IMG/VR virus record: IMGVR_UViG_3300042561_002062
Coordinates: 21,525 to 85,524 of that record
DNA: 64,000 bases
Strand: one strand, 5' to 3'
Source: a virus
Lineage: Duplodnaviria > Heunggongvirae > Uroviricota > Caudoviricetes
A model generated the notes under the pieces. It searched no databases. It was not told where the DNA came from and saw only the letters and a program-made list of their open reading frames with translations. Made by a program: the position numbers and the translations under genes. Shown here one piece after another: positions 1-64,000 of the stretch (within the stretch, counting starts at the first letter, position 1; the number at the start of each line of letters is the position of its first letter).

Positions 1-259
1 AAGCATCTAAAAGTCCGGTTATTGTATTTGTGCTTCCACACCCTGTTGTTGGGATTACTACAGAAACATCATTAGTAACTTTAGTATAACCAACTGCTGC
101 CATAGCACATGCTTGTTCATGATGGCAGAATACAGGTTTAATATTACTTTGGGCAATAGCATCATTCAAAAACATAGCCCCACCTCCTGTTACTTCAAAT
201 ACATGTTTAATATTTTTTTGTTCTAAAAATGATGCTACATAATCGGCCACTCTTACCAT
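1..259 (-). CDS. Thiamine-diphosphate-dependent enzyme (acetolactate synthase-like/YerE-like), N-terminal part; runs off the window
   Basis: Not in ORF track. Manual translation from ATG at 259: MVRVADYVASFLEQKNIKHVFEVTGGGAMFLNDA...CHHEQACAMAAVGY...TTGCGSTNTITGLLDA, the ThDP N-terminal HEQxAxxAA motif; overlaps stop of upstream gene. Confidence 0.9.
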   Translation of the reverse strand, partial: MVRVADYVASFLEQKNIKHVFEVTGGGAMFLNDAIAQSNIKPVFCHHEQACAMAAVGYTKVTNDVSVVIPTTGCGSTNTITGLLDA

Positions 260-1203
260 ATAAACTTATTTTTATAATAATCGACAATCTGTGGAAGTTC
301 ATTATCAAATTCTTTTTTTGGTTTCCATCCTAACTTTTGTAATTTAGAATCATCTAAAGCGTATCTAACATCTTGTCCTTGTCTTATATAAGAAAAATCA
401 ATATAATTATCCAACTCTTCTAAATTTTTATTGTCTAATATACAAATTTTTTTCACAGTTTCCAAATTATTTTGCTCAAATCCGCCACAAATATTATAAA
501 TTTCGTTTTTAACTCCTGCGTTTACAATTGTGATTATCGCATCAGCAGTATCTTGTGCGTGCAACCAATTTCGTATTGGTGTCCCACCATTATGTAGTGG
601 AACTTTTCTACCTAACTTTAGATATTTGCAAGTTTTTGGTATTAACTTTTCAACATACTGGCCAATACCGTAATTATTTGTAGGCCTTACTATGATATAT
701 GGTAATCCATATGTTCTTCCCCACGCCATAATTAACATATCAGCGGCTGCCTTTGTAGCCGAGTATGGGTTTGATGGTTTTAATAAATCTGTTTCAATAT
801 GCTCACCCTTTTCAATATCACCATAAACTTCATCGGTACTAAAATGTAATAATGTTGGTTTACTTATATTTTCTCCTCTATGATTTTTAATTAGTTCTAA
901 CAAATTATGAACTCCATTTATATTGGAGTGAATAAAATCATCACTGTTTGCTACTGAATTACCGACATGAGTTTCTGCCGCGGTATTTATTAAATAATCA
1001 CAATCGTATAAAAATTTCAAATCATTTATGTCACATTGAACAAATGAAAAATTTGGATATTTTTTAAATTGTGTTAATAAATCTCTATTTGCTGCATAAG
1101 TTATTTTATCCACACCTTTAACATACCAACCCAAATCTAAACAAGTTTTAGTTACATATGAACCTATGAAACCTAGACAACCCGTCACGTATACGATCCT
1201 CAT
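253..1203 (-). CDS. rfbB: NDP-glucose 4,6-dehydratase (extended SDR)
   Basis: VTGCLGFIGS (GxxGxxG), AAETHV, STDEVYG, PYSATK (YxxxK), RPTNNYG; likely start ATG 1203. Confidence 0.88.
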   Translation of the reverse strand: MRIVYVTGCLGFIGSYVTKTCLDLGWYVKGVDKITYAANRDLLTQFKKYPNFSFVQCDINDLKFLYDCDYLINTAAETHVGNSVANSDDFIHSNINGVHNLLELIKNHRGENISKPTLLHFSTDEVYGDIEKGEHIETDLLKPSNPYSATKAAADMLIMAWGRTYGLPYIIVRPTNNYGIGQYVEKLIPKTCKYLKLGRKVPLHNGGTPIRNWLHAQDTADAIITIVNAGVKNEIYNICGGFEQNNLETVKKICILDNKNLEELDNYIDFSYIRQGQDVRYALDDSKLQKLGWKPKKEFDNELPQIVDYYKNKFIW

Positions 1204-1256
1204 ATTTATTCTATTCACGAAAATTATATAAGTTTTACATTTTGTATCGTATATTT

Positions 1257-2025
1257 TCAGTAATCATGATAATGGATGTGTTTATCTATTTGTTCAAATT
1301 TTATTTGAGGATTCAACATCAAAGAATATCCGGAAACATTACTAGATGTGACAATTATCTCTTCACATCTAGATAGTGAAATAGCCTCTATCATAATTTC
1401 TTCTGCTAGTCCGTCGATATTTTCTAAATGTTTGTAGTGTATCGGATTTTCATCATCACTTCTATAAATATTTTCATTTAACATTATTAGATCTCCATAT
1501 TTTGATACAAATTCTTTTACTACTTTATTCTCATCGGTAATAAGTAAAATATTTTTATAATTATTTTCTTGAAGTTTATTATCAATTACTTTATAATAAA
1601 AATCGTTATCTAAAAATTCTCCGTGTAGATGATGATCTGTTCTTCTTACATGAACTCCTAGTGAATTTTCTCTAGATATACATAACTCACTACATTTTTT
1701 ACATACAGCATTGTCAAAATGACCATATTTTATTAATATTTTATTTAGTGTCTTGCATAATTCAATATTATGAATAAACTCATAGATATTCCCTACTTTC
1801 ATAGTATCTATATTAATAATATCTTCTGGATTGTGGTTGTCTATGGGTTTTTGGTTGAAAAAAAATTTGTCGAAAAGATTTTTATTATCAGTTTGGTATA
1901 ATATATTATTCCATTTTATGTAAAAATCAACTATTGAGTTATCTTCCAACCATTTAAGACAACCAACAATTATATTGAAACTGGAAAAATCCACATTCTC
2001 TATTTTGTTCAAAAAAATATTTCAT
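1257..2025 (-). pseudogene. NodZ/FUT8-like (GT23) fucosyltransferase, apparently frameshifted near its 5' end
   Basis: GVHVRRTD motif in the long frame; ATG at 2025 directly follows the upstream TAA and reads MKYFFEQNRECGFF, but the conserved continuation SSFNIIVGCL lies in another frame after a T5 tract (1985-1989). Confidence 0.65.
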
Positions 2026-2712
2026 TTAAAGTAAGAATTTTTGGAAATTATTAGTAATTATGTCGACTCTGTCTAGATTGGTGATGCCTGTAAAATGTGC
2101 TAAAAAAGAATTTTCGTTCCATGGAAAAGTAATCGACGGACGACCCTGCCAAATTCCAGTTTCACTAACATAATTAGGAACAGAATTCAAATATTTGTGT
2201 TCTAAAATTTTGAAGTATTTAGTAAACTCGGGTAGGGAAAACATGTCATTCAATACTCCCTGTTCTTGCACATCACTATTCAATTGGTTTTGTGAAATAT
2301 CTAGAAAGCTTTTTCTAAGAAATTCATTATCTTCGCTAGATTTCAATATAAAATTTCCAGAGCTGAAACATATATGATTATGCCCTGGTCCAGTGAACCA
2401 ATCATAAGAGAAGAAAAAATTTTCTTCACCTTTTACAAAATCATTTATATTATAACTGTCATTAGTAATTATGGAATCACCATCTATCCACATAACATAA
2501 TCATAATGACTGAGTAGTTCCATTGCGTGGAGGAATCTTGAAAATCCAATATGTCTATCGTCCATACCATACTGAGAGTAAACTTTGAATGAATTAATCA
2601 ATAAGAAGTCATAATTCCATTTTTTTGCGTAATTCAATTTAGAAGGAATCGTTAGATTGAAAACATCTTTCATTTTTTCATCAGCGCCCGTAAAGACCAA
2701 TACTTTTTTCAT
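2026..2712 (-). CDS. GT34 (GMA12/MNN10)-like glycosyltransferase
   Basis: YAKKWNYDF, WIDGDS (DxD), SGNFIL, EQGVLN, FLAHFTG. Confidence 0.75.
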   Translation of the reverse strand: MKKVLVFTGADEKMKDVFNLTIPSKLNYAKKWNYDFLLINSFKVYSQYGMDDRHIGFSRFLHAMELLSHYDYVMWIDGDSIITNDSYNINDFVKGEENFFFSYDWFTGPGHNHICFSSGNFILKSSEDNEFLRKSFLDISQNQLNSDVQEQGVLNDMFSLPEFTKYFKILEHKYLNSVPNYVSETGIWQGRPSITFPWNENSFLAHFTGITNLDRVDIITNNFQKFLL

Positions 2713-2734
2713 TTTTTGTTTTTATTATTTTTTT

Positions 2735-4408
2735 TTATTTGATTAAATGCCTCAAATACTTATCAAAATATATATCATTATTCCAATACCAAGACAATGC
2801 AGTATTGAAGTTATTTTCAATATACTCTTGTTTAGATCTGTAAAGATTATAGTCTAGACCTTTAATTATATCCAATAATTCTTCCAGAGTTTCAAAAATA
2901 ATTATTCCACGAATATCGAAAAATTCTTCTATATTTGGACAACCTTTGTATATGGGTATAGTTCCTGTGAGAAAACAATCTAAAATTTTTTCTGTAAATA
3001 AGTTTTTGTGTGAACCGTTTTCTATAGCAATTGAAAATGAGTAATCCTTCAATCCATCTAATTTAGCTCTAACTTCATTGTATCCAACACCGAATAAATC
3101 AACTTTCATATGGTTATCGGATAAAAAATTTACACAATTTACCCTAAATCTATGAAAATCAGTGTTTGATTTATTACTAGTAATAAAAGATACTAATTTG
3201 TTTTTAGAATATAGTGAATAAAGATTTTCATCAGCTAGATTTGGCCACCCATCTACATAATGAACACAGTGATTATAATACCAATGAATAGGCCACTCTG
3301 TTTTATGTACATTTTTGTTTAGAACTACTTCACCCCCTAAGTTCCTAAATTTTGCGTTTGGTAACTGGAGAAGACTTTCGTCATATGTCAATATCAAATC
3401 AAACTTTTTATAATTTTTCTTCACTAAATTATAAACTTCAAGTTGGTCAAATAGGTATGGTGGTTCGTGTATATCTGCAACTATTTTCCCTCTTTTGATG
3501 ATTATTTCTCCATTGAGATATTTGAGTATGTTAGAATCTTCTAATACAGTTAGATCAAACTCACCATCAGAGAGATTATATACATAAGAAAATTTTTTTG
3601 GAATACTATTAGCTTCTCTAAAAGTAAAGCTGTTAACTTGGGGAACTTTTTCCCCGGAAAAATCTTCTTTGTAGTGTTTTTTATTTCTGATCTCTAGTTC
3701 GTATACCATATTATCAGAAGTTTCTCTTTCTAGTGTTCTCTCATTTACATTTGGTAGTCGATTTAGCACATATGTGGGAAAATTAACAACACCTATCTTT
3801 TCTTTTTTACACATTTCTAAAAGTGGATAAACAATTGCTAAATCAATAGCGTGTGTGAACCATTTTCCGTTTTTTTTAGAAATCAGATCTACTAGGTTTA
3901 ATTTCTTTATTAGAAATCCTCTTGACGTAAATAGATGACTGGCTCGCCAAACATCTCTTCTATACAATTTATATTCGTGAACAAAATCTGGATAGCATGT
4001 ATTTTGAGGATGTCCCTCCTTCAGATCGTATGATTCATCCTGTATATAATATTTACCATATGTTAACCAATAATCATTAAGATTGTAAAAATTATTTAAG
4101 TTTTCTAATACTTTTTCATCATAAAGCCAATCATCTCCACATACAGCCATATAGATATCATTATCATCTAAATATTCAAAAAAACTTAAAATTCCATAAG
4201 GATATGTATTTTCTGTTTTTTTTATAATCGTGAACTTAGGATTGTTACCCACTAAATTTTTTACTATTTCATAAGTATTATCCGTAGATGCATCATCTAA
4301 ATAATAAACATGGTAGTTCTGATAGGTCTGTGAAATTAAACTAGACAAATTATATTCAACCCAATCTTGATTGTTATAGGATGGCACAAGTATTTTAAAA
4401 AAGTTCAT
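2735..4408 (-). CDS. Fused glycosyltransferase: N-terminal GT2, C-terminal GT10 (alpha-1,3-fucosyltransferase-like)
   Basis: VPSYN...DDASTD...GDDW; C-terminal YSFSIAIEN...TEKILDCFLTGTIPIYKG. Confidence 0.8.
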   Translation of the reverse strand: MNFFKILVPSYNNQDWVEYNLSSLISQTYQNYHVYYLDDASTDNTYEIVKNLVGNNPKFTIIKKTENTYPYGILSFFEYLDDNDIYMAVCGDDWLYDEKVLENLNNFYNLNDYWLTYGKYYIQDESYDLKEGHPQNTCYPDFVHEYKLYRRDVWRASHLFTSRGFLIKKLNLVDLISKKNGKWFTHAIDLAIVYPLLEMCKKEKIGVVNFPTYVLNRLPNVNERTLERETSDNMVYELEIRNKKHYKEDFSGEKVPQVNSFTFREANSIPKKFSYVYNLSDGEFDLTVLEDSNILKYLNGEIIIKRGKIVADIHEPPYLFDQLEVYNLVKKNYKKFDLILTYDESLLQLPNAKFRNLGGEVVLNKNVHKTEWPIHWYYNHCVHYVDGWPNLADENLYSLYSKNKLVSFITSNKSNTDFHRFRVNCVNFLSDNHMKVDLFGVGYNEVRAKLDGLKDYSFSIAIENGSHKNLFTEKILDCFLTGTIPIYKGCPNIEEFFDIRGIIIFETLEELLDIIKGLDYNLYRSKQEYIENNFNTALSWYWNNDIYFDKYLRHLIK

Positions 4409-4422
4409 TTCCTGTAAAATTT

Positions 4423-5571
4423 CTACTTAACAAAAAATTCTTTTATCTTATCACAAACATAATCTACATCTTCGGTTGTCATACCGTGATGTGCTCCCAA
4501 TAAAAATCCATTTTTCATAATAGTATCTGAATTTTGGAATGGTTGTAAATATTCTCTATAGACTGGATGGCGGGTTACATTCCCCGCAAAGGTTACTCTT
4601 GTTTGAATATTATTATCTTCTAAAAAGTGAAGCAACTCATATCTCTTTTCAGTTTGTAGCGGGATTGCTAACCAATTTGGTTTAATACTATCATCCGGTA
4701 GCAATATTTCCTCTACATCTTTCAGATTTTCCAAATATCTTTCAATATTATCTCTTCTGATTTTTTCAAACTCACTAAACCTATCTAATTGAACAAGTCC
4801 AAATGCAGCATTCATTTCTGATGATTTCATATTATAACCTAATACACCGTATAAAAATTTATAATCGTATGGTATTCCATCAACATTATGATTGAATCTA
4901 TCTGACATCTCTTCTGAGTTATCACCAATCCTGCCCCAATCTCTAAATTGTAAGCAAGTATTACGATGTTTTTCTTCATTAAACATCACCATACCACCTG
5001 ATCCTCCGGCAGTAATAACGTGTGACGCATAAAAGCTTGTAGTAGCAATATCCGTTTCTGGTGTGTGGGTAACTGTATCTGCTGAATCTTCAATTAAGAT
5101 AATATCCTCTCTACCCATAGCAATTAAACCTTCTTTGATTTTTTTCCAATCAGGCTTATTACCAATTAAATTAGGTAACATCAGAACTTTAACATCATCG
5201 GTTATTACACCTAACACCTCATCTACATTTACTACATAAGTATTCAAATCAACATCTACAAATACTGGCACTAAACCCAACTGGATTATTGGTGCAAGAG
5301 TTGTTGAAAAAGTACAAGCAGGTGTAACCACTTTAGTTCCTTTTGGAAGGAGTAAACTTGCCAAAGCAAGCAAACATGCTGATGAGCCTGAGTTTACAAA
5401 AACACCATATTTTTTTCCAAAATGTTTTGAAATCCGTTGTTCAAATTCAATTGACTTTGGACCAAATCCTGCTAACCAACCAGATCGTAGGCAATCAACT
5501 ACTGCTTGAATTTCTTGTTCCCCATACGATTCAAATTTGTTGGGTGCATACCATACTTTTTTCCTATTCAT
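4423..5571 (-). CDS. DegT/DnrJ family PLP/PMP enzyme, His-type (DdhC/RfbH/ColD-like 3-dehydratase)
   Basis: VNSGSSA, EDSAD, SFYASHVITAGGSGG with His at the Schiff-base Lys position, GYNMK. Confidence 0.85.
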   Translation of the reverse strand: MNRKKVWYAPNKFESYGEQEIQAVVDCLRSGWLAGFGPKSIEFEQRISKHFGKKYGVFVNSGSSACLLALASLLLPKGTKVVTPACTFSTTLAPIIQLGLVPVFVDVDLNTYVVNVDEVLGVITDDVKVLMLPNLIGNKPDWKKIKEGLIAMGREDIILIEDSADTVTHTPETDIATTSFYASHVITAGGSGGMVMFNEEKHRNTCLQFRDWGRIGDNSEEMSDRFNHNVDGIPYDYKFLYGVLGYNMKSSEMNAAFGLVQLDRFSEFEKIRRDNIERYLENLKDVEEILLPDDSIKPNWLAIPLQTEKRYELLHFLEDNNIQTRVTFAGNVTRHPVYREYLQPFQNSDTIMKNGFLLGAHHGMTTEDVDYVCDKIKEFFVK

Positions 5572-5587
5572 TTCATCATATTTATTT

Positions 5588-6148
5588 TCAATGTCTGACT
5601 TTATATAAAATCTCTTTGGCGACTGTGTAATTTTTAGTTAGATTTTTCATTTTTTCTAGAAAAAAATAGTCTTCTCCTCTGATACTATTATCAAAAAATA
5701 TTTTGCTTAATTTTTTTTGATTATAACAAAATGAAATTCCAACACGCTCCCAAATTATTTCATCACTTTCAAGAGGTGGCATTATAATACCATCAGAAAA
5801 AATCATTCGCCAAACAACAAAATCATAATCAAGATATTCATCAGATAAAGTTTGAACATAATTCCTATCTAGGGTATCATCATCATCTAAAAAACCAATC
5901 CAATCTGTATTACAGAGAGCAATTCCAATATTTCTGACTAGTCCTGATTCGCCACCATAGTTAGCCATACTACCTAATTTTTTAGAATCTATTGTTTGTA
6001 TACGTGGATCAGAAAAAGATATACCACTAACACCATCATAAACTATAATACATCTCCAATCTTCATTAGTTTGATTAAGTAGTGATTCTACAGAAGTAGA
6101 TAGAGTGTCTCTGTTTAGTGATGGTATTATAAAAGTGATTAGTGACAT
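5588..6148 (-). CDS. GT2 family glycosyltransferase
   Basis: IIPSLNR, IVYDG, RNIGI, GFLDDDD, GEDY. Confidence 0.8.
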   Translation of the reverse strand: MSLITFIIPSLNRDTLSTSVESLLNQTNEDWRCIIVYDGVSGISFSDPRIQTIDSKKLGSMANYGGESGLVRNIGIALCNTDWIGFLDDDDTLDRNYVQTLSDEYLDYDFVVWRMIFSDGIIMPPLESDEIIWERVGISFCYNQKKLSKIFFDNSIRGEDYFFLEKMKNLTKNYTVAKEILYKVRH

Positions 6149-6235
6149 GTAGATTATATTGTTTTTTTGAGTTTTAGTTTTTCATTTCATTTTTTCATTC
6201 AAACAAAATCAACAAAAAATAATAAAATAGCACAG

Positions 6236-7318
6236 ATGAAATTCGCACTAATTTTAGATAGTTATCCCTCGCGCGAAGAGGATCAAGATATACTACTAAA
6301 AAATATAACTACATTAAAATCTCAAAATATTGACGTTTTTCTTACTAGTCATCATAGATGTAATAGCGAAATAATAGAAAAATGTGATTATTTTTTATTT
6401 GAGAAATGTAATCAGTATTATTTTCATGATTCGCACATTATAAATGAAAATATAGAAGGTATAACTGATCCTATTTTTCAAAAATATTTGAATATTTGGG
6501 ATCTAATTTTTTTAGACAGAGTAATTTTTACTGGTTGGTCGGTAAGTATATTTTCTCAATTTTCATCTGCTATAAATTTCTTGATGAATAAAGGGTATAA
6601 TTACGCCTTTTATTTGGTGGGTGATTGCTTAATACCAGAAAATTTCGGGGAAAAACTAGAAAAAATTTTAGAACAATCTATCGAATACGATAATTACTTC
6701 ATAAAAAATTCTTCACAATTTTCAAATTGGTTTTTACCACACTTCTTCGGATTTTCTATTACTCAAAAATTAGCTAGCAAAATACCTAAAGAGGATTTTT
6801 CAGATAATAAAATATTCCAAAAGTATTACCCAAATCATTCATTTGAGGATATTATCTTGAAGTTATTCGGCCAAGATAAAAATAATATACAAAATCATGA
6901 AGTGATGAATGAAATATTTGGCCCGGGGAATTGGAATTTTTCTTCTGGATCTCCAAAAACTGATGATTTTTGTATTCATTACTATACTACGTCGTCTATT
7001 TATTGCTCAGAATCAGCCGAACAATTAATTTTATTACTTTATGTTTTTGCAGATTGTCCATTTGATACTATAGATTTTACAATTAGCATCTCTGATAAAA
7101 ATAACGTAGTCATATATAACAAAAAAATTAACTTAAGTAAAGGCGTTTGGTATATGGAAAATCTAGATCATATATTTAACAATCTTGAATCTATTACCTT
7201 CGATAAAAAACTAGTGGTTGTAGACAATTCTACTATACCATACACAGACACATTCAACATAGAAAAGAAAAATATAGATAAATATTCCATCTTGAAAAGA
7301 TTTGTAAAAAATATCTGA
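6236..7318 (+). CDS. Hypothetical protein of glycan cluster with C-terminal beta-rich module
   Basis: Long ORF, probable start ATG 6236; no catalytic motif recognised. Confidence 0.6.
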   Translation: MKFALILDSYPSREEDQDILLKNITTLKSQNIDVFLTSHHRCNSEIIEKCDYFLFEKCNQYYFHDSHIINENIEGITDPIFQKYLNIWDLIFLDRVIFTGWSVSIFSQFSSAINFLMNKGYNYAFYLVGDCLIPENFGEKLEKILEQSIEYDNYFIKNSSQFSNWFLPHFFGFSITQKLASKIPKEDFSDNKIFQKYYPNHSFEDIILKLFGQDKNNIQNHEVMNEIFGPGNWNFSSGSPKTDDFCIHYYTTSSIYCSESAEQLILLLYVFADCPFDTIDFTISISDKNNVVIYNKKINLSKGVWYMENLDHIFNNLESITFDKKLVVVDNSTIPYTDTFNIEKKNIDKYSILKRFVKNI

Positions 7319-7350
7319 GATTTATAAACCAAAATAAAAAAATTTATCTA

Positions 7351-8262
7351 ATGATTACACTCGATTTTATTTTTCCCGAAAAAAACGGAATACAGTTTAC
7401 AAGTCATTTTACCGAACCACGACAATTGACTGCAAAATTTATAGATACCTATACACAATTGTGTTTCTGGGCTACAGAAATGGAAGTATATCCTTATGGT
7501 TCTTTCTTCATTTCTTATCCTAGAACTACTCAAATTATGACTTTTTTAGTAGAAGATAGTTTAACACATGAAATCTTTCTAAAAATATGTGATTTTACTG
7601 GTAGTTTTCCAAACGATATCAAAAAACTAGATATTTTTGGGAAATTAGAAAATATAGGTAAAAAAATATCAAACACTGATCTCTGGTCAGGACTCACTTT
7701 GTATGAAATTTTTTTAGAAAATGCGTATGAACATCCACTCTGCAAAATAAGTGATGGTGATGTTGTGGTGGATATAGGCGCAAATTTAGGCCTATTTTCT
7801 TATTGGAGCATTCTCAGTGGCGCGTCTGTTGTGCATTCTTTCGAGCCTACACCATTTTTATCGAAAGTTATCAGAGAGACGTTTGAGGATTTACCCATTG
7901 ATAGTCACAATCTTGCAGTGTGGTCTAATGAGAAATTACTCACGCTCAATACTAGTAGAATTTCGATATTTAATTCAATCTATGTATCCGTAAATAATCA
8001 AGTTGAATCGATTGAATGTCAGGGTGTCATATTAGAAAATTGGGCTAGAGAATCAGATATAAAAATAGATTTTTTGAAAATAGATTGTGAGGGATGCGAA
8101 TGGGAAATTTTACCAACTATGAATCCTGAATTTTTACAATCTATCTCTAAAATAGTATTGGAATATCATATACACCAGCCCGATAAGTTACTGGAAATTT
8201 TTTCAGATAATGGTTTTACTACAGAACACAATCATAATATGATCTGGGCTTGGCGTGAATAA
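7351..8262 (+). CDS. FkbM-family methyltransferase with N-terminal accessory domain
   Basis: VVDIGANLGLFS, SFEP, FLKIDCEGCE. Confidence 0.88.
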   Translation: MITLDFIFPEKNGIQFTSHFTEPRQLTAKFIDTYTQLCFWATEMEVYPYGSFFISYPRTTQIMTFLVEDSLTHEIFLKICDFTGSFPNDIKKLDIFGKLENIGKKISNTDLWSGLTLYEIFLENAYEHPLCKISDGDVVVDIGANLGLFSYWSILSGASVVHSFEPTPFLSKVIRETFEDLPIDSHNLAVWSNEKLLTLNTSRISIFNSIYVSVNNQVESIECQGVILENWARESDIKIDFLKIDCEGCEWEILPTMNPEFLQSISKIVLEYHIHQPDKLLEIFSDNGFTTEHNHNMIWAWRE

Positions 8263-8324
8263 GAACTAATCAACTCCCTTCACATATAATGTTACACAAT
8301 AAGAGTAGATCACACACCGAAAGG

Positions 8325-8332
8325 TATAAATA
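8325..8332 (+). promoter_or_regulatory. T4-type late promoter-like TATAAATA
   Basis: Exact T4 late consensus 13 nt upstream of ATG 8346; exact copies also at 21715-21722 (-) and 27969-27976 (+). Confidence 0.45.
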
Positions 8333-8345
8333 ATTGGTTGAATAC

Positions 8346-8810
8346 ATGAAAAAACATCAAATAATTCTATCAAAAAATCTTCTAAGAGAAATAACTAAAG
8401 ATGATCTAGATCTTTTGAGAACACAGAAAAACTTGAACAAAAAGTCTTTTTTCTATCAGGATGATATCACACCAGAGGATCAAATAAGTTGGTATGAAAA
8501 ATATTTAGAAAGACCGGAAGACTGGATGATGCTTTCTCATCATGAAAATAGTACTATTTGGGGTATTATGGGTTGTAGAAAATTAGACGAACAAACATTG
8601 GACTTTTATAATATTATCAGGGTTAAGAATATCGAAAAAACCTCTATGAAAAATGTTTTTTTAGAATTTGTTGAATATATGAAACTTCTGTATATAGATC
8701 ATAATATTCAAGTTGAAGTTTTGTCAAATAATCCAGCAATTAGTTGGTATGAAAAATGTGGATTCAAGAAAACAAAAATCTTAGAAAGTAGTGTTATCAT
8801 GAATTTTTAG
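8346..8810 (+). CDS. GNAT-family N-acetyltransferase (PseH-like)
   Basis: FFYQDDITPEDQISWY, EVLSNNPAISWYEKCGF. Confidence 0.75.
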   Translation: MKKHQIILSKNLLREITKDDLDLLRTQKNLNKKSFFYQDDITPEDQISWYEKYLERPEDWMMLSHHENSTIWGIMGCRKLDEQTLDFYNIIRVKNIEKTSMKNVFLEFVEYMKLLYIDHNIQVEVLSNNPAISWYEKCGFKKTKILESSVIMNF

Positions 8811-8821
8811 ATATATAATTT

Positions 8822-9622
8822 ATGAGATTTACTTTACTTTTAACTTTATTGTTCTTATCTAGTTGTCAAGTTCTTCGTAGAATGAGAGATACTAAGAGTA
8901 TAATAAAAATAGATAATCAAGATAATAATTTTGTTTTTGATGCCATACAAAGAGATCCTATACACGAACAGACAAGAAATATTATTTACGACACTATATC
9001 TTCGATGCCCAGCTTTAGAAGATTGCAAATAGAAGATAATCATAATAATTCTGTAAATCTGATAAGACAAAAATCACTCGTTGTAGAAAATAAACAAAAT
9101 AAAAGAAATACCACTACATCAGGTGGCCAAATAATCTATTCTGTTCCTGATACTATGCAAGTTGCTAAAAACTATCAAGTATTGGTAAGAATCTCATCTT
9201 GTCAAAAAAATATAGAAATAGAAGAGAATATTTCGGGTAGGGTAGTTAGAAAATCAATCAAAACTTCTGCTAGAATGCAAGTGGAACTAGTAGATCCGAA
9301 CGAGGGTGTTTTCATAATAAAACCAATCACTACACAGAAACAAATTATTGATAGTTCTTTTACAGAGTGGAGATGGAGTGTCTTGCCGAAAAAATCAGGT
9401 GACTATAGCCTGGATCTAGTTGTATCAATAATAATCGGTGATGATGTGAAACAAACAGTTCTTTCTGATAGAATATGGATAAGATCGAATACCTCGGCTG
9501 TTGTAAAAAACTTCTGGTATGAAAATTGGAAGTGGTCTTTCGAAAAAATACTAATACCATTTATCGTATGGATCTCTGGGATATTCATTGGAAAAAAACT
9601 TAATGCTAAAAAAATAATATAA
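8822..9622 (+). CDS. Lipoprotein with C-terminal transmembrane helix
   Basis: Signal/lipobox LLFLSSC; C-terminal hydrophobic ILIPFIVWISGIFIG then basic tail. Confidence 0.6.
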   Translation: MRFTLLLTLLFLSSCQVLRRMRDTKSIIKIDNQDNNFVFDAIQRDPIHEQTRNIIYDTISSMPSFRRLQIEDNHNNSVNLIRQKSLVVENKQNKRNTTTSGGQIIYSVPDTMQVAKNYQVLVRISSCQKNIEIEENISGRVVRKSIKTSARMQVELVDPNEGVFIIKPITTQKQIIDSSFTEWRWSVLPKKSGDYSLDLVVSIIIGDDVKQTVLSDRIWIRSNTSAVVKNFWYENWKWSFEKILIPFIVWISGIFIGKKLNAKKII

Positions 9623-9628
9623 AAAAGA

Positions 9629-10300
9629 GTGAAAAAGATAAAACTAGTTCATATACTCACCGACATCTCCAGTGAAAGAGAAAGAGCTTCTATCGATCAC
9701 TTGATGTGTGTAGAAGATTATGGTATAAAATATAACCCTCGTGTAAATGAAATATACCAAGGTGATGAGTGGTTGGATGTAGTTCCGATAACTGGTGGAG
9801 ATCCATCTCTTTATAAAAAAGGTCATTACGGGGCTTTTCAATCATTCAAATCTGCTTTTTTAGAAGAATTTACCGAAGATTTAGATGCTATAGTATTATG
9901 TGAATGTGATTGTATCCTATCGGTATCAACTGAAGATTTTGTTGGGATTGTCAATAGAGGTATTGATTTTTGCAATAAACATTCAATCAAATATCTTTCA
10001 CTTGGAAATACGCATGTAGGGGGTGAAATACAATCAATTGTTTATGATCTAGATGATGAGTTTGAAGAGTTTCAAATAACTACAAAAGTTATATTAGCAC
10101 ACTGTGTTGTTATACCACGTCACGCACTTGAATATTTTACCTTCTGTTTTAATAACTATTCGTGGGAATCTCCCGATATATGGTTTAACGAGGCTATTTG
10201 GCGTTCAGGAGTTTCATCTCATGCTATAATAAAAAAACCCGTGGCTTTTCAGCACGCGGGTTTTTCTCTAATCGATCAAACTTGGAAAGATTTACAATAG
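9629..10300 (+). CDS. Glycosyltransferase-like protein (GT25-like)
   Basis: GHYGAFQSF, CECDC, AHCVVI, DIWFN, AFQHAGFSLID. Confidence 0.5.
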   Translation: MKKIKLVHILTDISSERERASIDHLMCVEDYGIKYNPRVNEIYQGDEWLDVVPITGGDPSLYKKGHYGAFQSFKSAFLEEFTEDLDAIVLCECDCILSVSTEDFVGIVNRGIDFCNKHSIKYLSLGNTHVGGEIQSIVYDLDDEFEEFQITTKVILAHCVVIPRHALEYFTFCFNNYSWESPDIWFNEAIWRSGVSSHAIIKKPVAFQHAGFSLIDQTWKDLQ

Positions 10301-11179
10301 TTATCTTTTAAGGTCTAGAGTTATTTTGTCACCAGCTACTTGAGCTACATCTCCTTTACCTGATTGGTTGGAAATTTTGTTCAAATGAGCTTTGATTGAT
10401 TCTCTTTCTTTAGTATCACTTCCTGCACTAGTTAAACCATCAGTTATTGTGCTGTTTAGGAAGTCTTGTAATCCACCCTCAATATTATCATCCAAGTCTA
10501 GAATATCAGAGTAATTTTGAAGTCCTTTGATACATTGAACTATCAAACCTTCATCTGGATTTATATTCATACCTTTAGCTTTTCTCAGTGAATTAGCTAA
10601 TTGATTTATAGTTTCTGTAGAGAGTCCATTTATAAGGAACTCGTTAACTTGTATTCTTCCATATCTTTCCCACCAATTTGGTTCTTTTTTGGTTGTATCT
10701 ATCCAATTTAAATCTGTTGTTGATGGTTTGTATTTTTGGTCATCAACAATCAACATAAGAGCTTTATCTTGTCTCAAATTACCACCAGCAGCAGTTTCAT
10801 TAAGTGTTTCAATAAGTAAATCTCTCATAGACTTCAATCTTCCCTCTGCTACTTGACGGTTGATGGTGCCACCACCTGTATGTGAAGTTCCAACTTCAAT
10901 TAAGAAAATTGGTGGAACTTTATTCGAATTAGAATCACCTAGAAATTTTATAAGTTGCCCGAAATTTTGAAATCTAGCGATCATCTTTTTAAGAGATTCT
11001 TTAAGACTTGTCTTCAAGTTTGCCGTAAGTTCAAATTTTCCTTCGCCGAACATAACGTCAATACCATGACCTTCACCAGTTAAAACTACTTCTTCACCAG
11101 GAACTGGTGCGGTTTCTGCTGATTGCACTTCTTCTTGAGCTTCCTTAATGAATCTCAAATAGTTTTTTATTCTTTTCAT
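10301..11179 (-). CDS. Hypothetical protein with capsid-targeting-like leader
   Basis: Starts MKRIKNYLRFIKE; TAATATATAC upstream. Confidence 0.65.
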   Translation of the reverse strand: MKRIKNYLRFIKEAQEEVQSAETAPVPGEEVVLTGEGHGIDVMFGEGKFELTANLKTSLKESLKKMIARFQNFGQLIKFLGDSNSNKVPPIFLIEVGTSHTGGGTINRQVAEGRLKSMRDLLIETLNETAAGGNLRQDKALMLIVDDQKYKPSTTDLNWIDTTKKEPNWWERYGRIQVNEFLINGLSTETINQLANSLRKAKGMNINPDEGLIVQCIKGLQNYSDILDLDDNIEGGLQDFLNSTITDGLTSAGSDTKERESIKAHLNKISNQSGKGDVAQVAGDKITLDLKR

Positions 11180-11188
11180 ATTATATGT

Positions 11189-11213
11189 TTTTTTTTGTAT
11201 ATATTATTTTTTT
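11189..11213 (-). promoter_or_regulatory. Putative late promoter AAAAAATAATATATACAAAAAAAA
   Basis: Near-identical 24-nt intergenic element repeated at about 13995-14020, each upstream of a leader-bearing gene. Confidence 0.55.
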
Positions 11214-11907
11214 AACTTGTTTTTTCTACTTTAGTAGGTGATATAGGTTTCAATGTGATAAAATCATCTAACTTTTCTCTTTTCTGCACTCCGTGTGGTG
11301 GTATGTGATCTCCTAATTTTTTTGATAAAACTTCTGATGTTATAGGACCATAAACACCATCGGAAGGTTTGATGTTGTTGTCCCGTTGAAACTGTATAAT
11401 AGCCCCTAGAGTAGAGCAACCATATTGACCATCTATACCATCTTTATTTGGTCCAAAATTACCGAGTATCTTTTTATATTTCCCACCATCTACTTGTGAA
11501 AGAGCTCTCTGTATTGTTTTTATTGATTCTATATCTTTACCTTGTGGAATATATTTTGATTTTGGAATAACACAATCTGTATCAATTAGTTTTATTGATA
11601 GTTTTTTTGTTGTATTATCGTCATATTTAAGATCCAGAATTACAAGATTATTGGATTTTTGAGAATTAACAAGGGTTCCCATTTTGTTGGTATTCATTTC
11701 TTTGAATCTAGTAACACCCTTATCATTTTTTGTGTAAAAATACCCATCCCAGATATTTTCTATTACAACTTTTATAGCTGTTATTTTTCCACTACGAGTA
11801 GTCCAGGTTTCTATATGCGCTTTTTGGTTTTCGAGTAGATTAATTAGACCATCATCAAAATTATGATAATCTTGTGAAAAATATTCAAACAATTTTATGT
11901 ATTTCAT
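11212..11907 (-). CDS. Peptidoglycan-binding domain protein with leader
   Basis: Starts MKYIKLFEYF; IQRAL...DGQYGCSTLGAIIQFQRDNNIKPSDGVYGPIT is a PG_binding_1 pattern. Confidence 0.8.
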   Translation of the reverse strand: MKYIKLFEYFSQDYHNFDDGLINLLENQKAHIETWTTRSGKITAIKVVIENIWDGYFYTKNDKGVTRFKEMNTNKMGTLVNSQKSNNLVILDLKYDDNTTKKLSIKLIDTDCVIPKSKYIPQGKDIESIKTIQRALSQVDGGKYKKILGNFGPNKDGIDGQYGCSTLGAIIQFQRDNNIKPSDGVYGPITSEVLSKKLGDHIPPHGVQKREKLDDFITLKPISPTKVEKTS

Positions 11908-11919
11908 ATAATTATTTTT

Positions 11920-13989
11920 TTATTCTTCTTTACCTACGAGCCACCTAGCGTAAGATTTAATATTTTCTTTTCTCCTTTCTCTTCTCTCCTTTTTATCAGA
12001 TTTATTTTTTTCTTCTTCATCTTTAATTTCTTCTTCTGAATCTTGAGACTCATTTTCTGCAGGTAAAGTTTCTAGATAGCTCTCTAAATAATTCCTAAAA
12101 TCAGGATCTCCAGTTTTTTCATATAAAGCTTCTATCGTCTTTTGATCTAATCTTCCAGAATCTTTAAGGTTATTATTTCTCTGAAATTCAGAAAGTGGCC
12201 AACTATAATCAGCAAATTTCATATTTTCATCTGCCGGCAAATCTATTGATGAGTCTATACTATCTAGAATTTTCCAGACTACTGTATTTATATCAAGTTG
12301 TGAAGGCAGCAAAGAATTTCTGTCTATTTCAGTAGTTCTTACAACTTCTGCTATATCTGATCTCTCTTCACTAGTAAGGTCGCCATAGGTAGGATCATTT
12401 TCATCCATAAGATCTGAACCACTACCCTCTATATTATCCATCATTTCTTCTATTTGTTCATCTGTGAGATTGTCTAATTGTTTAGCATCTTCAATTGTCA
12501 TTTCCTCATCTTGTTCTGATGCATTTTCTTCACTATCCTTAGAATCAAATATTGGACCTAGAAGAAACTTATAGAGCGCGGCGAATGGTTTGAATAGTGC
12601 GGCATTTAGTTTGATAGCATTTTCATGTGTTTTATAAAAAGTTTGAACAAAATCTGATTTATCTATTTCTTTTATAAAACTATTATTAACTTGAGTATCG
12701 ACCCAATATCTTTTATAAGCATCTAGATCCGAACCACTTAATTCCCTACCTCTTAATGCTCCTGAAGGATAAACAGGTTTATCGTATTTACCAGAAGACA
12801 TAGCATCATCAAATTGTTTTTCCCAGAAAGTTTTTAATTCACCACGCATAGCCGAGTTTGTGCCAGGTCCAGAACCTCTACCAACTACAACACGAGCTTT
12901 ATTAGATCCTTTATTGAGATCCATCAAAACAAATTCATCTGAATTCATTTTTACACCCCCTGTTCTAAATAATTTATTACTTCCACCTCTACTAGATTTT
13001 ATTATACCTTTTTCTGATTGTAGTGCTGAAAATTTTTCAAAGAGATTATCAAACAATCCAATTTTTTTAGTTCTTGGAAAACCCGGGAGCCTACGAAGAA
13101 AGGCTTTATATAATCTACCTAATGTATTTTGAGAAACAAATTTTATGACTTTTAAAGGTATTTTTACACCATATTTTACAAAACTAGAACTACTTCCTGC
13201 TATTATTTGTTTCAATTTTCTGAATGGCCAAAGAGCCATGTCCAGCATACGTTTGAAAAAACCTTTAATATTCGACAATACTGTTTTCAAAAAAGGAAAC
13301 TTATCTACACGTTCTTTTAACCAGTCTTCAAATTTTCTCATCCAACTTTTAGAACCACCACTACTTATTTCATCACCTAATTCCTTCTCGACTGTATCGA
13401 AATTCTTTGACACCAAATCTACGAATTTTTTTAGCGATTGATTCTTGGAAAGGTACTCAGATATAACCTTTGCAGAAGCGCCTGAACTTAGCCTTTTCAA
13501 TAATTCTCTGAATGGCTTAGAAATAGCTTTGAACAGGAATTGAATTGGATTCAAAGCAGGATGTGCGAATAATAAAGTTATCATACCAAAGGTAACATAT
13601 TCACTTCTTTTTTCTGGGTCTTCAACAAAATATGATTGAAGAAAATAAACACCCGCATGAAAAATATCAATAGCGGCACCGACGCCGGGATAGATAAAAT
13701 CTCCAACAATACCTCCTACGTCAGCAACAGTATGTAAAATATTTTCCAAAGACCAATCACCATCCGATGTTGTTCCAGTAGCGGTTTTGAGACCATTCCA
13801 GAAACTACCTAATCCACCAGACAAATCATCCCAAGCTTCCCCTGCCCAACTCAAAACTGATTCGTTAATATCTTCAAATTGATATCTATTTTCCAGATAT
13901 TTGAGAGATGAAATGTTTTCTCTATAAGATGTTTGATTCTCAAAGATGTATCCTTCTCTAAACTGATCAAATCTTAAAATATTACTCAT
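11920..13989 (-). CDS. Large leader-bearing protein with hydrophobic Gly-rich hairpin and C-terminal PG-binding-like motif
   Basis: Starts MSNILRFDQFRE; VGGIVGDFIYPGVGAAIDIFHAGVY; FQRNNNLKDSGRLDQKTIEAL. Confidence 0.6.
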   Translation of the reverse strand: MSNILRFDQFREGYIFENQTSYRENISSLKYLENRYQFEDINESVLSWAGEAWDDLSGGLGSFWNGLKTATGTTSDGDWSLENILHTVADVGGIVGDFIYPGVGAAIDIFHAGVYFLQSYFVEDPEKRSEYVTFGMITLLFAHPALNPIQFLFKAISKPFRELLKRLSSGASAKVISEYLSKNQSLKKFVDLVSKNFDTVEKELGDEISSGGSKSWMRKFEDWLKERVDKFPFLKTVLSNIKGFFKRMLDMALWPFRKLKQIIAGSSSSFVKYGVKIPLKVIKFVSQNTLGRLYKAFLRRLPGFPRTKKIGLFDNLFEKFSALQSEKGIIKSSRGGSNKLFRTGGVKMNSDEFVLMDLNKGSNKARVVVGRGSGPGTNSAMRGELKTFWEKQFDDAMSSGKYDKPVYPSGALRGRELSGSDLDAYKRYWVDTQVNNSFIKEIDKSDFVQTFYKTHENAIKLNAALFKPFAALYKFLLGPIFDSKDSEENASEQDEEMTIEDAKQLDNLTDEQIEEMMDNIEGSGSDLMDENDPTYGDLTSEERSDIAEVVRTTEIDRNSLLPSQLDINTVVWKILDSIDSSIDLPADENMKFADYSWPLSEFQRNNNLKDSGRLDQKTIEALYEKTGDPDFRNYLESYLETLPAENESQDSEEEIKDEEEKNKSDKKERRERRKENIKSYARWLVGKEE

Positions 13990-13994
13990 AAAAG

Positions 13995-14020
13995 TTTTTT
14001 TTTTGTATATATTATTTTTT
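13995..14020 (-). promoter_or_regulatory. Putative late promoter (second copy of the 24-nt element)
   Basis: gtatatatta at 14005-14014 with same flanks as 11197-11206. Confidence 0.55.
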
Positions 14021-14352
14021 CAATCTAACAATCCTTCAACTGCTATCAGATAGGCGTCTTCGTAGGTTGGGGCAATACCGTCTGAGCTTGCAAAAATGAA
14101 TTGTGGATGTCCATCTTCTCCTCTTAGAAAATATTCAATTGTTACTTGAATTTGACCTCTATTATTTTTGAATGATTTTATCTGACAATCTCTACTCATT
14201 AAGTAGTCTTCTTCATAGACAAGTAACTTATTTTCTCTATCAAATTTTCTAAAATCTGATTTAGTTCCTATACCTCTTGTTTTCGTATATTTTTCTTCGA
14301 AATCGCGCTGTGTAATATCTTCGTTGGTTGTGAATGGTTTGATGTGTTTCAT
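14020..14352 (-). CDS. Hypothetical protein with leader
   Basis: Starts MKHIKPFTTNE. Confidence 0.6.
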   Translation of the reverse strand: MKHIKPFTTNEDITQRDFEEKYTKTRGIGTKSDFRKFDRENKLLVYEEDYLMSRDCQIKSFKNNRGQIQVTIEYFLRGEDGHPQFIFASSDGIAPTYEDAYLIAVEGLLD

Positions 14353-14355
14353 AGT

Positions 14356-15168
14356 TTAATAAAATGACATTTTTCTAAGGTCGTTAAATGTTGTAAGAAG
14401 GTAACTAACTTCCTTTTTTGTTGATTTGAATAAAATATCAACGATGTAGCAGGTATAATGAGGTGTTGTGGGTGTTATCGGCACAATATTTCTAGTTGTT
14501 ATGTTTATCGGGGCCGATATCTTATAAATAGTAATGGTTTTACTTGAAGTAGTCCAATATTTGGAACCCTGGTTTCCGGGCAAACTATTAGGCCCCTTCA
14601 AACTGGGTGTTTCCTCTGAATACATTCTATCACTTATAATTCTAGTCATATGTGAGAGTTCATTTTCAATCATAGGTATAACTCTGGAAGCATATAAAAT
14701 CTCTTGTCTTTTTTCTTTTGAGATAATAAATTTATTCGAGGCATTGTTGTAAAATTCTGATTCCCAGTCTCCTTCCTCTTCTTGTGTGGATGAAGAAGGA
14801 TACGAAGGTGTTGTTGGTTTTGCTGTTTGCCAGGCGGTCGATGATGGTGAGTTCTTAGCGGTCGATGCTGCTGGATAGGTATAAGACCCCGGATTATAAC
14901 TATAAGAATAGGTTCTTGGGCTAAATTTAGCTAAAAGATAAAAAACATTCTTATCTTCTCGAATAGAAACTTTACAATCGTGATTTCTTAGAGAGCCAAA
15001 GCACATATCATCTAGAACCTTGAAAGTTTTTTCTAAATATTCAACATTCTCTTCTTCAAGAAAATAGATTTGTATCCACCATTCTTTATCAATAGCAATC
15101 ACATCGAATTCTTCTATATTAGCTCTTTCGAGATCTAATTTTATTTTATCTTCTATTTCTGTAGTCAT
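14356..15168 (-). CDS. Hypothetical protein with S/T/P-rich linker
   Basis: 270 aa ORF in operon; low-complexity centre. Confidence 0.6.
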   Translation of the reverse strand: MTTEIEDKIKLDLERANIEEFDVIAIDKEWWIQIYFLEEENVEYLEKTFKVLDDMCFGSLRNHDCKVSIREDKNVFYLLAKFSPRTYSYSYNPGSYTYPAASTAKNSPSSTAWQTAKPTTPSYPSSSTQEEEGDWESEFYNNASNKFIISKEKRQEILYASRVIPMIENELSHMTRIISDRMYSEETPSLKGPNSLPGNQGSKYWTTSSKTITIYKISAPINITTRNIVPITPTTPHYTCYIVDILFKSTKKEVSYLLTTFNDLRKMSFY

Positions 15169-15184
15169 TTATAGTCTCTTTTCA

Positions 15185-15946
15185 TTATTTTTTTAATAAC
15201 TCCATAGCTTCTTTGTCTTTCTTTCTTATTTGGTTGAGAACATATAAAATTTTTGTGTATCTCACTTTTCCATCATCACCCTTAATTTCTTCACCACCTA
15301 ATATTTTGTATAGATTATCAACTTGACTTGGATAAATTAGTTTTAATACTTCTTTATTTTTATAATCTTTGAAAGTATTGACAAAACTCCAATCTTCTTC
15401 GATTAAATCGACAAATAACTTCATTTTTTTTATCCATTGTTTGGAATATTCGTTAGCCCAATTATTCAATTCAGAATTTCCTGCTTTTTTCCAAGCCTCT
15501 TGTAATATTCCTGGTCTTTGAGTTACATCTTGAATACATCTATCTAGAAGTGTAACATAATCCATAGACGAATAAACGATAGTCTTATAAAAAGATTTAC
15601 AGATCACATCTCCACTTTTACCACCTTCCCATTCATAATCAAATCTCTTCTTCCAATTCATTATACATTCAGAAGTTAAATCATCCCATTCACCATTGGA
15701 TAACCCATTATAACCAGTTACCCTAACTCTATTTCGCATATAGCTCTGTATTTCAGCTATAAGTGCTTCATAAATATTTGAAGATTTAGTTTCGGAACGT
15801 GTAATGGTAAGTTTATCATTATAAGAATTCTCCAATACTCTCCACCAAGAAATATTATCATTAGAGGCGTAATAATATTCTTCCTTAATTGATCTTAGTG
15901 GGGATTTAAGATTTTCGTTTTTGAAATTATTGAAATGTTTTATCAT
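15185..15946 (-). CDS. Hypothetical protein with leader
   Basis: Starts MIKHFNNFKNE. Confidence 0.6.
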   Translation of the reverse strand: MIKHFNNFKNENLKSPLRSIKEEYYYASNDNISWWRVLENSYNDKLTITRSETKSSNIYEALIAEIQSYMRNRVRVTGYNGLSNGEWDDLTSECIMNWKKRFDYEWEGGKSGDVICKSFYKTIVYSSMDYVTLLDRCIQDVTQRPGILQEAWKKAGNSELNNWANEYSKQWIKKMKLFVDLIEEDWSFVNTFKDYKNKEVLKLIYPSQVDNLYKILGGEEIKGDDGKVRYTKILYVLNQIRKKDKEAMELLKK

Positions 15947-17148
15947 ATATGATTAGTGAATTGTTTGAAACTATGAATTTTTTTGGATTCTTTAGTAAGT
16001 TCGTATTTGATCTCGTATCTATATTTTCCGTCTGGTAGCTGGTAAGCTTTTTGGTCAATAATTTTTTTAGTCCTACCATCTATACCATCAAGTTTATTAT
16101 ATTTCTGCATTGCTTTTCTTTGAGCTGCAGCTTGATCTTTTGATGTATCTTCTAAAGTTCCAACAGAAGAATTTTTATCTTCTTTTTTCTCTTGTTGCTG
16201 ACCTGGTTGATTATTTTGATTATCTGCTTTTTCTTTTTCTACATACTTTACTGCTGGTTTATAGATAAGTGCTTGTGCGAATTCTTCAACCTTTTTCAAA
16301 GTTTCGGGAGAGACTTCAACACCTTTCAATTTGAACCTTTTACCAAGTCCAAATAGTCCTCTTTTCTTTAGTTGACCAGCATAATAAAAGTGTAAAAAAT
16401 AACTTAAATGATTATTTTCTTTAAGTGGAACATCTTCTGTGCATTCATTTGACTCTGGAATAAATTTGTAGTAGTGAATTTTATCACCTCTTTTTATTTG
16501 ATTGTCCTTTTGATTTTTCAATGAGGGTGCCCCGGCTTCTAGACCAGCACCTTTAAAATATAATTCCAAAATTCTACTATCATTATCGCTGATAGGCAAT
16601 TTAGACTTAACTACTATATCTACTTTTTTGACGTATTTAGAATTTCTATCATCTCTGTAATTTAGGTAAATATCACCACTCTTCACCATTTCTAAAATAG
16701 TATTATCTACTGATTTTTCATCACCAGAAGAAAACATCTTAGATTCTTCAGTTTTTTGAGCTTGTGCTTTTGGTTTTTCAGATGAAGGTGTTGTTGGTGT
16801 GGTGGTTGTTGGTGTCGTGGTTGTTGGTGCGTTGTTGTTAGTTGCTGGTGTTGCCCCTGCTGTTTTTTCTTGAGCTTTTTCACCTGATTCTTGGCATTCT
16901 TTCCTTTTTGGCGCATCAGAAGTTCTGGCATTGGGAAACTCTTTATCTAATATACAGATAGATTTTTGATATTTTTCTATAAAATCTTCACCTGATATGT
17001 TGTACCATTTTTTTGTTCCTTTTCTTTTAGCGTGCCAATTATCTGAAACTACTTTATATTCGAAAGGGTCACCTGCTCTAGTGTATATTTTAGATTCTTC
17101 AACCTCTTCGTTTATAGATCTCAAGAAATCATTCCATTTACTTATCAT
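15943..17148 (-). CDS. Hypothetical protein with leader and Thr/Pro-rich tract
   Basis: Starts MISKWNDFLRSINEE; APTTTTPTTTTPTTPSS; TAATATATA upstream (17166-17174). Confidence 0.65.
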   Translation of the reverse strand: MISKWNDFLRSINEEVEESKIYTRAGDPFEYKVVSDNWHAKRKGTKKWYNISGEDFIEKYQKSICILDKEFPNARTSDAPKRKECQESGEKAQEKTAGATPATNNNAPTTTTPTTTTPTTPSSEKPKAQAQKTEESKMFSSGDEKSVDNTILEMVKSGDIYLNYRDDRNSKYVKKVDIVVKSKLPISDNDSRILELYFKGAGLEAGAPSLKNQKDNQIKRGDKIHYYKFIPESNECTEDVPLKENNHLSYFLHFYYAGQLKKRGLFGLGKRFKLKGVEVSPETLKKVEEFAQALIYKPAVKYVEKEKADNQNNQPGQQQEKKEDKNSSVGTLEDTSKDQAAAQRKAMQKYNKLDGIDGRTKKIIDQKAYQLPDGKYRYEIKYELTKESKKIHSFKQFTNHI

Positions 17149-17183
17149 ATAGATTTATTTTTTTTTATATATTAAAATTTTTA

Positions 17184-18380
17184 TCAGAAATCTGTATCTA
17201 TTTCGACATCTATTTTGTACTTCTTCGATAAATCTTGTAATCTAAACTCAACAGTATCGTAAAGGTCAAAATTACCCCTCATTTTCTCGATAATTTTACC
17301 CAACAATTCTCTATCTATTCTGTCTATCTGATTTTTGTAATACTGCTTAGCTGATGGATTGGCATAATTATAACCATCGACTTTTGTCTTGAGTGGATCG
17401 AATATATTTTTTTTCATATAGATTCTTTGTGCTTCCAACCAATTGGCAGCTGCGGTGTCGTCATCATTGAGTGTACCTTCAAATGAGCTCCAAACATCTT
17501 TAGAACCATCTTTAAAAAGCCCATCAATTAATAAAACTATATTCTTCAGGGCTACAAATATATCTGATGGGTCTAATTCTTTTACGTCAGCAGCAGCCGC
17601 TTCTTTTGCTTTTTTCCACGCTTCTTTGTCTACGGAGATGTATTTATCTTCACTTGATGGTGGGTCTCCAACACCAAAGTCGGCATCAACATCAATTTCA
17701 TAACTAGTTTCCCCTGTTTTATCTAACCATAGATATCTGTTATCACCACTAAGTGTGGCTTTTCTTAGTTCTGGCCAGACTTCTGTCAATAATTTTATGC
17801 CTACCATTTGATGATTCTTATTTTTGGAATTTCCAGAATCTATTGCACTTTGTATAAATTTTAAATCTTTACCTTTTTCTTTAGCTTGTATTAGTCCGTA
17901 GTTTTCACCATCTATAGTTATTGTAATATGTTTTGATATCTTTTCAGTTACATTACCATACCACCAACTATTTTTATCAAATTGATTTTTTCCGAAAAAA
18001 GCTTCTACGGCCTCTTCTTCTTTATCATGACGTATAAGAAAAGTAAAAATACTTGTCCATGCGCTAACGGCATATGGTCTGAAAAAATATTCGGAACTCG
18101 ATTCGTCATAAGATTTATTTATACTAGAAAAAATCTCATTCAAAATAGTATCCAGACCTTCATTAGAGGGTTCAGTTTTTGTTTCATCACTCTTCTTATT
18201 ATCAGATTTACTGTTTTCTGAACTTGATTGAGTTTCTTTTGTTTCACCAGATACTTCTTTTTCTTCCTCTGCTGCTTTGTCTATCCAATCAGCAGGTTTA
18301 GGATCGAAAGCTGGAATTTCTCCTAAATTTTCACCTTCTATTTCTTCTAAGAAAAGTCTATATTTTGCAAGATATCTCAT
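17184..18380 (-). CDS. Hypothetical protein with leader
   Basis: Starts MRYLAKYRLFLEE. Confidence 0.65.
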   Translation of the reverse strand: MRYLAKYRLFLEEIEGENLGEIPAFDPKPADWIDKAAEEEKEVSGETKETQSSSENSKSDNKKSDETKTEPSNEGLDTILNEIFSSINKSYDESSSEYFFRPYAVSAWTSIFTFLIRHDKEEEAVEAFFGKNQFDKNSWWYGNVTEKISKHITITIDGENYGLIQAKEKGKDLKFIQSAIDSGNSKNKNHQMVGIKLLTEVWPELRKATLSGDNRYLWLDKTGETSYEIDVDADFGVGDPPSSEDKYISVDKEAWKKAKEAAAADVKELDPSDIFVALKNIVLLIDGLFKDGSKDVWSSFEGTLNDDDTAAANWLEAQRIYMKKNIFDPLKTKVDGYNYANPSAKQYYKNQIDRIDRELLGKIIEKMRGNFDLYDTVEFRLQDLSKKYKIDVEIDTDF

Positions 18381-18389
18381 AATTTTTTT

Positions 18390-19070
18390 TTATTTTTTTG
18401 GGATAGTTCCCTTTATTTTATTTCCAGATGGATCTTCTCCCCAACCTTTTGGTTGGCCCTGATAATAATACATACTCGATAAAAATTCTCCATTTTCATA
18501 CCATCTCCAAATTCCTTCTCTTTTTCCAGAATTAATTATACCTTCTTCTGAAATTTTACCTCTAGTATCAAACATACGAACTCGGTATTTATCAGGTTTC
18601 CCATCCTCAAATTCTTTACTCATCTTACGACCATCCCTATAAAAAGTATCTCTACGGATAATAGTTCCATCTTCCCAATCCTCAACTTCTTTCTCAATCG
18701 GTCCAGTTTCAAAAGTTGTTACTACCAATCCATCCAACTTATCATTTACATAATATTTTTTTGTTTGAGATTTATTTTCATAATTCCATTCCTGCCAAAG
18801 TAAAATTTTATTGTTATTTGCATCATATTTTCCCCTTTTTATCGGTAATTTATTGCCTTTAGAATCTACTATTGTTTTATGGTAAGTTGTTTCTACTCTT
18901 GTTTTTTTGTTAAATTCAACTGGATTGCCCTCACTATCTTTAGAATATTCAATATCCGGATTTGTAGTATTTGGGTCATTAGCTTCTGATTCTAGAACTG
19001 ATAATCTGGAGGTAGGTCTAGGTTCTCCAAAAGTTTTGTTCCAAATATACCAATTTGTTAAAAATTTCAT
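18390..19070 (-). CDS. MORN-variant repeat (YwqK-like) protein
   Basis: Repeated G..eG.W..Y.ENG-type units (GKREGIWRWYENGEF, DKLDGLVVTTFETG); likely start ATG 19070. Confidence 0.7.
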   Translation of the reverse strand: MKFLTNWYIWNKTFGEPRPTSRLSVLESEANDPNTTNPDIEYSKDSEGNPVEFNKKTRVETTYHKTIVDSKGNKLPIKRGKYDANNNKILLWQEWNYENKSQTKKYYVNDKLDGLVVTTFETGPIEKEVEDWEDGTIIRRDTFYRDGRKMSKEFEDGKPDKYRVRMFDTRGKISEEGIINSGKREGIWRWYENGEFLSSMYYYQGQPKGWGEDPSGNKIKGTIPKK

Positions 19071-19099
19071 ACAATTGATATATATTAAAAACTTTTTTG

Positions 19100-19108
19100 T
19101 ATATTTGC
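19100..19108 (+). promoter_or_regulatory. Bacteroidota sigma-70 -7 element TATATTTGC
   Basis: Matches TAnnTTTG, 19 nt before hpt start. Confidence 0.6.
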
Positions 19109-19127
19109 TTATAGAAAAAAAGAACCT

Positions 19128-19634
19128 ATGCAAACTCTATTCACCGAATCTGAAATCAAAAGAATAATCAATATTCTCTCTCAAAAGATCAAAGCACAAA
19201 AACATGATAGACCACCAATTATTATTTGTATCTTGAATAGTGCTGTATTTTTCTTTACTGATTTAGTTCGAGAACTTGGTGCTGTTGAGATTGATTTCGT
19301 CAGAGTATCCTATACAGATAAGAAAGATTTGAGTAGTTACTACCTCTCCCTAGCACCCTACGTGGATATAGAAAATAGAGATGTTTACCTAGTTGATGAT
19401 TTGATCAATACCGGTAGAACGATGAATTTTGCTCTATCTGAACTTTTCCAAAAGAATCCAAAGTCACTTACACCAGTTGCTCTTTTTGCAAAATATCCCC
19501 ACAATTTTACAGAGCTTCATCTTGGTCAGCCAATTCAAGATGAAATTATTATGGCTGGTTACGGTGTTGATGGTAGAGATGGAATCGGTAGAAATCTACG
19601 GGATATACACGGAGTGCATATCGAGGTGGATTGA
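19128..19634 (+). CDS. hpt: Hypoxanthine phosphoribosyltransferase-like
   Basis: ICILNSAVFFFTDLVR, VYLVDDLINTGRTM (PRPP motif), AGYGVD. Confidence 0.82.
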   Translation: MQTLFTESEIKRIINILSQKIKAQKHDRPPIIICILNSAVFFFTDLVRELGAVEIDFVRVSYTDKKDLSSYYLSLAPYVDIENRDVYLVDDLINTGRTMNFALSELFQKNPKSLTPVALFAKYPHNFTELHLGQPIQDEIIMAGYGVDGRDGIGRNLRDIHGVHIEVD

Positions 19635-19688
19635 TATTTTGAAAAATGATATATAAGATAGAAACTCTATCAAAAAAATATCATTTTT

Positions 19689-20000
19689 ATGAAATCTATA
19701 CAAAAAACTAAATACTTTTTCGGTTGGGAAAACTGGAAATGGCTTATCAAAGAACTAGTTCATATCTATACAAATAAATCTAGTTTTTTCTCTAAAAAAA
19801 GAATTGAATCCAGTATTGCTTTTATTATTGGTCAGGTTGGTATGTTGTGGTTTTTATACGAACATATCCCCCAGTTAACTATATCAGATATTGTTTTATG
19901 GTCAGGTGTTGAATTTGCGATGGCTGGGTATATTGTAAATCAAATACAGAAAGAGAAAAAAACTGAAACTGTGGAAGAACCAAAACCAGAAGATATTTAA
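19689..20000 (+). CDS. Small two-TM membrane protein (holin candidate)
   Basis: Two hydrophobic segments and charged C-terminus, abuts peptidase gene. Confidence 0.4.
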   Translation: MKSIQKTKYFFGWENWKWLIKELVHIYTNKSSFFSKKRIESSIAFIIGQVGMLWFLYEHIPQLTISDIVLWSGVEFAMAGYIVNQIQKEKKTETVEEPKPEDI

Positions 20001-20989
20001 GTATTCGGTCTAGATGGTTGCTGTTTGAGTTTAGGTAAAAGTGTTGAACTATTAAGATTTCTAAATCTAGAGATGTTAGGTGCAGTTGGTTTTGAAATTA
20101 TTTTAGATGGTTGAACTCCGGTAGTTGTGGGCCCAGGGGGTTTTGTTAAGTATTCACTACTTTCAAAAGTGCCACCACTATCTAAAATATTCTGTAAATC
20201 TTCTTTTGTAAAATCACCTAAATATCGAGCAGGGAGAGGTTTGTCCTGAACTACTGGACCCGATGAAGATTTTACAGGTCGGTATTCCCAGTGCCACCAC
20301 TCATCGGTTGATTTGAAATCTCTAAGAACACTCGGGTTTACCCATCCACATTTTGGAGCGTTTTCAAAAAACCATCTATATACTGGATGTTTAAAAGCCG
20401 AGGCAATCAAAGAACGATTTCTATTCATCGAAGGTGGAACCCCCCAATGTATATCAACGGCTAAACCCCAACCATGATTCGATCGGCCAGCTCTTGCTGC
20501 ATTTCTAGTTTTTTTTCTAAGTGCTACCTGTCTTTCTAGACTTCGATAGGCATCTGTAAAAAAAAGTGGTTGCTTACCATCAAACTTAGCTTCTTCATAT
20601 AACTTCATGAGTTTATCCAACGCCTTTGAAGCGTCGAGCATTAGATAGGGAGCATCCCCTCCTAGATCTTTTGAAAGATGTTCATTTTTGACCATTTTAT
20701 CAAGTGGAACTCTTCCATTTCTAAAGTTTCCTACTGTTAGTGTTTTTATGCCATTTTCATTGATAGTATCCAAAATATAGTTCACGGGTATCTTATCGTT
20801 TGTGTATTCTGGGATGCCTGTTACTGATCTCTTTTTCAATTTGAATTTTGGGGGAGAGATCTTCGTAAGTGGATTCTTTAGAGTGATATTTGGTTTGAGA
20901 CCACCGAGAGCTTTTGTCGGATCAAAAGAATTAACGAGATTTTGTATCATTCGGATTATTCTTTTTTTGTGTAGTTGACCAATTGTCAC
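19997..20989 (-). CDS. M15-family (VanY-like) peptidoglycan peptidase
   Basis: AYRSLERQ, SNHGWGLAVDI (SxHxxGxAxD), EWWHWEY. Confidence 0.85.
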   Translation of the reverse strand: MTIGQLHKKRIIRMIQNLVNSFDPTKALGGLKPNITLKNPLTKISPPKFKLKKRSVTGIPEYTNDKIPVNYILDTINENGIKTLTVGNFRNGRVPLDKMVKNEHLSKDLGGDAPYLMLDASKALDKLMKLYEEAKFDGKQPLFFTDAYRSLERQVALRKKTRNAARAGRSNHGWGLAVDIHWGVPPSMNRNRSLIASAFKHPVYRWFFENAPKCGWVNPSVLRDFKSTDEWWHWEYRPVKSSSGPVVQDKPLPARYLGDFTKEDLQNILDSGGTFESSEYLTKPPGPTTTGVQPSKIISKPTAPNISRFRNLNSSTLLPKLKQQPSRPNT

Positions 20990-21701
20990 CCTTCTGATCT
21001 AAACTTTCTCTTTGCTGCTCTTTTATCGTTCTATTTGTTGGAACTCTCACGTGGTTGGATAAAAACTTATCTAATCGTAATGCTTGATATTTTAATAATA
21101 CTTCAACAATATTTGGTAGAGGAACCACTGGACCAGCAGCGTTTGAATAGGGGCTAGACAAAAGTGCGTTAACCAAACTATCCATCCAATCCATAAAATC
21201 AGTTCCTAATACAACTTGTTGATCGGCATCAGGGCTTCCAAGATTGAGTTTAGCTAAGTTATCTCTAAGATTGACATTGATATTTCCATTTTTTGTAATA
21301 TTAATATTTGAGAATTCATGATCTATTTTAAGACCCTCTGACTCACTTCGATAGATTTGTGTTTTATCATCTAAAAAAAGAGCCTTGAATGTAGGATAAT
21401 CTGATTGCTTCAGACTTTTGAGTTTATTTTCTAGATTGATATTGAAGTGCTCGGCATAGATATATTCAGGTAAGTAGGGATTACCCTGATCGAATACAAC
21501 CGACACTATTTTACCCACATCTGGGGCTGAAAATTCATTACCATTCAGATCTTTCCAAGGTGTAGCCCAGGGTATATTTTCGGTAGCTATATTTTCAAAA
21601 TAGAGTGGTATTCTTACTTTAACTCGACCAAGTCTTTTGGGATCGTTGTTGTCTTCTACAACACCTAAAAAAATCTTATTTGATATCTCTGGATTATGCA
21701 T
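20931..21701 (-). CDS. Baseplate spike gp5-like protein (N-terminal OB fold)
   Basis: GVVEDNNDPKRLGRVKVRIP...PWA...PDVGKIVSVVFDQGNPYLP; TATAAATA upstream. Confidence 0.88.
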   Translation of the reverse strand: MHNPEISNKIFLGVVEDNNDPKRLGRVKVRIPLYFENIATENIPWATPWKDLNGNEFSAPDVGKIVSVVFDQGNPYLPEYIYAEHFNINLENKLKSLKQSDYPTFKALFLDDKTQIYRSESEGLKIDHEFSNINITKNGNINVNLRDNLAKLNLGSPDADQQVVLGTDFMDWMDSLVNALLSSPYSNAAGPVVPLPNIVEVLLKYQALRLDKFLSNHVRVPTNRTIKEQQRESLDQKGDNWSTTQKKNNPNDTKSR

Positions 21702-21717
21702 TTGTTTCCATATCTAT

Positions 21718-23994
21718 TTATAGAGATGTTCCCCTTTGTGAAGATGAAGAACTTGGTGTAAGATTTGAAACAAAAGGATTGACCCTTGTTGAAGAATTAG
21801 CTGATTGTGGTATTCTAGATGCTGGAATTTGGCGTGAATTTGTATTACCTAAAAAAGAACCTATTCTTCTTCTTACATAAATATTTCTTGGAGCTGTAAT
21901 TTGTGAAGCTCTTAGACGACTAATTGTTCTAGATGCAGTTGGTCGATAAATACTAGTTTTTCTGAAAGGACCTCCTTGTCTTTGCGGTAGAAAACCATTA
22001 TTCGCTTCTGAGGTATTGACTGGTCTTGAGAAAAATCTACCTAGACTTCTACCAACGAATCCTCGAACTGCATTTGAGAGTTCGTTTCGAAGTCGATTAC
22101 CAGGATTATAGACATTTCTGGGATTTTGAATAGTATTCAAAGAAATTTGAAGTTCTGATCTACTCAACCTTTCATTTATAGCTTTATTCACTAAATTGAA
22201 TCTTGATGATATTTCTCTGTTTATGGCATCTGCTCCTGCTCTTACAACATTACCAACTAAATTTCTTACCAATCCACCAACAAAACTATTAGCCAAGTTT
22301 CCTAAATTTGCTCTACCCAAAGGACTTCTATCTCGATCATTGAGTGGATACCCCGATTTTGGATACTTATCAATTTCTATAGTAGTTTGTATAGGATCCA
22401 AAAAAGATATACTCGAAAGTCTTCTAAGAGACTCTGGTGTTTGTTCAGTATTTTCAAAACTTTCATTTAGGGTATCTTGACTTGCGATCAAAGCTCTACC
22501 AGTATCAAGAGATCTAAGTCGTTTTGGATCTATAAATTCATCGTTGTATCTTGTCTTTGTGAAATAGGGATCTTTATTTCCATTGAAATTAAATTTATGA
22601 AACTCAGAGCTAACAAATTTATAGTTGAATGATATAGAAAAATTTGATACCGGAGTTAGTTGATCATTCATTCTAATCCCATTTCCATGAGTTAGTTTAT
22701 TGAATGAAAACTCACATTCATATAAGTTATATTCTTTTTTTGAAATTAAATCATTTAAAACTTTATACTGGTCATCTCTTAGTGGAATTCTCGGAGGAAC
22801 AACACGATTGTAGTTTCTAACCTCGGATATAATAATTCTACAATTGAATCTAAGTAGATTTTGTGGAATAATTCTTCTACCTTCTATTCTTGATCTTGAT
22901 AATGTATTATAAAGATACGAAAGATAGGATATATTCTGCTCAACATCTTCATTCATAAATAATTCTATTTTATCACTAGGAAAATTTGTGAATAGTTTTG
23001 GCCCCTCTGAACCTGTTTCTTCTCCTTTTACATGACCAAATTTATCTAAACCTGTTATTTGTGTAATATAATAATTTTTAATGGAATTATTGCTCTCTGT
23101 GTTTTGAAGAAAATTAACGTTTGTTTGAAAAAATTTCTTAAACTGAGCAACGAATTCTTCGTATATTTCTTTTCTTGAAGAAATCTCTGAAATACTATTA
23201 TCTCCTGAACCATATTTGTTTATGAAATCAAGTATAGAACCATTGAATAGTGGTGATGTTACCTCGTCTATTTCGATGTCAAATCCTAGAATTGTTGGAT
23301 CTTCATTTCCGGTTATAGTCTTTGTAAAACTTTGTAGAGGTATAACACCTTTTGGACTTTGAAGTCCAGCATGTGTTTCTAAATCATTATCACTTATTTT
23401 TTTGAATACATGATCTATCTCTAAAACTTTTGAATTTTCATTTAGACCGAAACTGAATTTTTTAGTTCTAGGATCTCTTCTACCAAGAATATCCTTTCGA
23501 TAATCGAGAGCATTTGGAATAGTAAGAAGATAGTTATCACCGAAACTTTCTGGTCTAAAAGCCATGGGTTGCTGGCCTCTAGTTATTTCTATTTCTGTAT
23601 TGATTCCGTATTTTTCGAAAGGTCTCCAAGTTTTGGATCTTTCACCATTTTTTTTATTCAAAAAAGCGTAAGGTGGTGTAAAACCAGGTGGGTGACTTTT
23701 GGATGAATATTTTGTATTTTCGTAAGGCCACTTTTTTACTGAAATAGCATCGATAGAATCACCACCAAATAGACGACCTCTGAAAAGATTGTTAAATGTT
23801 CTAACACCCTCTCCAACAACCTGCCCAGCGGATCCAGGATGACCTTTGCGCTCTCCACGACCAGTGAAAAGCCCACCAATAGTTCGAGCTAATCTCGAAT
23901 TGCCGAAGTTGATACCTACACGAGGTAGAATACCACGATTATTACCAAAAAGATTTAGAGAATTGGTGTTACGATTGAATTGAAATACCGGCAT
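21718..23994 (-). CDS. Hypothetical virion (tail/baseplate) protein
   Basis: 758 aa inside baseplate operon; R/N/G-rich termini. Confidence 0.55.
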   Translation of the reverse strand: MPVFQFNRNTNSLNLFGNNRGILPRVGINFGNSRLARTIGGLFTGRGERKGHPGSAGQVVGEGVRTFNNLFRGRLFGGDSIDAISVKKWPYENTKYSSKSHPPGFTPPYAFLNKKNGERSKTWRPFEKYGINTEIEITRGQQPMAFRPESFGDNYLLTIPNALDYRKDILGRRDPRTKKFSFGLNENSKVLEIDHVFKKISDNDLETHAGLQSPKGVIPLQSFTKTITGNEDPTILGFDIEIDEVTSPLFNGSILDFINKYGSGDNSISEISSRKEIYEEFVAQFKKFFQTNVNFLQNTESNNSIKNYYITQITGLDKFGHVKGEETGSEGPKLFTNFPSDKIELFMNEDVEQNISYLSYLYNTLSRSRIEGRRIIPQNLLRFNCRIIISEVRNYNRVVPPRIPLRDDQYKVLNDLISKKEYNLYECEFSFNKLTHGNGIRMNDQLTPVSNFSISFNYKFVSSEFHKFNFNGNKDPYFTKTRYNDEFIDPKRLRSLDTGRALIASQDTLNESFENTEQTPESLRRLSSISFLDPIQTTIEIDKYPKSGYPLNDRDRSPLGRANLGNLANSFVGGLVRNLVGNVVRAGADAINREISSRFNLVNKAINERLSRSELQISLNTIQNPRNVYNPGNRLRNELSNAVRGFVGRSLGRFFSRPVNTSEANNGFLPQRQGGPFRKTSIYRPTASRTISRLRASQITAPRNIYVRRRIGSFLGNTNSRQIPASRIPQSANSSTRVNPFVSNLTPSSSSSQRGTSL

Positions 23995-24040
23995 AGTTTT
24001 ATTACTATTATATATTTAGATTCTAATCATTCAGTTAAAA

Positions 24041-25360
24041 TTATCTACTTTCTAAATCTGATAAAGTAAGATCTCTTCTTGATAGATGAATTATTTGTAT
24101 CATTCTACCGGACGAGTATTCGAATTTTATATTTGTTATTAAATAATTACCAGTAAGTCTTTCGTTCAAAATACTATTGAAAGCGTCCGATGTTAAGTTT
24201 ATAAATACAACCTTTATTTTTTGAAATACATACAAAGAAAAATTTGGATTAGGTAGGTTAGCAATTACGGTAATTTTTTCTAATTCTTGTAGATTTCTAT
24301 TATTTAGAAAATCAGCGTAATTATAATTTGGATGCATATTATCAATATCTAATTTACCAATATATTCTTGAGTAAAATTACTCTTATAAAATTCTTTACC
24401 ACCAGGTCCAGGACTTTTAAGTGATACTAGATTTTTTTGATTGGTATTATCTGTTAGGGTATCTAATTCAAATATTAATTTTTCTTTCTTTTGATTATCG
24501 TAATAAAAAACGGTTTTAAGATACCCCTCTTGTATAGATATACTTGTTGAATTATTCAATATAGAAAAATCTTCGATGTATAGATTACTATGACTAATTG
24601 ATTTATCGGTAGTTAATTGTGCTGGTATTTTCAGAGGTGGTGATTTTTGATCAACAACAGCTTCTGGCAAAAAATTATCTTGAATTACTTCATCATTTGT
24701 AACATCTCGTAATAATTCTTTTTGAATATTAACATAATTTAAATTATAGTAATAATCAATATAATAAGAGCAAAAATCATTATCTGAAATATAACCATTG
24801 TTCGCAACATATTTAAGAAATTGATAGACTTTTCTACCATAATTCAACCAATTCATTCTATCGTTAGTAACATTGATGTTTGAGCTGAATCCTAGTCCTA
24901 GTTGTTTTGATACTTTTTTAAGAACATCGATAGATGAAGATTTAGGAAAAGATTCATAGTTTAACGTGTAAAGATCATCTATATCTATAGCACCTTTCAA
25001 TGTAAAAACCAATCCAGACTCTCTTTTTACGTTAATTATTTTAAATTGAATAAAAATAGTTCGAGATTCATCAGATCTACTATTGATAAAAACTTTAAGT
25101 TTTGTATTATCAATTGGAAATCCTCTCTGGCCGATAACACCGGTTGTATCGTTAAAAGTTATTTTAACTTGTGGTATGTTTTCCTTGAGAAATAATTGAA
25201 AATAAATTAGATCTTTTTGACCAATTTGAAGTTCGTTATAATATACCAGGGGAATATATCCTAAATGTTGAATAAATTCTTTTCGAACACCCCCATCTAC
25301 TGGAAAAGGTAGTTCGATTTCTTTTGGTCGATTGGTGCTTCTAAAAATATTTGTAAACAT
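24041..25360 (-). CDS. Baseplate hub-like protein (gp27/gp44-like)
   Basis: Position between gp53-like and gp5-like genes; C-terminal LTGNYLITNIKFEY typical of hub proteins. Confidence 0.6.
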   Translation of the reverse strand: MFTNIFRSTNRPKEIELPFPVDGGVRKEFIQHLGYIPLVYYNELQIGQKDLIYFQLFLKENIPQVKITFNDTTGVIGQRGFPIDNTKLKVFINSRSDESRTIFIQFKIINVKRESGLVFTLKGAIDIDDLYTLNYESFPKSSSIDVLKKVSKQLGLGFSSNINVTNDRMNWLNYGRKVYQFLKYVANNGYISDNDFCSYYIDYYYNLNYVNIQKELLRDVTNDEVIQDNFLPEAVVDQKSPPLKIPAQLTTDKSISHSNLYIEDFSILNNSTSISIQEGYLKTVFYYDNQKKEKLIFELDTLTDNTNQKNLVSLKSPGPGGKEFYKSNFTQEYIGKLDIDNMHPNYNYADFLNNRNLQELEKITVIANLPNPNFSLYVFQKIKVVFINLTSDAFNSILNERLTGNYLITNIKFEYSSGRMIQIIHLSRRDLTLSDLESR

Positions 25361-25362
25361 AT

Positions 25363-25818
25363 TTATTCTCTATTTCCTATTACAATTACACCATCACGAT
25401 CAACAACTTGTTGAACAGGTCTCGTATTAAAGGTTGGATTAGTTGATTTATTGAGATAATCAAGTCTATTGGAATCTGGTCTAGTTCCACGATTGAGATT
25501 TTGTAGAAATTCAATTCTTGTTCTATCATCAGCTGAAATTTTTAAACTATCTACCAGAGATATATCCACATATTTAATTCTATCACCTGATTTAATATTG
25601 AGAGGGTTATCAATGTTATTAAAATACATTAAAAAACCTACCTGATCTACATTATTATAAATAGAATTACAAACCAAATCGATTCTCATTTCTTCTGTTC
25701 TATCAACTATGTATTCAAAAAAAGGAACATCTGGACCGTAATCAAAAGTTCTCTGATCGAGATCATATTCATCTCCTGTTTTTTGTAAAATACTAAGATC
25801 GTAAATATTCATCTCCAA
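25363..25818 (-). CDS. Baseplate wedge gp53-like (LysM-type) protein
   Basis: EEMRIDLVCNSIY...LMYFNNIDNPLNIKSGDRIKY. Confidence 0.75.
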   Translation of the reverse strand: MEMNIYDLSILQKTGDEYDLDQRTFDYGPDVPFFEYIVDRTEEMRIDLVCNSIYNNVDQVGFLMYFNNIDNPLNIKSGDRIKYVDISLVDSLKISADDRTRIEFLQNLNRGTRPDSNRLDYLNKSTNPTFNTRPVQQVVDRDGVIVIGNRE

Positions 25819-26071
25819 CTAATATTTTTTTTCTACTAGGCCTAGAAGATACTGGTTGAACATATTCTCCTGTTTTCGGATAGAATATTCCATTTCTATA
25901 TATGCCTGTTGAGTTGAGTCTATTTTTTATTCCTGAAAGTTCTTGTTCGACCGAAGATTTATTTGAGTATATTTCTATAATTTCTTGCTGTCCGAAATTA
26001 TTTCTTACTACAATTCTAATATCATCAGGATTTGTTACTACCTCATAAAAATATACAACTTGAATTAGCAT
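25793..26071 (-). CDS. Hypothetical protein
   Basis: Short ORF filling gap in the baseplate operon. Confidence 0.45.
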   Translation of the reverse strand: MLIQVVYFYEVVTNPDDIRIVVRNNFGQQEIIEIYSNKSSVEQELSGIKNRLNSTGIYRNGIFYPKTGEYVQPVSSRPSRKKILVGDEYLRS

Positions 26072-26085
26072 AATCTGGATTTAAT

Positions 26086-27906
26086 TTATGGAATTATACC
26101 ACTCAAAAAATTAGGGACCGGAACTGGACTTGATGTTGTTGTTCTTGGTCTATTGATATTTGATGAGAGTATAAGATTTTTTTCCTCACGAAGATAGTCT
26201 GTATCTATGTTAAACTTATCTTCAGCTTGGCGTATCGGAGCGGGACTGAATTTTTTATATATTTCTTGAAGACCACAGGGTCTAGCATTTTTCAATTTAC
26301 AAGAAAATTTTATTGTAGTAGGTAGATTATTATATCCTAGTTCAGGACCTAGTGTTATTTTCATCGGGCCCTCGGGTACCAAATCACCAGAGGCAAAAAG
26401 AGGCCTCAGTGGATTTCCAATAGTTACATGATAAATACCGGATGGAGATCCCGTAAGGGCATTGATAATTCCTAAAAATTTTATTCTATATTTTTTTATT
26501 TGAGAACTTAAAAGCGCTTCGGTTCTTGTTGGAGAATTACCACCAACACCAGAACCTAGGGTGCCCAGAACAAAATCTTTTACGGTATCCGCGATTGATG
26601 CGGTTGTTTTTAAAAGACCACCTAAAAGGTCACCTAATTGCTGCATGACTGTAGTGAAATCTCCACTGGATAGGTTATCTATTATTTCCCTAGCTTTTTG
26701 ACTAAATCTTCCATCGAACTGAAATTGACTTTCAGAAGTTCCGAAACTCAGCAAATTTGAAATAATATCAAAATATATCAGAGTTGGATCAACTCCATCG
26801 ATATACTTGATTTCATACTCATTATTAATATCTATTGTAAAAGTATAATTAAGACCACTAAATTCTGCGCCCGATTCGAAAACTGGACGGGTCATACTTT
26901 TTCTAATAATGTTTGGATTTCCAGTTGGTAGGAGTTTAAGATTGTTCGGATCTGTAATCTTTATCTCCTTAAATAGATAATATTGTAACCATTCGGTAAA
27001 ACCAGGTAGAGTAAATATACCCGCGCCTGTCTCCAACATATTTTTTACTGCATCGCTTTTAAAATTCCAACTCTCAAGACCTTTACCGGTTGTACCTGCA
27101 AGATCGACGCTAGTAACGGGATTCCATACTTCATTAAAAGTGATATCAACAAAATTTTTCCCATCTTCTATCCAAGAAGGAACTACTGATAGAGGACTGT
27201 TTTTATAGGATAAAAGATCATCACCCACCCCAACTGGAAATCTTCTAGCTACTATCATTCTGTTTGAAGGATAAACACCTAATTTTTTAAGGTAAGCAAA
27301 ATCTGAATATTTCAATTTTATCGAATCTAAACTAAAACTTTGAGCACCACCAGTTCCTTTTTGCTCAACCATTTGGTTGATACGTCCAATAATAGCAGTA
27401 ATAGAGCTATATTGATCGATATAATTTGAATTATAATATTTTGTATCTGTACTTGTAATGTAATCTATCAAAGAAATCTTACCATCTTCATCTTCACCTT
27501 CACCGTGTCCCTTGTGCTTCTCTCTATTATAGTAGGCATAAAAGGTTCTTGGCATTTTATCATTATCGGTAAAAATTGTTCTTTTATCACCAAATGTTTG
27601 ATAACCTAAACCAAAATCAAGAGTTAATTTTTTTACAGTGTCACCAGGCTGTGTAGGTTCCTGTGCTCCTCCTGTGGGAGCTGTGAAGTTAGTTTTGCTG
27701 AAAACTTTTCTGTTTTTATCTACTGCCACACTCTCATCGACATCTTTGCTTGTGAAATTCTCATGTGGTTTTATAAATCTTGCATTACCACCACCACCAG
27801 TTGAGGGTTGTTGCGCACCACCACTATTTTGTGTTGAACTAGATGTATTCGCACCTCCAGAAAAAAAGGCAAGACCTAAAGGAGAAGAACCAAGTAATTT
27901 AGACAT
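26086..27906 (-). CDS. Hypothetical baseplate/tail-tube-associated protein
   Basis: 606 aa first gene of the baseplate operon; YHVTIGNPLRP...ELGYNNLPT. Confidence 0.55.
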   Translation of the reverse strand: MSKLLGSSPLGLAFFSGGANTSSSTQNSGGAQQPSTGGGGNARFIKPHENFTSKDVDESVAVDKNRKVFSKTNFTAPTGGAQEPTQPGDTVKKLTLDFGLGYQTFGDKRTIFTDNDKMPRTFYAYYNREKHKGHGEGEDEDGKISLIDYITSTDTKYYNSNYIDQYSSITAIIGRINQMVEQKGTGGAQSFSLDSIKLKYSDFAYLKKLGVYPSNRMIVARRFPVGVGDDLLSYKNSPLSVVPSWIEDGKNFVDITFNEVWNPVTSVDLAGTTGKGLESWNFKSDAVKNMLETGAGIFTLPGFTEWLQYYLFKEIKITDPNNLKLLPTGNPNIIRKSMTRPVFESGAEFSGLNYTFTIDINNEYEIKYIDGVDPTLIYFDIISNLLSFGTSESQFQFDGRFSQKAREIIDNLSSGDFTTVMQQLGDLLGGLLKTTASIADTVKDFVLGTLGSGVGGNSPTRTEALLSSQIKKYRIKFLGIINALTGSPSGIYHVTIGNPLRPLFASGDLVPEGPMKITLGPELGYNNLPTTIKFSCKLKNARPCGLQEIYKKFSPAPIRQAEDKFNIDTDYLREEKNLILSSNINRPRTTTSSPVPVPNFLSGIIP

Positions 27907-28005
27907 AACAGAAATATATATAAAACATACCTCTTTTCTAGGTTTCTAGAAGGAGCAACTACTTTTACTATAAATAACTTAAATAACAAATTTTTACACC
28001 ACTTG

Positions 28006-28401
28006 ATGAATTTCTTTTGTGTTTATACGAAAACTAGAAAAAAAATTGATAAATTTTTTAAAGTTAATAATATCAAAAACAAATATGTTATTGATATACC
28101 TAAACTTGTATCAGAAGAAGAGATTGAAAATTACGAAGACGAGAAAACATTCCTCAAAATATTAATCTTTCAGAAAGTTCAATCAGCTATTGAAAGAGGT
28201 AAAGATGTTTATTATATTCCTGATTTTGATAGAGAGTTTTCGATTGAAAAACTTTTCAATCTAAAAAAACTTCTAGGTTCTGAAAATAACTTTAATATCT
28301 TGATATTCTATAATGAGTTCAGAAGAGATCCCCAGATACTAGATGATATTCTCGAAAATCTTTCTAAATTCTCAAATTCACAAATAATCAAAGATTATTA
28401 G
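28006..28401 (+). CDS. Hypothetical protein
   Basis: ORF preceded by TATAAATA (27969-27976). Confidence 0.55.
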   Translation: MNFFCVYTKTRKKIDKFFKVNNIKNKYVIDIPKLVSEEEIENYEDEKTFLKILIFQKVQSAIERGKDVYYIPDFDREFSIEKLFNLKKLLGSENNFNILIFYNEFRRDPQILDDILENLSKFSNSQIIKDY

Positions 28402-28440
28402 GAAATATTTTTATATATACCTAAAAAAATAGGTTATTCA

Positions 28441-29910
28441 ATGAAAAAATTACGAAGATTAAACGAGGAATATGCAAGTCCTAAAATTCCAGTATCAGAA
28501 AGTTATTGGCTAAAAAGAGGAAAAATTGGAAAAGTCGTAGCTCTTTACACACACGACGATATGGATGGTATATTCTCAGCTATAGAAGTAAAGAAATATC
28601 TTTTAGATAAAGGATTTGAGATAAAAAAATACGGAATCCTAAATTATTCTGAAGGTTGGAGATATACTACACTCGATCCGGCGCTTATAAATATTGTTCT
28701 GGATTTTGCTAATATGCCTGGTGATGATAGAGATGATTTGATTGATTATTATCTAGATCACCATGGACTCTTTTCTGAAGAGCAGCTACAAAGATATAAA
28801 AAATCACCGGTTCAGAAAAAGAAAACTGGTTCAGCCTACGAGGCTATTTGTGATGCGCTAGGTGTTCGTAAAGATGAAATGATATTATCTGTTATTGATA
28901 TGATAGATTCGGCTAAATACCAAGATTATGGTATATCCTGGCAAAGACTACTAGACTATAATGTTCAAGATATGATAGCTTCTCCTAAAAGAAGACTTGA
29001 GTTTGCAGCTGCTTTTAATCAATTCTTGAAAAGATCCGATACCCAAACTCTTATTGAGGTTATTCATAATACAAAAGATTGCTCGATTTTTGGAATTTTC
29101 CAAATGATGAAAAGACTATACCCCGAAAATAATACTCACACTTCAGGCACTAGAAGAGGCCAAGGTAAAGATTTTGTTGAAGATTCTATTGAAAGACAAT
29201 CTATTATGAAGGGAAGAACCAGAGGATCGAGTAATATTAAAAAAGTTTATACAGATTATAGAGATTTTCGTAGAGATTGGGCCCCTGATGGAACCGTCAC
29301 TAGAATAGATGGTTACCAAGCTATTGGTAATCTAGTTTTTGTGCCATCAGGAACCTGGGCAAACACCCTGAAAGCTCGTTCAATCATTCAAAAAGATTCA
29401 ACAGAATCACGTTTTGATCTTGAAAATTACGCGCCGAAATTCATACTTATTCAATACGGTGCTACTCTTCAAGTTTGTGCCTACAACAAAATAGAAGAAA
29501 CCGAAGATTTACCCATTCTCAAATCCGGTCAAAAAGTAGATAATCTAGGAAAGTATATGACTGATCTATTGAAGAATTTCCAAAAAGTTTTAGGGTATTA
29601 TGACCCTGATACTTCAACAGGCCAAGATGAAATCACCGTATCAGGTGGTCACGGTGGTATTGGAACTATCTCAAATATTTTTGGCCGTTGTAAAAACGGT
29701 GGTCCATTTGACGGTATGAAATGGCTCGATTTATTTAAGAATAAAATAATCTCTGATCTATCGGGAGTTCCCTTTGATATGAACTTGATCTGGAGTGGTG
29801 AAGATTCTAAAAACCTTCGTGAGCCAGAGATGGATAACAAGGTAAGGAATATTGAAGACGTGAAAAGAGTATCACCAGAAGGTCGTATTTTACGTTACGG
29901 TGAATTTTAA
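28441..29910 (+). CDS. DHH-family phosphoesterase-like protein with leader
   Basis: HDDMDGIFSA, LDFA, LDHH motifs; starts MKKLRRLNEE. Confidence 0.75.
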   Translation: MKKLRRLNEEYASPKIPVSESYWLKRGKIGKVVALYTHDDMDGIFSAIEVKKYLLDKGFEIKKYGILNYSEGWRYTTLDPALINIVLDFANMPGDDRDDLIDYYLDHHGLFSEEQLQRYKKSPVQKKKTGSAYEAICDALGVRKDEMILSVIDMIDSAKYQDYGISWQRLLDYNVQDMIASPKRRLEFAAAFNQFLKRSDTQTLIEVIHNTKDCSIFGIFQMMKRLYPENNTHTSGTRRGQGKDFVEDSIERQSIMKGRTRGSSNIKKVYTDYRDFRRDWAPDGTVTRIDGYQAIGNLVFVPSGTWANTLKARSIIQKDSTESRFDLENYAPKFILIQYGATLQVCAYNKIEETEDLPILKSGQKVDNLGKYMTDLLKNFQKVLGYYDPDTSTGQDEITVSGGHGGIGTISNIFGRCKNGGPFDGMKWLDLFKNKIISDLSGVPFDMNLIWSGEDSKNLREPEMDNKVRNIEDVKRVSPEGRILRYGEF

Positions 29911-31304
29911 GGAGTCTTCTTGAAGACTTTAACACTTCTTGCCATTTTAGTATCTTTATAATACTGATCATCATCAAACTCAGTATCGAAGAAATTATCC
30001 GATTGAGAAATAATTTTTGTTTCTGGTGATATTTGTGAGTTGGGTCCAAGTCTACCTGAGCGAAATACACCACCAGTCATTTGACTATCTAAAAGACCAC
30101 CCATAAAAAAGCACCCGTCGAGATTCGAAGCTTCACAAGTGGTATTGAGAACTTTTGAACCTTTTATCTGACATCCCCACATCTTACTACGAATGATCTG
30201 TGAGTTTGTAATGTTGGTATTAATAAAGTTACAATCTTCAAAAATACCCTCGCTAATAGTTGAGTTGATAAAATCAAAACCTGAAATATTAAGTTGTGGT
30301 ATAATACTACCACCAACCACTTCGATGCGGTGTTCTTTCGTTACGAAATTAACAATACAATCTTTCAAATCTTTAGTAGAATCTACCAGTGTAAAAATTT
30401 TGTCCTTGATCTTGGGAAAATAAGCCGACACAACATCGTAGTGGTTTATTTGATCGACCTGGATAACTACGCCTGGATATTCAACGATAAAACTATCGTA
30501 ATTCGAGAAGTTTTTCATGTTATCGATGTTCTGTGAAAGATAATCGTTCAATACACTAATATCACGACTATCAAAATCAGTATCAATACATTCCCAGGCG
30601 TCGATAATAAACTTATCCATGAAATAAAGTAATCTTCCAACATTTTGTGGATAATCTTTACCACCGATATACCGGTATTCTAATCTTTGCTCTTCGTGTG
30701 GTTTGTTGATATGTAAAAAGTTGATACCATAGTATTTATCTGAAGGTAATCTCAGATTATTTTTAATCGAATAAACAGAAATATCCTTGAAGTCGTAATC
30801 TTTGAAAGGTATTATTTTTTTAATAGATTTAGCATAAACATTACCTTTTCTTCCAGGGAAAGCTCTGAATATTTCATCTTCGTCAGTTCTCAAGATAAGC
30901 TTTAAAATGTTAAGATCATTGAGGTCTTTTTCACCTTCGTTGGCAAAAGAAATATTAAAGTGAATAGCGGCCTTTGAGGTCGCGTATCCGAAATCGTTGA
31001 TGAACTTTACTATCTTGATTAAGTAGTATTTCGCTGAAAAATAATCAAGTGGCCCAGTAATAATCTCACAACCATTCGATCCAAGAGAGAGATCCGGTTC
31101 AAGCTTGAAATTTTTTTCATCTGGTGCAAAATCCGAGTGGTATTGACGAAATCCCCAGACTTTTACCGGTGAAAGAACTTGGTTAAGTAATTCAAGGGTT
31201 TTATAATAAGAAAGATCCTTCATATAGAGCTCGAACTCAAAACCAATTTTAGCTCCTGCTAAAATAGAAGACTTTTGTATAAATCTTTCAGAATATTTTC
31301 TCAT
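29907..31304 (-). CDS. Putative amidoligase (COOH-NH2 ligase) with C-terminal beta-helix-like repeats
   Basis: IGFEFE, EPDLS, EIITGP, AIHFNISF, KYYGINF, LEYRYIGG. Confidence 0.75.
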   Translation of the reverse strand: MRKYSERFIQKSSILAGAKIGFEFELYMKDLSYYKTLELLNQVLSPVKVWGFRQYHSDFAPDEKNFKLEPDLSLGSNGCEIITGPLDYFSAKYYLIKIVKFINDFGYATSKAAIHFNISFANEGEKDLNDLNILKLILRTDEDEIFRAFPGRKGNVYAKSIKKIIPFKDYDFKDISVYSIKNNLRLPSDKYYGINFLHINKPHEEQRLEYRYIGGKDYPQNVGRLLYFMDKFIIDAWECIDTDFDSRDISVLNDYLSQNIDNMKNFSNYDSFIVEYPGVVIQVDQINHYDVVSAYFPKIKDKIFTLVDSTKDLKDCIVNFVTKEHRIEVVGGSIIPQLNISGFDFINSTISEGIFEDCNFINTNITNSQIIRSKMWGCQIKGSKVLNTTCEASNLDGCFFMGGLLDSQMTGGVFRSGRLGPNSQISPETKIISQSDNFFDTEFDDDQYYKDTKMARSVKVFKKTP

Positions 31305-31313
31305 ACAACATTG

Positions 31314-31321
31314 TATATATA
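31314..31321. promoter_or_regulatory. Palindromic TATATATA between divergent genes
   Basis: Only motif in a 25-nt gap between head-to-head starts (31304, 31330). Confidence 0.5.
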
Positions 31322-31329
31322 AAAACTAA

Positions 31330-31779
31330 ATGATCCTAAATAGTATTATCGACCAAACAATAGATAACTACCTCTCTGATTCTGAGCAATACTCAAAAGC
31401 TACTATTGAACTAGAGCAGTTTTTGGATAGTATTCTTTTTGATACAAAAACCTACAGTCGTTTTACAAGATTTATTATGAGTGAAGGTATATTTTTGAAA
31501 ATACTTGTAACTAGTGATTATTTTACAAGAAGTATTGGGGATGTTTCAATCAATACTAAAATCAGAGTAGGTTTTTATAAACGAATTATGGTTTTAGTAG
31601 ATATTATGCAAGAAGACCATATTCTTATTTTCAAGAACTCCAAAAAAAGAATGCGTGATAATAAAATAGATCAGATAATATCAAATACAACACCTATACC
31701 ACCAGTTTTTGTTCTCGATCTCAAAAAAGTGTTTCAAAGCTCAAGTGACGATACTTCACCACAAGACACAAAGGAATAA
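31330..31779 (+). CDS. Hypothetical protein
   Basis: ORF; RDNKIDQII motif. Confidence 0.55.
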   Translation: MILNSIIDQTIDNYLSDSEQYSKATIELEQFLDSILFDTKTYSRFTRFIMSEGIFLKILVTSDYFTRSIGDVSINTKIRVGFYKRIMVLVDIMQEDHILIFKNSKKRMRDNKIDQIISNTTPIPPVFVLDLKKVFQSSSDDTSPQDTKE

Positions 31780-32492
31780 TCCACTCCTATAGAAAAACTA
31801 CCGGAATCACCCTGTATTTTTTTAATATCGAACTTCTTTTTTAGAAGAAGATGAACCGAGTCTTGATTACCGAAGTATAGTTTATTTTCTTCTATTTCAG
31901 TAGAAGTATAAACTCTGATTGAAAAGTTATCCATCTTTATGAAACCTCTATGGATAACACCACAGCAATCGTTTCCGATTTCAGAGAAAAAGAAAGTAGA
32001 TTTTTCAATTTTTTTAAACACATCCTCGTGCATAATAGTCCAATCCCATTTAACTCCGGTCTCTATTATTTTTTTCATAAGAGTTTTTGGGTTCCTTCCC
32101 AGTAAAGTTCTTGCTAATTTTGATCTATCGTGATAGGACCACTTACAAATATTGGATTTATTTTCTGAGAGATGCCCTAAAAACTGACGATTTAATCTCT
32201 CTGATACATATTCACAGATTTTTTTATCTAATAAAATTGTATCTCCACCAGTTTCATCTGTTATAATAATTGAGTATTTGCTTGTATCTTTATAGATAAT
32301 TTGTGTTTTTTTAAGGTGTATCTGATGATCGACCGTCTTTGAGGTCTCGATTCCCTCTATCTTTTTTGTTTCGCGAAGTTTTATTAAACTCTCATCGCCT
32401 GATATAAAGGTTGTCGAGACGAGCTCATCAATAAGTGAAAGTTTTTTGATTCTATCAATAAGACCTCTTTCTATACCAGTGATTGTTGCCAT
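31734..32492 (-). CDS. Hypothetical protein, possibly degenerate HK97-fold capsid paralog
   Basis: C-terminal RVYTSTEIEENKLYFGN...VDYSFV resembles the gp23/gp24 C-terminal pattern; weak. Confidence 0.35.
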   Translation of the reverse strand: MATITGIERGLIDRIKKLSLIDELVSTTFISGDESLIKLRETKKIEGIETSKTVDHQIHLKKTQIIYKDTSKYSIIITDETGGDTILLDKKICEYVSERLNRQFLGHLSENKSNICKWSYHDRSKLARTLLGRNPKTLMKKIIETGVKWDWTIMHEDVFKKIEKSTFFFSEIGNDCCGVIHRGFIKMDNFSIRVYTSTEIEENKLYFGNQDSVHLLLKKKFDIKKIQGDSGSFSIGVDYSFVSCGEVSSLEL

Positions 32493-32499
32493 AAAAATC

Positions 32500-33018
32500 T
32501 TACGAGTTCTTTAATCTATCAAGATAATTAGTCTTGAGGTTTTGTAGTTGAAGTTTAATGCCTTCCCATTTTTGGGAACTTATCATTAAATCAAGAGTGT
32601 GTAGTCTTTTATTTAGTTCTTCACCGCTTAGATTGCCTAGTTTAAGTTTAATGCCAACTTCTTTTGACTCGTAAATTTTTACAATATTTAGTATTTTGGA
32701 TATTTGATTTTTGTATTCACTTTCTAAAAGTGTTTCCCTGATATCTCTATCGCCTGTTTGAGATTTATCTTTTGGATTTTCTCCTTGTAGAATCAAATTC
32801 ACAATTGCTGAGGCTAGATCTTCTTTTCCATCGATTATAACATGGGGTAATATGGATTTTCTAGCAGCTCCAACTGAACGAATTCTCAAAAAGTCATCTA
32901 TCATAGAGAGGACTTTTGTCTGTAAAACCTCTTGGTGAGATGGTCCAGTGAAATCAGTTTCGTTGGTATCCTTTTCACCAACTTGAACTCCTGTTATTTT
33001 AGAGAATTTTTTCAACAT
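32500..33018 (-). CDS. Hypothetical protein
   Basis: Starts MLKKFSKITG; TATATATAC upstream. Confidence 0.55.
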   Translation of the reverse strand: MLKKFSKITGVQVGEKDTNETDFTGPSHQEVLQTKVLSMIDDFLRIRSVGAARKSILPHVIIDGKEDLASAIVNLILQGENPKDKSQTGDRDIRETLLESEYKNQISKILNIVKIYESKEVGIKLKLGNLSGEELNKRLHTLDLMISSQKWEGIKLQLQNLKTNYLDRLKNS

Positions 33019-33047
33019 TTTTTTATTTTATGTATATATAAATTTTT

Positions 33048-33677
33048 TTATATTATTTTTACCAAAAGACCTTTAGTTTTGATTAAATTTTCTAAATCGT
33101 CTTTCTTTAGAACTTTTTTAAAATCTTTATCTAACTTATCAAGATTTTGTAAATACCACTCATTTGCATTGGATGTATAATAAATCCACCTCGAATCGGT
33201 ATTTGAGAGCTCGATAGTTTTAGAGGTTAGCTTATCATAAAACTTTTTTACTTCATTTTGAAGTTTTCTTAATCGAACTTCATCCCATTTTTCGAGAGGT
33301 TCGTTCCAAACCTGGTAGATAATATAGAGAGGTTCTTCGAGATCGGTTGATTCTATTGGATAAATAAAACAAAATCTCATCGTTCTTTTCAAGAAAGTTT
33401 GATAATCGTCTGTATTTTGTAGTTGTGATTTTTTCAATCCTATCGAACGAAGAGAATTAAGAAAGAAAGGATCATCTAGAAGATTTTCTAAATTATCAGT
33501 AGATATTTGTGATTCTATAAGGTTAAACGTTTCAATCAGGTCAATATCTTCTTTCGAAAGCGCGTCAAGAACCAATTCATGCAGAACAGAAAGACTTTCA
33601 TTTAGATCGATAATATCAGTAGAAAGGTTTATTTCTAAACTTTCTAAAAAATCTTGGTAGCCGAGTAATGTTTTCAT
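33048..33677 (-). CDS. Hypothetical protein with leader
   Basis: Starts MKTLLGYQDFLES; second DLNES site. Confidence 0.65.
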   Translation of the reverse strand: MKTLLGYQDFLESLEINLSTDIIDLNESLSVLHELVLDALSKEDIDLIETFNLIESQISTDNLENLLDDPFFLNSLRSIGLKKSQLQNTDDYQTFLKRTMRFCFIYPIESTDLEEPLYIIYQVWNEPLEKWDEVRLRKLQNEVKKFYDKLTSKTIELSNTDSRWIYYTSNANEWYLQNLDKLDKDFKKVLKKDDLENLIKTKGLLVKII

Positions 33678-33689
33678 AAATAGATTTAA

Positions 33690-33697
33690 TATATATA
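33690..33697. promoter_or_regulatory. Palindromic TATATATA between divergent genes
   Basis: 27-nt gap between starts 33677 (-) and 33705 (+), both leader-bearing. Confidence 0.55.
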
Positions 33698-33704
33698 TTC
33701 TATT

Positions 33705-35072
33705 ATGCTTAGCAACTTTGAACTTTTTTTAGAATCTCTATCCCAAACTACCTATACGAATAAGAATATCGTGAAGGAAATATCGGTTGCGATGTGTATT
33801 ATCAACCCAGAATTCCTAGATAAAATCCTTGATCTAGGTCTTAGAGCTCGATATACTGAAAATTCATCGATTTATCTTACAGACTTGAAATCTTTACTTC
33901 TAAATAAAAACAGATTGAAACTAGGAAAATTTGTTGAAGATAAATGTCAAGAAGATACCGAAATATCCAAAATAAACTCTCTTTTTGAGGGTGTAGATTT
34001 TTCTTTCGAGAATGATTTCGGTGTGATATCTGATTCTAGGACTTGTAGTAGAAATATTTGTGATAAACTTATTCTACCTGACAAGCTAACGCCCCAGATG
34101 GTCTCTTGTGTTTATTGGATTGGACCTAATAAAACAAAAGATTTCTCAGAAGATCTAGTAGTAGAGTTAGTAGATGGTCGTCAGTTTTCACTCTTTTTAG
34201 ATAAAAACTTTTCAGCTACCAAAAGTTCTTCTTTTCAGACCTTTACAGATCAAATTATACCTAAAGAAGTAAGTAATCTTTATTCAGAGAGTTATATCGC
34301 AGGATGGAATAAACTTGTTCAAACACTTGTTGGTATTATCTACAAATACGCCACCTCAAATAACAAAGCTCATATACAGAAGTTTATCGCGCCTGATAGA
34401 ATACCCACTCTTGATTGGTTTGGATATTTCAATATCAAACATTCTGATAAGAGATATCAAATTTTAGGTGAATATCTTCGTGAGTTCGATAAAAATGTAG
34501 TATGGTTTTCTGATCTTATCAACTTGATATGGAAAAACGGAGAAAGTGCTCTTTCTGATTACAAATCTGCCAGATCTGAATGGATACGTGCAAAATCAAT
34601 CATCTTAAACTCAAGAATACTCGAACATACCTTAACACAATCCTTAACTCGTCATAATCGTCAAGATATCTCAAGACTCAAATCAGGCATGAAACTCGCT
34701 AAAGGGGTAGCAAAAATGAAGTTTGTTAAAACAATAGTTGAAAAACTAGGATGTCTTGAAAGAGATGTTATCTTTGTTGGAAAAAAAGGTGATGATTTTA
34801 CTCACGTTCCAAGTAGATCTTTCTTTAGAGAGCGTTACGAAGATCTAGATATTAAGTTTGATTACCACGTTAATCTTACTTCACTCGATACACAGACAGA
34901 TGGTGATTTCAAGTTTTTAGTTCAACTTTTCTTAAAAAGAAAAAAACTTCTTGATCTAGAGATAAGTATAGGATTCACCGGATATCTTTCAGAAAAACTA
35001 AGAGCTCGTTTTTCATTCACACCAGTAAGTGATTTCAACCTTAAAGTTTCATCCAATCCATCAGAAGATTGA
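33705..35072 (+). CDS. Hypothetical protein with leader; possible PD-(D/E)xK-like fold
   Basis: Starts MLSNFELFLES; EDLVVELVDGRQFSLFLDK. Confidence 0.55.
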   Translation: MLSNFELFLESLSQTTYTNKNIVKEISVAMCIINPEFLDKILDLGLRARYTENSSIYLTDLKSLLLNKNRLKLGKFVEDKCQEDTEISKINSLFEGVDFSFENDFGVISDSRTCSRNICDKLILPDKLTPQMVSCVYWIGPNKTKDFSEDLVVELVDGRQFSLFLDKNFSATKSSSFQTFTDQIIPKEVSNLYSESYIAGWNKLVQTLVGIIYKYATSNNKAHIQKFIAPDRIPTLDWFGYFNIKHSDKRYQILGEYLREFDKNVVWFSDLINLIWKNGESALSDYKSARSEWIRAKSIILNSRILEHTLTQSLTRHNRQDISRLKSGMKLAKGVAKMKFVKTIVEKLGCLERDVIFVGKKGDDFTHVPSRSFFRERYEDLDIKFDYHVNLTSLDTQTDGDFKFLVQLFLKRKKLLDLEISIGFTGYLSEKLRARFSFTPVSDFNLKVSSNPSED

Positions 35073-35111
35073 ACTTTTTCTCTGTTTTTCTTATAATCAA
35101 GAAAAATATTT

Positions 35112-35330
35112 ATGGGAAAGAAAGCCAAAGAACATCGTAAAAAAGTTCAGAAAAGAAATCAAAAAATTGCAGAAGCTAAAAATCAGTTTCAGAAGGTGCA
35201 AAAAAACTTCCTAGAACAAATGATTGAAAATCAAAAGCTTCAAGGTCAGGATCCTCATACACTTCCCTCTGAAGCGATGCCACAAAAAGTAGAAGTGAAT
35301 CCATTTGAAATACAAGGACCACAGATCTAA
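35112..35330 (+). CDS. Small basic hypothetical protein
   Basis: MGKKAKEHRKKVQKRN; fills gap in operon. Confidence 0.55.
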   Translation: MGKKAKEHRKKVQKRNQKIAEAKNQFQKVQKNFLEQMIENQKLQGQDPHTLPSEAMPQKVEVNPFEIQGPQI

Positions 35331-35332
35331 TA

Positions 35333-36394
35333 ATGACCTATATAAATACACCACTCAACTTAAACTTTCCTTCAGAAGATTACCTTACTAACGAGAGTAT
35401 GTTAGTTTGGAATTTTCTAGGGAAAAAACCTCTTAAAAAAGGTTATAGCGGATTGTTTTCTATTGAACCTATCGAAGAACTTCTATCTAAATATAATATA
35501 TTTATAGTATCAGATGAAAAGTTTTTCGATACTACTGAAGAAGAAAATCACGTAAAAAGAGTTGTTAGATTGGATGAATCACTTGTTCTTGGTTATCAAT
35601 ACCTTGAAAAAAAGGATCAAGAAACTCTAGTTCCAATATTTACTTTTTATTATCTTGATAGATCGGAAGAGAGTATAGAAGAGCTTTGTAGTAGTATTTT
35701 AAAATCTTCAACCCAGCAAGATATCGAGCTAGAAGAACCGGTAAAGAGAGCTTGTTTTTTATCACTTTCACCTGCTACTGGATTCACACTCGAAGATATT
35801 GAAATACCAAAAGTTGATTGGAAAAACCTTTGGAAGTTTTATTCAACATCTGTAGAATCTGGTTACAGGAATCTTCTTGAATTATTATCTCAAAAGAATC
35901 AAACCGTTTCTATGATTGTTGGAGGTCCAAGTAGTGGTAAAACGAATCTATCTAGATCTTTGTGGGAAAAGTTTGATGGAGATACTATTTATCTACCACC
36001 TTCTATAGTTGAATTATGTCTATCGAGTCCTGAGTTTCCTAGTTTTTGTAATACACTTGAATCTTCACTAATAATTTTAGACCGTTTAGATACTTTATTT
36101 GATTCTCCAGGTAGAAATCCATCTCTACTACTTTCTACTATACAGAATCTTACATCTGGTTTTTTCAAAGGGATTTTAGATATTCACTTTTTAATTATTT
36201 TAGAAGATTCAAGATTGATTCATCAAATAGAAAAACATTTGCATGTTGATTTTATTCTTGAGCTAGAAGATCTAGAGCCAAAAAGAGCAACAAACTTAGC
36301 AAAAATTCTAGGTAAGACTTCTAAATTCACTCGACCAACACCTCTATCTACTATTATCCGCAATAAGAACTATGAAAAATCCATGGGATTTTAA
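35333..36394 (+). CDS. Divergent AAA-like P-loop protein
   Basis: GGPSSGKT Walker A; Walker B reads IILDR instead of hhhhDE. Confidence 0.6.
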   Translation: MTYINTPLNLNFPSEDYLTNESMLVWNFLGKKPLKKGYSGLFSIEPIEELLSKYNIFIVSDEKFFDTTEEENHVKRVVRLDESLVLGYQYLEKKDQETLVPIFTFYYLDRSEESIEELCSSILKSSTQQDIELEEPVKRACFLSLSPATGFTLEDIEIPKVDWKNLWKFYSTSVESGYRNLLELLSQKNQTVSMIVGGPSSGKTNLSRSLWEKFDGDTIYLPPSIVELCLSSPEFPSFCNTLESSLIILDRLDTLFDSPGRNPSLLLSTIQNLTSGFFKGILDIHFLIILEDSRLIHQIEKHLHVDFILELEDLEPKRATNLAKILGKTSKFTRPTPLSTIIRNKNYEKSMGF

Positions 36395-36410
36395 AAAAGA
36401 ATATATATAA

Positions 36411-36743
36411 ATGATATTTGGAAATACCCGAGAAGAAGTTCTTGATTTTCTTATGTGGTCTGACTTTGAAGAAGGTCTATCCAGAGAAGAGTTCAAGTTT
36501 TTACTCAAAAGGATGCAGTATCATCTTAAAGAGGAAAAACTTAAAAGAGAAGGTCTTCGTAGGGTATTAGAAGAAAAAGAAAACGAAATCGAAAAACTAA
36601 AAATGATCACTATAGAAAATAGGGAACATTCACAGAGATGTGACCAAAGACTATCTCAAGTGGAGGATGATCTGAAAAATCTTAGAGCAAGAAGACTTAC
36701 TCTAGGTGAAAGAATCTTTGGAAAAATTAAAACAAAATCATGA
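36411..36743 (+). CDS. Coiled-coil hypothetical protein
   Basis: Heptad-rich; LTLGERIFGK tail. Confidence 0.55.
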   Translation: MIFGNTREEVLDFLMWSDFEEGLSREEFKFLLKRMQYHLKEEKLKREGLRRVLEEKENEIEKLKMITIENREHSQRCDQRLSQVEDDLKNLRARRLTLGERIFGKIKTKS

Positions 36744-37861
36744 AAATATCAGAATACAAAGAACTTGAAGAAAAAGTAAAAAACAACGATTTTTACAAAA
36801 ACTACCAAAACATCAATAAATTGATGTTTTTTATGAGTATTTTCGGGCATATCTCATCTATTTTTTTAGCCTACTTCTTGCTTGTAAAGATTATATCTTC
36901 AACGGTGATTAGTAGCCTATTTTTCGCCGGTGCGGCCTCGGTGGTAATGCTTATCGGTCTTGAGCTTCTTAAAAGAGAAGTTTTTGATAAATTTACAATA
37001 GCCTATCTCAAAGAAAAAATAATATCAAACAAAATTTTACCACTACTTATTTTTAGTCTTTCTCTTTTCGGTATGTCTTTTTACGCTACTATCAATGGTG
37101 CTAAAGAGTTTTCATCAAAAGAAAAAGAGATCGTTCAACTTGAAGAAACGAAAGTTCAGAGTGTAGAAGATTCACTCACTACTCTTTATTCAACTAAAAT
37201 ATCTAAAATTGAGAGTGAGATTGATAGTCTCAAAGGTATATCAGCTGAAAAAGATAGAGAGCAAACTGATTTAGCTGCTATTCCACAAAATCGTTCAACT
37301 CGTCAGCGTATAGGTGACTTGAAAGGTGAAAAAGCTGCTATTCGTTCAGAAATTGTATCTACAGAAGCCAAACTCAAAGAAACAAAGTTAGAAAGAGATT
37401 CAGAAATACAAAAGTTAAAAGATAGAATACTTTCTAAAACCGGTGAAGAGAAAAAGCAGAATAAATCCAATACATTATTCTTTATTATTCTTTCTACAAT
37501 TATTGAGCTCCTGATTATTACAGGTGTTTATTTCAACGAGTATTATAAGTTTAGAAGCTATAATGAATATCGTCAAAGACTTGAAAAAGATCCAAATTTC
37601 CAAAGATGGTATCTTTACAACTCTATTTTAGATGCGATGATAACTCCAGAAGCTAAAATGAATGATAAACTTGATAATATTAAGAATATCACGGCTCTTT
37701 GTAAGCTACAGGGCATCAATCTTCTTCAGAAAGACTTGACCGAGATGCTCAAACTCTATACCAGTCTTGGTATTTTAAGAACTTCAGGTTCAGTTAAATA
37801 CGTAGCTAAGACTAAAGAAGCAGCACAAGAACTATTAAAGAAACATTTCGGTGTTGAGTAA
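36740..37861 (+). CDS. Multi-TM membrane protein with long coiled coil
   Basis: Three N-terminal TM segments, coiled coil, one further TM. Confidence 0.65.
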   Translation: MKISEYKELEEKVKNNDFYKNYQNINKLMFFMSIFGHISSIFLAYFLLVKIISSTVISSLFFAGAASVVMLIGLELLKREVFDKFTIAYLKEKIISNKILPLLIFSLSLFGMSFYATINGAKEFSSKEKEIVQLEETKVQSVEDSLTTLYSTKISKIESEIDSLKGISAEKDREQTDLAAIPQNRSTRQRIGDLKGEKAAIRSEIVSTEAKLKETKLERDSEIQKLKDRILSKTGEEKKQNKSNTLFFIILSTIIELLIITGVYFNEYYKFRSYNEYRQRLEKDPNFQRWYLYNSILDAMITPEAKMNDKLDNIKNITALCKLQGINLLQKDLTEMLKLYTSLGILRTSGSVKYVAKTKEAAQELLKKHFGVE

Positions 37862-37890
37862 AAAAACTTTCTTTTTCACCAAAATTCTAT

Positions 37891-37899
37891 TATCTTTGC
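37891..37899 (+). promoter_or_regulatory. Bacteroidota -7 element TATCTTTGC
   Basis: TAnnTTTG match at head of the 37922-41233 operon. Confidence 0.6.
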
Positions 37900-37921
37900 T
37901 ACACTAAACAAAGAAATATAT

Positions 37922-38107
37922 ATGAATCTAGCTAAGGTGTCCCGTGCGGTTGAACTTCAAAAAAGAATTGATCTTCAACTACTTCATTTTGGTCAAATCG
38001 ATGGATTTAGCCTTGAAATGCTAACTGATTTGATGAATACTCTTTCTGATGAAGAGTTACAGAAAATCGATGAGTTTTACTTCAATGAAACAATCCCTGT
38101 AAATTGA
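37922..38107 (+). CDS. Small hypothetical protein
   Basis: ORF after promoter. Confidence 0.5.
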   Translation: MNLAKVSRAVELQKRIDLQLLHFGQIDGFSLEMLTDLMNTLSDEELQKIDEFYFNETIPVN

Positions 38108-38110
38108 AAT

Positions 38111-38314
38111 ATGGAAGAAAACTATTATTTAGTTTCAGAAATCACCAATTGCCTTTCAGCTTCGCTAATTGAGAAGGCGAACTTTTTTCTTACTTCGCAT
38201 GTTGATATTACAGGTCGAGAATTTTTTTCAGAGACAAAATTGAAAACTATTCTACCAAAAGATATTTTTCACGTAATTGAAACAACTTGTAATAAGCACA
38301 CACTAAACTACTAA
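38111..38314 (+). CDS. Small hypothetical protein
   Basis: ORF tightly packed in operon. Confidence 0.45.
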   Translation: MEENYYLVSEITNCLSASLIEKANFFLTSHVDITGREFFSETKLKTILPKDIFHVIETTCNKHTLNY

Positions 38315-38318
38315 AAAT

Positions 38319-39038
38319 ATGAAAACGATTATAATCGGTGATATACACGGAAGAAATATTTGGAAAGAAATTGTTTCTAAAGAATCTTACGATCGCGTTA
38401 TTTTCGTAGGTGATTACTTTGATAGTTTTGATATACCGGGTATTGATCAAATCCATAACTTTAAGGAGATCTGTAATTTTGCTAAAAGTTCCGAAAAAGA
38501 AGTAGTTCTACTAGTTGGAAATCACGATCTTCATTATATGAATATTGGTCAAAAATATTCTGGTTTTCAACCTGGTTTTCAGTTTGATATATCCAGTATT
38601 CTATCTGAAAATAATAATCTCCTTCAAATGATCTATCGTTTTGATAATGTCATAGCGACTCACGCTGGGGTGTCACCCGTATGGATGGATGAAAATTTTG
38701 GTGATAGTTGGTCTTTTGATGATTTGGCAGATAAGATAAATGAACTTTTTAGATATAGGCCTAGAAGTTTTAGATTTTCGGGATTCGATCCTTATGGTGA
38801 TGATCCTAGACAATCACCTGTTTGGATAAGACCGTCATCACTACTAAAGTCTAATACTCGAAATAAATCTCTTATCAAAGATCACTTTATACAAGTTTTC
38901 GGACATACATCGATGTCTCAAGAACAAATATCGAATCGTGATAAATGGTTAGGTCCAAGATTTTTTGGTGTAGATACTTTAGAAATTGGTTATTATTTGA
39001 TACATCAAAATCAAAATTTTGAGTATAATAAAGTATGA
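38319..39038 (+). CDS. Calcineurin-like metallophosphoesterase
   Basis: GDIHG, GDYFD, GNHD, HAG, GHT. Confidence 0.9.
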   Translation: MKTIIIGDIHGRNIWKEIVSKESYDRVIFVGDYFDSFDIPGIDQIHNFKEICNFAKSSEKEVVLLVGNHDLHYMNIGQKYSGFQPGFQFDISSILSENNNLLQMIYRFDNVIATHAGVSPVWMDENFGDSWSFDDLADKINELFRYRPRSFRFSGFDPYGDDPRQSPVWIRPSSLLKSNTRNKSLIKDHFIQVFGHTSMSQEQISNRDKWLGPRFFGVDTLEIGYYLIHQNQNFEYNKV

Positions 39039-40207
39039 GTGAATATCTACGACGCGGTGTTTCCCCCACAAAAGACGAAGTTCATCGAGCTATCAAGGGG
39101 TTAGATAAGGGTTTATATCCTAAATCATTTTGTAAGATCTTACCCGATTATCTCGGGCAAGATCCCCAGTGGTGTTCTATAATCCACGCAGATGGCGCGG
39201 GAAGTAAAACTTCCCTTGCCTATGCTTATTGGCGAGAGACCGGAGATCTGAGTGTTTGGAGAAACATCGCCGTAGATGCACTTGTGATGAATCTAGATGA
39301 TCTTCTTTGTGTTGGATCGACCGGACCGTTTCTTCTTTCATCTACTATTTGTAGGAACTCCAGGCTAATACCCGGAGAAGTTCTCGAAGCTATTATAGGT
39401 GGAACTCTTGATTTTATTGAACATATGAAAAGTTTCGGCATCGAAATTATTCACGGTGGTGGTGAAACAGCAGATTTAGGTGATCTCGTTAGAACCGTAG
39501 TAGTTGATGCGACTTTCACAACTCGTATGCCAAAGAAAGATCTTATTACGAATGAAAAAATTAACGAAGGTGACGTAGTTGTAGGTCTTTGTTCTTTTGG
39601 TCAATCTTCTTACGAAGGGGAATACAACGGTGGTATGGGCTCAAACGGATTGACATCTGCTAGACACGATATCTTCAATCGAACAATCAAAAGAGATTAT
39701 CCTGAAACTTTCGATCCGCAAATGCCTGAAGACTTGGTTTATAGAGGTGAAATGAACTTGTTGGACCAAGTAGAAGATACACCACTCAACGCCGGAAAAC
39801 TTGTGCTCTCTCCAACAAGAACTTACGCTCCAGTTTTAGCACCTATTCTAAGAGAAAAAAGTTTAGATATCCACGGTATGATACACTGCACTGGTGGTGG
39901 TCAAACAAAAGTATTAAACTTTTTAGAAGGACTTCAGGTAGTAAAAGATAATCTTTTTCCACTTCCGCCCCTGTTCAGATTAATAAAAACTCTATCGGGT
40001 AGTAGTGAAATGGAGCTCTATCAAGTTTTCAACATGGGTCACCGCCTAGAGGTTTATCTTCCAGATTCAGATAGTGAGATACTGATTGATAGGGCGTTAT
40101 CTTTAGGTGTTGATGCTAGAAAAATAGGTCGAGTCGAAAAATCACCAAGACCACAAGTTCTTATTCAAACAGAGGATCAAAATTTTCTCTGCTATAATAA
40201 GGATTAA
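39035..40207 (+). CDS. purM: AIR synthase (phosphoribosylformylglycinamidine cyclo-ligase), Bacteroidota type
   Basis: HADGAGSK, AVDALVMNLDDL, GGETADLGD, GSNGLTSARH, LSPTRTY, HCTGGGQTK, VFNMGH. Confidence 0.9.
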   Translation: MSEYLRRGVSPTKDEVHRAIKGLDKGLYPKSFCKILPDYLGQDPQWCSIIHADGAGSKTSLAYAYWRETGDLSVWRNIAVDALVMNLDDLLCVGSTGPFLLSSTICRNSRLIPGEVLEAIIGGTLDFIEHMKSFGIEIIHGGGETADLGDLVRTVVVDATFTTRMPKKDLITNEKINEGDVVVGLCSFGQSSYEGEYNGGMGSNGLTSARHDIFNRTIKRDYPETFDPQMPEDLVYRGEMNLLDQVEDTPLNAGKLVLSPTRTYAPVLAPILREKSLDIHGMIHCTGGGQTKVLNFLEGLQVVKDNLFPLPPLFRLIKTLSGSSEMELYQVFNMGHRLEVYLPDSDSEILIDRALSLGVDARKIGRVEKSPRPQVLIQTEDQNFLCYNKD

Positions 40208-40213
40208 GTAGAT

Positions 40214-40576
40214 ATGGATTCTCAAGAAAAAAATCCAGCACTTCTACCCTACGGAAATAGTGTTTCGGCTCCAAGAATAGAGCCTATTGATCTAACAAGT
40301 TGGAAATCTCAAAACATTCATAAAGCTAATAAAGAAATATCAGCTAAGTGGGAAGAAATAAAAAGGGAATACCTTAAACTTTTAGAAGAAACCGAATGGA
40401 CTCAACAGGTCTATCAATCACATTTCAACTTTGAGCCTATTGTCGGTGAGATTTATCATCTTTATCTATCAAGAGAAGAAAAACCATTTCTTTCTCTTAT
40501 TTCACCAGACCAGTGGAATAAACCTTATTTAGGTAGTTTTCGCCTGGAAACAGGTAGGAAATGGATAAAAATTTAA
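40214..40576 (+). CDS. DUF2452-like protein
   Basis: LLPYGNSVSAPRI...FNFEPIVGEIYHLY. Confidence 0.7.
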   Translation: MDSQEKNPALLPYGNSVSAPRIEPIDLTSWKSQNIHKANKEISAKWEEIKREYLKLLEETEWTQQVYQSHFNFEPIVGEIYHLYLSREEKPFLSLISPDQWNKPYLGSFRLETGRKWIKI

Positions 40577-40602
40577 ATAAAAAAAATACTAATATATAGA
40601 GT

Positions 40603-40905
40603 ATGATCTATTTATTAGTATTTTTATCACAAATGTTTTTCAATGTAGGTAAAGTTTTAGAGATTAAACTTACCTATGAAAACAAAACACGTGGTCTAAT
40701 TATCAATACCATTCTAATAAACTTAGTTAGTTTAATTTCGGTGTATTACTCTATTGAAAACCTTCTCAAAGGTGATACTCTTATTATATTGTTTTATGTA
40801 GCTGGTTCAGTTGTAGGTAAATGGTTTGCTATGACGCAAATCGAAAACTATCGACATAAAATTTTATCAATTTTCAAAAGTGGAAATAAGAACTACGAAG
40901 TTTGA
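40603..40905 (+). CDS. Small membrane protein (DUF5698-like)
   Basis: Three hydrophobic segments; YVAGSVVGKW. Confidence 0.5.
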   Translation: MIYLLVFLSQMFFNVGKVLEIKLTYENKTRGLIINTILINLVSLISVYYSIENLLKGDTLIILFYVAGSVVGKWFAMTQIENYRHKILSIFKSGNKNYEV

Positions 40906-41233
40906 AGAAGTTGAAAGAGAACTTTCACATCTCAAACCCGATATACTCGATGTATCGGCTACTTACCAAGGTGCTTATTTCAGAGATAAGCTCGTTGGTG
41001 TGGTTTCGTATGTTGAACACCCAAACCACATCTATCTAGGACACGCCTATGTAGTTGAAGAGCACAGAGGTAAAGGCATCTACAAGTTACTTTGGGAATA
41101 CAGAAATATGAAAGTAAAGGAACTCGGAAAACCACTCATAGCTCATTGTAATGTTTCTAGTCTAAAACATTTCCTAAACAACGGTTTCACCCTAGATAAA
41201 GGTCTATTCATGGTGATAAAAGAAAACGACTAG
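40880..41233 (+). CDS. GNAT acetyltransferase
   Basis: YVVEEHRGKGIY acetyl-CoA motif; FLNNGF. Confidence 0.8.
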   Translation: MEIRTTKFEEVERELSHLKPDILDVSATYQGAYFRDKLVGVVSYVEHPNHIYLGHAYVVEEHRGKGIYKLLWEYRNMKVKELGKPLIAHCNVSSLKHFLNNGFTLDKGLFMVIKEND

Positions 41234-41246
41234 ATTCAGTCGTTTT

Positions 41247-41840
41247 CTAGTGGTGGTGATAAGATGATCTTTCTCTCATAATCTCTGATACCTGATTGAA
41301 TGATATTGGAGTATAATCAATCAAGTTACATCCAACGTCCATAACCCTTCCTCTGTAATAATCAGGATTTGTTCTAAGTAGATTTCCGTGGCAGTGACCG
41401 TGTAGGTGAAAACTTCCGTGGTGAGCTCTATTCCAACTTAAGATAGGATAGTGTGAAAGAACGACGTGTCGGTAACCCTGATTTCTTCTGAGCTCTGGAG
41501 AATTATCATCCCGAATATCGATACCTACACCATAGGGATAGATATTCTCGAATCTTCTTAGTCTTCGTATTTGATCTTCTCTATCGTGATTGCCAAGAAC
41601 ACAGGATATTCTACCACGAACATTGTTTAGGAACCACACCGCAGTATCTATTCTAGAGAAAAAAAGGTCACCCAAAAAATACACGATATCGTCATCACCT
41701 ACTACAGAGTTCCATCTTTCTACAAGAGTGCTGTGCATTTCATCCACATTCGCAAATGGTCGGTTATCGTAACGTAGAACATTCGTGTGACCTAAGTGAA
41801 GATCACTTATGAAGAAAATATTTTGTGATTCGTGTCTCAT
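41247..41840 (-). CDS. Phage-type metallophosphoesterase
   Basis: SDLHLGH, LGD, GNHD, SHYP, HGHCH. Confidence 0.88.
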   Translation of the reverse strand: MRHESQNIFFISDLHLGHTNVLRYDNRPFANVDEMHSTLVERWNSVVGDDDIVYFLGDLFFSRIDTAVWFLNNVRGRISCVLGNHDREDQIRRLRRFENIYPYGVGIDIRDDNSPELRRNQGYRHVVLSHYPILSWNRAHHGSFHLHGHCHGNLLRTNPDYYRGRVMDVGCNLIDYTPISFNQVSEIMRERSSYHHH

Positions 41841-41847
41841 ATCTTTA

Positions 41848-41856
41848 GCAAAGATA
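41848..41856 (-). promoter_or_regulatory. Bacteroidota -7 element TATCTTTGC
   Basis: TAnnTTTG match 7 nt before ATG 41840. Confidence 0.55.
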
Positions 41857-41876
41857 GAAATTATTTTTCAAATTTT

Positions 41877-42734
41877 CTAATTATTTTTCAAGCAGATTGT
41901 ATCTATACCAAAATTCAAAAAATTATTGAAACCATGATTTTTTAATCTTTCATTTATTTGGAAAATTTGTTCAGATGTTATATTCATATTTTCATAAACC
42001 ATCATTTTCAATCTTATTAAAATATCCGGTCTGATCGACATAATAACATCGTGATCACTTCCTTCAATATCAATTCTGATCCAATCCAAATCATTATCAA
42101 AATGCTTATCTATTATAGAATTTATAGAAAAGGACGGAACATATATTGGATTTATATCAACACCCGGAAAAAACTTTTCTACAACTTTTTTATCCATAGA
42201 ACTCACCTGGTTGAAGGGTGCTATCCAAAAATTAACAAGACCATCAGTTGATGATACAACACAATTTTCTATTTTAACATTTTTCCTGTCTTTGTGTGTT
42301 TTTAATAATATTTCTTGATTGATGGGGTCTCCTTCTACTAGTACTACAAAACATTCATTATTAAAAACTGGCAAAAGCCACTCACCCCATCTTCCAGTGC
42401 CTGCTCCTAGAACTAGTCCATTTGATCTAGATTTTGATTTAACCCAAATATTAAAAAACTCTTCTATATCCCCACCATCTACATCCGGTCTGAACGTAAA
42501 TTCTTTCAAAAGTTTGCCGGATTTTGTATATACATAAGTATTTTTAAAAGAGTAGTTATCATAAAAACTCCACCAGTTACCCCATAGTTCTGATTGATAT
42601 GAAATCTCACCACTAATCCAATCTCTAATAACAAAACTGAGTGGAAATTCACTTCGATCTAATATATAGTTTATAGATTCTGATATTTCTACTTTGATAC
42701 CATCAGAAGTTCTCAAAAAATTTATTATAGACAT
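41877..42734 (-). CDS. FkbM-family methyltransferase with N-terminal accessory domain
   Basis: LVLGAGTG, LVEGDP, IRIDIEGSD. Confidence 0.8.
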   Translation of the reverse strand: MSIINFLRTSDGIKVEISESINYILDRSEFPLSFVIRDWISGEISYQSELWGNWWSFYDNYSFKNTYVYTKSGKLLKEFTFRPDVDGGDIEEFFNIWVKSKSRSNGLVLGAGTGRWGEWLLPVFNNECFVVLVEGDPINQEILLKTHKDRKNVKIENCVVSSTDGLVNFWIAPFNQVSSMDKKVVEKFFPGVDINPIYVPSFSINSIIDKHFDNDLDWIRIDIEGSDHDVIMSIRPDILIRLKMMVYENMNITSEQIFQINERLKNHGFNNFLNFGIDTICLKNN

Positions 42735-42752
42735 AATTTATATATACGTATT

Positions 42753-42923
42753 ATGCAAAATGTTTATCTACTCAATTGGGAATCTTTTCTAGAAAAATGG
42801 ACGATGAAATATAAAAAATCCATCGATTGTAAAAATCCAAAAGGTTTCTCTCAAAAAGCTCACTGTCAGGCTAGAAAAAAGAGAAAAAGAGGATTGAAAA
42901 CCCTATCCAAAAAAGTTAGATGA
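42753..42923 (+). CDS. Unannotated 56-aa basic peptide with leader and C-x10-H-C motif
   Basis: Manual translation MQNVYLLNWESFLEKWTMKYKKSIDCKNPKGFSQKAHCQARKKRKRGLKTLSKKVR; TATATATA at 42739-42746. Confidence 0.7.
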   Translation: MQNVYLLNWESFLEKWTMKYKKSIDCKNPKGFSQKAHCQARKKRKRGLKTLSKKVR

Positions 42924-42924
42924 T

Positions 42925-43335
42925 ATGAAAAGTTATCCTCATGGATTTTGGGAAGACGGAGAAGGTAAATATTCCGTAGATAGTCTTTTTAGAGTAGTTC
43001 AAGATAGAGAGCCATCTTTTGTGTCGATCAAAAAAATAATAGACAAAAACAAAGATCTTGAAACCAAAGAGGGAAACTTTCTTAAGAACTTAGAAAATCC
43101 AACTATTCGTTTTACAAAAAGAGTAGGAAAATCAAATACATCCTATCCTATTTTGCTAAGTGAAGAGGGATGGATAATCGATGGCTCTCATAGAGTTGCT
43201 AAACTGAAATGGCAAGGTAGAAGAAAAATTCTAGCTCATATAATAAGAGAAGAAGATTTGAAAAGTGCTCGTGTTGATATAAACGAAAGCTTAATTCTAA
43301 AATTTGAGTTGTGGAAAAAAATTGGTATGTTTTAA
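42925..43335 (+). CDS. ParB/Srx-like domain protein
   Basis: YPILLSEEGWIIDGSHRVAK (DGxHR). Confidence 0.65.
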   Translation: MKSYPHGFWEDGEGKYSVDSLFRVVQDREPSFVSIKKIIDKNKDLETKEGNFLKNLENPTIRFTKRVGKSNTSYPILLSEEGWIIDGSHRVAKLKWQGRRKILAHIIREEDLKSARVDINESLILKFELWKKIGMF

Positions 43336-43368
43336 AACATCAAGAGCTAGGACATATATAATCCATCT

Positions 43369-43611
43369 ATGACTATATTAATTAGACCAGAAGAGTTTGA
43401 AGCAGATCTTGGACCAAATTGGAGAAATGGAATGCTCATTAAGCCTAGTATAGACTACGCTACTAATTCAATACATTCTTGGATAGGAAATGAAGAGGTG
43501 ATTGTTTTTAGATTTAAAAATTACGGATTCATCAACGACAACAGATGCAGTACTTATGATATTTCGGTCGGATCGGCAGGTATAATGATAGAAATAACTA
43601 AAACTCTCTAA
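43369..43611 (+). CDS. Hypothetical protein
   Basis: ORF preceded by ATATATA. Confidence 0.55.
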   Translation: MTILIRPEEFEADLGPNWRNGMLIKPSIDYATNSIHSWIGNEEVIVFRFKNYGFINDNRCSTYDISVGSAGIMIEITKTL

Positions 43612-43627
43612 AAAAATATACCAAAAA

Positions 43628-43723
43628 ATGGCAGGTGGTGACGATAAAGTATCCAAAACCGAATCAATAATAGTTTCTAGTATTTTAGTGATATTATTGA
43701 TTTATATTATACTTGGTTTATAA
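43628..43723 (+). CDS. Unannotated 31-aa single-TM peptide
   Basis: MAGGDDKVSKTESIIVSSILVILLIYIILGL; fills gap between ORFs. Confidence 0.45.
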   Translation: MAGGDDKVSKTESIIVSSILVILLIYIILGL

Positions 43724-43724
43724 T

Positions 43725-44009
43725 ATGAAAATAATCCAATGGTTTCATAAACCTAAAGGATTTTTTTATATACAATCAGAAGTAATATTTATGATAAATT
43801 ATTTCTTTTTTGAATTTAGAGAAGGAAAAGCAAAAATAAATTTCTCATCTAATTTTTACGAAATTAGTAGAAGAAACACAATAGATATAGTATTGAGAAA
43901 ATTTTTTACCAGAAAAAATAGCCAGACATCACATAAAAATTATAAAAAACCTGTTCACTCGGGATTTTTATTTTTCCACAAAGACAAATACCTAGATCAA
44001 TGCAAATAA
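43725..44009 (+). CDS. Hypothetical protein
   Basis: ORF, likely start ATG 43725. Confidence 0.4.
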   Translation: MKIIQWFHKPKGFFYIQSEVIFMINYFFFEFREGKAKINFSSNFYEISRRNTIDIVLRKFFTRKNSQTSHKNYKKPVHSGFLFFHKDKYLDQCK

Positions 44010-45019
44010 ATATATTACGTATAGATTTTGAGAAAGCTTATCAAGCAGACGAGTTGTTTGTGGAATTTTCGATCAGTGAGGGTTTTGCTGAACTTAGACC
44101 TATAAGGTTGAGGCTATTAGATCCTTTTTTTAGAAGACCATTTGCTTTTGTAGATCCAATCGAGCTTGGATGTAATTCAGAAAATAGTTACTGGGTTAAT
44201 TTCTGGTTGAAAGGTCACACAAGGGATCCAGTTCTAGGATTACAGGGTGGGTTTATTATTCAATTTGAAGATGTTGTAACTCAAAAAATAATAGAGGAAA
44301 AAGAATTCAGAAATGATGGAAAGCATTGGTCAAAAAGAGGAATTCAGAAAAATTTCCCGTGGAATGATCCTAGGTTTTATTTGATCGGGGATTCACACTC
44401 ATGGACTAATTTTGGAGATCATTCACATAATATAGACTCAGTAGCTGGTCTTAAATTTGTAAGACACGCACATTATGGTGTTAGTTCTCATACTTTCTGG
44501 TCTGGGGATTTTTATGGTTATATAAATTTACTTCCGGTCGAAAAAAATGATATTTTGGGTTTCAATTTTGGAACTTATGATTTTAGAGAGGGTGTCTTCA
44601 AAGCATCAGACACTAAAAATATTCCTATCGAAGAATGTATTTATGCTACACTTTTTCAGACTTTTTACAAATTAAAACAGCTCAGAGAAGTATATAGAGA
44701 CAATCATTTTATGATTTGTTCGATTGTTCCGCCTTTTAGAGAGCATAACATAAAACCAGAAAATAGGCGGGAAGTTTTTTGGAATTCAACCGATGAACAA
44801 AGATTGAAAGTTTTTTCTATTTACAATAATTTCTGGTCTAGACACATTCATTTCTTGGAAAATGCTTCTTTTTTAGACTGGACTGGGCCTTATCTTGATA
44901 GTGAAGGTTTCTTAATTGATGATTATATGTATTTAGAAGATATACACATAGAAAAATATGAGAAATCTTTTGAAATTTTGGAAAATCATATAAGAAAGAT
45001 ACTAGGTAAAAATGTCTAG
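44000..45019 (+). CDS. Protein with C-terminal SGNH/GDSL-like domain
   Basis: LIGDSHS, FNFGTYD, DIHI. Confidence 0.55.
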   Translation: MQINILRIDFEKAYQADELFVEFSISEGFAELRPIRLRLLDPFFRRPFAFVDPIELGCNSENSYWVNFWLKGHTRDPVLGLQGGFIIQFEDVVTQKIIEEKEFRNDGKHWSKRGIQKNFPWNDPRFYLIGDSHSWTNFGDHSHNIDSVAGLKFVRHAHYGVSSHTFWSGDFYGYINLLPVEKNDILGFNFGTYDFREGVFKASDTKNIPIEECIYATLFQTFYKLKQLREVYRDNHFMICSIVPPFREHNIKPENRREVFWNSTDEQRLKVFSIYNNFWSRHIHFLENASFLDWTGPYLDSEGFLIDDYMYLEDIHIEKYEKSFEILENHIRKILGKNV

Positions 45020-45064
45020 TCTCTATACTAAATCTCAATTTTTTTACAAAAATCCTTCTAACTG

Positions 45065-45137
45065 AGCGGGAGACGAGGTTCGAACTCGCGGCCTGCAGCT
45101 TGGAAGGCTGCCGCTCTACCAACTGAGCTACTCCCGC
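45065..45137 (-). tRNA. tRNA-Gly (anticodon TCC), no encoded CCA
   Basis: GCGGGAG acceptor stem, D arm AGCTCAGTTGGTAGAGC, anticodon loop CTTCCAA, T loop GTTCGAA. Confidence 0.95.
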
Positions 45138-45148
45138 TTAAAAACTTA

Positions 45149-45157
45149 GCAAATATA
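45149..45157 (-). promoter_or_regulatory. Bacteroidota -7 element TATATTTGC for tRNA-Gly
   Basis: 11 nt upstream of tRNA 5' end. Confidence 0.6.
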
Positions 45158-45170
45158 GGTAATTTATCTA

Positions 45171-45479
45171 TTATTTTCCACTCTTCTGTTTAGAAATATT
45201 ATCAAAATTTTTCTGACACCAGTTGAATTGTTTATCTATTTTTGAATCGATGTAAGAATACATCTCTTCTGATTTTTTTCCTATTAAGGTATGAAGTTTG
45301 TCGAACTCCTTTGATCTTTCTGAAAACTCATGGTATATTTTTTCAGACAACACATTTTCTATTTTTAAAATCTGATCACTCACCATTTTTTTCATTTCAA
45401 CTCTAATCCTAACGACACCAACAACCGAAGCAATTGTTATAACTGAAAGCGCCCCTAGAACAAAATAAGTTATTTCCAT
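45171..45479 (-). CDS. Membrane-anchored coiled-coil protein
   Basis: N-terminal TM then helical charged region; lies between two tRNAs. Confidence 0.6.
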
Positions 45480-45521
45480 ATTTTTTTATTTTTTTTGGCC
45501 TAAACCTGCTAAGTTTTTTTG

Positions 45522-45606
45522 CGGAGAGAGAGGGATTCGAACCCCCGGTACCTTTCGGTACAACTGTTTTCAAGACAGCCGATTTTAACCACTCACCCAT
45601 CTCTCC
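45522..45606 (-). tRNA. tRNA-Ser (anticodon TGA), long variable arm, no encoded CCA
   Basis: GGAGAGA acceptor stem, anticodon loop CTTGAAA, variable arm GTACCGAAAGGTAC, T loop GTTCGAA, G discriminator. Confidence 0.95.
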
Positions 45607-45624
45607 TGGTTGTATTTGTTGTAT

Positions 45625-45632
45625 CAAAGATA
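45625..45632 (-). promoter_or_regulatory. Bacteroidota promoter for tRNA-Ser (TATCTTTG with TTTG 20 nt upstream)
   Basis: Both -7 and -33 elements at canonical spacing. Confidence 0.65.
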
Positions 45633-45671
45633 CGGAACTAAGTTTATATATACAAAAAAAAATTCATCATC

Positions 45672-46049
45672 ATGGCAAACTTAGAAGAAACTTGGTTTTA
45701 CGAGCCACCGATTGATTTTGAGCACAAAAATTACCTGCTCTTACAGTATTTAAGTGATATCGATAAAAGTTATTCACTTTTTAGACTGAGTCCTTATTTA
45801 CTTAGAACAGAGAGACTTATCGGATCTATGAAAATTTTTCGTGAAGATCTAAAAAAAAAAAAAAGTCTTATTGTGGGAAGAATGATTGGATTTTCTTTTC
45901 AAAGAGGTATCATTCGTGAAGATGTTGAAGATATACCAGAAATGGAAGAAATATCGGAAATTGTTGACTACTCTATACCACTACTGGATTCAAAAGTAAA
46001 AATGGGATATAAACTTCTAAAAAAATATCCTCAAGTTCTTTTTATTTAG
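45672..46049 (+). CDS. Hypothetical protein
   Basis: ORF; contains A14 run at 45851-45864. Confidence 0.6.
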
Positions 46050-46092
46050 AAAATAGTTTCATATATTTGTCTTTTCTATACAAAAACAAATT

Positions 46093-46419
46093 ATGGAAAT
46101 AGAAGACAAGCTAAAAATATCAACACAAACAACCGGATTTAGCTCACCGGCTAGAGATTATGTAGATAAGCGTCTCGATCTCAACGAACTAATGGTTAAA
46201 AATATTTATTCTACTTTTTATTTTTTATGGCAAGGTGAAGATAAACTTGGCCTAAAAAAAGGAGACTATCTTTTAATAGATAAAAGCGTAGAACCAAAAG
46301 AAGATAGTCTTGTGGTTTATACAGATGAGGATAAACTTGGAGTTGATCAATTTATGAATATTAATCCTGAAAAATTATGGGGAACAATCTTATGGAAAAT
46401 AACAAATCTAGAAAGGTAG
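46093..46419 (+). CDS. umuD: UmuD-like protein lacking Ser/Lys catalytic dyad
   Basis: TGFSSPARDYVDKRLDLNE, GDYLLIDKS, LWGTI; directly upstream of umuC; TATATTTG at 46062-46069. Confidence 0.8.
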   Translation: MEIEDKLKISTQTTGFSSPARDYVDKRLDLNELMVKNIYSTFYFLWQGEDKLGLKKGDYLLIDKSVEPKEDSLVVYTDEDKLGVDQFMNINPEKLWGTILWKITNLER

Positions 46420-47585
46420 CTATTGTAGATGCTAATAACTTTTATGTTTCTTGTGAAAGAGTATTTAATCCTTCACTAGAAGGAAAAAAAACCGTTGTGC
46501 TTTCCAACAACGACGGGTGTATTATCGCAAGATCTCAAGAGGTAAAAGATATTGGTATTAAAATGGGTCAGCCTCTTTTTTTATTAGACGAAGAGGTAAA
46601 AAATAATATTCATAAGTATTCTTCTAACTACAATCTTTACGGAGATATCTCAGATAGAATAGCTAATATTCTTCTTCAATTTTCACCACTAGTTGAAAAC
46701 TATTCTATTGACGAGAGTTTTATTGATCTTTCTCATGTTGATGACAGAGATATTTTAGATTATCTTAAAGTAATAAAAAAGACTATTCAAAGGTGGGTAG
46801 GAATACCGGTATCTATTGGTTGTGGTCAAAATAAAACTCTAGCTAAACTTTGTAACTTTATTTCCAAGAATGTTAAAGAATATGGTGGTGTTTATTATCA
46901 AGGATCTAACTTAACTGATTTAGACAATTTACCGATTGATGAAGTTTGGGGTATAGGAAGAAAATGGTCTAAAAAATTAAACTCTTGTGATATTTTTCTA
47001 GTCAAAGATTTTAAGAAACTATCAAATCTTCAAGCTCAGGGAATACTCAATATTACTGGTCTAAAGACTCTTCTCGAACTTAAGGGAGAATATATTCACC
47101 CAGTTACAAATAAGTTCAAAAGACCAAAGATGGTTACCTACTCTAGAAGTTTTGGAACAAGTGTTTGGAGAAAATCAGAGATTTTTGATAGTTTATCCCT
47201 CTTTTTAGAAGGTTCATGTAAAGTTTTATCTAGAGAAAATCTTCAAACTAAACGAGTGTCGGTTTTTGTATCTACCAATCGTTTTGACGAGGATTATTTT
47301 ACCTGGCACCGTGATATTCGTCTTGATGTTCCATCGAATAATCCGGAAATTATTTGGTCACAAATAGAAGAATTTCTAGAAGAAATACCTCTTAAACTTT
47401 GGTCAAAAGCCGGCGTCTGTTTAAAGGATCTTATACCAGATAATATAAAGGTACAAAATATTTTCGTAGATAACGTTCAACCTACACCTCTCCCTAAAAT
47501 TGAACGAAGAAACTGGCAAACAAAAATGGAGTTTCTTTCACCTAGATACACAACCAAATGGGAAGATATACCACAAATATATTAA
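46392..47585 (+). CDS. umuC: Y-family DNA polymerase V subunit UmuC-like
   Basis: IVDANNFYVSCE, SNNDGC, YSIDESF, VWGIG; C-terminal SPRYTTKWEDI. Confidence 0.92.
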   Translation: MENNKSRKVAIVDANNFYVSCERVFNPSLEGKKTVVLSNNDGCIIARSQEVKDIGIKMGQPLFLLDEEVKNNIHKYSSNYNLYGDISDRIANILLQFSPLVENYSIDESFIDLSHVDDRDILDYLKVIKKTIQRWVGIPVSIGCGQNKTLAKLCNFISKNVKEYGGVYYQGSNLTDLDNLPIDEVWGIGRKWSKKLNSCDIFLVKDFKKLSNLQAQGILNITGLKTLLELKGEYIHPVTNKFKRPKMVTYSRSFGTSVWRKSEIFDSLSLFLEGSCKVLSRENLQTKRVSVFVSTNRFDEDYFTWHRDIRLDVPSNNPEIIWSQIEEFLEEIPLKLWSKAGVCLKDLIPDNIKVQNIFVDNVQPTPLPKIERRNWQTKMEFLSPRYTTKWEDIPQIY

Positions 47586-47611
47586 TATATAACTAAAAAA
47601 ATTATTTTGTT

Positions 47612-47737
47612 ATGGTCATTCTTCCACTAACTCTCATTCTTTTAGGAGTTTCAACAATTATACTTACTTTACTTAGTCAAAGGAGAGAACTAAAAGGTGG
47701 TTGTTGTGGAGATAAATGTATTTGTAAAAATAACTGA
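47612..47737 (+). CDS. Unannotated 41-aa TM peptide with Cys-rich tail (FeoB-associated-like)
   Basis: MVILPLTLILLGVSTIILTLLSQRRELKGGCCGDKCICKNN; TAATATATA upstream. Confidence 0.6.
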   Translation: MVILPLTLILLGVSTIILTLLSQRRELKGGCCGDKCICKNN

Positions 47738-47743
47738 ATTTAC

Positions 47744-48547
47744 TTACCAAATTTCACCATTTACAAATTGTTGTAACCAAGGAGTTCTGTTTGTATCAAT
47801 GTTCCGCTCTTCAATAAATTGTTGAATTGTTTGCCTACCGGTTGATTGTGGAAGTGCACATCCTCCTTCTAATAAAAATCCTGATTCATCAAGACCCGTA
47901 TAAAAAATTTTCTCGGGAATCTCATTTGAAATTATTCTAGCAAATCTTTGTTCTAGAATACCTGATGGATCATCATCACACCATTCACGCCAACCTTGTC
48001 TTGAGATTATTTGTGACATTTCATCTGGCCTACATCCAAAAATACGAGTAGATCTTTCGTATCCACCTATATTTGCTCTATGCCAAGTGACTACACTATG
48101 TCTTTCTAACATATTAGGTAGTTGGCTTAATATATCTTGCTTAAGAATAGATGTTCCAGTCAATTTTAAACAAAAGTTCTGATTGTTGGTTTGTTGTCTA
48201 TTACCCATAAGAGAAGCTTGCATCAAACCCAAACCAATTAATGTGGATTCACCTCTTTGTTTAATAAGTCTAGGTGTAGTATGTATAACTTTGAATTCTT
48301 CTATTTCTGGAAAATATTGACTAGCAGAGTAGAGCAATTCTACATCAGCGCAATAATTATGTGGTTTTACTACATTATAGGGATCATCCCAATCGTGTAT
48401 TCTACACATTTCCTCAGCTGATTGTGCTGGTGTTGAATTATCGGCAATTACAACACTAAATTTTTCTTGAATAATTTGCGCATTTATAGAAAGAGAAAGT
48501 AGAACTTGTTTTATTCTATTACATGAGGTTAATAATAGTATATTCAT
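47744..48547 (-). CDS. Hypothetical glycosyltransferase-like protein
   Basis: In glycan operon; IADNS, CLKLTG, LEQRFA. Confidence 0.45.
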   Translation of the reverse strand: MNILLLTSCNRIKQVLLSLSINAQIIQEKFSVVIADNSTPAQSAEEMCRIHDWDDPYNVVKPHNYCADVELLYSASQYFPEIEEFKVIHTTPRLIKQRGESTLIGLGLMQASLMGNRQQTNNQNFCLKLTGTSILKQDILSQLPNMLERHSVVTWHRANIGGYERSTRIFGCRPDEMSQIISRQGWREWCDDDPSGILEQRFARIISNEIPEKIFYTGLDESGFLLEGGCALPQSTGRQTIQQFIEERNIDTNRTPWLQQFVNGEIW

Positions 48548-49260
48548 TTGATTAAGCCTTGTTCGAATTTAATTTTATTTTCATGTGACCAAGCATATAG
48601 GGCATGATGAGTTGCTATTTTAGGATTAAACGTATTATAATCCCCATATTCGATATTATGTTCATCTAATTTTTTCTGCATGGTGTGATGATATTCCCAG
48701 ACGTCATCGGTAAAATGAAAGGGTAATCCTAGGTATTTTTTTATTAATTCACCAGTCCAATGTGGTGAGTAGGGAGGATTGAGATAGTTCAAATCAACAT
48801 AAATATTCTCTACTACAAATTGGACCATAGGATGATTTTTTTTGAAACCAAATACGTTGTTTGTTACTGTATGATCTATACCCGTCCATCCCACACCTAT
48901 TTTGTGGTTTAACCATTGTTCGCCACCACCAAAATGTCCGAAAACAATACCATCTCTTTCAGGTAAAACGCAGGTATCCAAACTTTGAATGGCTTCCCAA
49001 TCTATATCTAAATACCAACCACCATATTCCAACACAACCAACCATCTAATCATGTCCGCACAATAAACATAATCTTTTTTATTATACATGGTTTCATACA
49101 TGACCTTCAAATGATCCGGTATTTTTGGTAAATTATCGTCTGACCAAAAATAATATTCCCAATCCGGATGTGCACTTCTGAAATCCTGAGATAATTTTTT
49201 TTCTTTTTGAGGTATATCATAATGACCAACCCAGATTTGATGTATAATTTTTTCTATCAT
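48544..49260 (-). CDS. GT32 (Och1-like, DxD sugar-binding) glycosyltransferase
   Basis: IEKIIHQIW, ADMIRW, GGWYLDID. Confidence 0.88.
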   Translation of the reverse strand: MIEKIIHQIWVGHYDIPQKEKKLSQDFRSAHPDWEYYFWSDDNLPKIPDHLKVMYETMYNKKDYVYCADMIRWLVVLEYGGWYLDIDWEAIQSLDTCVLPERDGIVFGHFGGGEQWLNHKIGVGWTGIDHTVTNNVFGFKKNHPMVQFVVENIYVDLNYLNPPYSPHWTGELIKKYLGLPFHFTDDVWEYHHTMQKKLDEHNIEYGDYNTFNPKIATHHALYAWSHENKIKFEQGLIK

Positions 49261-49265
49261 AAAAC

Positions 49266-50063
49266 TTATATTTTTTCAATGAACCAAGTAGGACAGCATC
49301 CAGAATCACAAACATTTACCTTCATATTCTTTTCCCTGAAAAAATTGGTGACCGCTGATTTTACACCGAAAGCCACATCTCTATCAACAAAATCATGACC
49401 AGCCATCATACCACCTGGTTTGAGTTTTGGCCACCAATTTTCTAGTTCTTGAAGAACAAACTCATACGTGTGGTTCGAATCAAGATATATGAAATCAAAC
49501 AACTCATCCTTAAAAAAAGTATGAGATACTTGAGAAAGTCCTCTCATCAGGGTAAACCTACCCTCGTGCTCACTCTGTAGAGCTGAAAGAGTTTCATTTA
49601 AATATATTAAGTGCTGATGGTCTTGTACATTACCCCCTTCTGGATATCCTGTTTCAAAGTGTCTCCAGGCATCTAATACAACAAGATGTAAATTCGAATT
49701 ATCTAAAATAAATTTGGAAAATCTACCTTGCTGTACACCTATTTCTATACCCAAACCATTGAGATTCAGTCTTTTTATAAACTCTTCACGAGAGATATAC
49801 ATCAAATCTATCTTGGTGTTTAAATCTTCTAAATCATGAGGCAGTTCACAAATTAATCCTTCAGGTAGTTCCAAAAGATGGATTTGATTTTCGTAGTTTA
49901 TCTCTAGTTTCAATTTCTTTATACCACCCGGACTCGGATCCGTGAATAAGTCGTTACTAACAGTGATATTAAGCGTATCAGAACTCGTTAGTAGATTCTC
50001 CAAAATAGATTTAACATCTAGAGTATCATAAAAAGCAGAAATGATACTAAGTTTATTTGTCAT
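49266..50063 (-). CDS. Class I SAM methyltransferase (Methyltransf_24-like) with N-terminal lectin-like module
   Basis: GIEIGVQQG, IYLDSNHTYE, LKPGGMMAGHD; N-terminal FTDPSPGGIKKLKL. Confidence 0.85.
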   Translation of the reverse strand: MTNKLSIISAFYDTLDVKSILENLLTSSDTLNITVSNDLFTDPSPGGIKKLKLEINYENQIHLLELPEGLICELPHDLEDLNTKIDLMYISREEFIKRLNLNGLGIEIGVQQGRFSKFILDNSNLHLVVLDAWRHFETGYPEGGNVQDHQHLIYLNETLSALQSEHEGRFTLMRGLSQVSHTFFKDELFDFIYLDSNHTYEFVLQELENWWPKLKPGGMMAGHDFVDRDVAFGVKSAVTNFFREKNMKVNVCDSGCCPTWFIEKI

Positions 50064-50104
50064 GAGGCTGATTTTTTTTTATTTTCATAGATTTATGCTG
50101 TTCA

Positions 50105-50794
50105 TCATTTGAACTTTATAAGTTGAGAGCCTCTGAATGTGGGTATATATGCGTTCCATTCGATATGTTCTGCGTAATTAGATAGAAAAAAATCAGTTGA
50201 TCTTCTTACTTCTGAGTGGTAATCATAATCATCTAAGATTACATATCCACAACGACCTATACATAATTTCAAATCATGTATTTTACATTCGTAGTCGTGA
50301 CACCCATCTATAGAAACTAAATCAAAAAAATCAGGAAGTTCTGTTTCTAGTTGAGAATCGAGATGTTGGATTTCCCACTTTGCCGAACCGGTATAGTATC
50401 TTGAAATATTATCGTTCGCTATTTGATTATTACCATAGGTTTCTAAATCCCAACCTAGCGCATATTCTAGATTAGAACTGGTTTGTATGGTAGGTAAAAA
50501 GCTAAATCCAAAACGAACACCTATTTCTAGGAACTTTTTAGGATTAATAACTTTCCCTAAAGCCCAATACCATTCGAAACAATTTCTTGACCACACATAG
50601 TCATAGCTATCATAACGAGTGAAAAATTCACTCGGTATCACATCGTGTATAGAGTGTGGTTTGTTTTGATATATTTGATAGAGAATCTCATCTTTTTGTG
50701 AATCGGCAGATTGTAAAAGATGTTTATCTGAGTATTCTCTTAAGATATCATCTAAATTTTCAGTTATGTCCATATTTTTTAATATTTTATACAT
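50105..50794 (-). CDS. Class I SAM methyltransferase (Methyltransf_24-like)
   Basis: FLEIGVRFG, SIDGCHDY, ILDDY. Confidence 0.82.
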   Translation of the reverse strand: MYKILKNMDITENLDDILREYSDKHLLQSADSQKDEILYQIYQNKPHSIHDVIPSEFFTRYDSYDYVWSRNCFEWYWALGKVINPKKFLEIGVRFGFSFLPTIQTSSNLEYALGWDLETYGNNQIANDNISRYYTGSAKWEIQHLDSQLETELPDFFDLVSIDGCHDYECKIHDLKLCIGRCGYVILDDYDYHSEVRRSTDFFLSNYAEHIEWNAYIPTFRGSQLIKFK

Positions 50795-50853
50795 TTATCG
50801 ATTAAAGTTTTTTAAATATGAGGGATTTGAGCACTTTTTATAGACTTTTCTTC

Positions 50854-50862
50854 TATCTTTGC
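50854..50862 (+). promoter_or_regulatory. Bacteroidota -7 element TATCTTTGC
   Basis: Upstream of lipoprotein gene 50887. Confidence 0.55.
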
Positions 50863-50886
50863 ATAAAATAAATAAAAAAAATCTAT

Positions 50887-52266
50887 ATGAAACAAAAAAC
50901 TCTAATCATCATTTCACTGATTGTCTCGTTTGTATGTGTTTTTTCTTGTCAAAGAAATAATACGATTACACCGGTAGATTTCCCACAAAATCTAGGAATA
51001 GAAGGATTCAACTTTCCTGAAGATTCGATGAATATCTACGGATGGCTTGAAAATCGTGATACTATTGCGATCACCGAACACGCTTGGGGTATTTGGGCGG
51101 GTCTAACACAACCTACCAATCAAACCTATCAAGGTCAAAAACTTTTAGTCTTTGAAACTTGGCACGGGGTTCAAGAACTAGCTGCTATGTCAGCACAAGG
51201 GCAGGTTGCTGATGAAACATCGGTGAAAACCTCAAGAACAGATCTTCAAGTTCCAAGACAATTCACACACGCCGCTCTTCTTACGTCTGCCTCTGGAGTA
51301 GATACAAACTTTCAAGTTTTAGAAACTGTTTGCTACGATCCATCAGCTAGTAAGTTTGTAACCCAAAATAAACTTTTCAATCAATCTACTCTTCAGAGTT
51401 TCACGGTCGAAAATGGTTTTGGTAGTATTCCGGATTTTCCTAATTCAGCTATTACCCTAAAACCTACCTACTACGCCGGGGTTCCAGGAAAAGGTGGTCT
51501 TATTCGTGTTCCTGTTTGGCAAGAACCATCACCAGCTAAAGCTTACAGATACAACCAATGGCAGTCTTGGGTTTATGTAGATCCCTCAAACTCACAAAAA
51601 TCAAGAAACATAGTTCCTGTAACTAGTGATACCGCAACACCCGAGCAAATCACACAAGCTACTTGCAATCTCTCTGATTTTATTCATCACAAAATAGACA
51701 GAGAGGCTGCAGATTATCTTAACTCACACCAAGATGTTGGAACCACACCATCTAGACAATTTGTTGAAGGTGATTATATTCTCTTGGTGGCGATGCACGT
51801 AACAACGAAAGAGTTTAAGAATTGGACTTGGCAAACTTATTTCTGGGCACCAGATCCATCAAATCCCCCAAAACCTAGTTCTAAATTTGAAGCTAGTTTG
51901 AAACCATCCTCGCTTCGTGGAGCAGCCGCTCACTACGCAGTATCCACCGCCTATGCTATGGTCTGGCCTAATCAACCAGTTACAGGTGGTTCAGATAAGG
52001 GTTGTGTGCCAATCATTTCGTATAACCCATATCTCGAAGGTGGATTTGGGCCAAAAGTATTTAAACAAGCTAATAAATTTCGTCCGGATTTTGTTTATGG
52101 TATGCAAACCAACTGTATGTCCTGCCACGCACTGTCTACTCTAAGTGGTAAAAACGGATATACTACTAATCAGTATATTGATATGATGGATAGCAGTCTA
52201 TTTTTATCGGATGTAAAACTAGATTTTGCCTGGTCTATTCAAGGTAATATCAACACAGATAAGTAA
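50887..52266 (+). CDS. Secreted lipoprotein with a single c-type heme motif
   Basis: Signal/lipobox CVFSC; MHVTTKEFKNWTWQT; NCMSCHA (CxxCH). Confidence 0.7.
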   Translation: MKQKTLIIISLIVSFVCVFSCQRNNTITPVDFPQNLGIEGFNFPEDSMNIYGWLENRDTIAITEHAWGIWAGLTQPTNQTYQGQKLLVFETWHGVQELAAMSAQGQVADETSVKTSRTDLQVPRQFTHAALLTSASGVDTNFQVLETVCYDPSASKFVTQNKLFNQSTLQSFTVENGFGSIPDFPNSAITLKPTYYAGVPGKGGLIRVPVWQEPSPAKAYRYNQWQSWVYVDPSNSQKSRNIVPVTSDTATPEQITQATCNLSDFIHHKIDREAADYLNSHQDVGTTPSRQFVEGDYILLVAMHVTTKEFKNWTWQTYFWAPDPSNPPKPSSKFEASLKPSSLRGAAAHYAVSTAYAMVWPNQPVTGGSDKGCVPIISYNPYLEGGFGPKVFKQANKFRPDFVYGMQTNCMSCHALSTLSGKNGYTTNQYIDMMDSSLFLSDVKLDFAWSIQGNINTDK

Positions 52267-52282
52267 AAAAAATTACAGGCAT

Positions 52283-52317
52283 AAAAAAAACCACAACTTT
52301 TGGTTGTGGTTTTTTTT
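52283..52317. terminator. Bidirectional intrinsic terminator
   Basis: A8-CCACAAC-loop-GTTGTGG-T8 between convergent genes. Confidence 0.9.
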
Positions 52318-52334
52318 ATGCTCTGAGTTTGAGA

Positions 52335-52964
52335 TTAGATAGTCACGAAAAGTTCTTCTTGTGGAAATCTAAACTTAGGGACCGATACAAGATAATCTTC
52401 TTCGGGTTTTCTATATCCTAGAGCCAAAATACAACTAGAAGTTAGATTTCTTGAAGATAGATCAAGTGCTTGGTCAACCATTTGTGGGTTGAATCCTTCC
52501 ATTGGTGTAGAATCAACACCCATTTGAGATGAAGCTACTAAACCGAATCCAAGAGCGATATAGCACTGACGATGAGCCCAATTAACACGAGCCTCTTTTG
52601 ACATACCATTAATAGCACCTGATACAGCCTGGCGATAGCCCGAGAGACTTTCAAGTTCTACCTCACGAAAAGAAGATAATGATCTAATGAAGTGATCAAC
52701 TGTATTATCATCGATATTCGTTTTAGCACAAAATACAAGAAGAGACGAGCAATCGGTAATCTGTGATTGACCATAACAACCTGGTAATAACTTTGACTTT
52801 GTTTCACTATCTTGAATATGAAGAATCTGGTAAGGTGTAAGACCATACGAACTTGGCGCAAGTCTTACGGCCTCTAAAATTTTATCAGTTGTTTCCCTGT
52901 CAATCTTTTGACCATTCATTTTTTTGGTGGCATATCTCCACCGTAGGCTTTCTAAAAGTTCCAT
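52335..52964 (-). CDS. Nitroreductase (NfsB-like)
   Basis: WRYATKKM, RLAPSSYGLTP, DSTPMEGF, LALGYR. Confidence 0.9.
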   Translation of the reverse strand: MELLESLRWRYATKKMNGQKIDRETTDKILEAVRLAPSSYGLTPYQILHIQDSETKSKLLPGCYGQSQITDCSSLLVFCAKTNIDDNTVDHFIRSLSSFREVELESLSGYRQAVSGAINGMSKEARVNWAHRQCYIALGFGLVASSQMGVDSTPMEGFNPQMVDQALDLSSRNLTSSCILALGYRKPEEDYLVSVPKFRFPQEELFVTI

Positions 52965-52984
52965 AATTTATATTTTTTTATTTT

Positions 52985-53161
52985 TTAGTTTTGAGGATTA
53001 CACTTGCAGTTTGGACCACAAGGTTGTTTTTTCATCGGAGCTTGTTCGATGATTTCTTCTCTTGATTTCTTAGAAGGAAATAGGGATAGAAACAGGAGAG
53101 ATACTCCGATTTTCAATTCTATCCAAAGGTTTTTGATTATATTTAGTAGTTTCATCAACAT
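52985..53161 (-). CDS. Unannotated 58-aa membrane peptide with CGPNCKC tail
   Basis: MLMKLLNIIKNLWIELKIGVSLLFLSLFPSKKSREEIIEQAPMKKQPCGPNCKCNPQN; sits directly upstream of nitroreductase. Confidence 0.55.
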   Translation of the reverse strand: MLMKLLNIIKNLWIELKIGVSLLFLSLFPSKKSREEIIEQAPMKKQPCGPNCKCNPQN

Positions 53162-53193
53162 TATATACTATTTTCTCTATAAGGTTGAAAAAT

Positions 53194-53574
53194 ATGTGGG
53201 ACAAAGCGTTCGATCTTATTAAATGGTCTGTTGATCTTTTTCAAAGAGATCAAGTAGAAAAAACTCAAAAGTTAGATCATCTATCCAAAATAATCTTAGA
53301 AATATCCGAGGTTATATTCGACACATCTGAAAAACTCAAAAGAGATGAATATCCACATCAAAATTGTGGAGTTCTTACCATGCACTCACAAAATCTTTGT
53401 AAACTTTTGGAAGGTTCTGTCGATGAAAAAATTTTGGTTCAACTTAAAGAAGTTTTAGACCACGCCTCTCAAATAGAATTAATGTTTAGTAAAAGGGGTG
53501 AACCCGGTCTGATACATTCACTAGAAGAGATATCGGGAAAACTTAAAGCTTTATCTACTCTTATTAAATTGTAA
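53194..53574 (+). CDS. Hypothetical helical protein
   Basis: ORF, likely start ATG 53194. Confidence 0.55.
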   Translation: MWDKAFDLIKWSVDLFQRDQVEKTQKLDHLSKIILEISEVIFDTSEKLKRDEYPHQNCGVLTMHSQNLCKLLEGSVDEKILVQLKEVLDHASQIELMFSKRGEPGLIHSLEEISGKLKALSTLIKL

Positions 53575-53615
53575 AGTTTTTTTTAGGAGGTAGTTGATCT
53601 TATTAGAAACTTCCG

Positions 53616-53624
53616 TATATTTGC
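53616..53624 (+). promoter_or_regulatory. Bacteroidota promoter (TATATTTGC with TTG 19 nt upstream)
   Basis: Upstream of AAA ATPase. Confidence 0.6.
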
Positions 53625-53675
53625 ATAGATCTAGAAAAAATAAACTTTTTTTACAAATACTATACAACATCGACT

Positions 53676-54662
53676 ATGGATAATAATTATACTCTTCAAG
53701 AAGCCGAAACCATATTGGATTTTGGTTTTAGTGAACCAGTTTACTCACCACTTAACCCTAGAGTTTCTTGGGATAACACAGAGACCAAATCAAATTCTTT
53801 TTCTCAATGGGCTGTTACGACTGGTAACAAATTTTCTCCTACGACACCTACCACTGAATCACTTCCACCTGGTTTCTATGAACTAGGATACGATCCTTCA
53901 ATTGGTATTTATCTTGAGAAAAAAGTAGTCAACACTGATGAACTTTTTCAGCTACCAAGTGCCGAGCTAAGTGATATTATTGAAGATATCGAAAAGTTTT
54001 GGCAAAGATCAGAAGTATATAAAAGTTATGGTTTTCTTCACAAACGAGGCATTCTTCTTTACGGAGATCCCGGCGCAGGTAAAAGTGGAATCATTCAACT
54101 TTGCACTCGTTATCTGATTGAAAAAATGGGGGGTATCGTTATTAATATCTCAAAAGAAGAGCAAGTAGAAATGTATGATAAGATGCTAAGTTCATTTCGT
54201 GTTATTGAAAGAAATCGACCTCTTATTGTTATTTTCGAAGATATCGACGCGATTGCCGGTGAAGGTGGTTACTCGACCTCGATGATACTGAATATTTTAG
54301 ATGGTGTAAAACAAATAGATAATGTTGTTTATATCGCCACGACTAACTATCCAGAGAAATTAGAAGATCGTATCACCAATCGCCCATCACGATTTGATAG
54401 AAGGTATGAAATTTCAATGCCAGACGACGACGTGAGACGTAGCTATATAGTGAATAAGCTTACTGAAGAAGATCTCAAAGGAATTGATCTTGATAAATGG
54501 GTTAGAGAGACCAAAGGTCTCAGCCTAGCTCATATGAGAGAGCTTGTAGTTTCTGTAATCGCTATGGGAAATAGCTTTGAAGATACTCTAAATCGTCTCA
54601 ACGGTCTTAAGGTAAAGCCAAAGATTAAATCAAGATCAAAGAAAATCGGATTTTCCTCTTAA
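53676..54662 (+). CDS. AAA+ ATPase
   Basis: GILLYGDPGAGKS, VIFEDID, ILDG, ATTNYPE, RPSRFDR, KIGF tail. Confidence 0.92.
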   Translation: MDNNYTLQEAETILDFGFSEPVYSPLNPRVSWDNTETKSNSFSQWAVTTGNKFSPTTPTTESLPPGFYELGYDPSIGIYLEKKVVNTDELFQLPSAELSDIIEDIEKFWQRSEVYKSYGFLHKRGILLYGDPGAGKSGIIQLCTRYLIEKMGGIVINISKEEQVEMYDKMLSSFRVIERNRPLIVIFEDIDAIAGEGGYSTSMILNILDGVKQIDNVVYIATTNYPEKLEDRITNRPSRFDRRYEISMPDDDVRRSYIVNKLTEEDLKGIDLDKWVRETKGLSLAHMRELVVSVIAMGNSFEDTLNRLNGLKVKPKIKSRSKKIGFSS

Positions 54663-54669
54663 AAAAAAA

Positions 54670-54858
54670 ATGAATAACTCTATGAAAAACTCTCTTAAAT
54701 CTACCTTTATCTTCGCTCTTTGTTTTTACTTTTGTTTAAGCTTCGTTCGTATGCAGTTCAATCCAATGGACTGGGGAAATCCAGCTAGACTTGTTTTCGT
54801 AATATCTTGCCTACTTTTTTGGTCTTCTAGAAAAGATACCAAAATCTCAGAATCTTGA
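54670..54858 (+). CDS. Small two-TM membrane protein
   Basis: Two hydrophobic segments; NPMDW loop. Confidence 0.5.
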   Translation: MNNSMKNSLKSTFIFALCFYFCLSFVRMQFNPMDWGNPARLVFVISCLLFWSSRKDTKISES

Positions 54859-54893
54859 AATAATATATATTTGGACAAAATAAACCAAATAAC

Positions 54894-55184
54894 ATGAAAA
54901 AGATTAAAAGATTAGACTTTTCTAAACCTCTAAACGAAAGCGAGGACTATAGCTTGGATGTTACAAGAGAAAGGATTAAGACCATACTTACAAGAATGAT
55001 AGAGGATATCGGCCAAGTAGGTGAAAGTGCAGATATATTGAATAAATACACCGAAGAGCTTAGTGAGTGTTTTAATCTTTGCTCGAACAATAAGTGGAAA
55101 TCTCTTGAAAGAGACCTTACACGAATGTTCGATTCAGATGTAAGAGTTGGCCTAGCTCTTTTGGATACGATCAGGAAGCATTGA
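54894..55184 (+). CDS. Hypothetical protein with leader
   Basis: Starts MKKIKRLDFSKPLNES; TAATATATA upstream. Confidence 0.6.
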   Translation: MKKIKRLDFSKPLNESEDYSLDVTRERIKTILTRMIEDIGQVGESADILNKYTEELSECFNLCSNNKWKSLERDLTRMFDSDVRVGLALLDTIRKH

Positions 55185-55192
55185 AATTACAC

Positions 55193-55507
55193 TTAAGCTG
55201 AAGGTGTAGGAGTTCTGGTTGGTGTAGGTGTTATAGTTGGTGTAATTGACGATGTAATCGTTATAGTAGGTGTAACTGAAGGTGTTGGTGTAGTAGTAGC
55301 AGTTATTGAAGGTGTGGGTGTAGGTGTTGGTAAGCTTCCACCAGCGGCTGCTCCTGCAACTGGATTATTTCCAGGTGATACAGCTTCGAATAAGATATTA
55401 TTATGTTGTACCCATGCCCTTCTTCTAGCCTCATCTTCTGTTATAGATGAATTTTGTCTTTTAATTTGATCAATTAATCTTTCATAATTTTGTTTGTAAG
55501 GGTTCAT
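55193..55507 (-). CDS. Small protein with mucin-like Thr/Pro repeat C-terminus
   Basis: Likely start ATG 55507; LPTPTPTPSITATTTPTPSVTPTITITSSITPTITPTPTRTPTPSA. Confidence 0.7.
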   Translation of the reverse strand: MNPYKQNYERLIDQIKRQNSSITEDEARRRAWVQHNNILFEAVSPGNNPVAGAAAGGSLPTPTPTPSITATTTPTPSVTPTITITSSITPTITPTPTRTPTPSA

Positions 55508-55555
55508 AAAATTTGTTTTTTTTTCTATATATAAATATTCATATGCAAAAAAAAT

Positions 55556-55586
55556 AAAAAAGTGCTCCATTTCGGGAGCACTTTTT
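55556..55586 (-). terminator. Intrinsic terminator after AsnRS-like gene
   Basis: AAAAAGTGCTCC/GGAGCACTTTTT stem with T tract on minus strand. Confidence 0.85.
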
Positions 55587-55595
55587 AGAATAAAT

Positions 55596-56444
55596 TTAAA
55601 CTAACTCAGTTTCTAAGCTTTTTTCAACTTTTGTTTCACCCATAAGATAGATGTAAGCTCTTGCTAATCTGGTCATGCCAATACCACCACCGAATCTTTG
55701 GAAGAAATTATGTGATAAAAATTCTTCCAACTCTTTTTCAACTCTTTCTCTTCCAAAAAGCTCAAAAAGTTTTTTGGCGTATCCACCCCCTTCGATAGTA
55801 TAGAACATCTCTCTCATTCTGTCAGGGTCTGAACTTCTTTCAGCAGATCCGATTGTTTCTTGACCATAGAGTATAACATCAACTTTATTGAATAGATCGT
55901 TTTGACCTGGTTGCATATTCCAAAAAGGATTGGTTCTCAATGGAAAATTTTGAAGAGATACACAAGAACTTTTTTCGTGCCACATTTTAGATTCATGTTC
56001 GTTTTCTAAAATTTTGGTATCATATTCACTACAAGCCTCTTCGTATTGAAGTTCATAAGGCTTTCCAAAACCAAGAGATTCTAAAAGTTCTTCTTCTAAT
56101 CGAAGTAGCTCTTTCATACCACCATGAGATTCAAATTCAAACATCGGAAAAATAAGATCGTGCCTACCCGGTATTGGATTTTTCTCTTCTCTGTAGGAAG
56201 TTGAAATGCAAAATACACCAGGCCATTCTGGATTTTGGAGTAGTTCGTATTCTAACCACATTTGACCGGTCTGCGGAAGAGGATAAATTTCACCACCGTA
56301 TTCAAAAGTTTTGATGGAATGTGGATTTTCACACGCGGCTAATATCGAAAGCCTGCTCTGAACAGGAACTTCGATGAATCCTTTTCCTAAAAAGAAACCT
56401 CTCATTTTTTGAACAAGTTCGTGATAAATTTTTGTGTTTTTCAT
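55596..56444 (-). CDS. Class IIb aminoacyl-tRNA synthetase catalytic-domain paralog (AsnRS-like; no anticodon-binding domain)
   Basis: LPQTGQMWLE, STSYREE..GRH (motif 2), FEFE, GQETIGSAER, FGGGIGMTRL (motif 3); only 282 aa. Confidence 0.85.
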   Translation of the reverse strand: MKNTKIYHELVQKMRGFFLGKGFIEVPVQSRLSILAACENPHSIKTFEYGGEIYPLPQTGQMWLEYELLQNPEWPGVFCISTSYREEKNPIPGRHDLIFPMFEFESHGGMKELLRLEEELLESLGFGKPYELQYEEACSEYDTKILENEHESKMWHEKSSCVSLQNFPLRTNPFWNMQPGQNDLFNKVDVILYGQETIGSAERSSDPDRMREMFYTIEGGGYAKKLFELFGRERVEKELEEFLSHNFFQRFGGGIGMTRLARAYIYLMGETKVEKSLETELV

Positions 56445-56456
56445 AAGTTTATTACT

Positions 56457-56540
56457 TTATTTTTTTTTTGGACCGGGCAAAAAAAAATCTTCCCGAAGGA
56501 AGATTTCCAAAAAGACCAGACTGTTATTTATTTTTGGCAT
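56457..56540 (-). other. Candidate 27-aa leader peptide overlapping a terminator
   Basis: MPKINNSLVFLEIFLREDFFLPGPKKK with tandem Asn codons; ATG just after TATATATA. Confidence 0.35.
56479..56506 (-). terminator. Terminator-like hairpin in the 5' leader of the AsnRS-like gene
   Basis: AAATCTTCC-TTCG-GGAAGATTT, cUUCGg tetraloop, followed by a run of nine T including stem base. Confidence 0.75.
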
Positions 56541-56656
56541 TTCGATATATATACAAAATAATGTGTTATGTTTGAATATTTTTGAGAATATTTTTTATAT
56601 CTTAAATAACAAACTACACACTGAAAATTCGTATAATTTATAAAAAAAAAGATTAT

Positions 56657-57937
56657 ATGATCCTAGAAAATCCAACAATATTTGTGCAAATCGCCTCTTA
56701 TAGAGATCCAGAATTAGAGAAAACTGTAAGAGATATGATAGAAAATTCTAAAAACCCCCAAAATCTAAGAATAGGTATTTGTAGGCAGTATCACGAAGAT
56801 GATGGGTTTGATAAGCTAGACGAGTGGAGAGGAGATGATAGATTTCGTATATTAGATGTTCCGTGTTTAGAAAGTAGGGGAACTTGTTGGGCTAGAAATA
56901 AAATTCAACAAGAATATAGAGGAGAAGATTATACACTACAAATAGATTCTCATATGAGATTTGAAAAGGATTGGGATATCTCTCTAATAGAAATGATCGA
57001 ATCTCTTCAGATGAGTGGTGTAGAAAAACCACTACTTACTGGGTATGTTTCGTCATTCAACCCAGAAAACGATCCAGAAGGAAGAATTCGTGAGCCTTGG
57101 AGAATGGTCTTTGATAGGTTCATACCTGAAGGTGCAGTGTTTTTCTTACCTGAAACTATACCTGGATGGCGTGATTTAGATAGACCAGTTACTGCTAGAT
57201 TTTACTCTGCTCACTTTTGTTTTACACTTGGAAGTTTTGCTAGAGAAGTTCAGCATAATCCAGAGTATTATTTTCACGGTGAAGAAATTTCAATAGCAGC
57301 CAGAGCCTATACTTGGGGATATGATCTATTTCATCCACATAGAGTAGTTATTTGGCACGAATATACTAGAAAAGGTAGAACCAAACAGTGGGATGATGAT
57401 AAAAAATGGGGTGATAAAAACTCACACTCACATCTTACAAATCGTAAGTTATTTGGAATGGATGGTCTTGTCCAAGAAGGTCACGATGGTCCATATGGAT
57501 TTGGACCGGTAAGAACACTTCGTGACTATGAAAAATATTCAGGACTTCTTTTTGAAAAACGCGCAGTTCAGCAGTATACTCTTGATAAAAAGTATCCACC
57601 AAATCCATATAATTACGAAAGTGAAGAGAAATGGAAAGAAGATTTTGCACAGATTTTCAAACATTGTATTGATATCGGATATTCACAAGTTCCTGAAAAA
57701 GACTATGATTTTTGGGTAGTTGCATTTCACGCATCAGACGATGAAACTATTTTCAGAAAAGATGCCGATAAAGCCGAGATAGAAAGAATGATGAACGATC
57801 CTGATAAATATTGTAAAGTATGGAGAGAATTTCAAACTGCTAGAACACCATCTTATTGGGTTGTCTGGCCACATTCTGAATCTAAAGGCTGGTGTGATAG
57901 AATAACTGGAAAATTGAATCTAGGCATCGTGTCATAA
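56657..57937 (+). CDS. GT60 (Gnt1/PF11397 GlcNAc)-like GlcNAc transferase
   Basis: IFVQIASYRDPEL, SRGTCWARN, LQIDSHMRF, FHGEEISIAARAYTWGYDLF. Confidence 0.85.
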   Translation: MILENPTIFVQIASYRDPELEKTVRDMIENSKNPQNLRIGICRQYHEDDGFDKLDEWRGDDRFRILDVPCLESRGTCWARNKIQQEYRGEDYTLQIDSHMRFEKDWDISLIEMIESLQMSGVEKPLLTGYVSSFNPENDPEGRIREPWRMVFDRFIPEGAVFFLPETIPGWRDLDRPVTARFYSAHFCFTLGSFAREVQHNPEYYFHGEEISIAARAYTWGYDLFHPHRVVIWHEYTRKGRTKQWDDDKKWGDKNSHSHLTNRKLFGMDGLVQEGHDGPYGFGPVRTLRDYEKYSGLLFEKRAVQQYTLDKKYPPNPYNYESEEKWKEDFAQIFKHCIDIGYSQVPEKDYDFWVVAFHASDDETIFRKDADKAEIERMMNDPDKYCKVWREFQTARTPSYWVVWPHSESKGWCDRITGKLNLGIVS

Positions 57938-57945
57938 TATATAAA

Positions 57946-58512
57946 ATGTCTCTTATGAACTTTTCAGAACTTACTAACAAAACACTAGATGATTTGGATC
58001 TACACACACTATCTACCAAAATAAATTCTCAAGAATACAGAGACTATTTTATATCTGAGTCTGGTAAAGAACACTATAGATTATTAAAATGGATTTCACT
58101 TAATAATCAAGGGAGATTATTTTTAGATATAGGAACGCTTAAGGGTTGCTCTGCTCTGGCACTTTCATCAAATAAGAATAACAGTGTGAAATCTTTCAAT
58201 CTAGCCGATCAGTTGGATTTGAATGATATACCAGAAAATATAGAATTCATAGTTGGTAATATTCTTGATCCTCAATATAAATCTGTTGTTATTTCATCTA
58301 GTTATATTTTATTAGATACTTTTCATGATGGAACTTTTGAGAAAGAATTTGTTGAATATTTAGAAACTATAAGATGGTCTGGATATCTTCTACTTGATGA
58401 TATATATCTAAATAAAGAAATGAAAGAATTTTGGAACTCAATAATTAGAGATAAAAAAGATATCACGAACTTGGGACATCTTACTGGAACAGGTCTCGTA
58501 TTTTTTAATTAA
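57946..58512 (+). CDS. Class I SAM methyltransferase
   Basis: FLDIGTLKGCSA, LLDTFHDG, LLLDDI. Confidence 0.8.
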   Translation: MSLMNFSELTNKTLDDLDLHTLSTKINSQEYRDYFISESGKEHYRLLKWISLNNQGRLFLDIGTLKGCSALALSSNKNNSVKSFNLADQLDLNDIPENIEFIVGNILDPQYKSVVISSSYILLDTFHDGTFEKEFVEYLETIRWSGYLLLDDIYLNKEMKEFWNSIIRDKKDITNLGHLTGTGLVFFN

Positions 58513-58513
58513 A

Positions 58514-59143
58514 ATGATAGAAAAATGGGAATATAATAGTTTGGGTGGAAGAAGAGACTTCATCAAGAGATACATTTCAGATAATAATCTCAATTCCATA
58601 GATGTAGGAGCATCTTATATGTTTTGGTCGTATCCAGAGTGTAAATTTGTTGCGGATATAGTAGAACCTGCAATTGAAGATATTAATTTTTTTAAAATAA
58701 ATTTAGAAGATAAAAAAACCTGGAAGATTCTAATTGAAGAAGTAGAACTTAATGGAAAATTTGACTTCTCAATTTGTTCTCATACTCTAGAGGATATTTT
58801 CAATCCGATAGATTTATTAGAGTTGCTACAAAAAATTTCTAAATCTGGATTTATAGCAATCCCGTCAAAATGGAATGAATTTTCATTTTTATATGAAAAT
58901 GAATACCGTGGAAATGCACATCACAAACAATTTTTTGATATAAAAGATGAAGAATTGGTTATTTATCCAAAATTTTCTTGGATTGAAAATAATCCTAAAA
59001 GTGATGAACTTCTTCTATCAAATTCAGGTGGTGAATTAAGTTTAATGTGGCATGATACCATACCATACAGAGTATTTGGCAAAGATCGTCCTTTCAGTTC
59101 TGATGGTGAACTGATAAATGAATTCTATAAAAATTTATACTAA
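58514..59143 (+). CDS. Methyltransferase-like protein
   Basis: IDVGAS, FDFSICSHTLED. Confidence 0.7.
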   Translation: MIEKWEYNSLGGRRDFIKRYISDNNLNSIDVGASYMFWSYPECKFVADIVEPAIEDINFFKINLEDKKTWKILIEEVELNGKFDFSICSHTLEDIFNPIDLLELLQKISKSGFIAIPSKWNEFSFLYENEYRGNAHHKQFFDIKDEELVIYPKFSWIENNPKSDELLLSNSGGELSLMWHDTIPYRVFGKDRPFSSDGELINEFYKNLY

Positions 59144-59144
59144 G

Positions 59145-59768
59145 ATGTCCTTGGAGAAAATAAAAAAACATTTCCAGCCTCAAAACATTCTTGATATCGG
59201 ATCGAATGTTGGTCAATTCTATCGCGAGGCCAAATCAATATTTCCTAATGCTTATTTTTATCTTATAGAGGGCAATGAGAGTTGTAGAGAAGCCCTGAAA
59301 GACTTGAATGTAGATTTTTCTATAACACTATTGAGTGATATTGAAAAAGATGTTGATTTCTACATAAGAAAGTTTGAACCTAGATGTACAGGAAATTCAA
59401 TCTACAGAGAGCAGACATCCTTCTACGATGATGACCAAATTATAGTAGAAAAAAGAAAAACACAAACTATTTCACAATTACTTGGCAACAAAATTTTTGA
59501 TCTAATTAAGATTGATGTACAAGGTTCAGAAATAGATATTATAAATGGTGGTAGAGAAATTTTTGAGAACTCAAAAGGTATTCTAATGGAAGTATCATTG
59601 GTTGAATATAACAAGAATGCACCATTGAAAGATTATGTTGTTGAATTCATGAATGACCTAGGATTTATAGTTACAGAACATATAGGCAATATCAATCATC
59701 CACTTACCTATCAACTTATTCAAGAAGATTTGTTTTTTTTGAATAAAAAATTAATTACACAAAAATAG
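59145..59768 (+). CDS. FkbM-family methyltransferase
   Basis: LDIGSNVG, LIEGN, IKIDVQGSE. Confidence 0.88.
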   Translation: MSLEKIKKHFQPQNILDIGSNVGQFYREAKSIFPNAYFYLIEGNESCREALKDLNVDFSITLLSDIEKDVDFYIRKFEPRCTGNSIYREQTSFYDDDQIIVEKRKTQTISQLLGNKIFDLIKIDVQGSEIDIINGGREIFENSKGILMEVSLVEYNKNAPLKDYVVEFMNDLGFIVTEHIGNINHPLTYQLIQEDLFFLNKKLITQK

Positions 59769-59769
59769 A

Positions 59770-60477
59770 ATGTTTAAAGATATAGCTGTCGTCACATCAC
59801 TATTTGATTATCCAGAATATTACCTACCTACTTTCTATAAGAATGCGACTCGATGGTTTGATCCTAACGACATACATATCATAAGAAATTCAGGACTAAT
59901 TAGTGAAGGATCCTATTATGATAAATTATATTTTTATAAAACAGTAAAAGTTTTAGAATATATAAAATCACATATAGATTCTATGTATGAATACATTTTA
60001 TTTTTAGATGCAACAGATACTAATTTCATAAAATGTCCAATCAATATTATAGAAAAATTCAAATCCTTGAATTGTAGTATTATTATGGGCGCTGAAAAAG
60101 GTCTCTGGCCACCAACAAGCTTTACACATCTCTACCAAAATAAAAGAGCAATAAATGATTCGAAATACTTGAATTCTGGAACTTATTTTGGATACACTAG
60201 TAAAATAATTTATCATCTTGAAGATTTAATACAAAAAGAGCATCAAACGGGTATAGATGATCAAGGCCGATGGACTATACAATATTTATTGAACGATGAC
60301 ATTATAATAGATCAAGAACGAAATTTCTTTTTTTCAACTTTAGATACTAAAGATAGTGTGATTTTCAATGATGGAAAACCTTCTCTTGTGAATCTTGATG
60401 CATTCATAATACACGATAACGGACCACATACAGAGAATACTATAAAATTAACAGATATATTAAATGAAAACAATTAG
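59770..60477 (+). CDS. PLOD/procollagen glycosyltransferase-like domain protein
   Basis: LFLDATDT, MGAEKGLWP, YLNSGTYFG, DDQ, IHDNG. Confidence 0.75.
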   Translation: MFKDIAVVTSLFDYPEYYLPTFYKNATRWFDPNDIHIIRNSGLISEGSYYDKLYFYKTVKVLEYIKSHIDSMYEYILFLDATDTNFIKCPINIIEKFKSLNCSIIMGAEKGLWPPTSFTHLYQNKRAINDSKYLNSGTYFGYTSKIIYHLEDLIQKEHQTGIDDQGRWTIQYLLNDDIIIDQERNFFFSTLDTKDSVIFNDGKPSLVNLDAFIIHDNGPHTENTIKLTDILNENN

Positions 60478-61447
60478 GATAACTAGGCAAGGATTTCCCA
60501 ACATAGGACAACATAGTTGGATGAAATATTTTGAATTTATTTTATCAAAGAAATATAATGTGATTATTGATTCCAAGAATCCTGATCTCATCATTCATTC
60601 CGACCTAAACTATAACGAAAATCAACACGATACCTATACCGGTGCAATACCCACTCAATTTCATCCTACTAATTGTGATAAAAAGTTTCTATATGTTTCA
60701 GGTGAAGTTGCAGATTTTTCAACACCTATAAATAAATTTGAAAATCAGTGGGCTCTTGGCTATAACAAATTCGAACATCCTAGATATTTAAGACAGCCTT
60801 CTGGTGTTTTTGATGTTTGGACTCTTTTTAATGAATCTAGATTGGTGGATAGTCCTTTGAATTGGCTAACAAACAAAAGAGATTTTAATAAAATTTCAAA
60901 AAGAAATTTAGGGTTCTGCTCTATTACTCAAGCATCAAGTAATGATGTAAGATCCAGAGTATTTGACAAACTCTCAGAATACAGAGAGGTAAGTTCATCT
61001 GGTCCTTGGCGTCAAAATATTCACGGACCAGAAGGTCTTAATAAATATCAATGGCAAAATATGGATTATATAGGGCGTATAGATGGACTAACATACAGAG
61101 AAAAAATAGGTTTTTTTCAAAAGTATAAATTCAATATCTCTATACACTACACAAATACAGATTATATTCTTCAAGAAAAATTATACCACGCCTATTTTAG
61201 TGGTGCGATACCTATATTCTATGGTAATAAATATATTTTAGAAGAGGGCTTCAACCCAGAAAGTTTTATAAATTTGCATGATTATGAGGATTTCGATCAG
61301 TTTTTAGAAATTGTTAAAGATATAGATAGAAATGAATCTCTTTGGCAAAAGAAAATCTCGGAACCGATTTTTCTAGATAATAAATTACCGGAGTATTATG
61401 ATTTTGATTTTACATTAAATTTTTTAGAAAAAATAATAGAATCCTAA
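60464..61447 (+). CDS. GT10 alpha-1,3-fucosyltransferase-like
   Basis: YKFNISI...YILQEKLYHAYFSGAIPIFYG, FNPESFINLHD. Confidence 0.82.
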   Translation: MKTIRITRQGFPNIGQHSWMKYFEFILSKKYNVIIDSKNPDLIIHSDLNYNENQHDTYTGAIPTQFHPTNCDKKFLYVSGEVADFSTPINKFENQWALGYNKFEHPRYLRQPSGVFDVWTLFNESRLVDSPLNWLTNKRDFNKISKRNLGFCSITQASSNDVRSRVFDKLSEYREVSSSGPWRQNIHGPEGLNKYQWQNMDYIGRIDGLTYREKIGFFQKYKFNISIHYTNTDYILQEKLYHAYFSGAIPIFYGNKYILEEGFNPESFINLHDYEDFDQFLEIVKDIDRNESLWQKKISEPIFLDNKLPEYYDFDFTLNFLEKIIES

Positions 61448-62160
61448 TGAATTATATTTTCACAACACTAGCTATTGGTGATTCTTATCTCCATAATGCT
61501 GCAAGTTGCTACACAAAATATAGCGAAAAATGTAGTGGTGATTTCAATATAACAACAAACGAAATAGTAAATGTTGGACCGAGAGTAAATTTGGATCAAA
61601 TTAGGTTGGATAGATATGAAGATGGAAACCCAGGATTTGCTTTTTTTTTGAATCTCAAAGTATTATCCCTAAAGTATTGTTTGGATAAAGGATATGACTT
61701 CATAATTTACAATGATGCTGATTGGAGAATTACCGAGGGTTTCAATGAAGATAAATTAGTGAATACTTTTAATTTTATGGAAGACAATGACTTAGATTTT
61801 CTTTTTGAACGACCAGCTAAAATTGGAGATCATAAAAAAAACTTAGATCATTGTTTTTTTGAAAGAAAACTCAAAGATTACCACGTTTTTGAACATGATA
61901 AATGGGATGAAGCTCATGTAGTCAATGAACAATTCATGGTTTTCAAAAATTCTTGGAAATTTCGATATTTTGTTAGGAGATGGGAAGAGTTCTTGTGGTA
62001 TTCTATACATAACAACATAAGAAATTATCCAGATGGATTCGAAATAGGTGTATCTGCTCTAGAGGCAGAAATGAAATGGGATTGGAATAGTTTCAGATAT
62101 CTTCTGCCGAATTGTTTTGAATTTCATGACAAAGCAGGTAATTTACATATAAGATTTTAA
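61447..62160 (+). CDS. Hypothetical glycosyltransferase-like protein
   Basis: IYNDADW, NEQFMVF, DGFEIG; in glycan operon. Confidence 0.5.
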   Translation: MNYIFTTLAIGDSYLHNAASCYTKYSEKCSGDFNITTNEIVNVGPRVNLDQIRLDRYEDGNPGFAFFLNLKVLSLKYCLDKGYDFIIYNDADWRITEGFNEDKLVNTFNFMEDNDLDFLFERPAKIGDHKKNLDHCFFERKLKDYHVFEHDKWDEAHVVNEQFMVFKNSWKFRYFVRRWEEFLWYSIHNNIRNYPDGFEIGVSALEAEMKWDWNSFRYLLPNCFEFHDKAGNLHIRF

Positions 62161-62175
62161 AAATAAAAATAATAA

Positions 62176-62805
62176 ATGAATATACAGGAAAACATAACAA
62201 AATTTACTGACCTATCAAAAAACGATAGTTTATCATCTTTCATGAATCATACAGCACAACAAAGTCACAATGCTTATCAAATTTTTTTTGATTTCCTTTC
62301 AGAAGTGAGACCCAGTAGAATTTTAGAAATAGGAACCGCACAGGGTGGATTCACAGAGTTCTTGAAAATAACTGTTGATCATCTAGGTCTAGATACAGAA
62401 ATATTATCTTATGATATTGCTGAAAGACCTTGGTATCACCAGATGGTTGAAAAGGGCATTGATGTGAGAGTAGAAAATATTTTCAATGAAGATTGGAGTG
62501 ATGTAATCGATTACGTAAAACAATATGTAACATCACCAGGAATAACAATAGTTCTTTGTGATGGTGGATGGAAAATAGGTGAATTCAAAATATTTTCAAG
62601 GATTATCAAACCAGGTGATTATATTTTAGCTCACGATTATTCTTTAAATAAAGAGGTCTTTGAGAGAGAAATAAAGGATAGAATATGGAACTGGTGTGAG
62701 ATAACTGAAGATGATATTTGGCAATCAGTATCGGATAATAACTTAGAATCTTATCAGCCGGAGGTTTTTTCACAAGCTGTCTGGGTTTGTAAAATAAAAA
62801 AATAA
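62176..62805 (+). CDS. CmcI-like methyltransferase
   Basis: ILEIGTAQGG, VLCDGG, IKPGDYILAHD. Confidence 0.75.
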   Translation: MNIQENITKFTDLSKNDSLSSFMNHTAQQSHNAYQIFFDFLSEVRPSRILEIGTAQGGFTEFLKITVDHLGLDTEILSYDIAERPWYHQMVEKGIDVRVENIFNEDWSDVIDYVKQYVTSPGITIVLCDGGWKIGEFKIFSRIIKPGDYILAHDYSLNKEVFEREIKDRIWNWCEITEDDIWQSVSDNNLESYQPEVFSQAVWVCKIKK

Positions 62806-62808
62806 TTT

Positions 62809-64000
62809 ATGTCATTTACATTTGTTACAGGACTTTGGAATATTAAAAGAGAAGAACTAACCGAGGGTTGGTCGAGATCTTACGAAGACCACTATCTAAA
62901 AAAGTTCGACCAACTATTACAAATAGATGCAAACCTTATTGTATTCGGAGATAAAGAGCTCGAAAGTTTTGTGTTCCAAAGAAGAAATACTAGTAATACC
63001 CAATTTATCACAAGAGAACTTAGCTGGTTTCAAAACGAATTCTACCAAAAAATACAAGATATAAGAACCTCTGAGTCGTGGCTCTCACAAGCTGGTTGGC
63101 TAAGAGAATCCACACAAGCTAGACTCGAAGGTTATAATCCACTGGTAATGAGTAAAATGTTTCTTTTAAATGACGCTCGAATAATGGATAAGTTTGGTTC
63201 GAGGTATATGTTTTGGATAGACGCGGGACTTACCAATACCGTCCATCCCGGATATTTCACTCATGATAAAGTTCAGGATAATCTAGTGAAGTGGATAAAA
63301 AAATTCAGTTTTGTTTGTTTTCCCTACGAAGCTAATACAGAAATACACGGATTTTCATATCCAAAAATAAACGAATATGCCGGGGATGATGTTAAACTTG
63401 TAGCTCGTGGTGGTTTTTTTGGTGGGCCAAAACATACCATATCACAAATGAATAATCTTTATTACGATCTCATGAGAACTACTCTTAGCGATGGACTCAT
63501 GGGAACGGAAGAATCACTTTTTTCTATACTACTTTATAGAAACAAAGAACTCATCAACTATTTTGAAATAGAAGGAAATGGTCTTATGGGTAAATTTTTC
63601 GAAGATCTTAAAAACGATACACTAGAAATAAAAACAAAAGGAACTTCACCTAACAAAATGACAGATACGAATAAAACATCTCTTTATGTAATTGGCTTTA
63701 ATAGTCCAAACCAACTAAGAACACTCATTCAATCGATGATTGAGTATGATAGAAACTACATTGACCAACCAAAAAAATATCTACTTAATAATTCTACAGA
63801 TAGATCCACCGATAAAGAATATCAAGACCTGTGTGAAGAGTGGGGATTCGAAATTATTGGAACCGGTGAGAATTTAGGTATTTGTGGTGGACGTCAGTAT
63901 ATCGCTGAACATTTCGAGAAAACAGAGCAAGATTTTATGCTCTTTTTTGAAGACGATATGTTTTTTTATCCAAAAGAGGGAGAGTTTTGTAGAAATGGAT
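62809..64000 (+). CDS. HtrL/YibB-like domain fused to a GT2-like domain; runs off the window
   Basis: Not in ORF track. MSFTFVTGLWNIKRE...WIDAGLTNT...GGFFGG...MGTEE; then VIGFNSP...LNNSTD...ENLGICGGR...FFEDDM. Confidence 0.75.
   Translation, partial: MSFTFVTGLWNIKREELTEGWSRSYEDHYLKKFDQLLQIDANLIVFGDKELESFVFQRRNTSNTQFITRELSWFQNEFYQKIQDIRTSESWLSQAGWLRESTQARLEGYNPLVMSKMFLLNDARIMDKFGSRYMFWIDAGLTNTVHPGYFTHDKVQDNLVKWIKKFSFVCFPYEANTEIHGFSYPKINEYAGDDVKLVARGGFFGGPKHTISQMNNLYYDLMRTTLSDGLMGTEESLFSILLYRNKELINYFEIEGNGLMGKFFEDLKNDTLEIKTKGTSPNKMTDTNKTSLYVIGFNSPNQLRTLIQSMIEYDRNYIDQPKKYLLNNSTDRSTDKEYQDLCEEWGFEIIGTGENLGICGGRQYIAEHFEKTEQDFMLFFEDDMFFYPKEGEFCRNG

Follow-up and report, generated by a model that had tools for sequence, protein, structure and literature searches.

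A run of genes from an uncultured phage raises the question of why proteins with little else in common should begin with the same few residues. The locus, positions 10301-19070 of a window of 64,000 nucleotides, belongs to a 142-kb contig (G000; 174 called proteins) of a large phage with a G+C content of 32%, and the contig is about 56% complete. The original prediction saw in the common leader a capsid-targeting-like tag by which diverse effectors are loaded into the head. From the evidence assembled below, we regard it as moderately probable that the leader is a T4-type capsid-targeting sequence (CTS), i.e., a modular head-cargo tag on unrelated proteins.

The leader in the cassette

All nine ORFs of the cassette exist on the minus strand as originally described.

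10301..11179, minus strand: ORF1, 292 aa; leader MKRIKNYLRFIKE followed by A; no known family
11212..11907, minus strand: ORF2, 231 aa; leader MKYIKLFE; PG_binding_1 at residues 145-194 (PF01471, E=6.6e-8)
11920..13989, minus strand: ORF3, 689 aa; leader MSNILRFDQFRE followed by GYIFE; further conserved INE43; weak PG_binding-like C-terminal stretch
14020..14352, minus strand: ORF4, 110 aa; degenerate leader MKHIKPFTTNE
14356..15168, minus strand: ORF5, 270 aa; start MTTEIEDKIKLDLE, without leader
15185..15946, minus strand: ORF6, 253 aa; leader MIKHFNNFKNE; second conserved site SIKEE, followed by YYY, near residue 22
15943..17148, minus strand: ORF7, 401 aa; leader MISKWNDFLRSINE followed by E, then a Thr/Pro-rich linker
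17184..18380, minus strand: ORF8, 398 aa; leader MRYLAKYRLFLE followed by E; acidic disordered linker of about 70 aa; helical body
18390..19070, minus strand: ORF9, 226 aa from the ATG at 19070; leader MKFLTNWYIWNKTFGE

The leader had been reported for seven of the nine genes and is present in eight, ORF5 being the sole exception; the count rises because the most likely start of ORF9, the ATG at 19070, yields MKFLTNWYIWNKTFGE and the orthologue in the syntenic relative L134 starts with MKNILGWSSFLLES. The consensus is M-x-x-[IL]-[K]-[KR]-[FYW]-x-x-F-[ILV]-x-E. An aromatic pair of the form [FWY]-x-x-F is found in six of the eight leaders (ORF4 lacks the second aromatic residue, ORF9 has Trp), and [ILFV]-x-E lies at residues 8-23 in seven of the eight tagged proteins, in ORF6 as the second site SIKEE. 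For ORF4, this motif occurs in the orthologue only, and the L134 protein starts with the canonical MKNIKEFRLFE.

The bodies behind the leader are otherwise unrelated, as had been claimed: after removal of the first 18 residues, BLASTP detected similarity in two cases only, between two 750-aa paralogues encoded outside the window and, weakly, in a PG_binding-like stretch common to ORF2 and ORF3. Pfam and PHROGs returned nothing for seven of the nine proteins, and the protein atlas offered weak PG_binding leads only for ORF3 and no usable lead for ORF5. A Kyte-Doolittle scan of the cassette proteins revealed zero transmembrane segments, and the idea of ORF3 as a membrane-inserting ejection protein thus found no support. 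Megablast and tblastn searches of GenBank phages with the cassette, ORF3, and ORF8 gave no match, and single-protein scans of IMG/VR with ORF3, ORF8, and a 758-aa baseplate protein found no relatives; the related IMG/VR records were reached only by a profile of a 754-aa tagged family.

Enrichment over the contig and its relatives

The original prediction had also stated that the tag recurs elsewhere in the window and had named its enrichment over background or shuffled N termini as a check. Both points were borne out. Further candidates in the window are as follows.

28441..29910, plus strand: 489-aa protein; shortened leader MKKLRRLNEE
33048..33677, minus strand: 209-aa protein; leader MKTLLGYQDFLES
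33705..35072, plus strand: 455-aa protein; leader MLSNFELFLES
42753..42923, plus strand: 56-aa ORF; MQNVYLLNWESFLEK
54894..55184, plus strand: 96-aa ORF; weak leader MKKIKRLDFSKPLNES, outside the strict patterns

The 489-aa protein has orthologues of 59% identity that start with MKNIKQFNNFNLIKEE in G013 and MRIKKFNNWNSINEE in G017, and the genes for the 209-aa and 455-aa proteins are divergent with one ATATATATA between them. Patterns derived from the cassette matched seven to nine of the 165 other N termini of the contig in a hold-out comparison, with 0.4-2.9 expected from internal windows or shuffled N termini (P=5e-4 to 5e-6). The regular expression [FWY]..F[LIVKR].?E, applied to the first 14 residues, selected 11 of the 174 called proteins versus 1.45 expected from internal positions (P=3e-7). 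The hold-out tests were relied on because a home-made EM motif finder, whose log-likelihood exceeded that of shuffles by just 2-3 SD, was too permissive to be informative.

Independent sets behaved in the same way, with 22 of 208 proteins in G008 (3.2 expected), 17 of 159 in G017 (2.4 expected), and 25 of 162 in G013 (2.1 expected; P=1e-19); the tag occupies 8-15% of N termini in related phage contigs. A stricter pattern applied to about 2 Mb of related loci selected 199 of 2,527 genes versus 2.8 expected, 70-fold above internal windows, and these genes fall into 91 BLAST families. Positions that the regular expression leaves free are conserved too (I/L at -6 in 84%, K at -5 in 56%, and K/R at -4 in 56%).

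A leader without any dedicated signal, produced by common descent, AT-rich N-terminal composition, or a preference in translation initiation, has to be considered in a genome of such low G+C content, since MK-rich starts are common in genomes of this kind and one tagged pair consists of true paralogues. This explanation is very improbable and has largely been refuted: shuffles of the N termini that preserve composition almost never attain the observed counts, the 70-fold enrichment extends over 2,527 genes, the bodies are unrelated, and the tags of orthologues are more conserved than the proteins behind them. Moreover, synonymous codons differ among the leaders (TTT/TTC, GAA/GAG, and four Leu codons), which places the signal in the protein and not in the DNA.

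Conservation, modularity, and predicted structure

Six tagged orthologue pairs were compared, and in four of them the first 14 residues have diverged less than the body. In ORF1 and its L134 orthologue, which starts with MKKIKNYLTFLRE, they are 71% identical versus 30% for the remainder; in ORF8, the linker is hypervariable and the leader conserved. Among seven homologues of the ORF3 family, the first 32 residues are almost invariant and the bodies 31-53% identical, and in the 754-aa family E15 is invariant in 48 members. The untagged ORF5 is 81% identical to its L134 orthologue versus 26-48% for the tagged neighbors, while ORF2 and ORF7 are not present in L134 at all. The tag is also present in some orthologues and absent from others, as in the gene at 13038-14168 of the present contig, which lacks it, and its tagged counterpart at 51650-52804 of G013.

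According to AF2 models, the tag would be unstructured and lie outside the predicted fold. Residues 1-13 of the 754-aa family have a pLDDT of <50 and the confident fold begins just past LLE15|S16; in ORF8, residues 1-73 are below 50 and the body from 75 to 398 is folded. Foldseek found no match for the ORF8 model in BFVD, and the N-terminal domain of the 754-aa family gave weak GNAT-like matches only against the PDB (E of about 1e-3, low TM). The helical hydrophobic moment of the leaders is 0.52 versus 0.38 for other N termini (P=2e-10).

Promoter-like elements

The tagged genes had been said to lie usually behind a TATATA element, which agrees with the distribution of ATATATA: of 21 leader genes, 14 have a copy in the 45 nt upstream, versus 33 of 153 other genes (Fisher P=5.6e-5). 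The copies in the cassette are as follows.

11198..11204, minus strand: promoter-like AATATATAC(A)n element upstream of ORF1
14006-14012: further ATATATA copy, ORF3
17166-17172: further ATATATA copy, ORF7
19079-19085: further ATATATA copy, ORF9, 15 nt upstream of the gene

In relatives, ATATATA stands upstream of the genes for the major capsid protein (MCP), portal, TerL, and protease, but also of about 40% of all genes.

Match to the targeting sequence of T4

[quoted passage not shown] The sequence is MKTYQEFIAE (PMC8442874), in which residues 4 and 7 (Y and F) mainly govern targeting and residues 8 and 10 (I and E) processing, and gp21 cleaves after L/I-x-E (PMC9026906). The core aromatic-x-x-F-[ILV]-x-E of the present leader corresponds to T4 positions 4, 7, 8, and 10. 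As a positive control, the strict pattern derived from the window selected three of 268 T4 ORFs, two of which are IPII and IPIII, and a weight matrix built from 79 leaders placed MKTYQEFIAE within the top 0.009% of internal windows.

Head genes, tail genes, and the probable role of the tag

No capsid, portal, terminase, or S77 protease gene was found on the present contig, and since this is only about 56% complete, the missing head genes are attributed to the missing sequence; a 185-aa protein does have an N-arm segment in common with the MCP of G017. The nearest relatives, G013 and G017, have each 28 of the 174 proteins in common with the contig, including the DNA polymerase (58-60% identity), and a syntenic baseplate module. 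G008, with just eight proteins in common, was used solely as an independent motif set and for its head module. All three encode a Gp23-type MCP above the Pfam cutoff (E of about 1e-28) and a gp21-like protease (GEFDHP...SSRAAG), whose G008 copy matches phrog_207 (E=2e-30), and the G008 portal matches Portal_T4 (E=2e-60). Of 17 related records, nine, G013 and G017 among them, contained an S77 protease, with Pfam matches below the curated cutoff except in one record; some large related records, two of them rated >90% complete, had no S77 match at E<=0.01. Judging from relatives with only 28 of 174 proteins in common, the present phage would encode a prohead protease of the same type.

The protease of the relatives is fused to 11-12 repeats, each ending with [ILV]-A-E. 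The notion that the tag is a copy of this scaffold repeat was rejected: only the coarse pattern aromatic-x-x-aromatic-[ILV]-x-E is common to both, and the repeats score low against the leader weight matrix, partly because the regular expression forced Phe/Trp at the second aromatic position. The repeats were retained solely as evidence on the [ILV]-x-E specificity of the protease.

The reading of the leader as a head-cargo tag is based on its residue-level match to the experimentally mapped CTS of T4, its conservation over diverged bodies, its predicted lack of structure outside the fold, the promoter-like element common to tagged genes and the head genes of relatives, and the T4-type head protease of the nearest relatives. 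Tagged genes would be transcribed from ATATATA promoters, which in relatives may also drive head genes. The first 12-16 residues would form an amphipathic helix, with I/L at -6, an aromatic residue at -3, Phe at 0, and I/L/V at +1, that docks the protein onto the scaffolding core during prohead assembly. The tag ends with a hydrophobic-x-Glu motif, behind whose Glu a protease of the gp21 family would subsequently cut. The mature protein would then be free in the head and exit with the DNA at infection. Judging from the sequences, the cassette proteins are probably fast evolving and delivered into the host with the DNA; they may form a plastic cargo set, some members of which would bind peptidoglycan, with most having no known fold. 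The original proposal is partly supported: the tag is modular and T4-CTS-like, as the residue match and the 91 families indicate, and the tagged proteins would be packaged by analogy with T4. Regarding the cargo types that had been named, a peptidoglycan-binding domain is confirmed for ORF2 (PF01471), and no phosphoesterase or nuclease-like cargo was present among the tagged proteins screened; a metallophosphatase-looking gene at 41247-41840 is without leader, as judged by its N-terminal sequence alone.

Several observations count against a CTS. ORF4 (TNE) and ORF6 (KNE) lack a hydrophobic residue two positions before the first Glu, the weight matrix fails to recognize the scaffold repeats, and the cassette adjoins tail and baseplate instead of head genes, as do the two tagged paralogues of 750 aa. 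The neighboring module is the following.

19997..27906, minus strand: tail/baseplate module with VanY peptidase, Phage_base_V spike, and large baseplate proteins; syntenic with G013, G017, and L134

The tag might accordingly be a docking or sorting signal for the lumen of the tail or baseplate or for an assembly chaperone, and the cassette a set of tail-associated factors for wall penetration. The position of the cassette directly downstream of the spike/VanY genes is conserved in the present contig and L134, the 750-aa paralogues (outside the window) adjoin a tape-measure-like gene and a baseplate wedge gene, and ORF2 and ORF3 have peptidoglycan-binding features. We nevertheless consider this quite improbable, for the tagged genes of relatives are scattered over the whole contig, some of them inside the head module, and the tag both matches the head-targeting residues of T4 and ends with a head-protease cleavage motif. 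The internal-protein genes of T4 likewise do not adjoin head genes.

The breadth and composition of the tagged set are a further point against a CTS, as it includes an RNA ligase, a methyltransferase, a GIY-YIG nuclease, and PPK2, none of which is an obvious cargo; on the present contig, PPK2 and a protein with PG_binding and lysozyme domains are tagged outside the cassette. So broad a set, at 8-15% of the genes and with cytoplasmic enzymes, and the amphipathic character of the leader would suit a signal outside the virion, for example a site recognized by another phage enzyme, an amphipathic helix that binds membranes, or a signal for stability or turnover in the infected cell. Such a role appears rather improbable: the tag is far too short and charged for a transmembrane or SAR segment, and neither the match to the T4 CTS residues nor the invariant Glu before the start of the fold would be explained.

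If the leader is a head-cargo tag, its breadth allows a more far-reaching and tentative proposal, which we consider possible without favoring it. The CTS would have become a general address label in this clade of T4-related phages, which range from large to huge; proteins from at least 91 families, making up about one-tenth of the proteome, would carry it, and it would co-assemble with a protease-fused scaffold. The labeled set may include PPK2, RNA ligase, nucleases, lysozymes, and many orphan folds, and the virion may deliver a ready-made, rapidly exchangeable set of proteins together with the DNA. This scaffold may consist of a string of 11-12 cleavable units of 14 residues each, with the same cuts freeing cargo and scaffold.

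Should the tag work as in T4, the injected protein set of uncultured large phages could be read from sequence alone. It would comprise dozens of fast-evolving proteins for the first seconds of infection, i.e., for wall passage, counter-defense, and host takeover, and the packaging trick of T4 would be ancient, with huge phages having enlarged it greatly. Both virion proteomics and efforts to engineer protein delivery in phages of hosts other than E. coli have direct targets in this short tag and in the cassette next to the baseplate genes, which is conserved and prone to turnover.

Comparison with known systems

Many internal head proteins with N-terminal propeptides are also known from the phiKZ-like giants (phiKZ gp175, 201phi2-1, SPN3US gp245), where the propeptides are cut after Glu by a gp21-related protease and presumably direct the proteins to the prohead (PMC5694885, PMC9026906). 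These propeptides mostly exceed 100 residues and have the motif S/A/G-x-E. The leaders of the present phage, in contrast, have 8-16 residues, and the residue two positions before the Glu is I/F/V/L in 57 of 79 and S/A in 3 of 79, which is T4-like and not phiKZ-like; an assignment to the long phiKZ-type propeptides was rejected on both grounds.

With the T4 CTS, the leader has in common that it is a short N-terminal tag (about 10-16 residues) on unrelated, fast-evolving proteins, that its aromatic-x-x-Phe pair occupies the T4 targeting positions, and that its [ILV]-x-Glu end fits the gp21 rule; the nearest relatives own gp23-, gp20-, and gp21-type head genes, as does T4. The differences are that an additional [IL]-K-[KR] precedes the first aromatic residue and lengthens the consensus, that the tag often precedes a long disordered acidic linker or secondary cleavage-type sites, and that it is found on 8-15% of the genes in at least 91 families, compared to a handful (about 1-2% of genes) in T4. 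Furthermore, gp21 and gp22 are separate in T4, whereas the protease of the relatives is fused to a repeat scaffold, and unlike its T4 counterpart the tag is known from sequence and models. The cassette itself would have its counterpart in the polymorphic loci for the internal proteins of T-even phages.

Genomic setting of the cassette

The cassette is located on a 142,003-bp linear IMG/VR virus record (bases 62992-126991 correspond to the window) with a G+C content of ~32% and a CheckV completeness of ~56%, which carries replication genes, many sugar-modification genes, GroES/GroEL, a tRNA array, and a tail/baseplate module. No match to the Gp23 capsid, T4-type portal, terminase, or Peptidase_S77 was obtained on this contig, and since it is incomplete, the head module must sit in the missing part. 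GenBank phages provided no match to the cassette, nor to ORF3 and ORF8 as proteins, and the sole matches of a baseplate protein near the cassette were 630-735-kb uncultured "huge phages" (~30% identity). All nine minus-strand ORFs were found at 10301-19133.

Cassette ORFs and their N-termini
ORF1, minus strand: MKRIKNYLRFIKE
ORF2, minus strand: MKYIKLFE
ORF3, minus strand: MSNILRFDQFRE
ORF4, minus strand: MKHIKPFTTNE, degenerate leader
ORF5, 14356-15168, minus strand: MTTEIEDKIKLDLE, without leader
ORF6, minus strand: MIKHFNNFKNE
ORF7, 15943-17148, minus strand: MISKWNDFLRSINEE
ORF8, minus strand: MRYLAKYRLFLEE
ORF9, start ATG at 19070, minus strand: MKFLTNWYIWNKTFGE, degenerate leader

Eight of the nine ORFs carry a leader, compared with seven in the original observation of a tag shared by neighboring minus-strand genes; the motif observation on the cassette is confirmed and strengthened. 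Conservation is highest by a wide margin in ORF5, the only untagged gene (81% identity to its orthologue on the syntenic metagenome scaffold L134), which had no family or protein-atlas match. A Thr/Pro-rich tract of ORF7, TTTTPTTTTPTTPSS, lies between leader region and body and has been linked in another sequence-only note to a possible O-glycosylation operon (55193-64000).

Enrichment of the leader motif

Genes of the whole contig were called with a simple longest-ORF caller (174 genes). The pattern [FWY]..F[LIVKR].?E occurs within the first 14 residues of 11 proteins, compared to 1.45 predicted from internal positions (P = 3e-7). Circularity was avoided by a hold-out, in which patterns built from the cassette alone were applied to the remaining 165 genes: 7 to 9 of them matched, versus 0.4 to 2.9 expected from internal windows or 2,000 composition-preserving N-terminus shuffles (P, 5e-4 to 5e-6). 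Further tagged proteins, encoded outside the window, include a PPK2 enzyme, a protein with PG_binding_1 and lysozyme domains, and two paralogues of a 750-aa family. The conserved Phe, Leu, and Glu of the leaders are encoded by differing synonymous codons, showing that the signal resides in the protein. The bodies proved to be unrelated, as had been claimed: without their first 18 residues, tagged proteins shared no BLASTP similarity except between the two 750-aa paralogues and in one short stretch that is PG_binding-like. A similarity resulting from composition or common descent is therefore largely excluded by the hold-out, shuffle, codon, and unrelated-body tests.

Searching IMG/VR with a profile built from 83 homologues of the tagged 750-aa family retrieved 79 loci, and three related contigs were fetched whole. 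The cassette-derived pattern was present in 22 of 208 genes of the related contig G008 (3.2 expected), 17 of 159 in G017 (2.4 expected), and 25 of 162 in G013 (2.1 expected; P = 1e-19). When 79 leader hits were aligned on the second aromatic residue, positions not prescribed by the pattern were also conserved (-6, I/L, 84%; -5, K, 56%; -4, K/R, 56%), resulting in the long consensus M-K-x-[IL]-K-[KR]-[FY]-x-x-F-[ILV]-x-E, which all eight cassette leaders fit. A stricter pattern with these extra positions was found in 199 of 2,527 genes from ~2 Mb of related DNA (2.8 expected), and these genes represent 91 BLAST families. Pfam domains were absent from 45 of 51 tagged family representatives; those of the remainder include a T4-type RNA ligase, GH108 lysozyme, GIY-YIG nuclease, alpha/beta hydrolases, and a methyltransferase. 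The PPK2 polyphosphate kinase (L001:4278-5369, plus strand, on the same contig outside the window; E = 6e-82) starts with a variant of the leader, MKRIVKILESRFQEE, is extended by 120 residues at its N-terminus, and may be packaged as an enzyme that regenerates nucleotides.

Modularity of the tag and predicted structures

The gene order baseplate, spike, VanY, two opposite-strand genes, and cassette is syntenic on L134, which holds orthologues of seven of the nine cassette genes and lacks ORF2 and ORF7. Tagged cassette genes are only 26 to 48% identical to these orthologues, and leaders that are degenerate here are canonical there (ORF4, MKNIKEFRLFE; ORF9, MKNILGWSSFLLES). Seven ORF3 homologues with an overall identity of 31 to 53% hardly vary over residues 1 to 32, and IFE17 and INE43 are conserved after the first Glu. 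The ORF8 family consists of a conserved leader, a linker of 70 to 100 residues that is hypervariable and either acidic or Ser/Gly-rich, and a conserved body. The 750-aa family, compared across 48 members, has an invariant E15 and a nearly invariant S16. Presence of the tag distinguishes the two members of one orthologue pair: the G013 gene (51650-52804) has it, and the gene of the contig under study (13038-14168 of the whole contig) lacks it. Leader conservation, cassette turnover, and presence or absence of the tag indicate that it acts as a separable, selected module on fast-evolving, exchangeable genes.

An AlphaFold2 model covering the first 330 residues of the 750-aa family (mean pLDDT, 89.6) has a pLDDT of <50 at residues 1 to 13, and the confident fold begins right after LLE15|S16. 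In the ORF8 model, residues 1 to 73 have a pLDDT of <50, and a helical folded body starts at residue 75. The helical hydrophobic moment is 0.52 for leaders versus 0.38 for other N-termini (P = 2e-10), which fits a free amphipathic helix. The 750-aa paralogues (L002:9519-11783 and 11795-14047, minus strand, outside the window) adjoin a tape-measure-like gene. Their family is large and phage-only, has the motifs GTLGNSCMRY...YLDRIY, and is represented six times in the 642-kb phage LR756502; its confident model has a fold with weak GNAT-like matches.

Promoter-like element

The contig contains 59 copies of ATATATA, 42 of which are intergenic, though intergenic regions comprise 7.5% of the sequence.

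Window 11198, 14006, 17166, 19079, 24009, 27915, and further sites: AATATATA(C)(A)n element, located 10-35 nt ahead of many genes

The claim that tagged genes are usually preceded by a TATATA element held: 14 of 21 tagged genes, versus 33 of 153 others, have ATATATA ≤45 nt upstream (P = 5.6e-5). It divides the cassette into four units starting at ORF9, ORF7, ORF3, and ORF1. The element, which resembles the T4 late promoter (TATAAATA), is likely a phage promoter. Since in relatives it precedes capsid, portal, terminase, and protease genes and ~40% of all genes, it is a general phage promoter-like element rather than a proven late-only one.

Putative protease-scaffold fusion and head genes in related phages

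An ORF of 705 to 736 aa with a gp21-like protease domain (GEFDHP...SSRAAG) is present in 9 of 17 large related records; the domain of G008 matches phrog_207 (E = 2e-30), and most Pfam S77 matches do not reach the curated cut-off. Fused to the protease domain are 11 or 12 tandem 14-residue repeats, NI[AS]YSEY[IL]AENLDK, and an acidic tail; the arrangement looks like a protease-scaffold fusion built for cutting into 14-residue peptides; no description of such a fusion was found in the literature searched. ORFs of this type (~700 aa) occur in many huge-phage contigs (L116:9274-11370 of G017, L007, and L093-L101). The repeats provide the protease-bearing protein with a dozen [ILV]-A-E sites, which supports the cleavage specificity implied by the leaders. 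A copy relationship between tag and scaffold repeat is seen in the coarse pattern only, and the repeats score poorly on the leader matrix.

A Gp23-type capsid gene adjoins the protease gene in relatives, and its N-terminal propeptide, containing YAEFHSINE|N, can be aligned with the T4 gp23 propeptide. G008, which has only 8 proteins in common with the contig, has a confirmed T4-type portal. Both G013 and G017 possess the protease and Gp23-type head module, and each shares 28 of 174 proteins with the contig (mean identity, ~45%), including DNA polymerase (58-60%), helicase, and a syntenic baseplate block. A 185-aa contig protein (L001:17506-18063, minus strand, outside the window) has a 45-residue Gly-rich segment that is 53% identical to the N-arm of the G017 gp23-like capsid, located just past the putative INE|N cut, which hints at a missing capsid gene of the same kind. 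Small proteins with a leader and, by eye at the N-termini, a similar Gly-rich ..NASN.. stretch are encoded in G013 (85826-86290) and G017 (2785-3084); by imitating the capsid N-arm, such proteins may become inserted in the capsid lattice. GroES and GroEL, assigned from N-terminal sequences only, are encoded at L002:17359-19283 (plus strand, outside the window); in T4, gp23 folding requires GroEL plus the phage co-chaperonin gp31.

Comparison with the T4 capsid targeting sequence

Overall, the leader is best explained, rather probably, as a tag for capsid targeting and processing of the T4 type, carried by a plastic set of head-cargo proteins. The main uncertainties of this interpretation are that the contig lacks its head module, that an unusually high proportion of genes is tagged, and that the cassette is located next to tail genes; its rivals are a tag that addresses another virion compartment and a non-virion recognition or localization signal. 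The expanded tag was not described in the literature searched, which covers the capsid targeting sequence (CTS) for T4 and close relatives only.

The CTS of T4 is MKTYQEFIAE (PMC8442874). Suppressor analysis assigned residues 4 and 7 mainly to targeting and residues 8 and 10 to processing, and gp21 cleaves after L/I-x-E (PMC9026906). Two positions before the Glu, 57 of 79 leaders have I, F, V, or L, and 3 of 79 have S or A, so the implied cleavage specificity would be T4-like and not phiKZ-like; for phiKZ-like phages, the literature searched reports long propeptides.

As a positive control, the same ORF caller and patterns were run on the T4 genome, where the strict pattern detected 3 of 268 ORFs, i.e., IPII, IPIII, and gp61.1. 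The last (AF158101, 18966-19130, minus strand) is a 54-aa hypothetical protein with the N-terminus MKTFKEFIKED; it outscores the validated T4 CTS on the leader weight matrix and may be an unrecognized CTS-bearing T4 protein. Scored against 164,594 internal windows, MKTYQEFIAE itself ranks among the top 0.009% (weight matrix from 79 leaders), and its residues Y4, F7, I8, and E10 coincide exactly with the aromatic-x-x-F-[ILV]-x-E core of the leaders described here.
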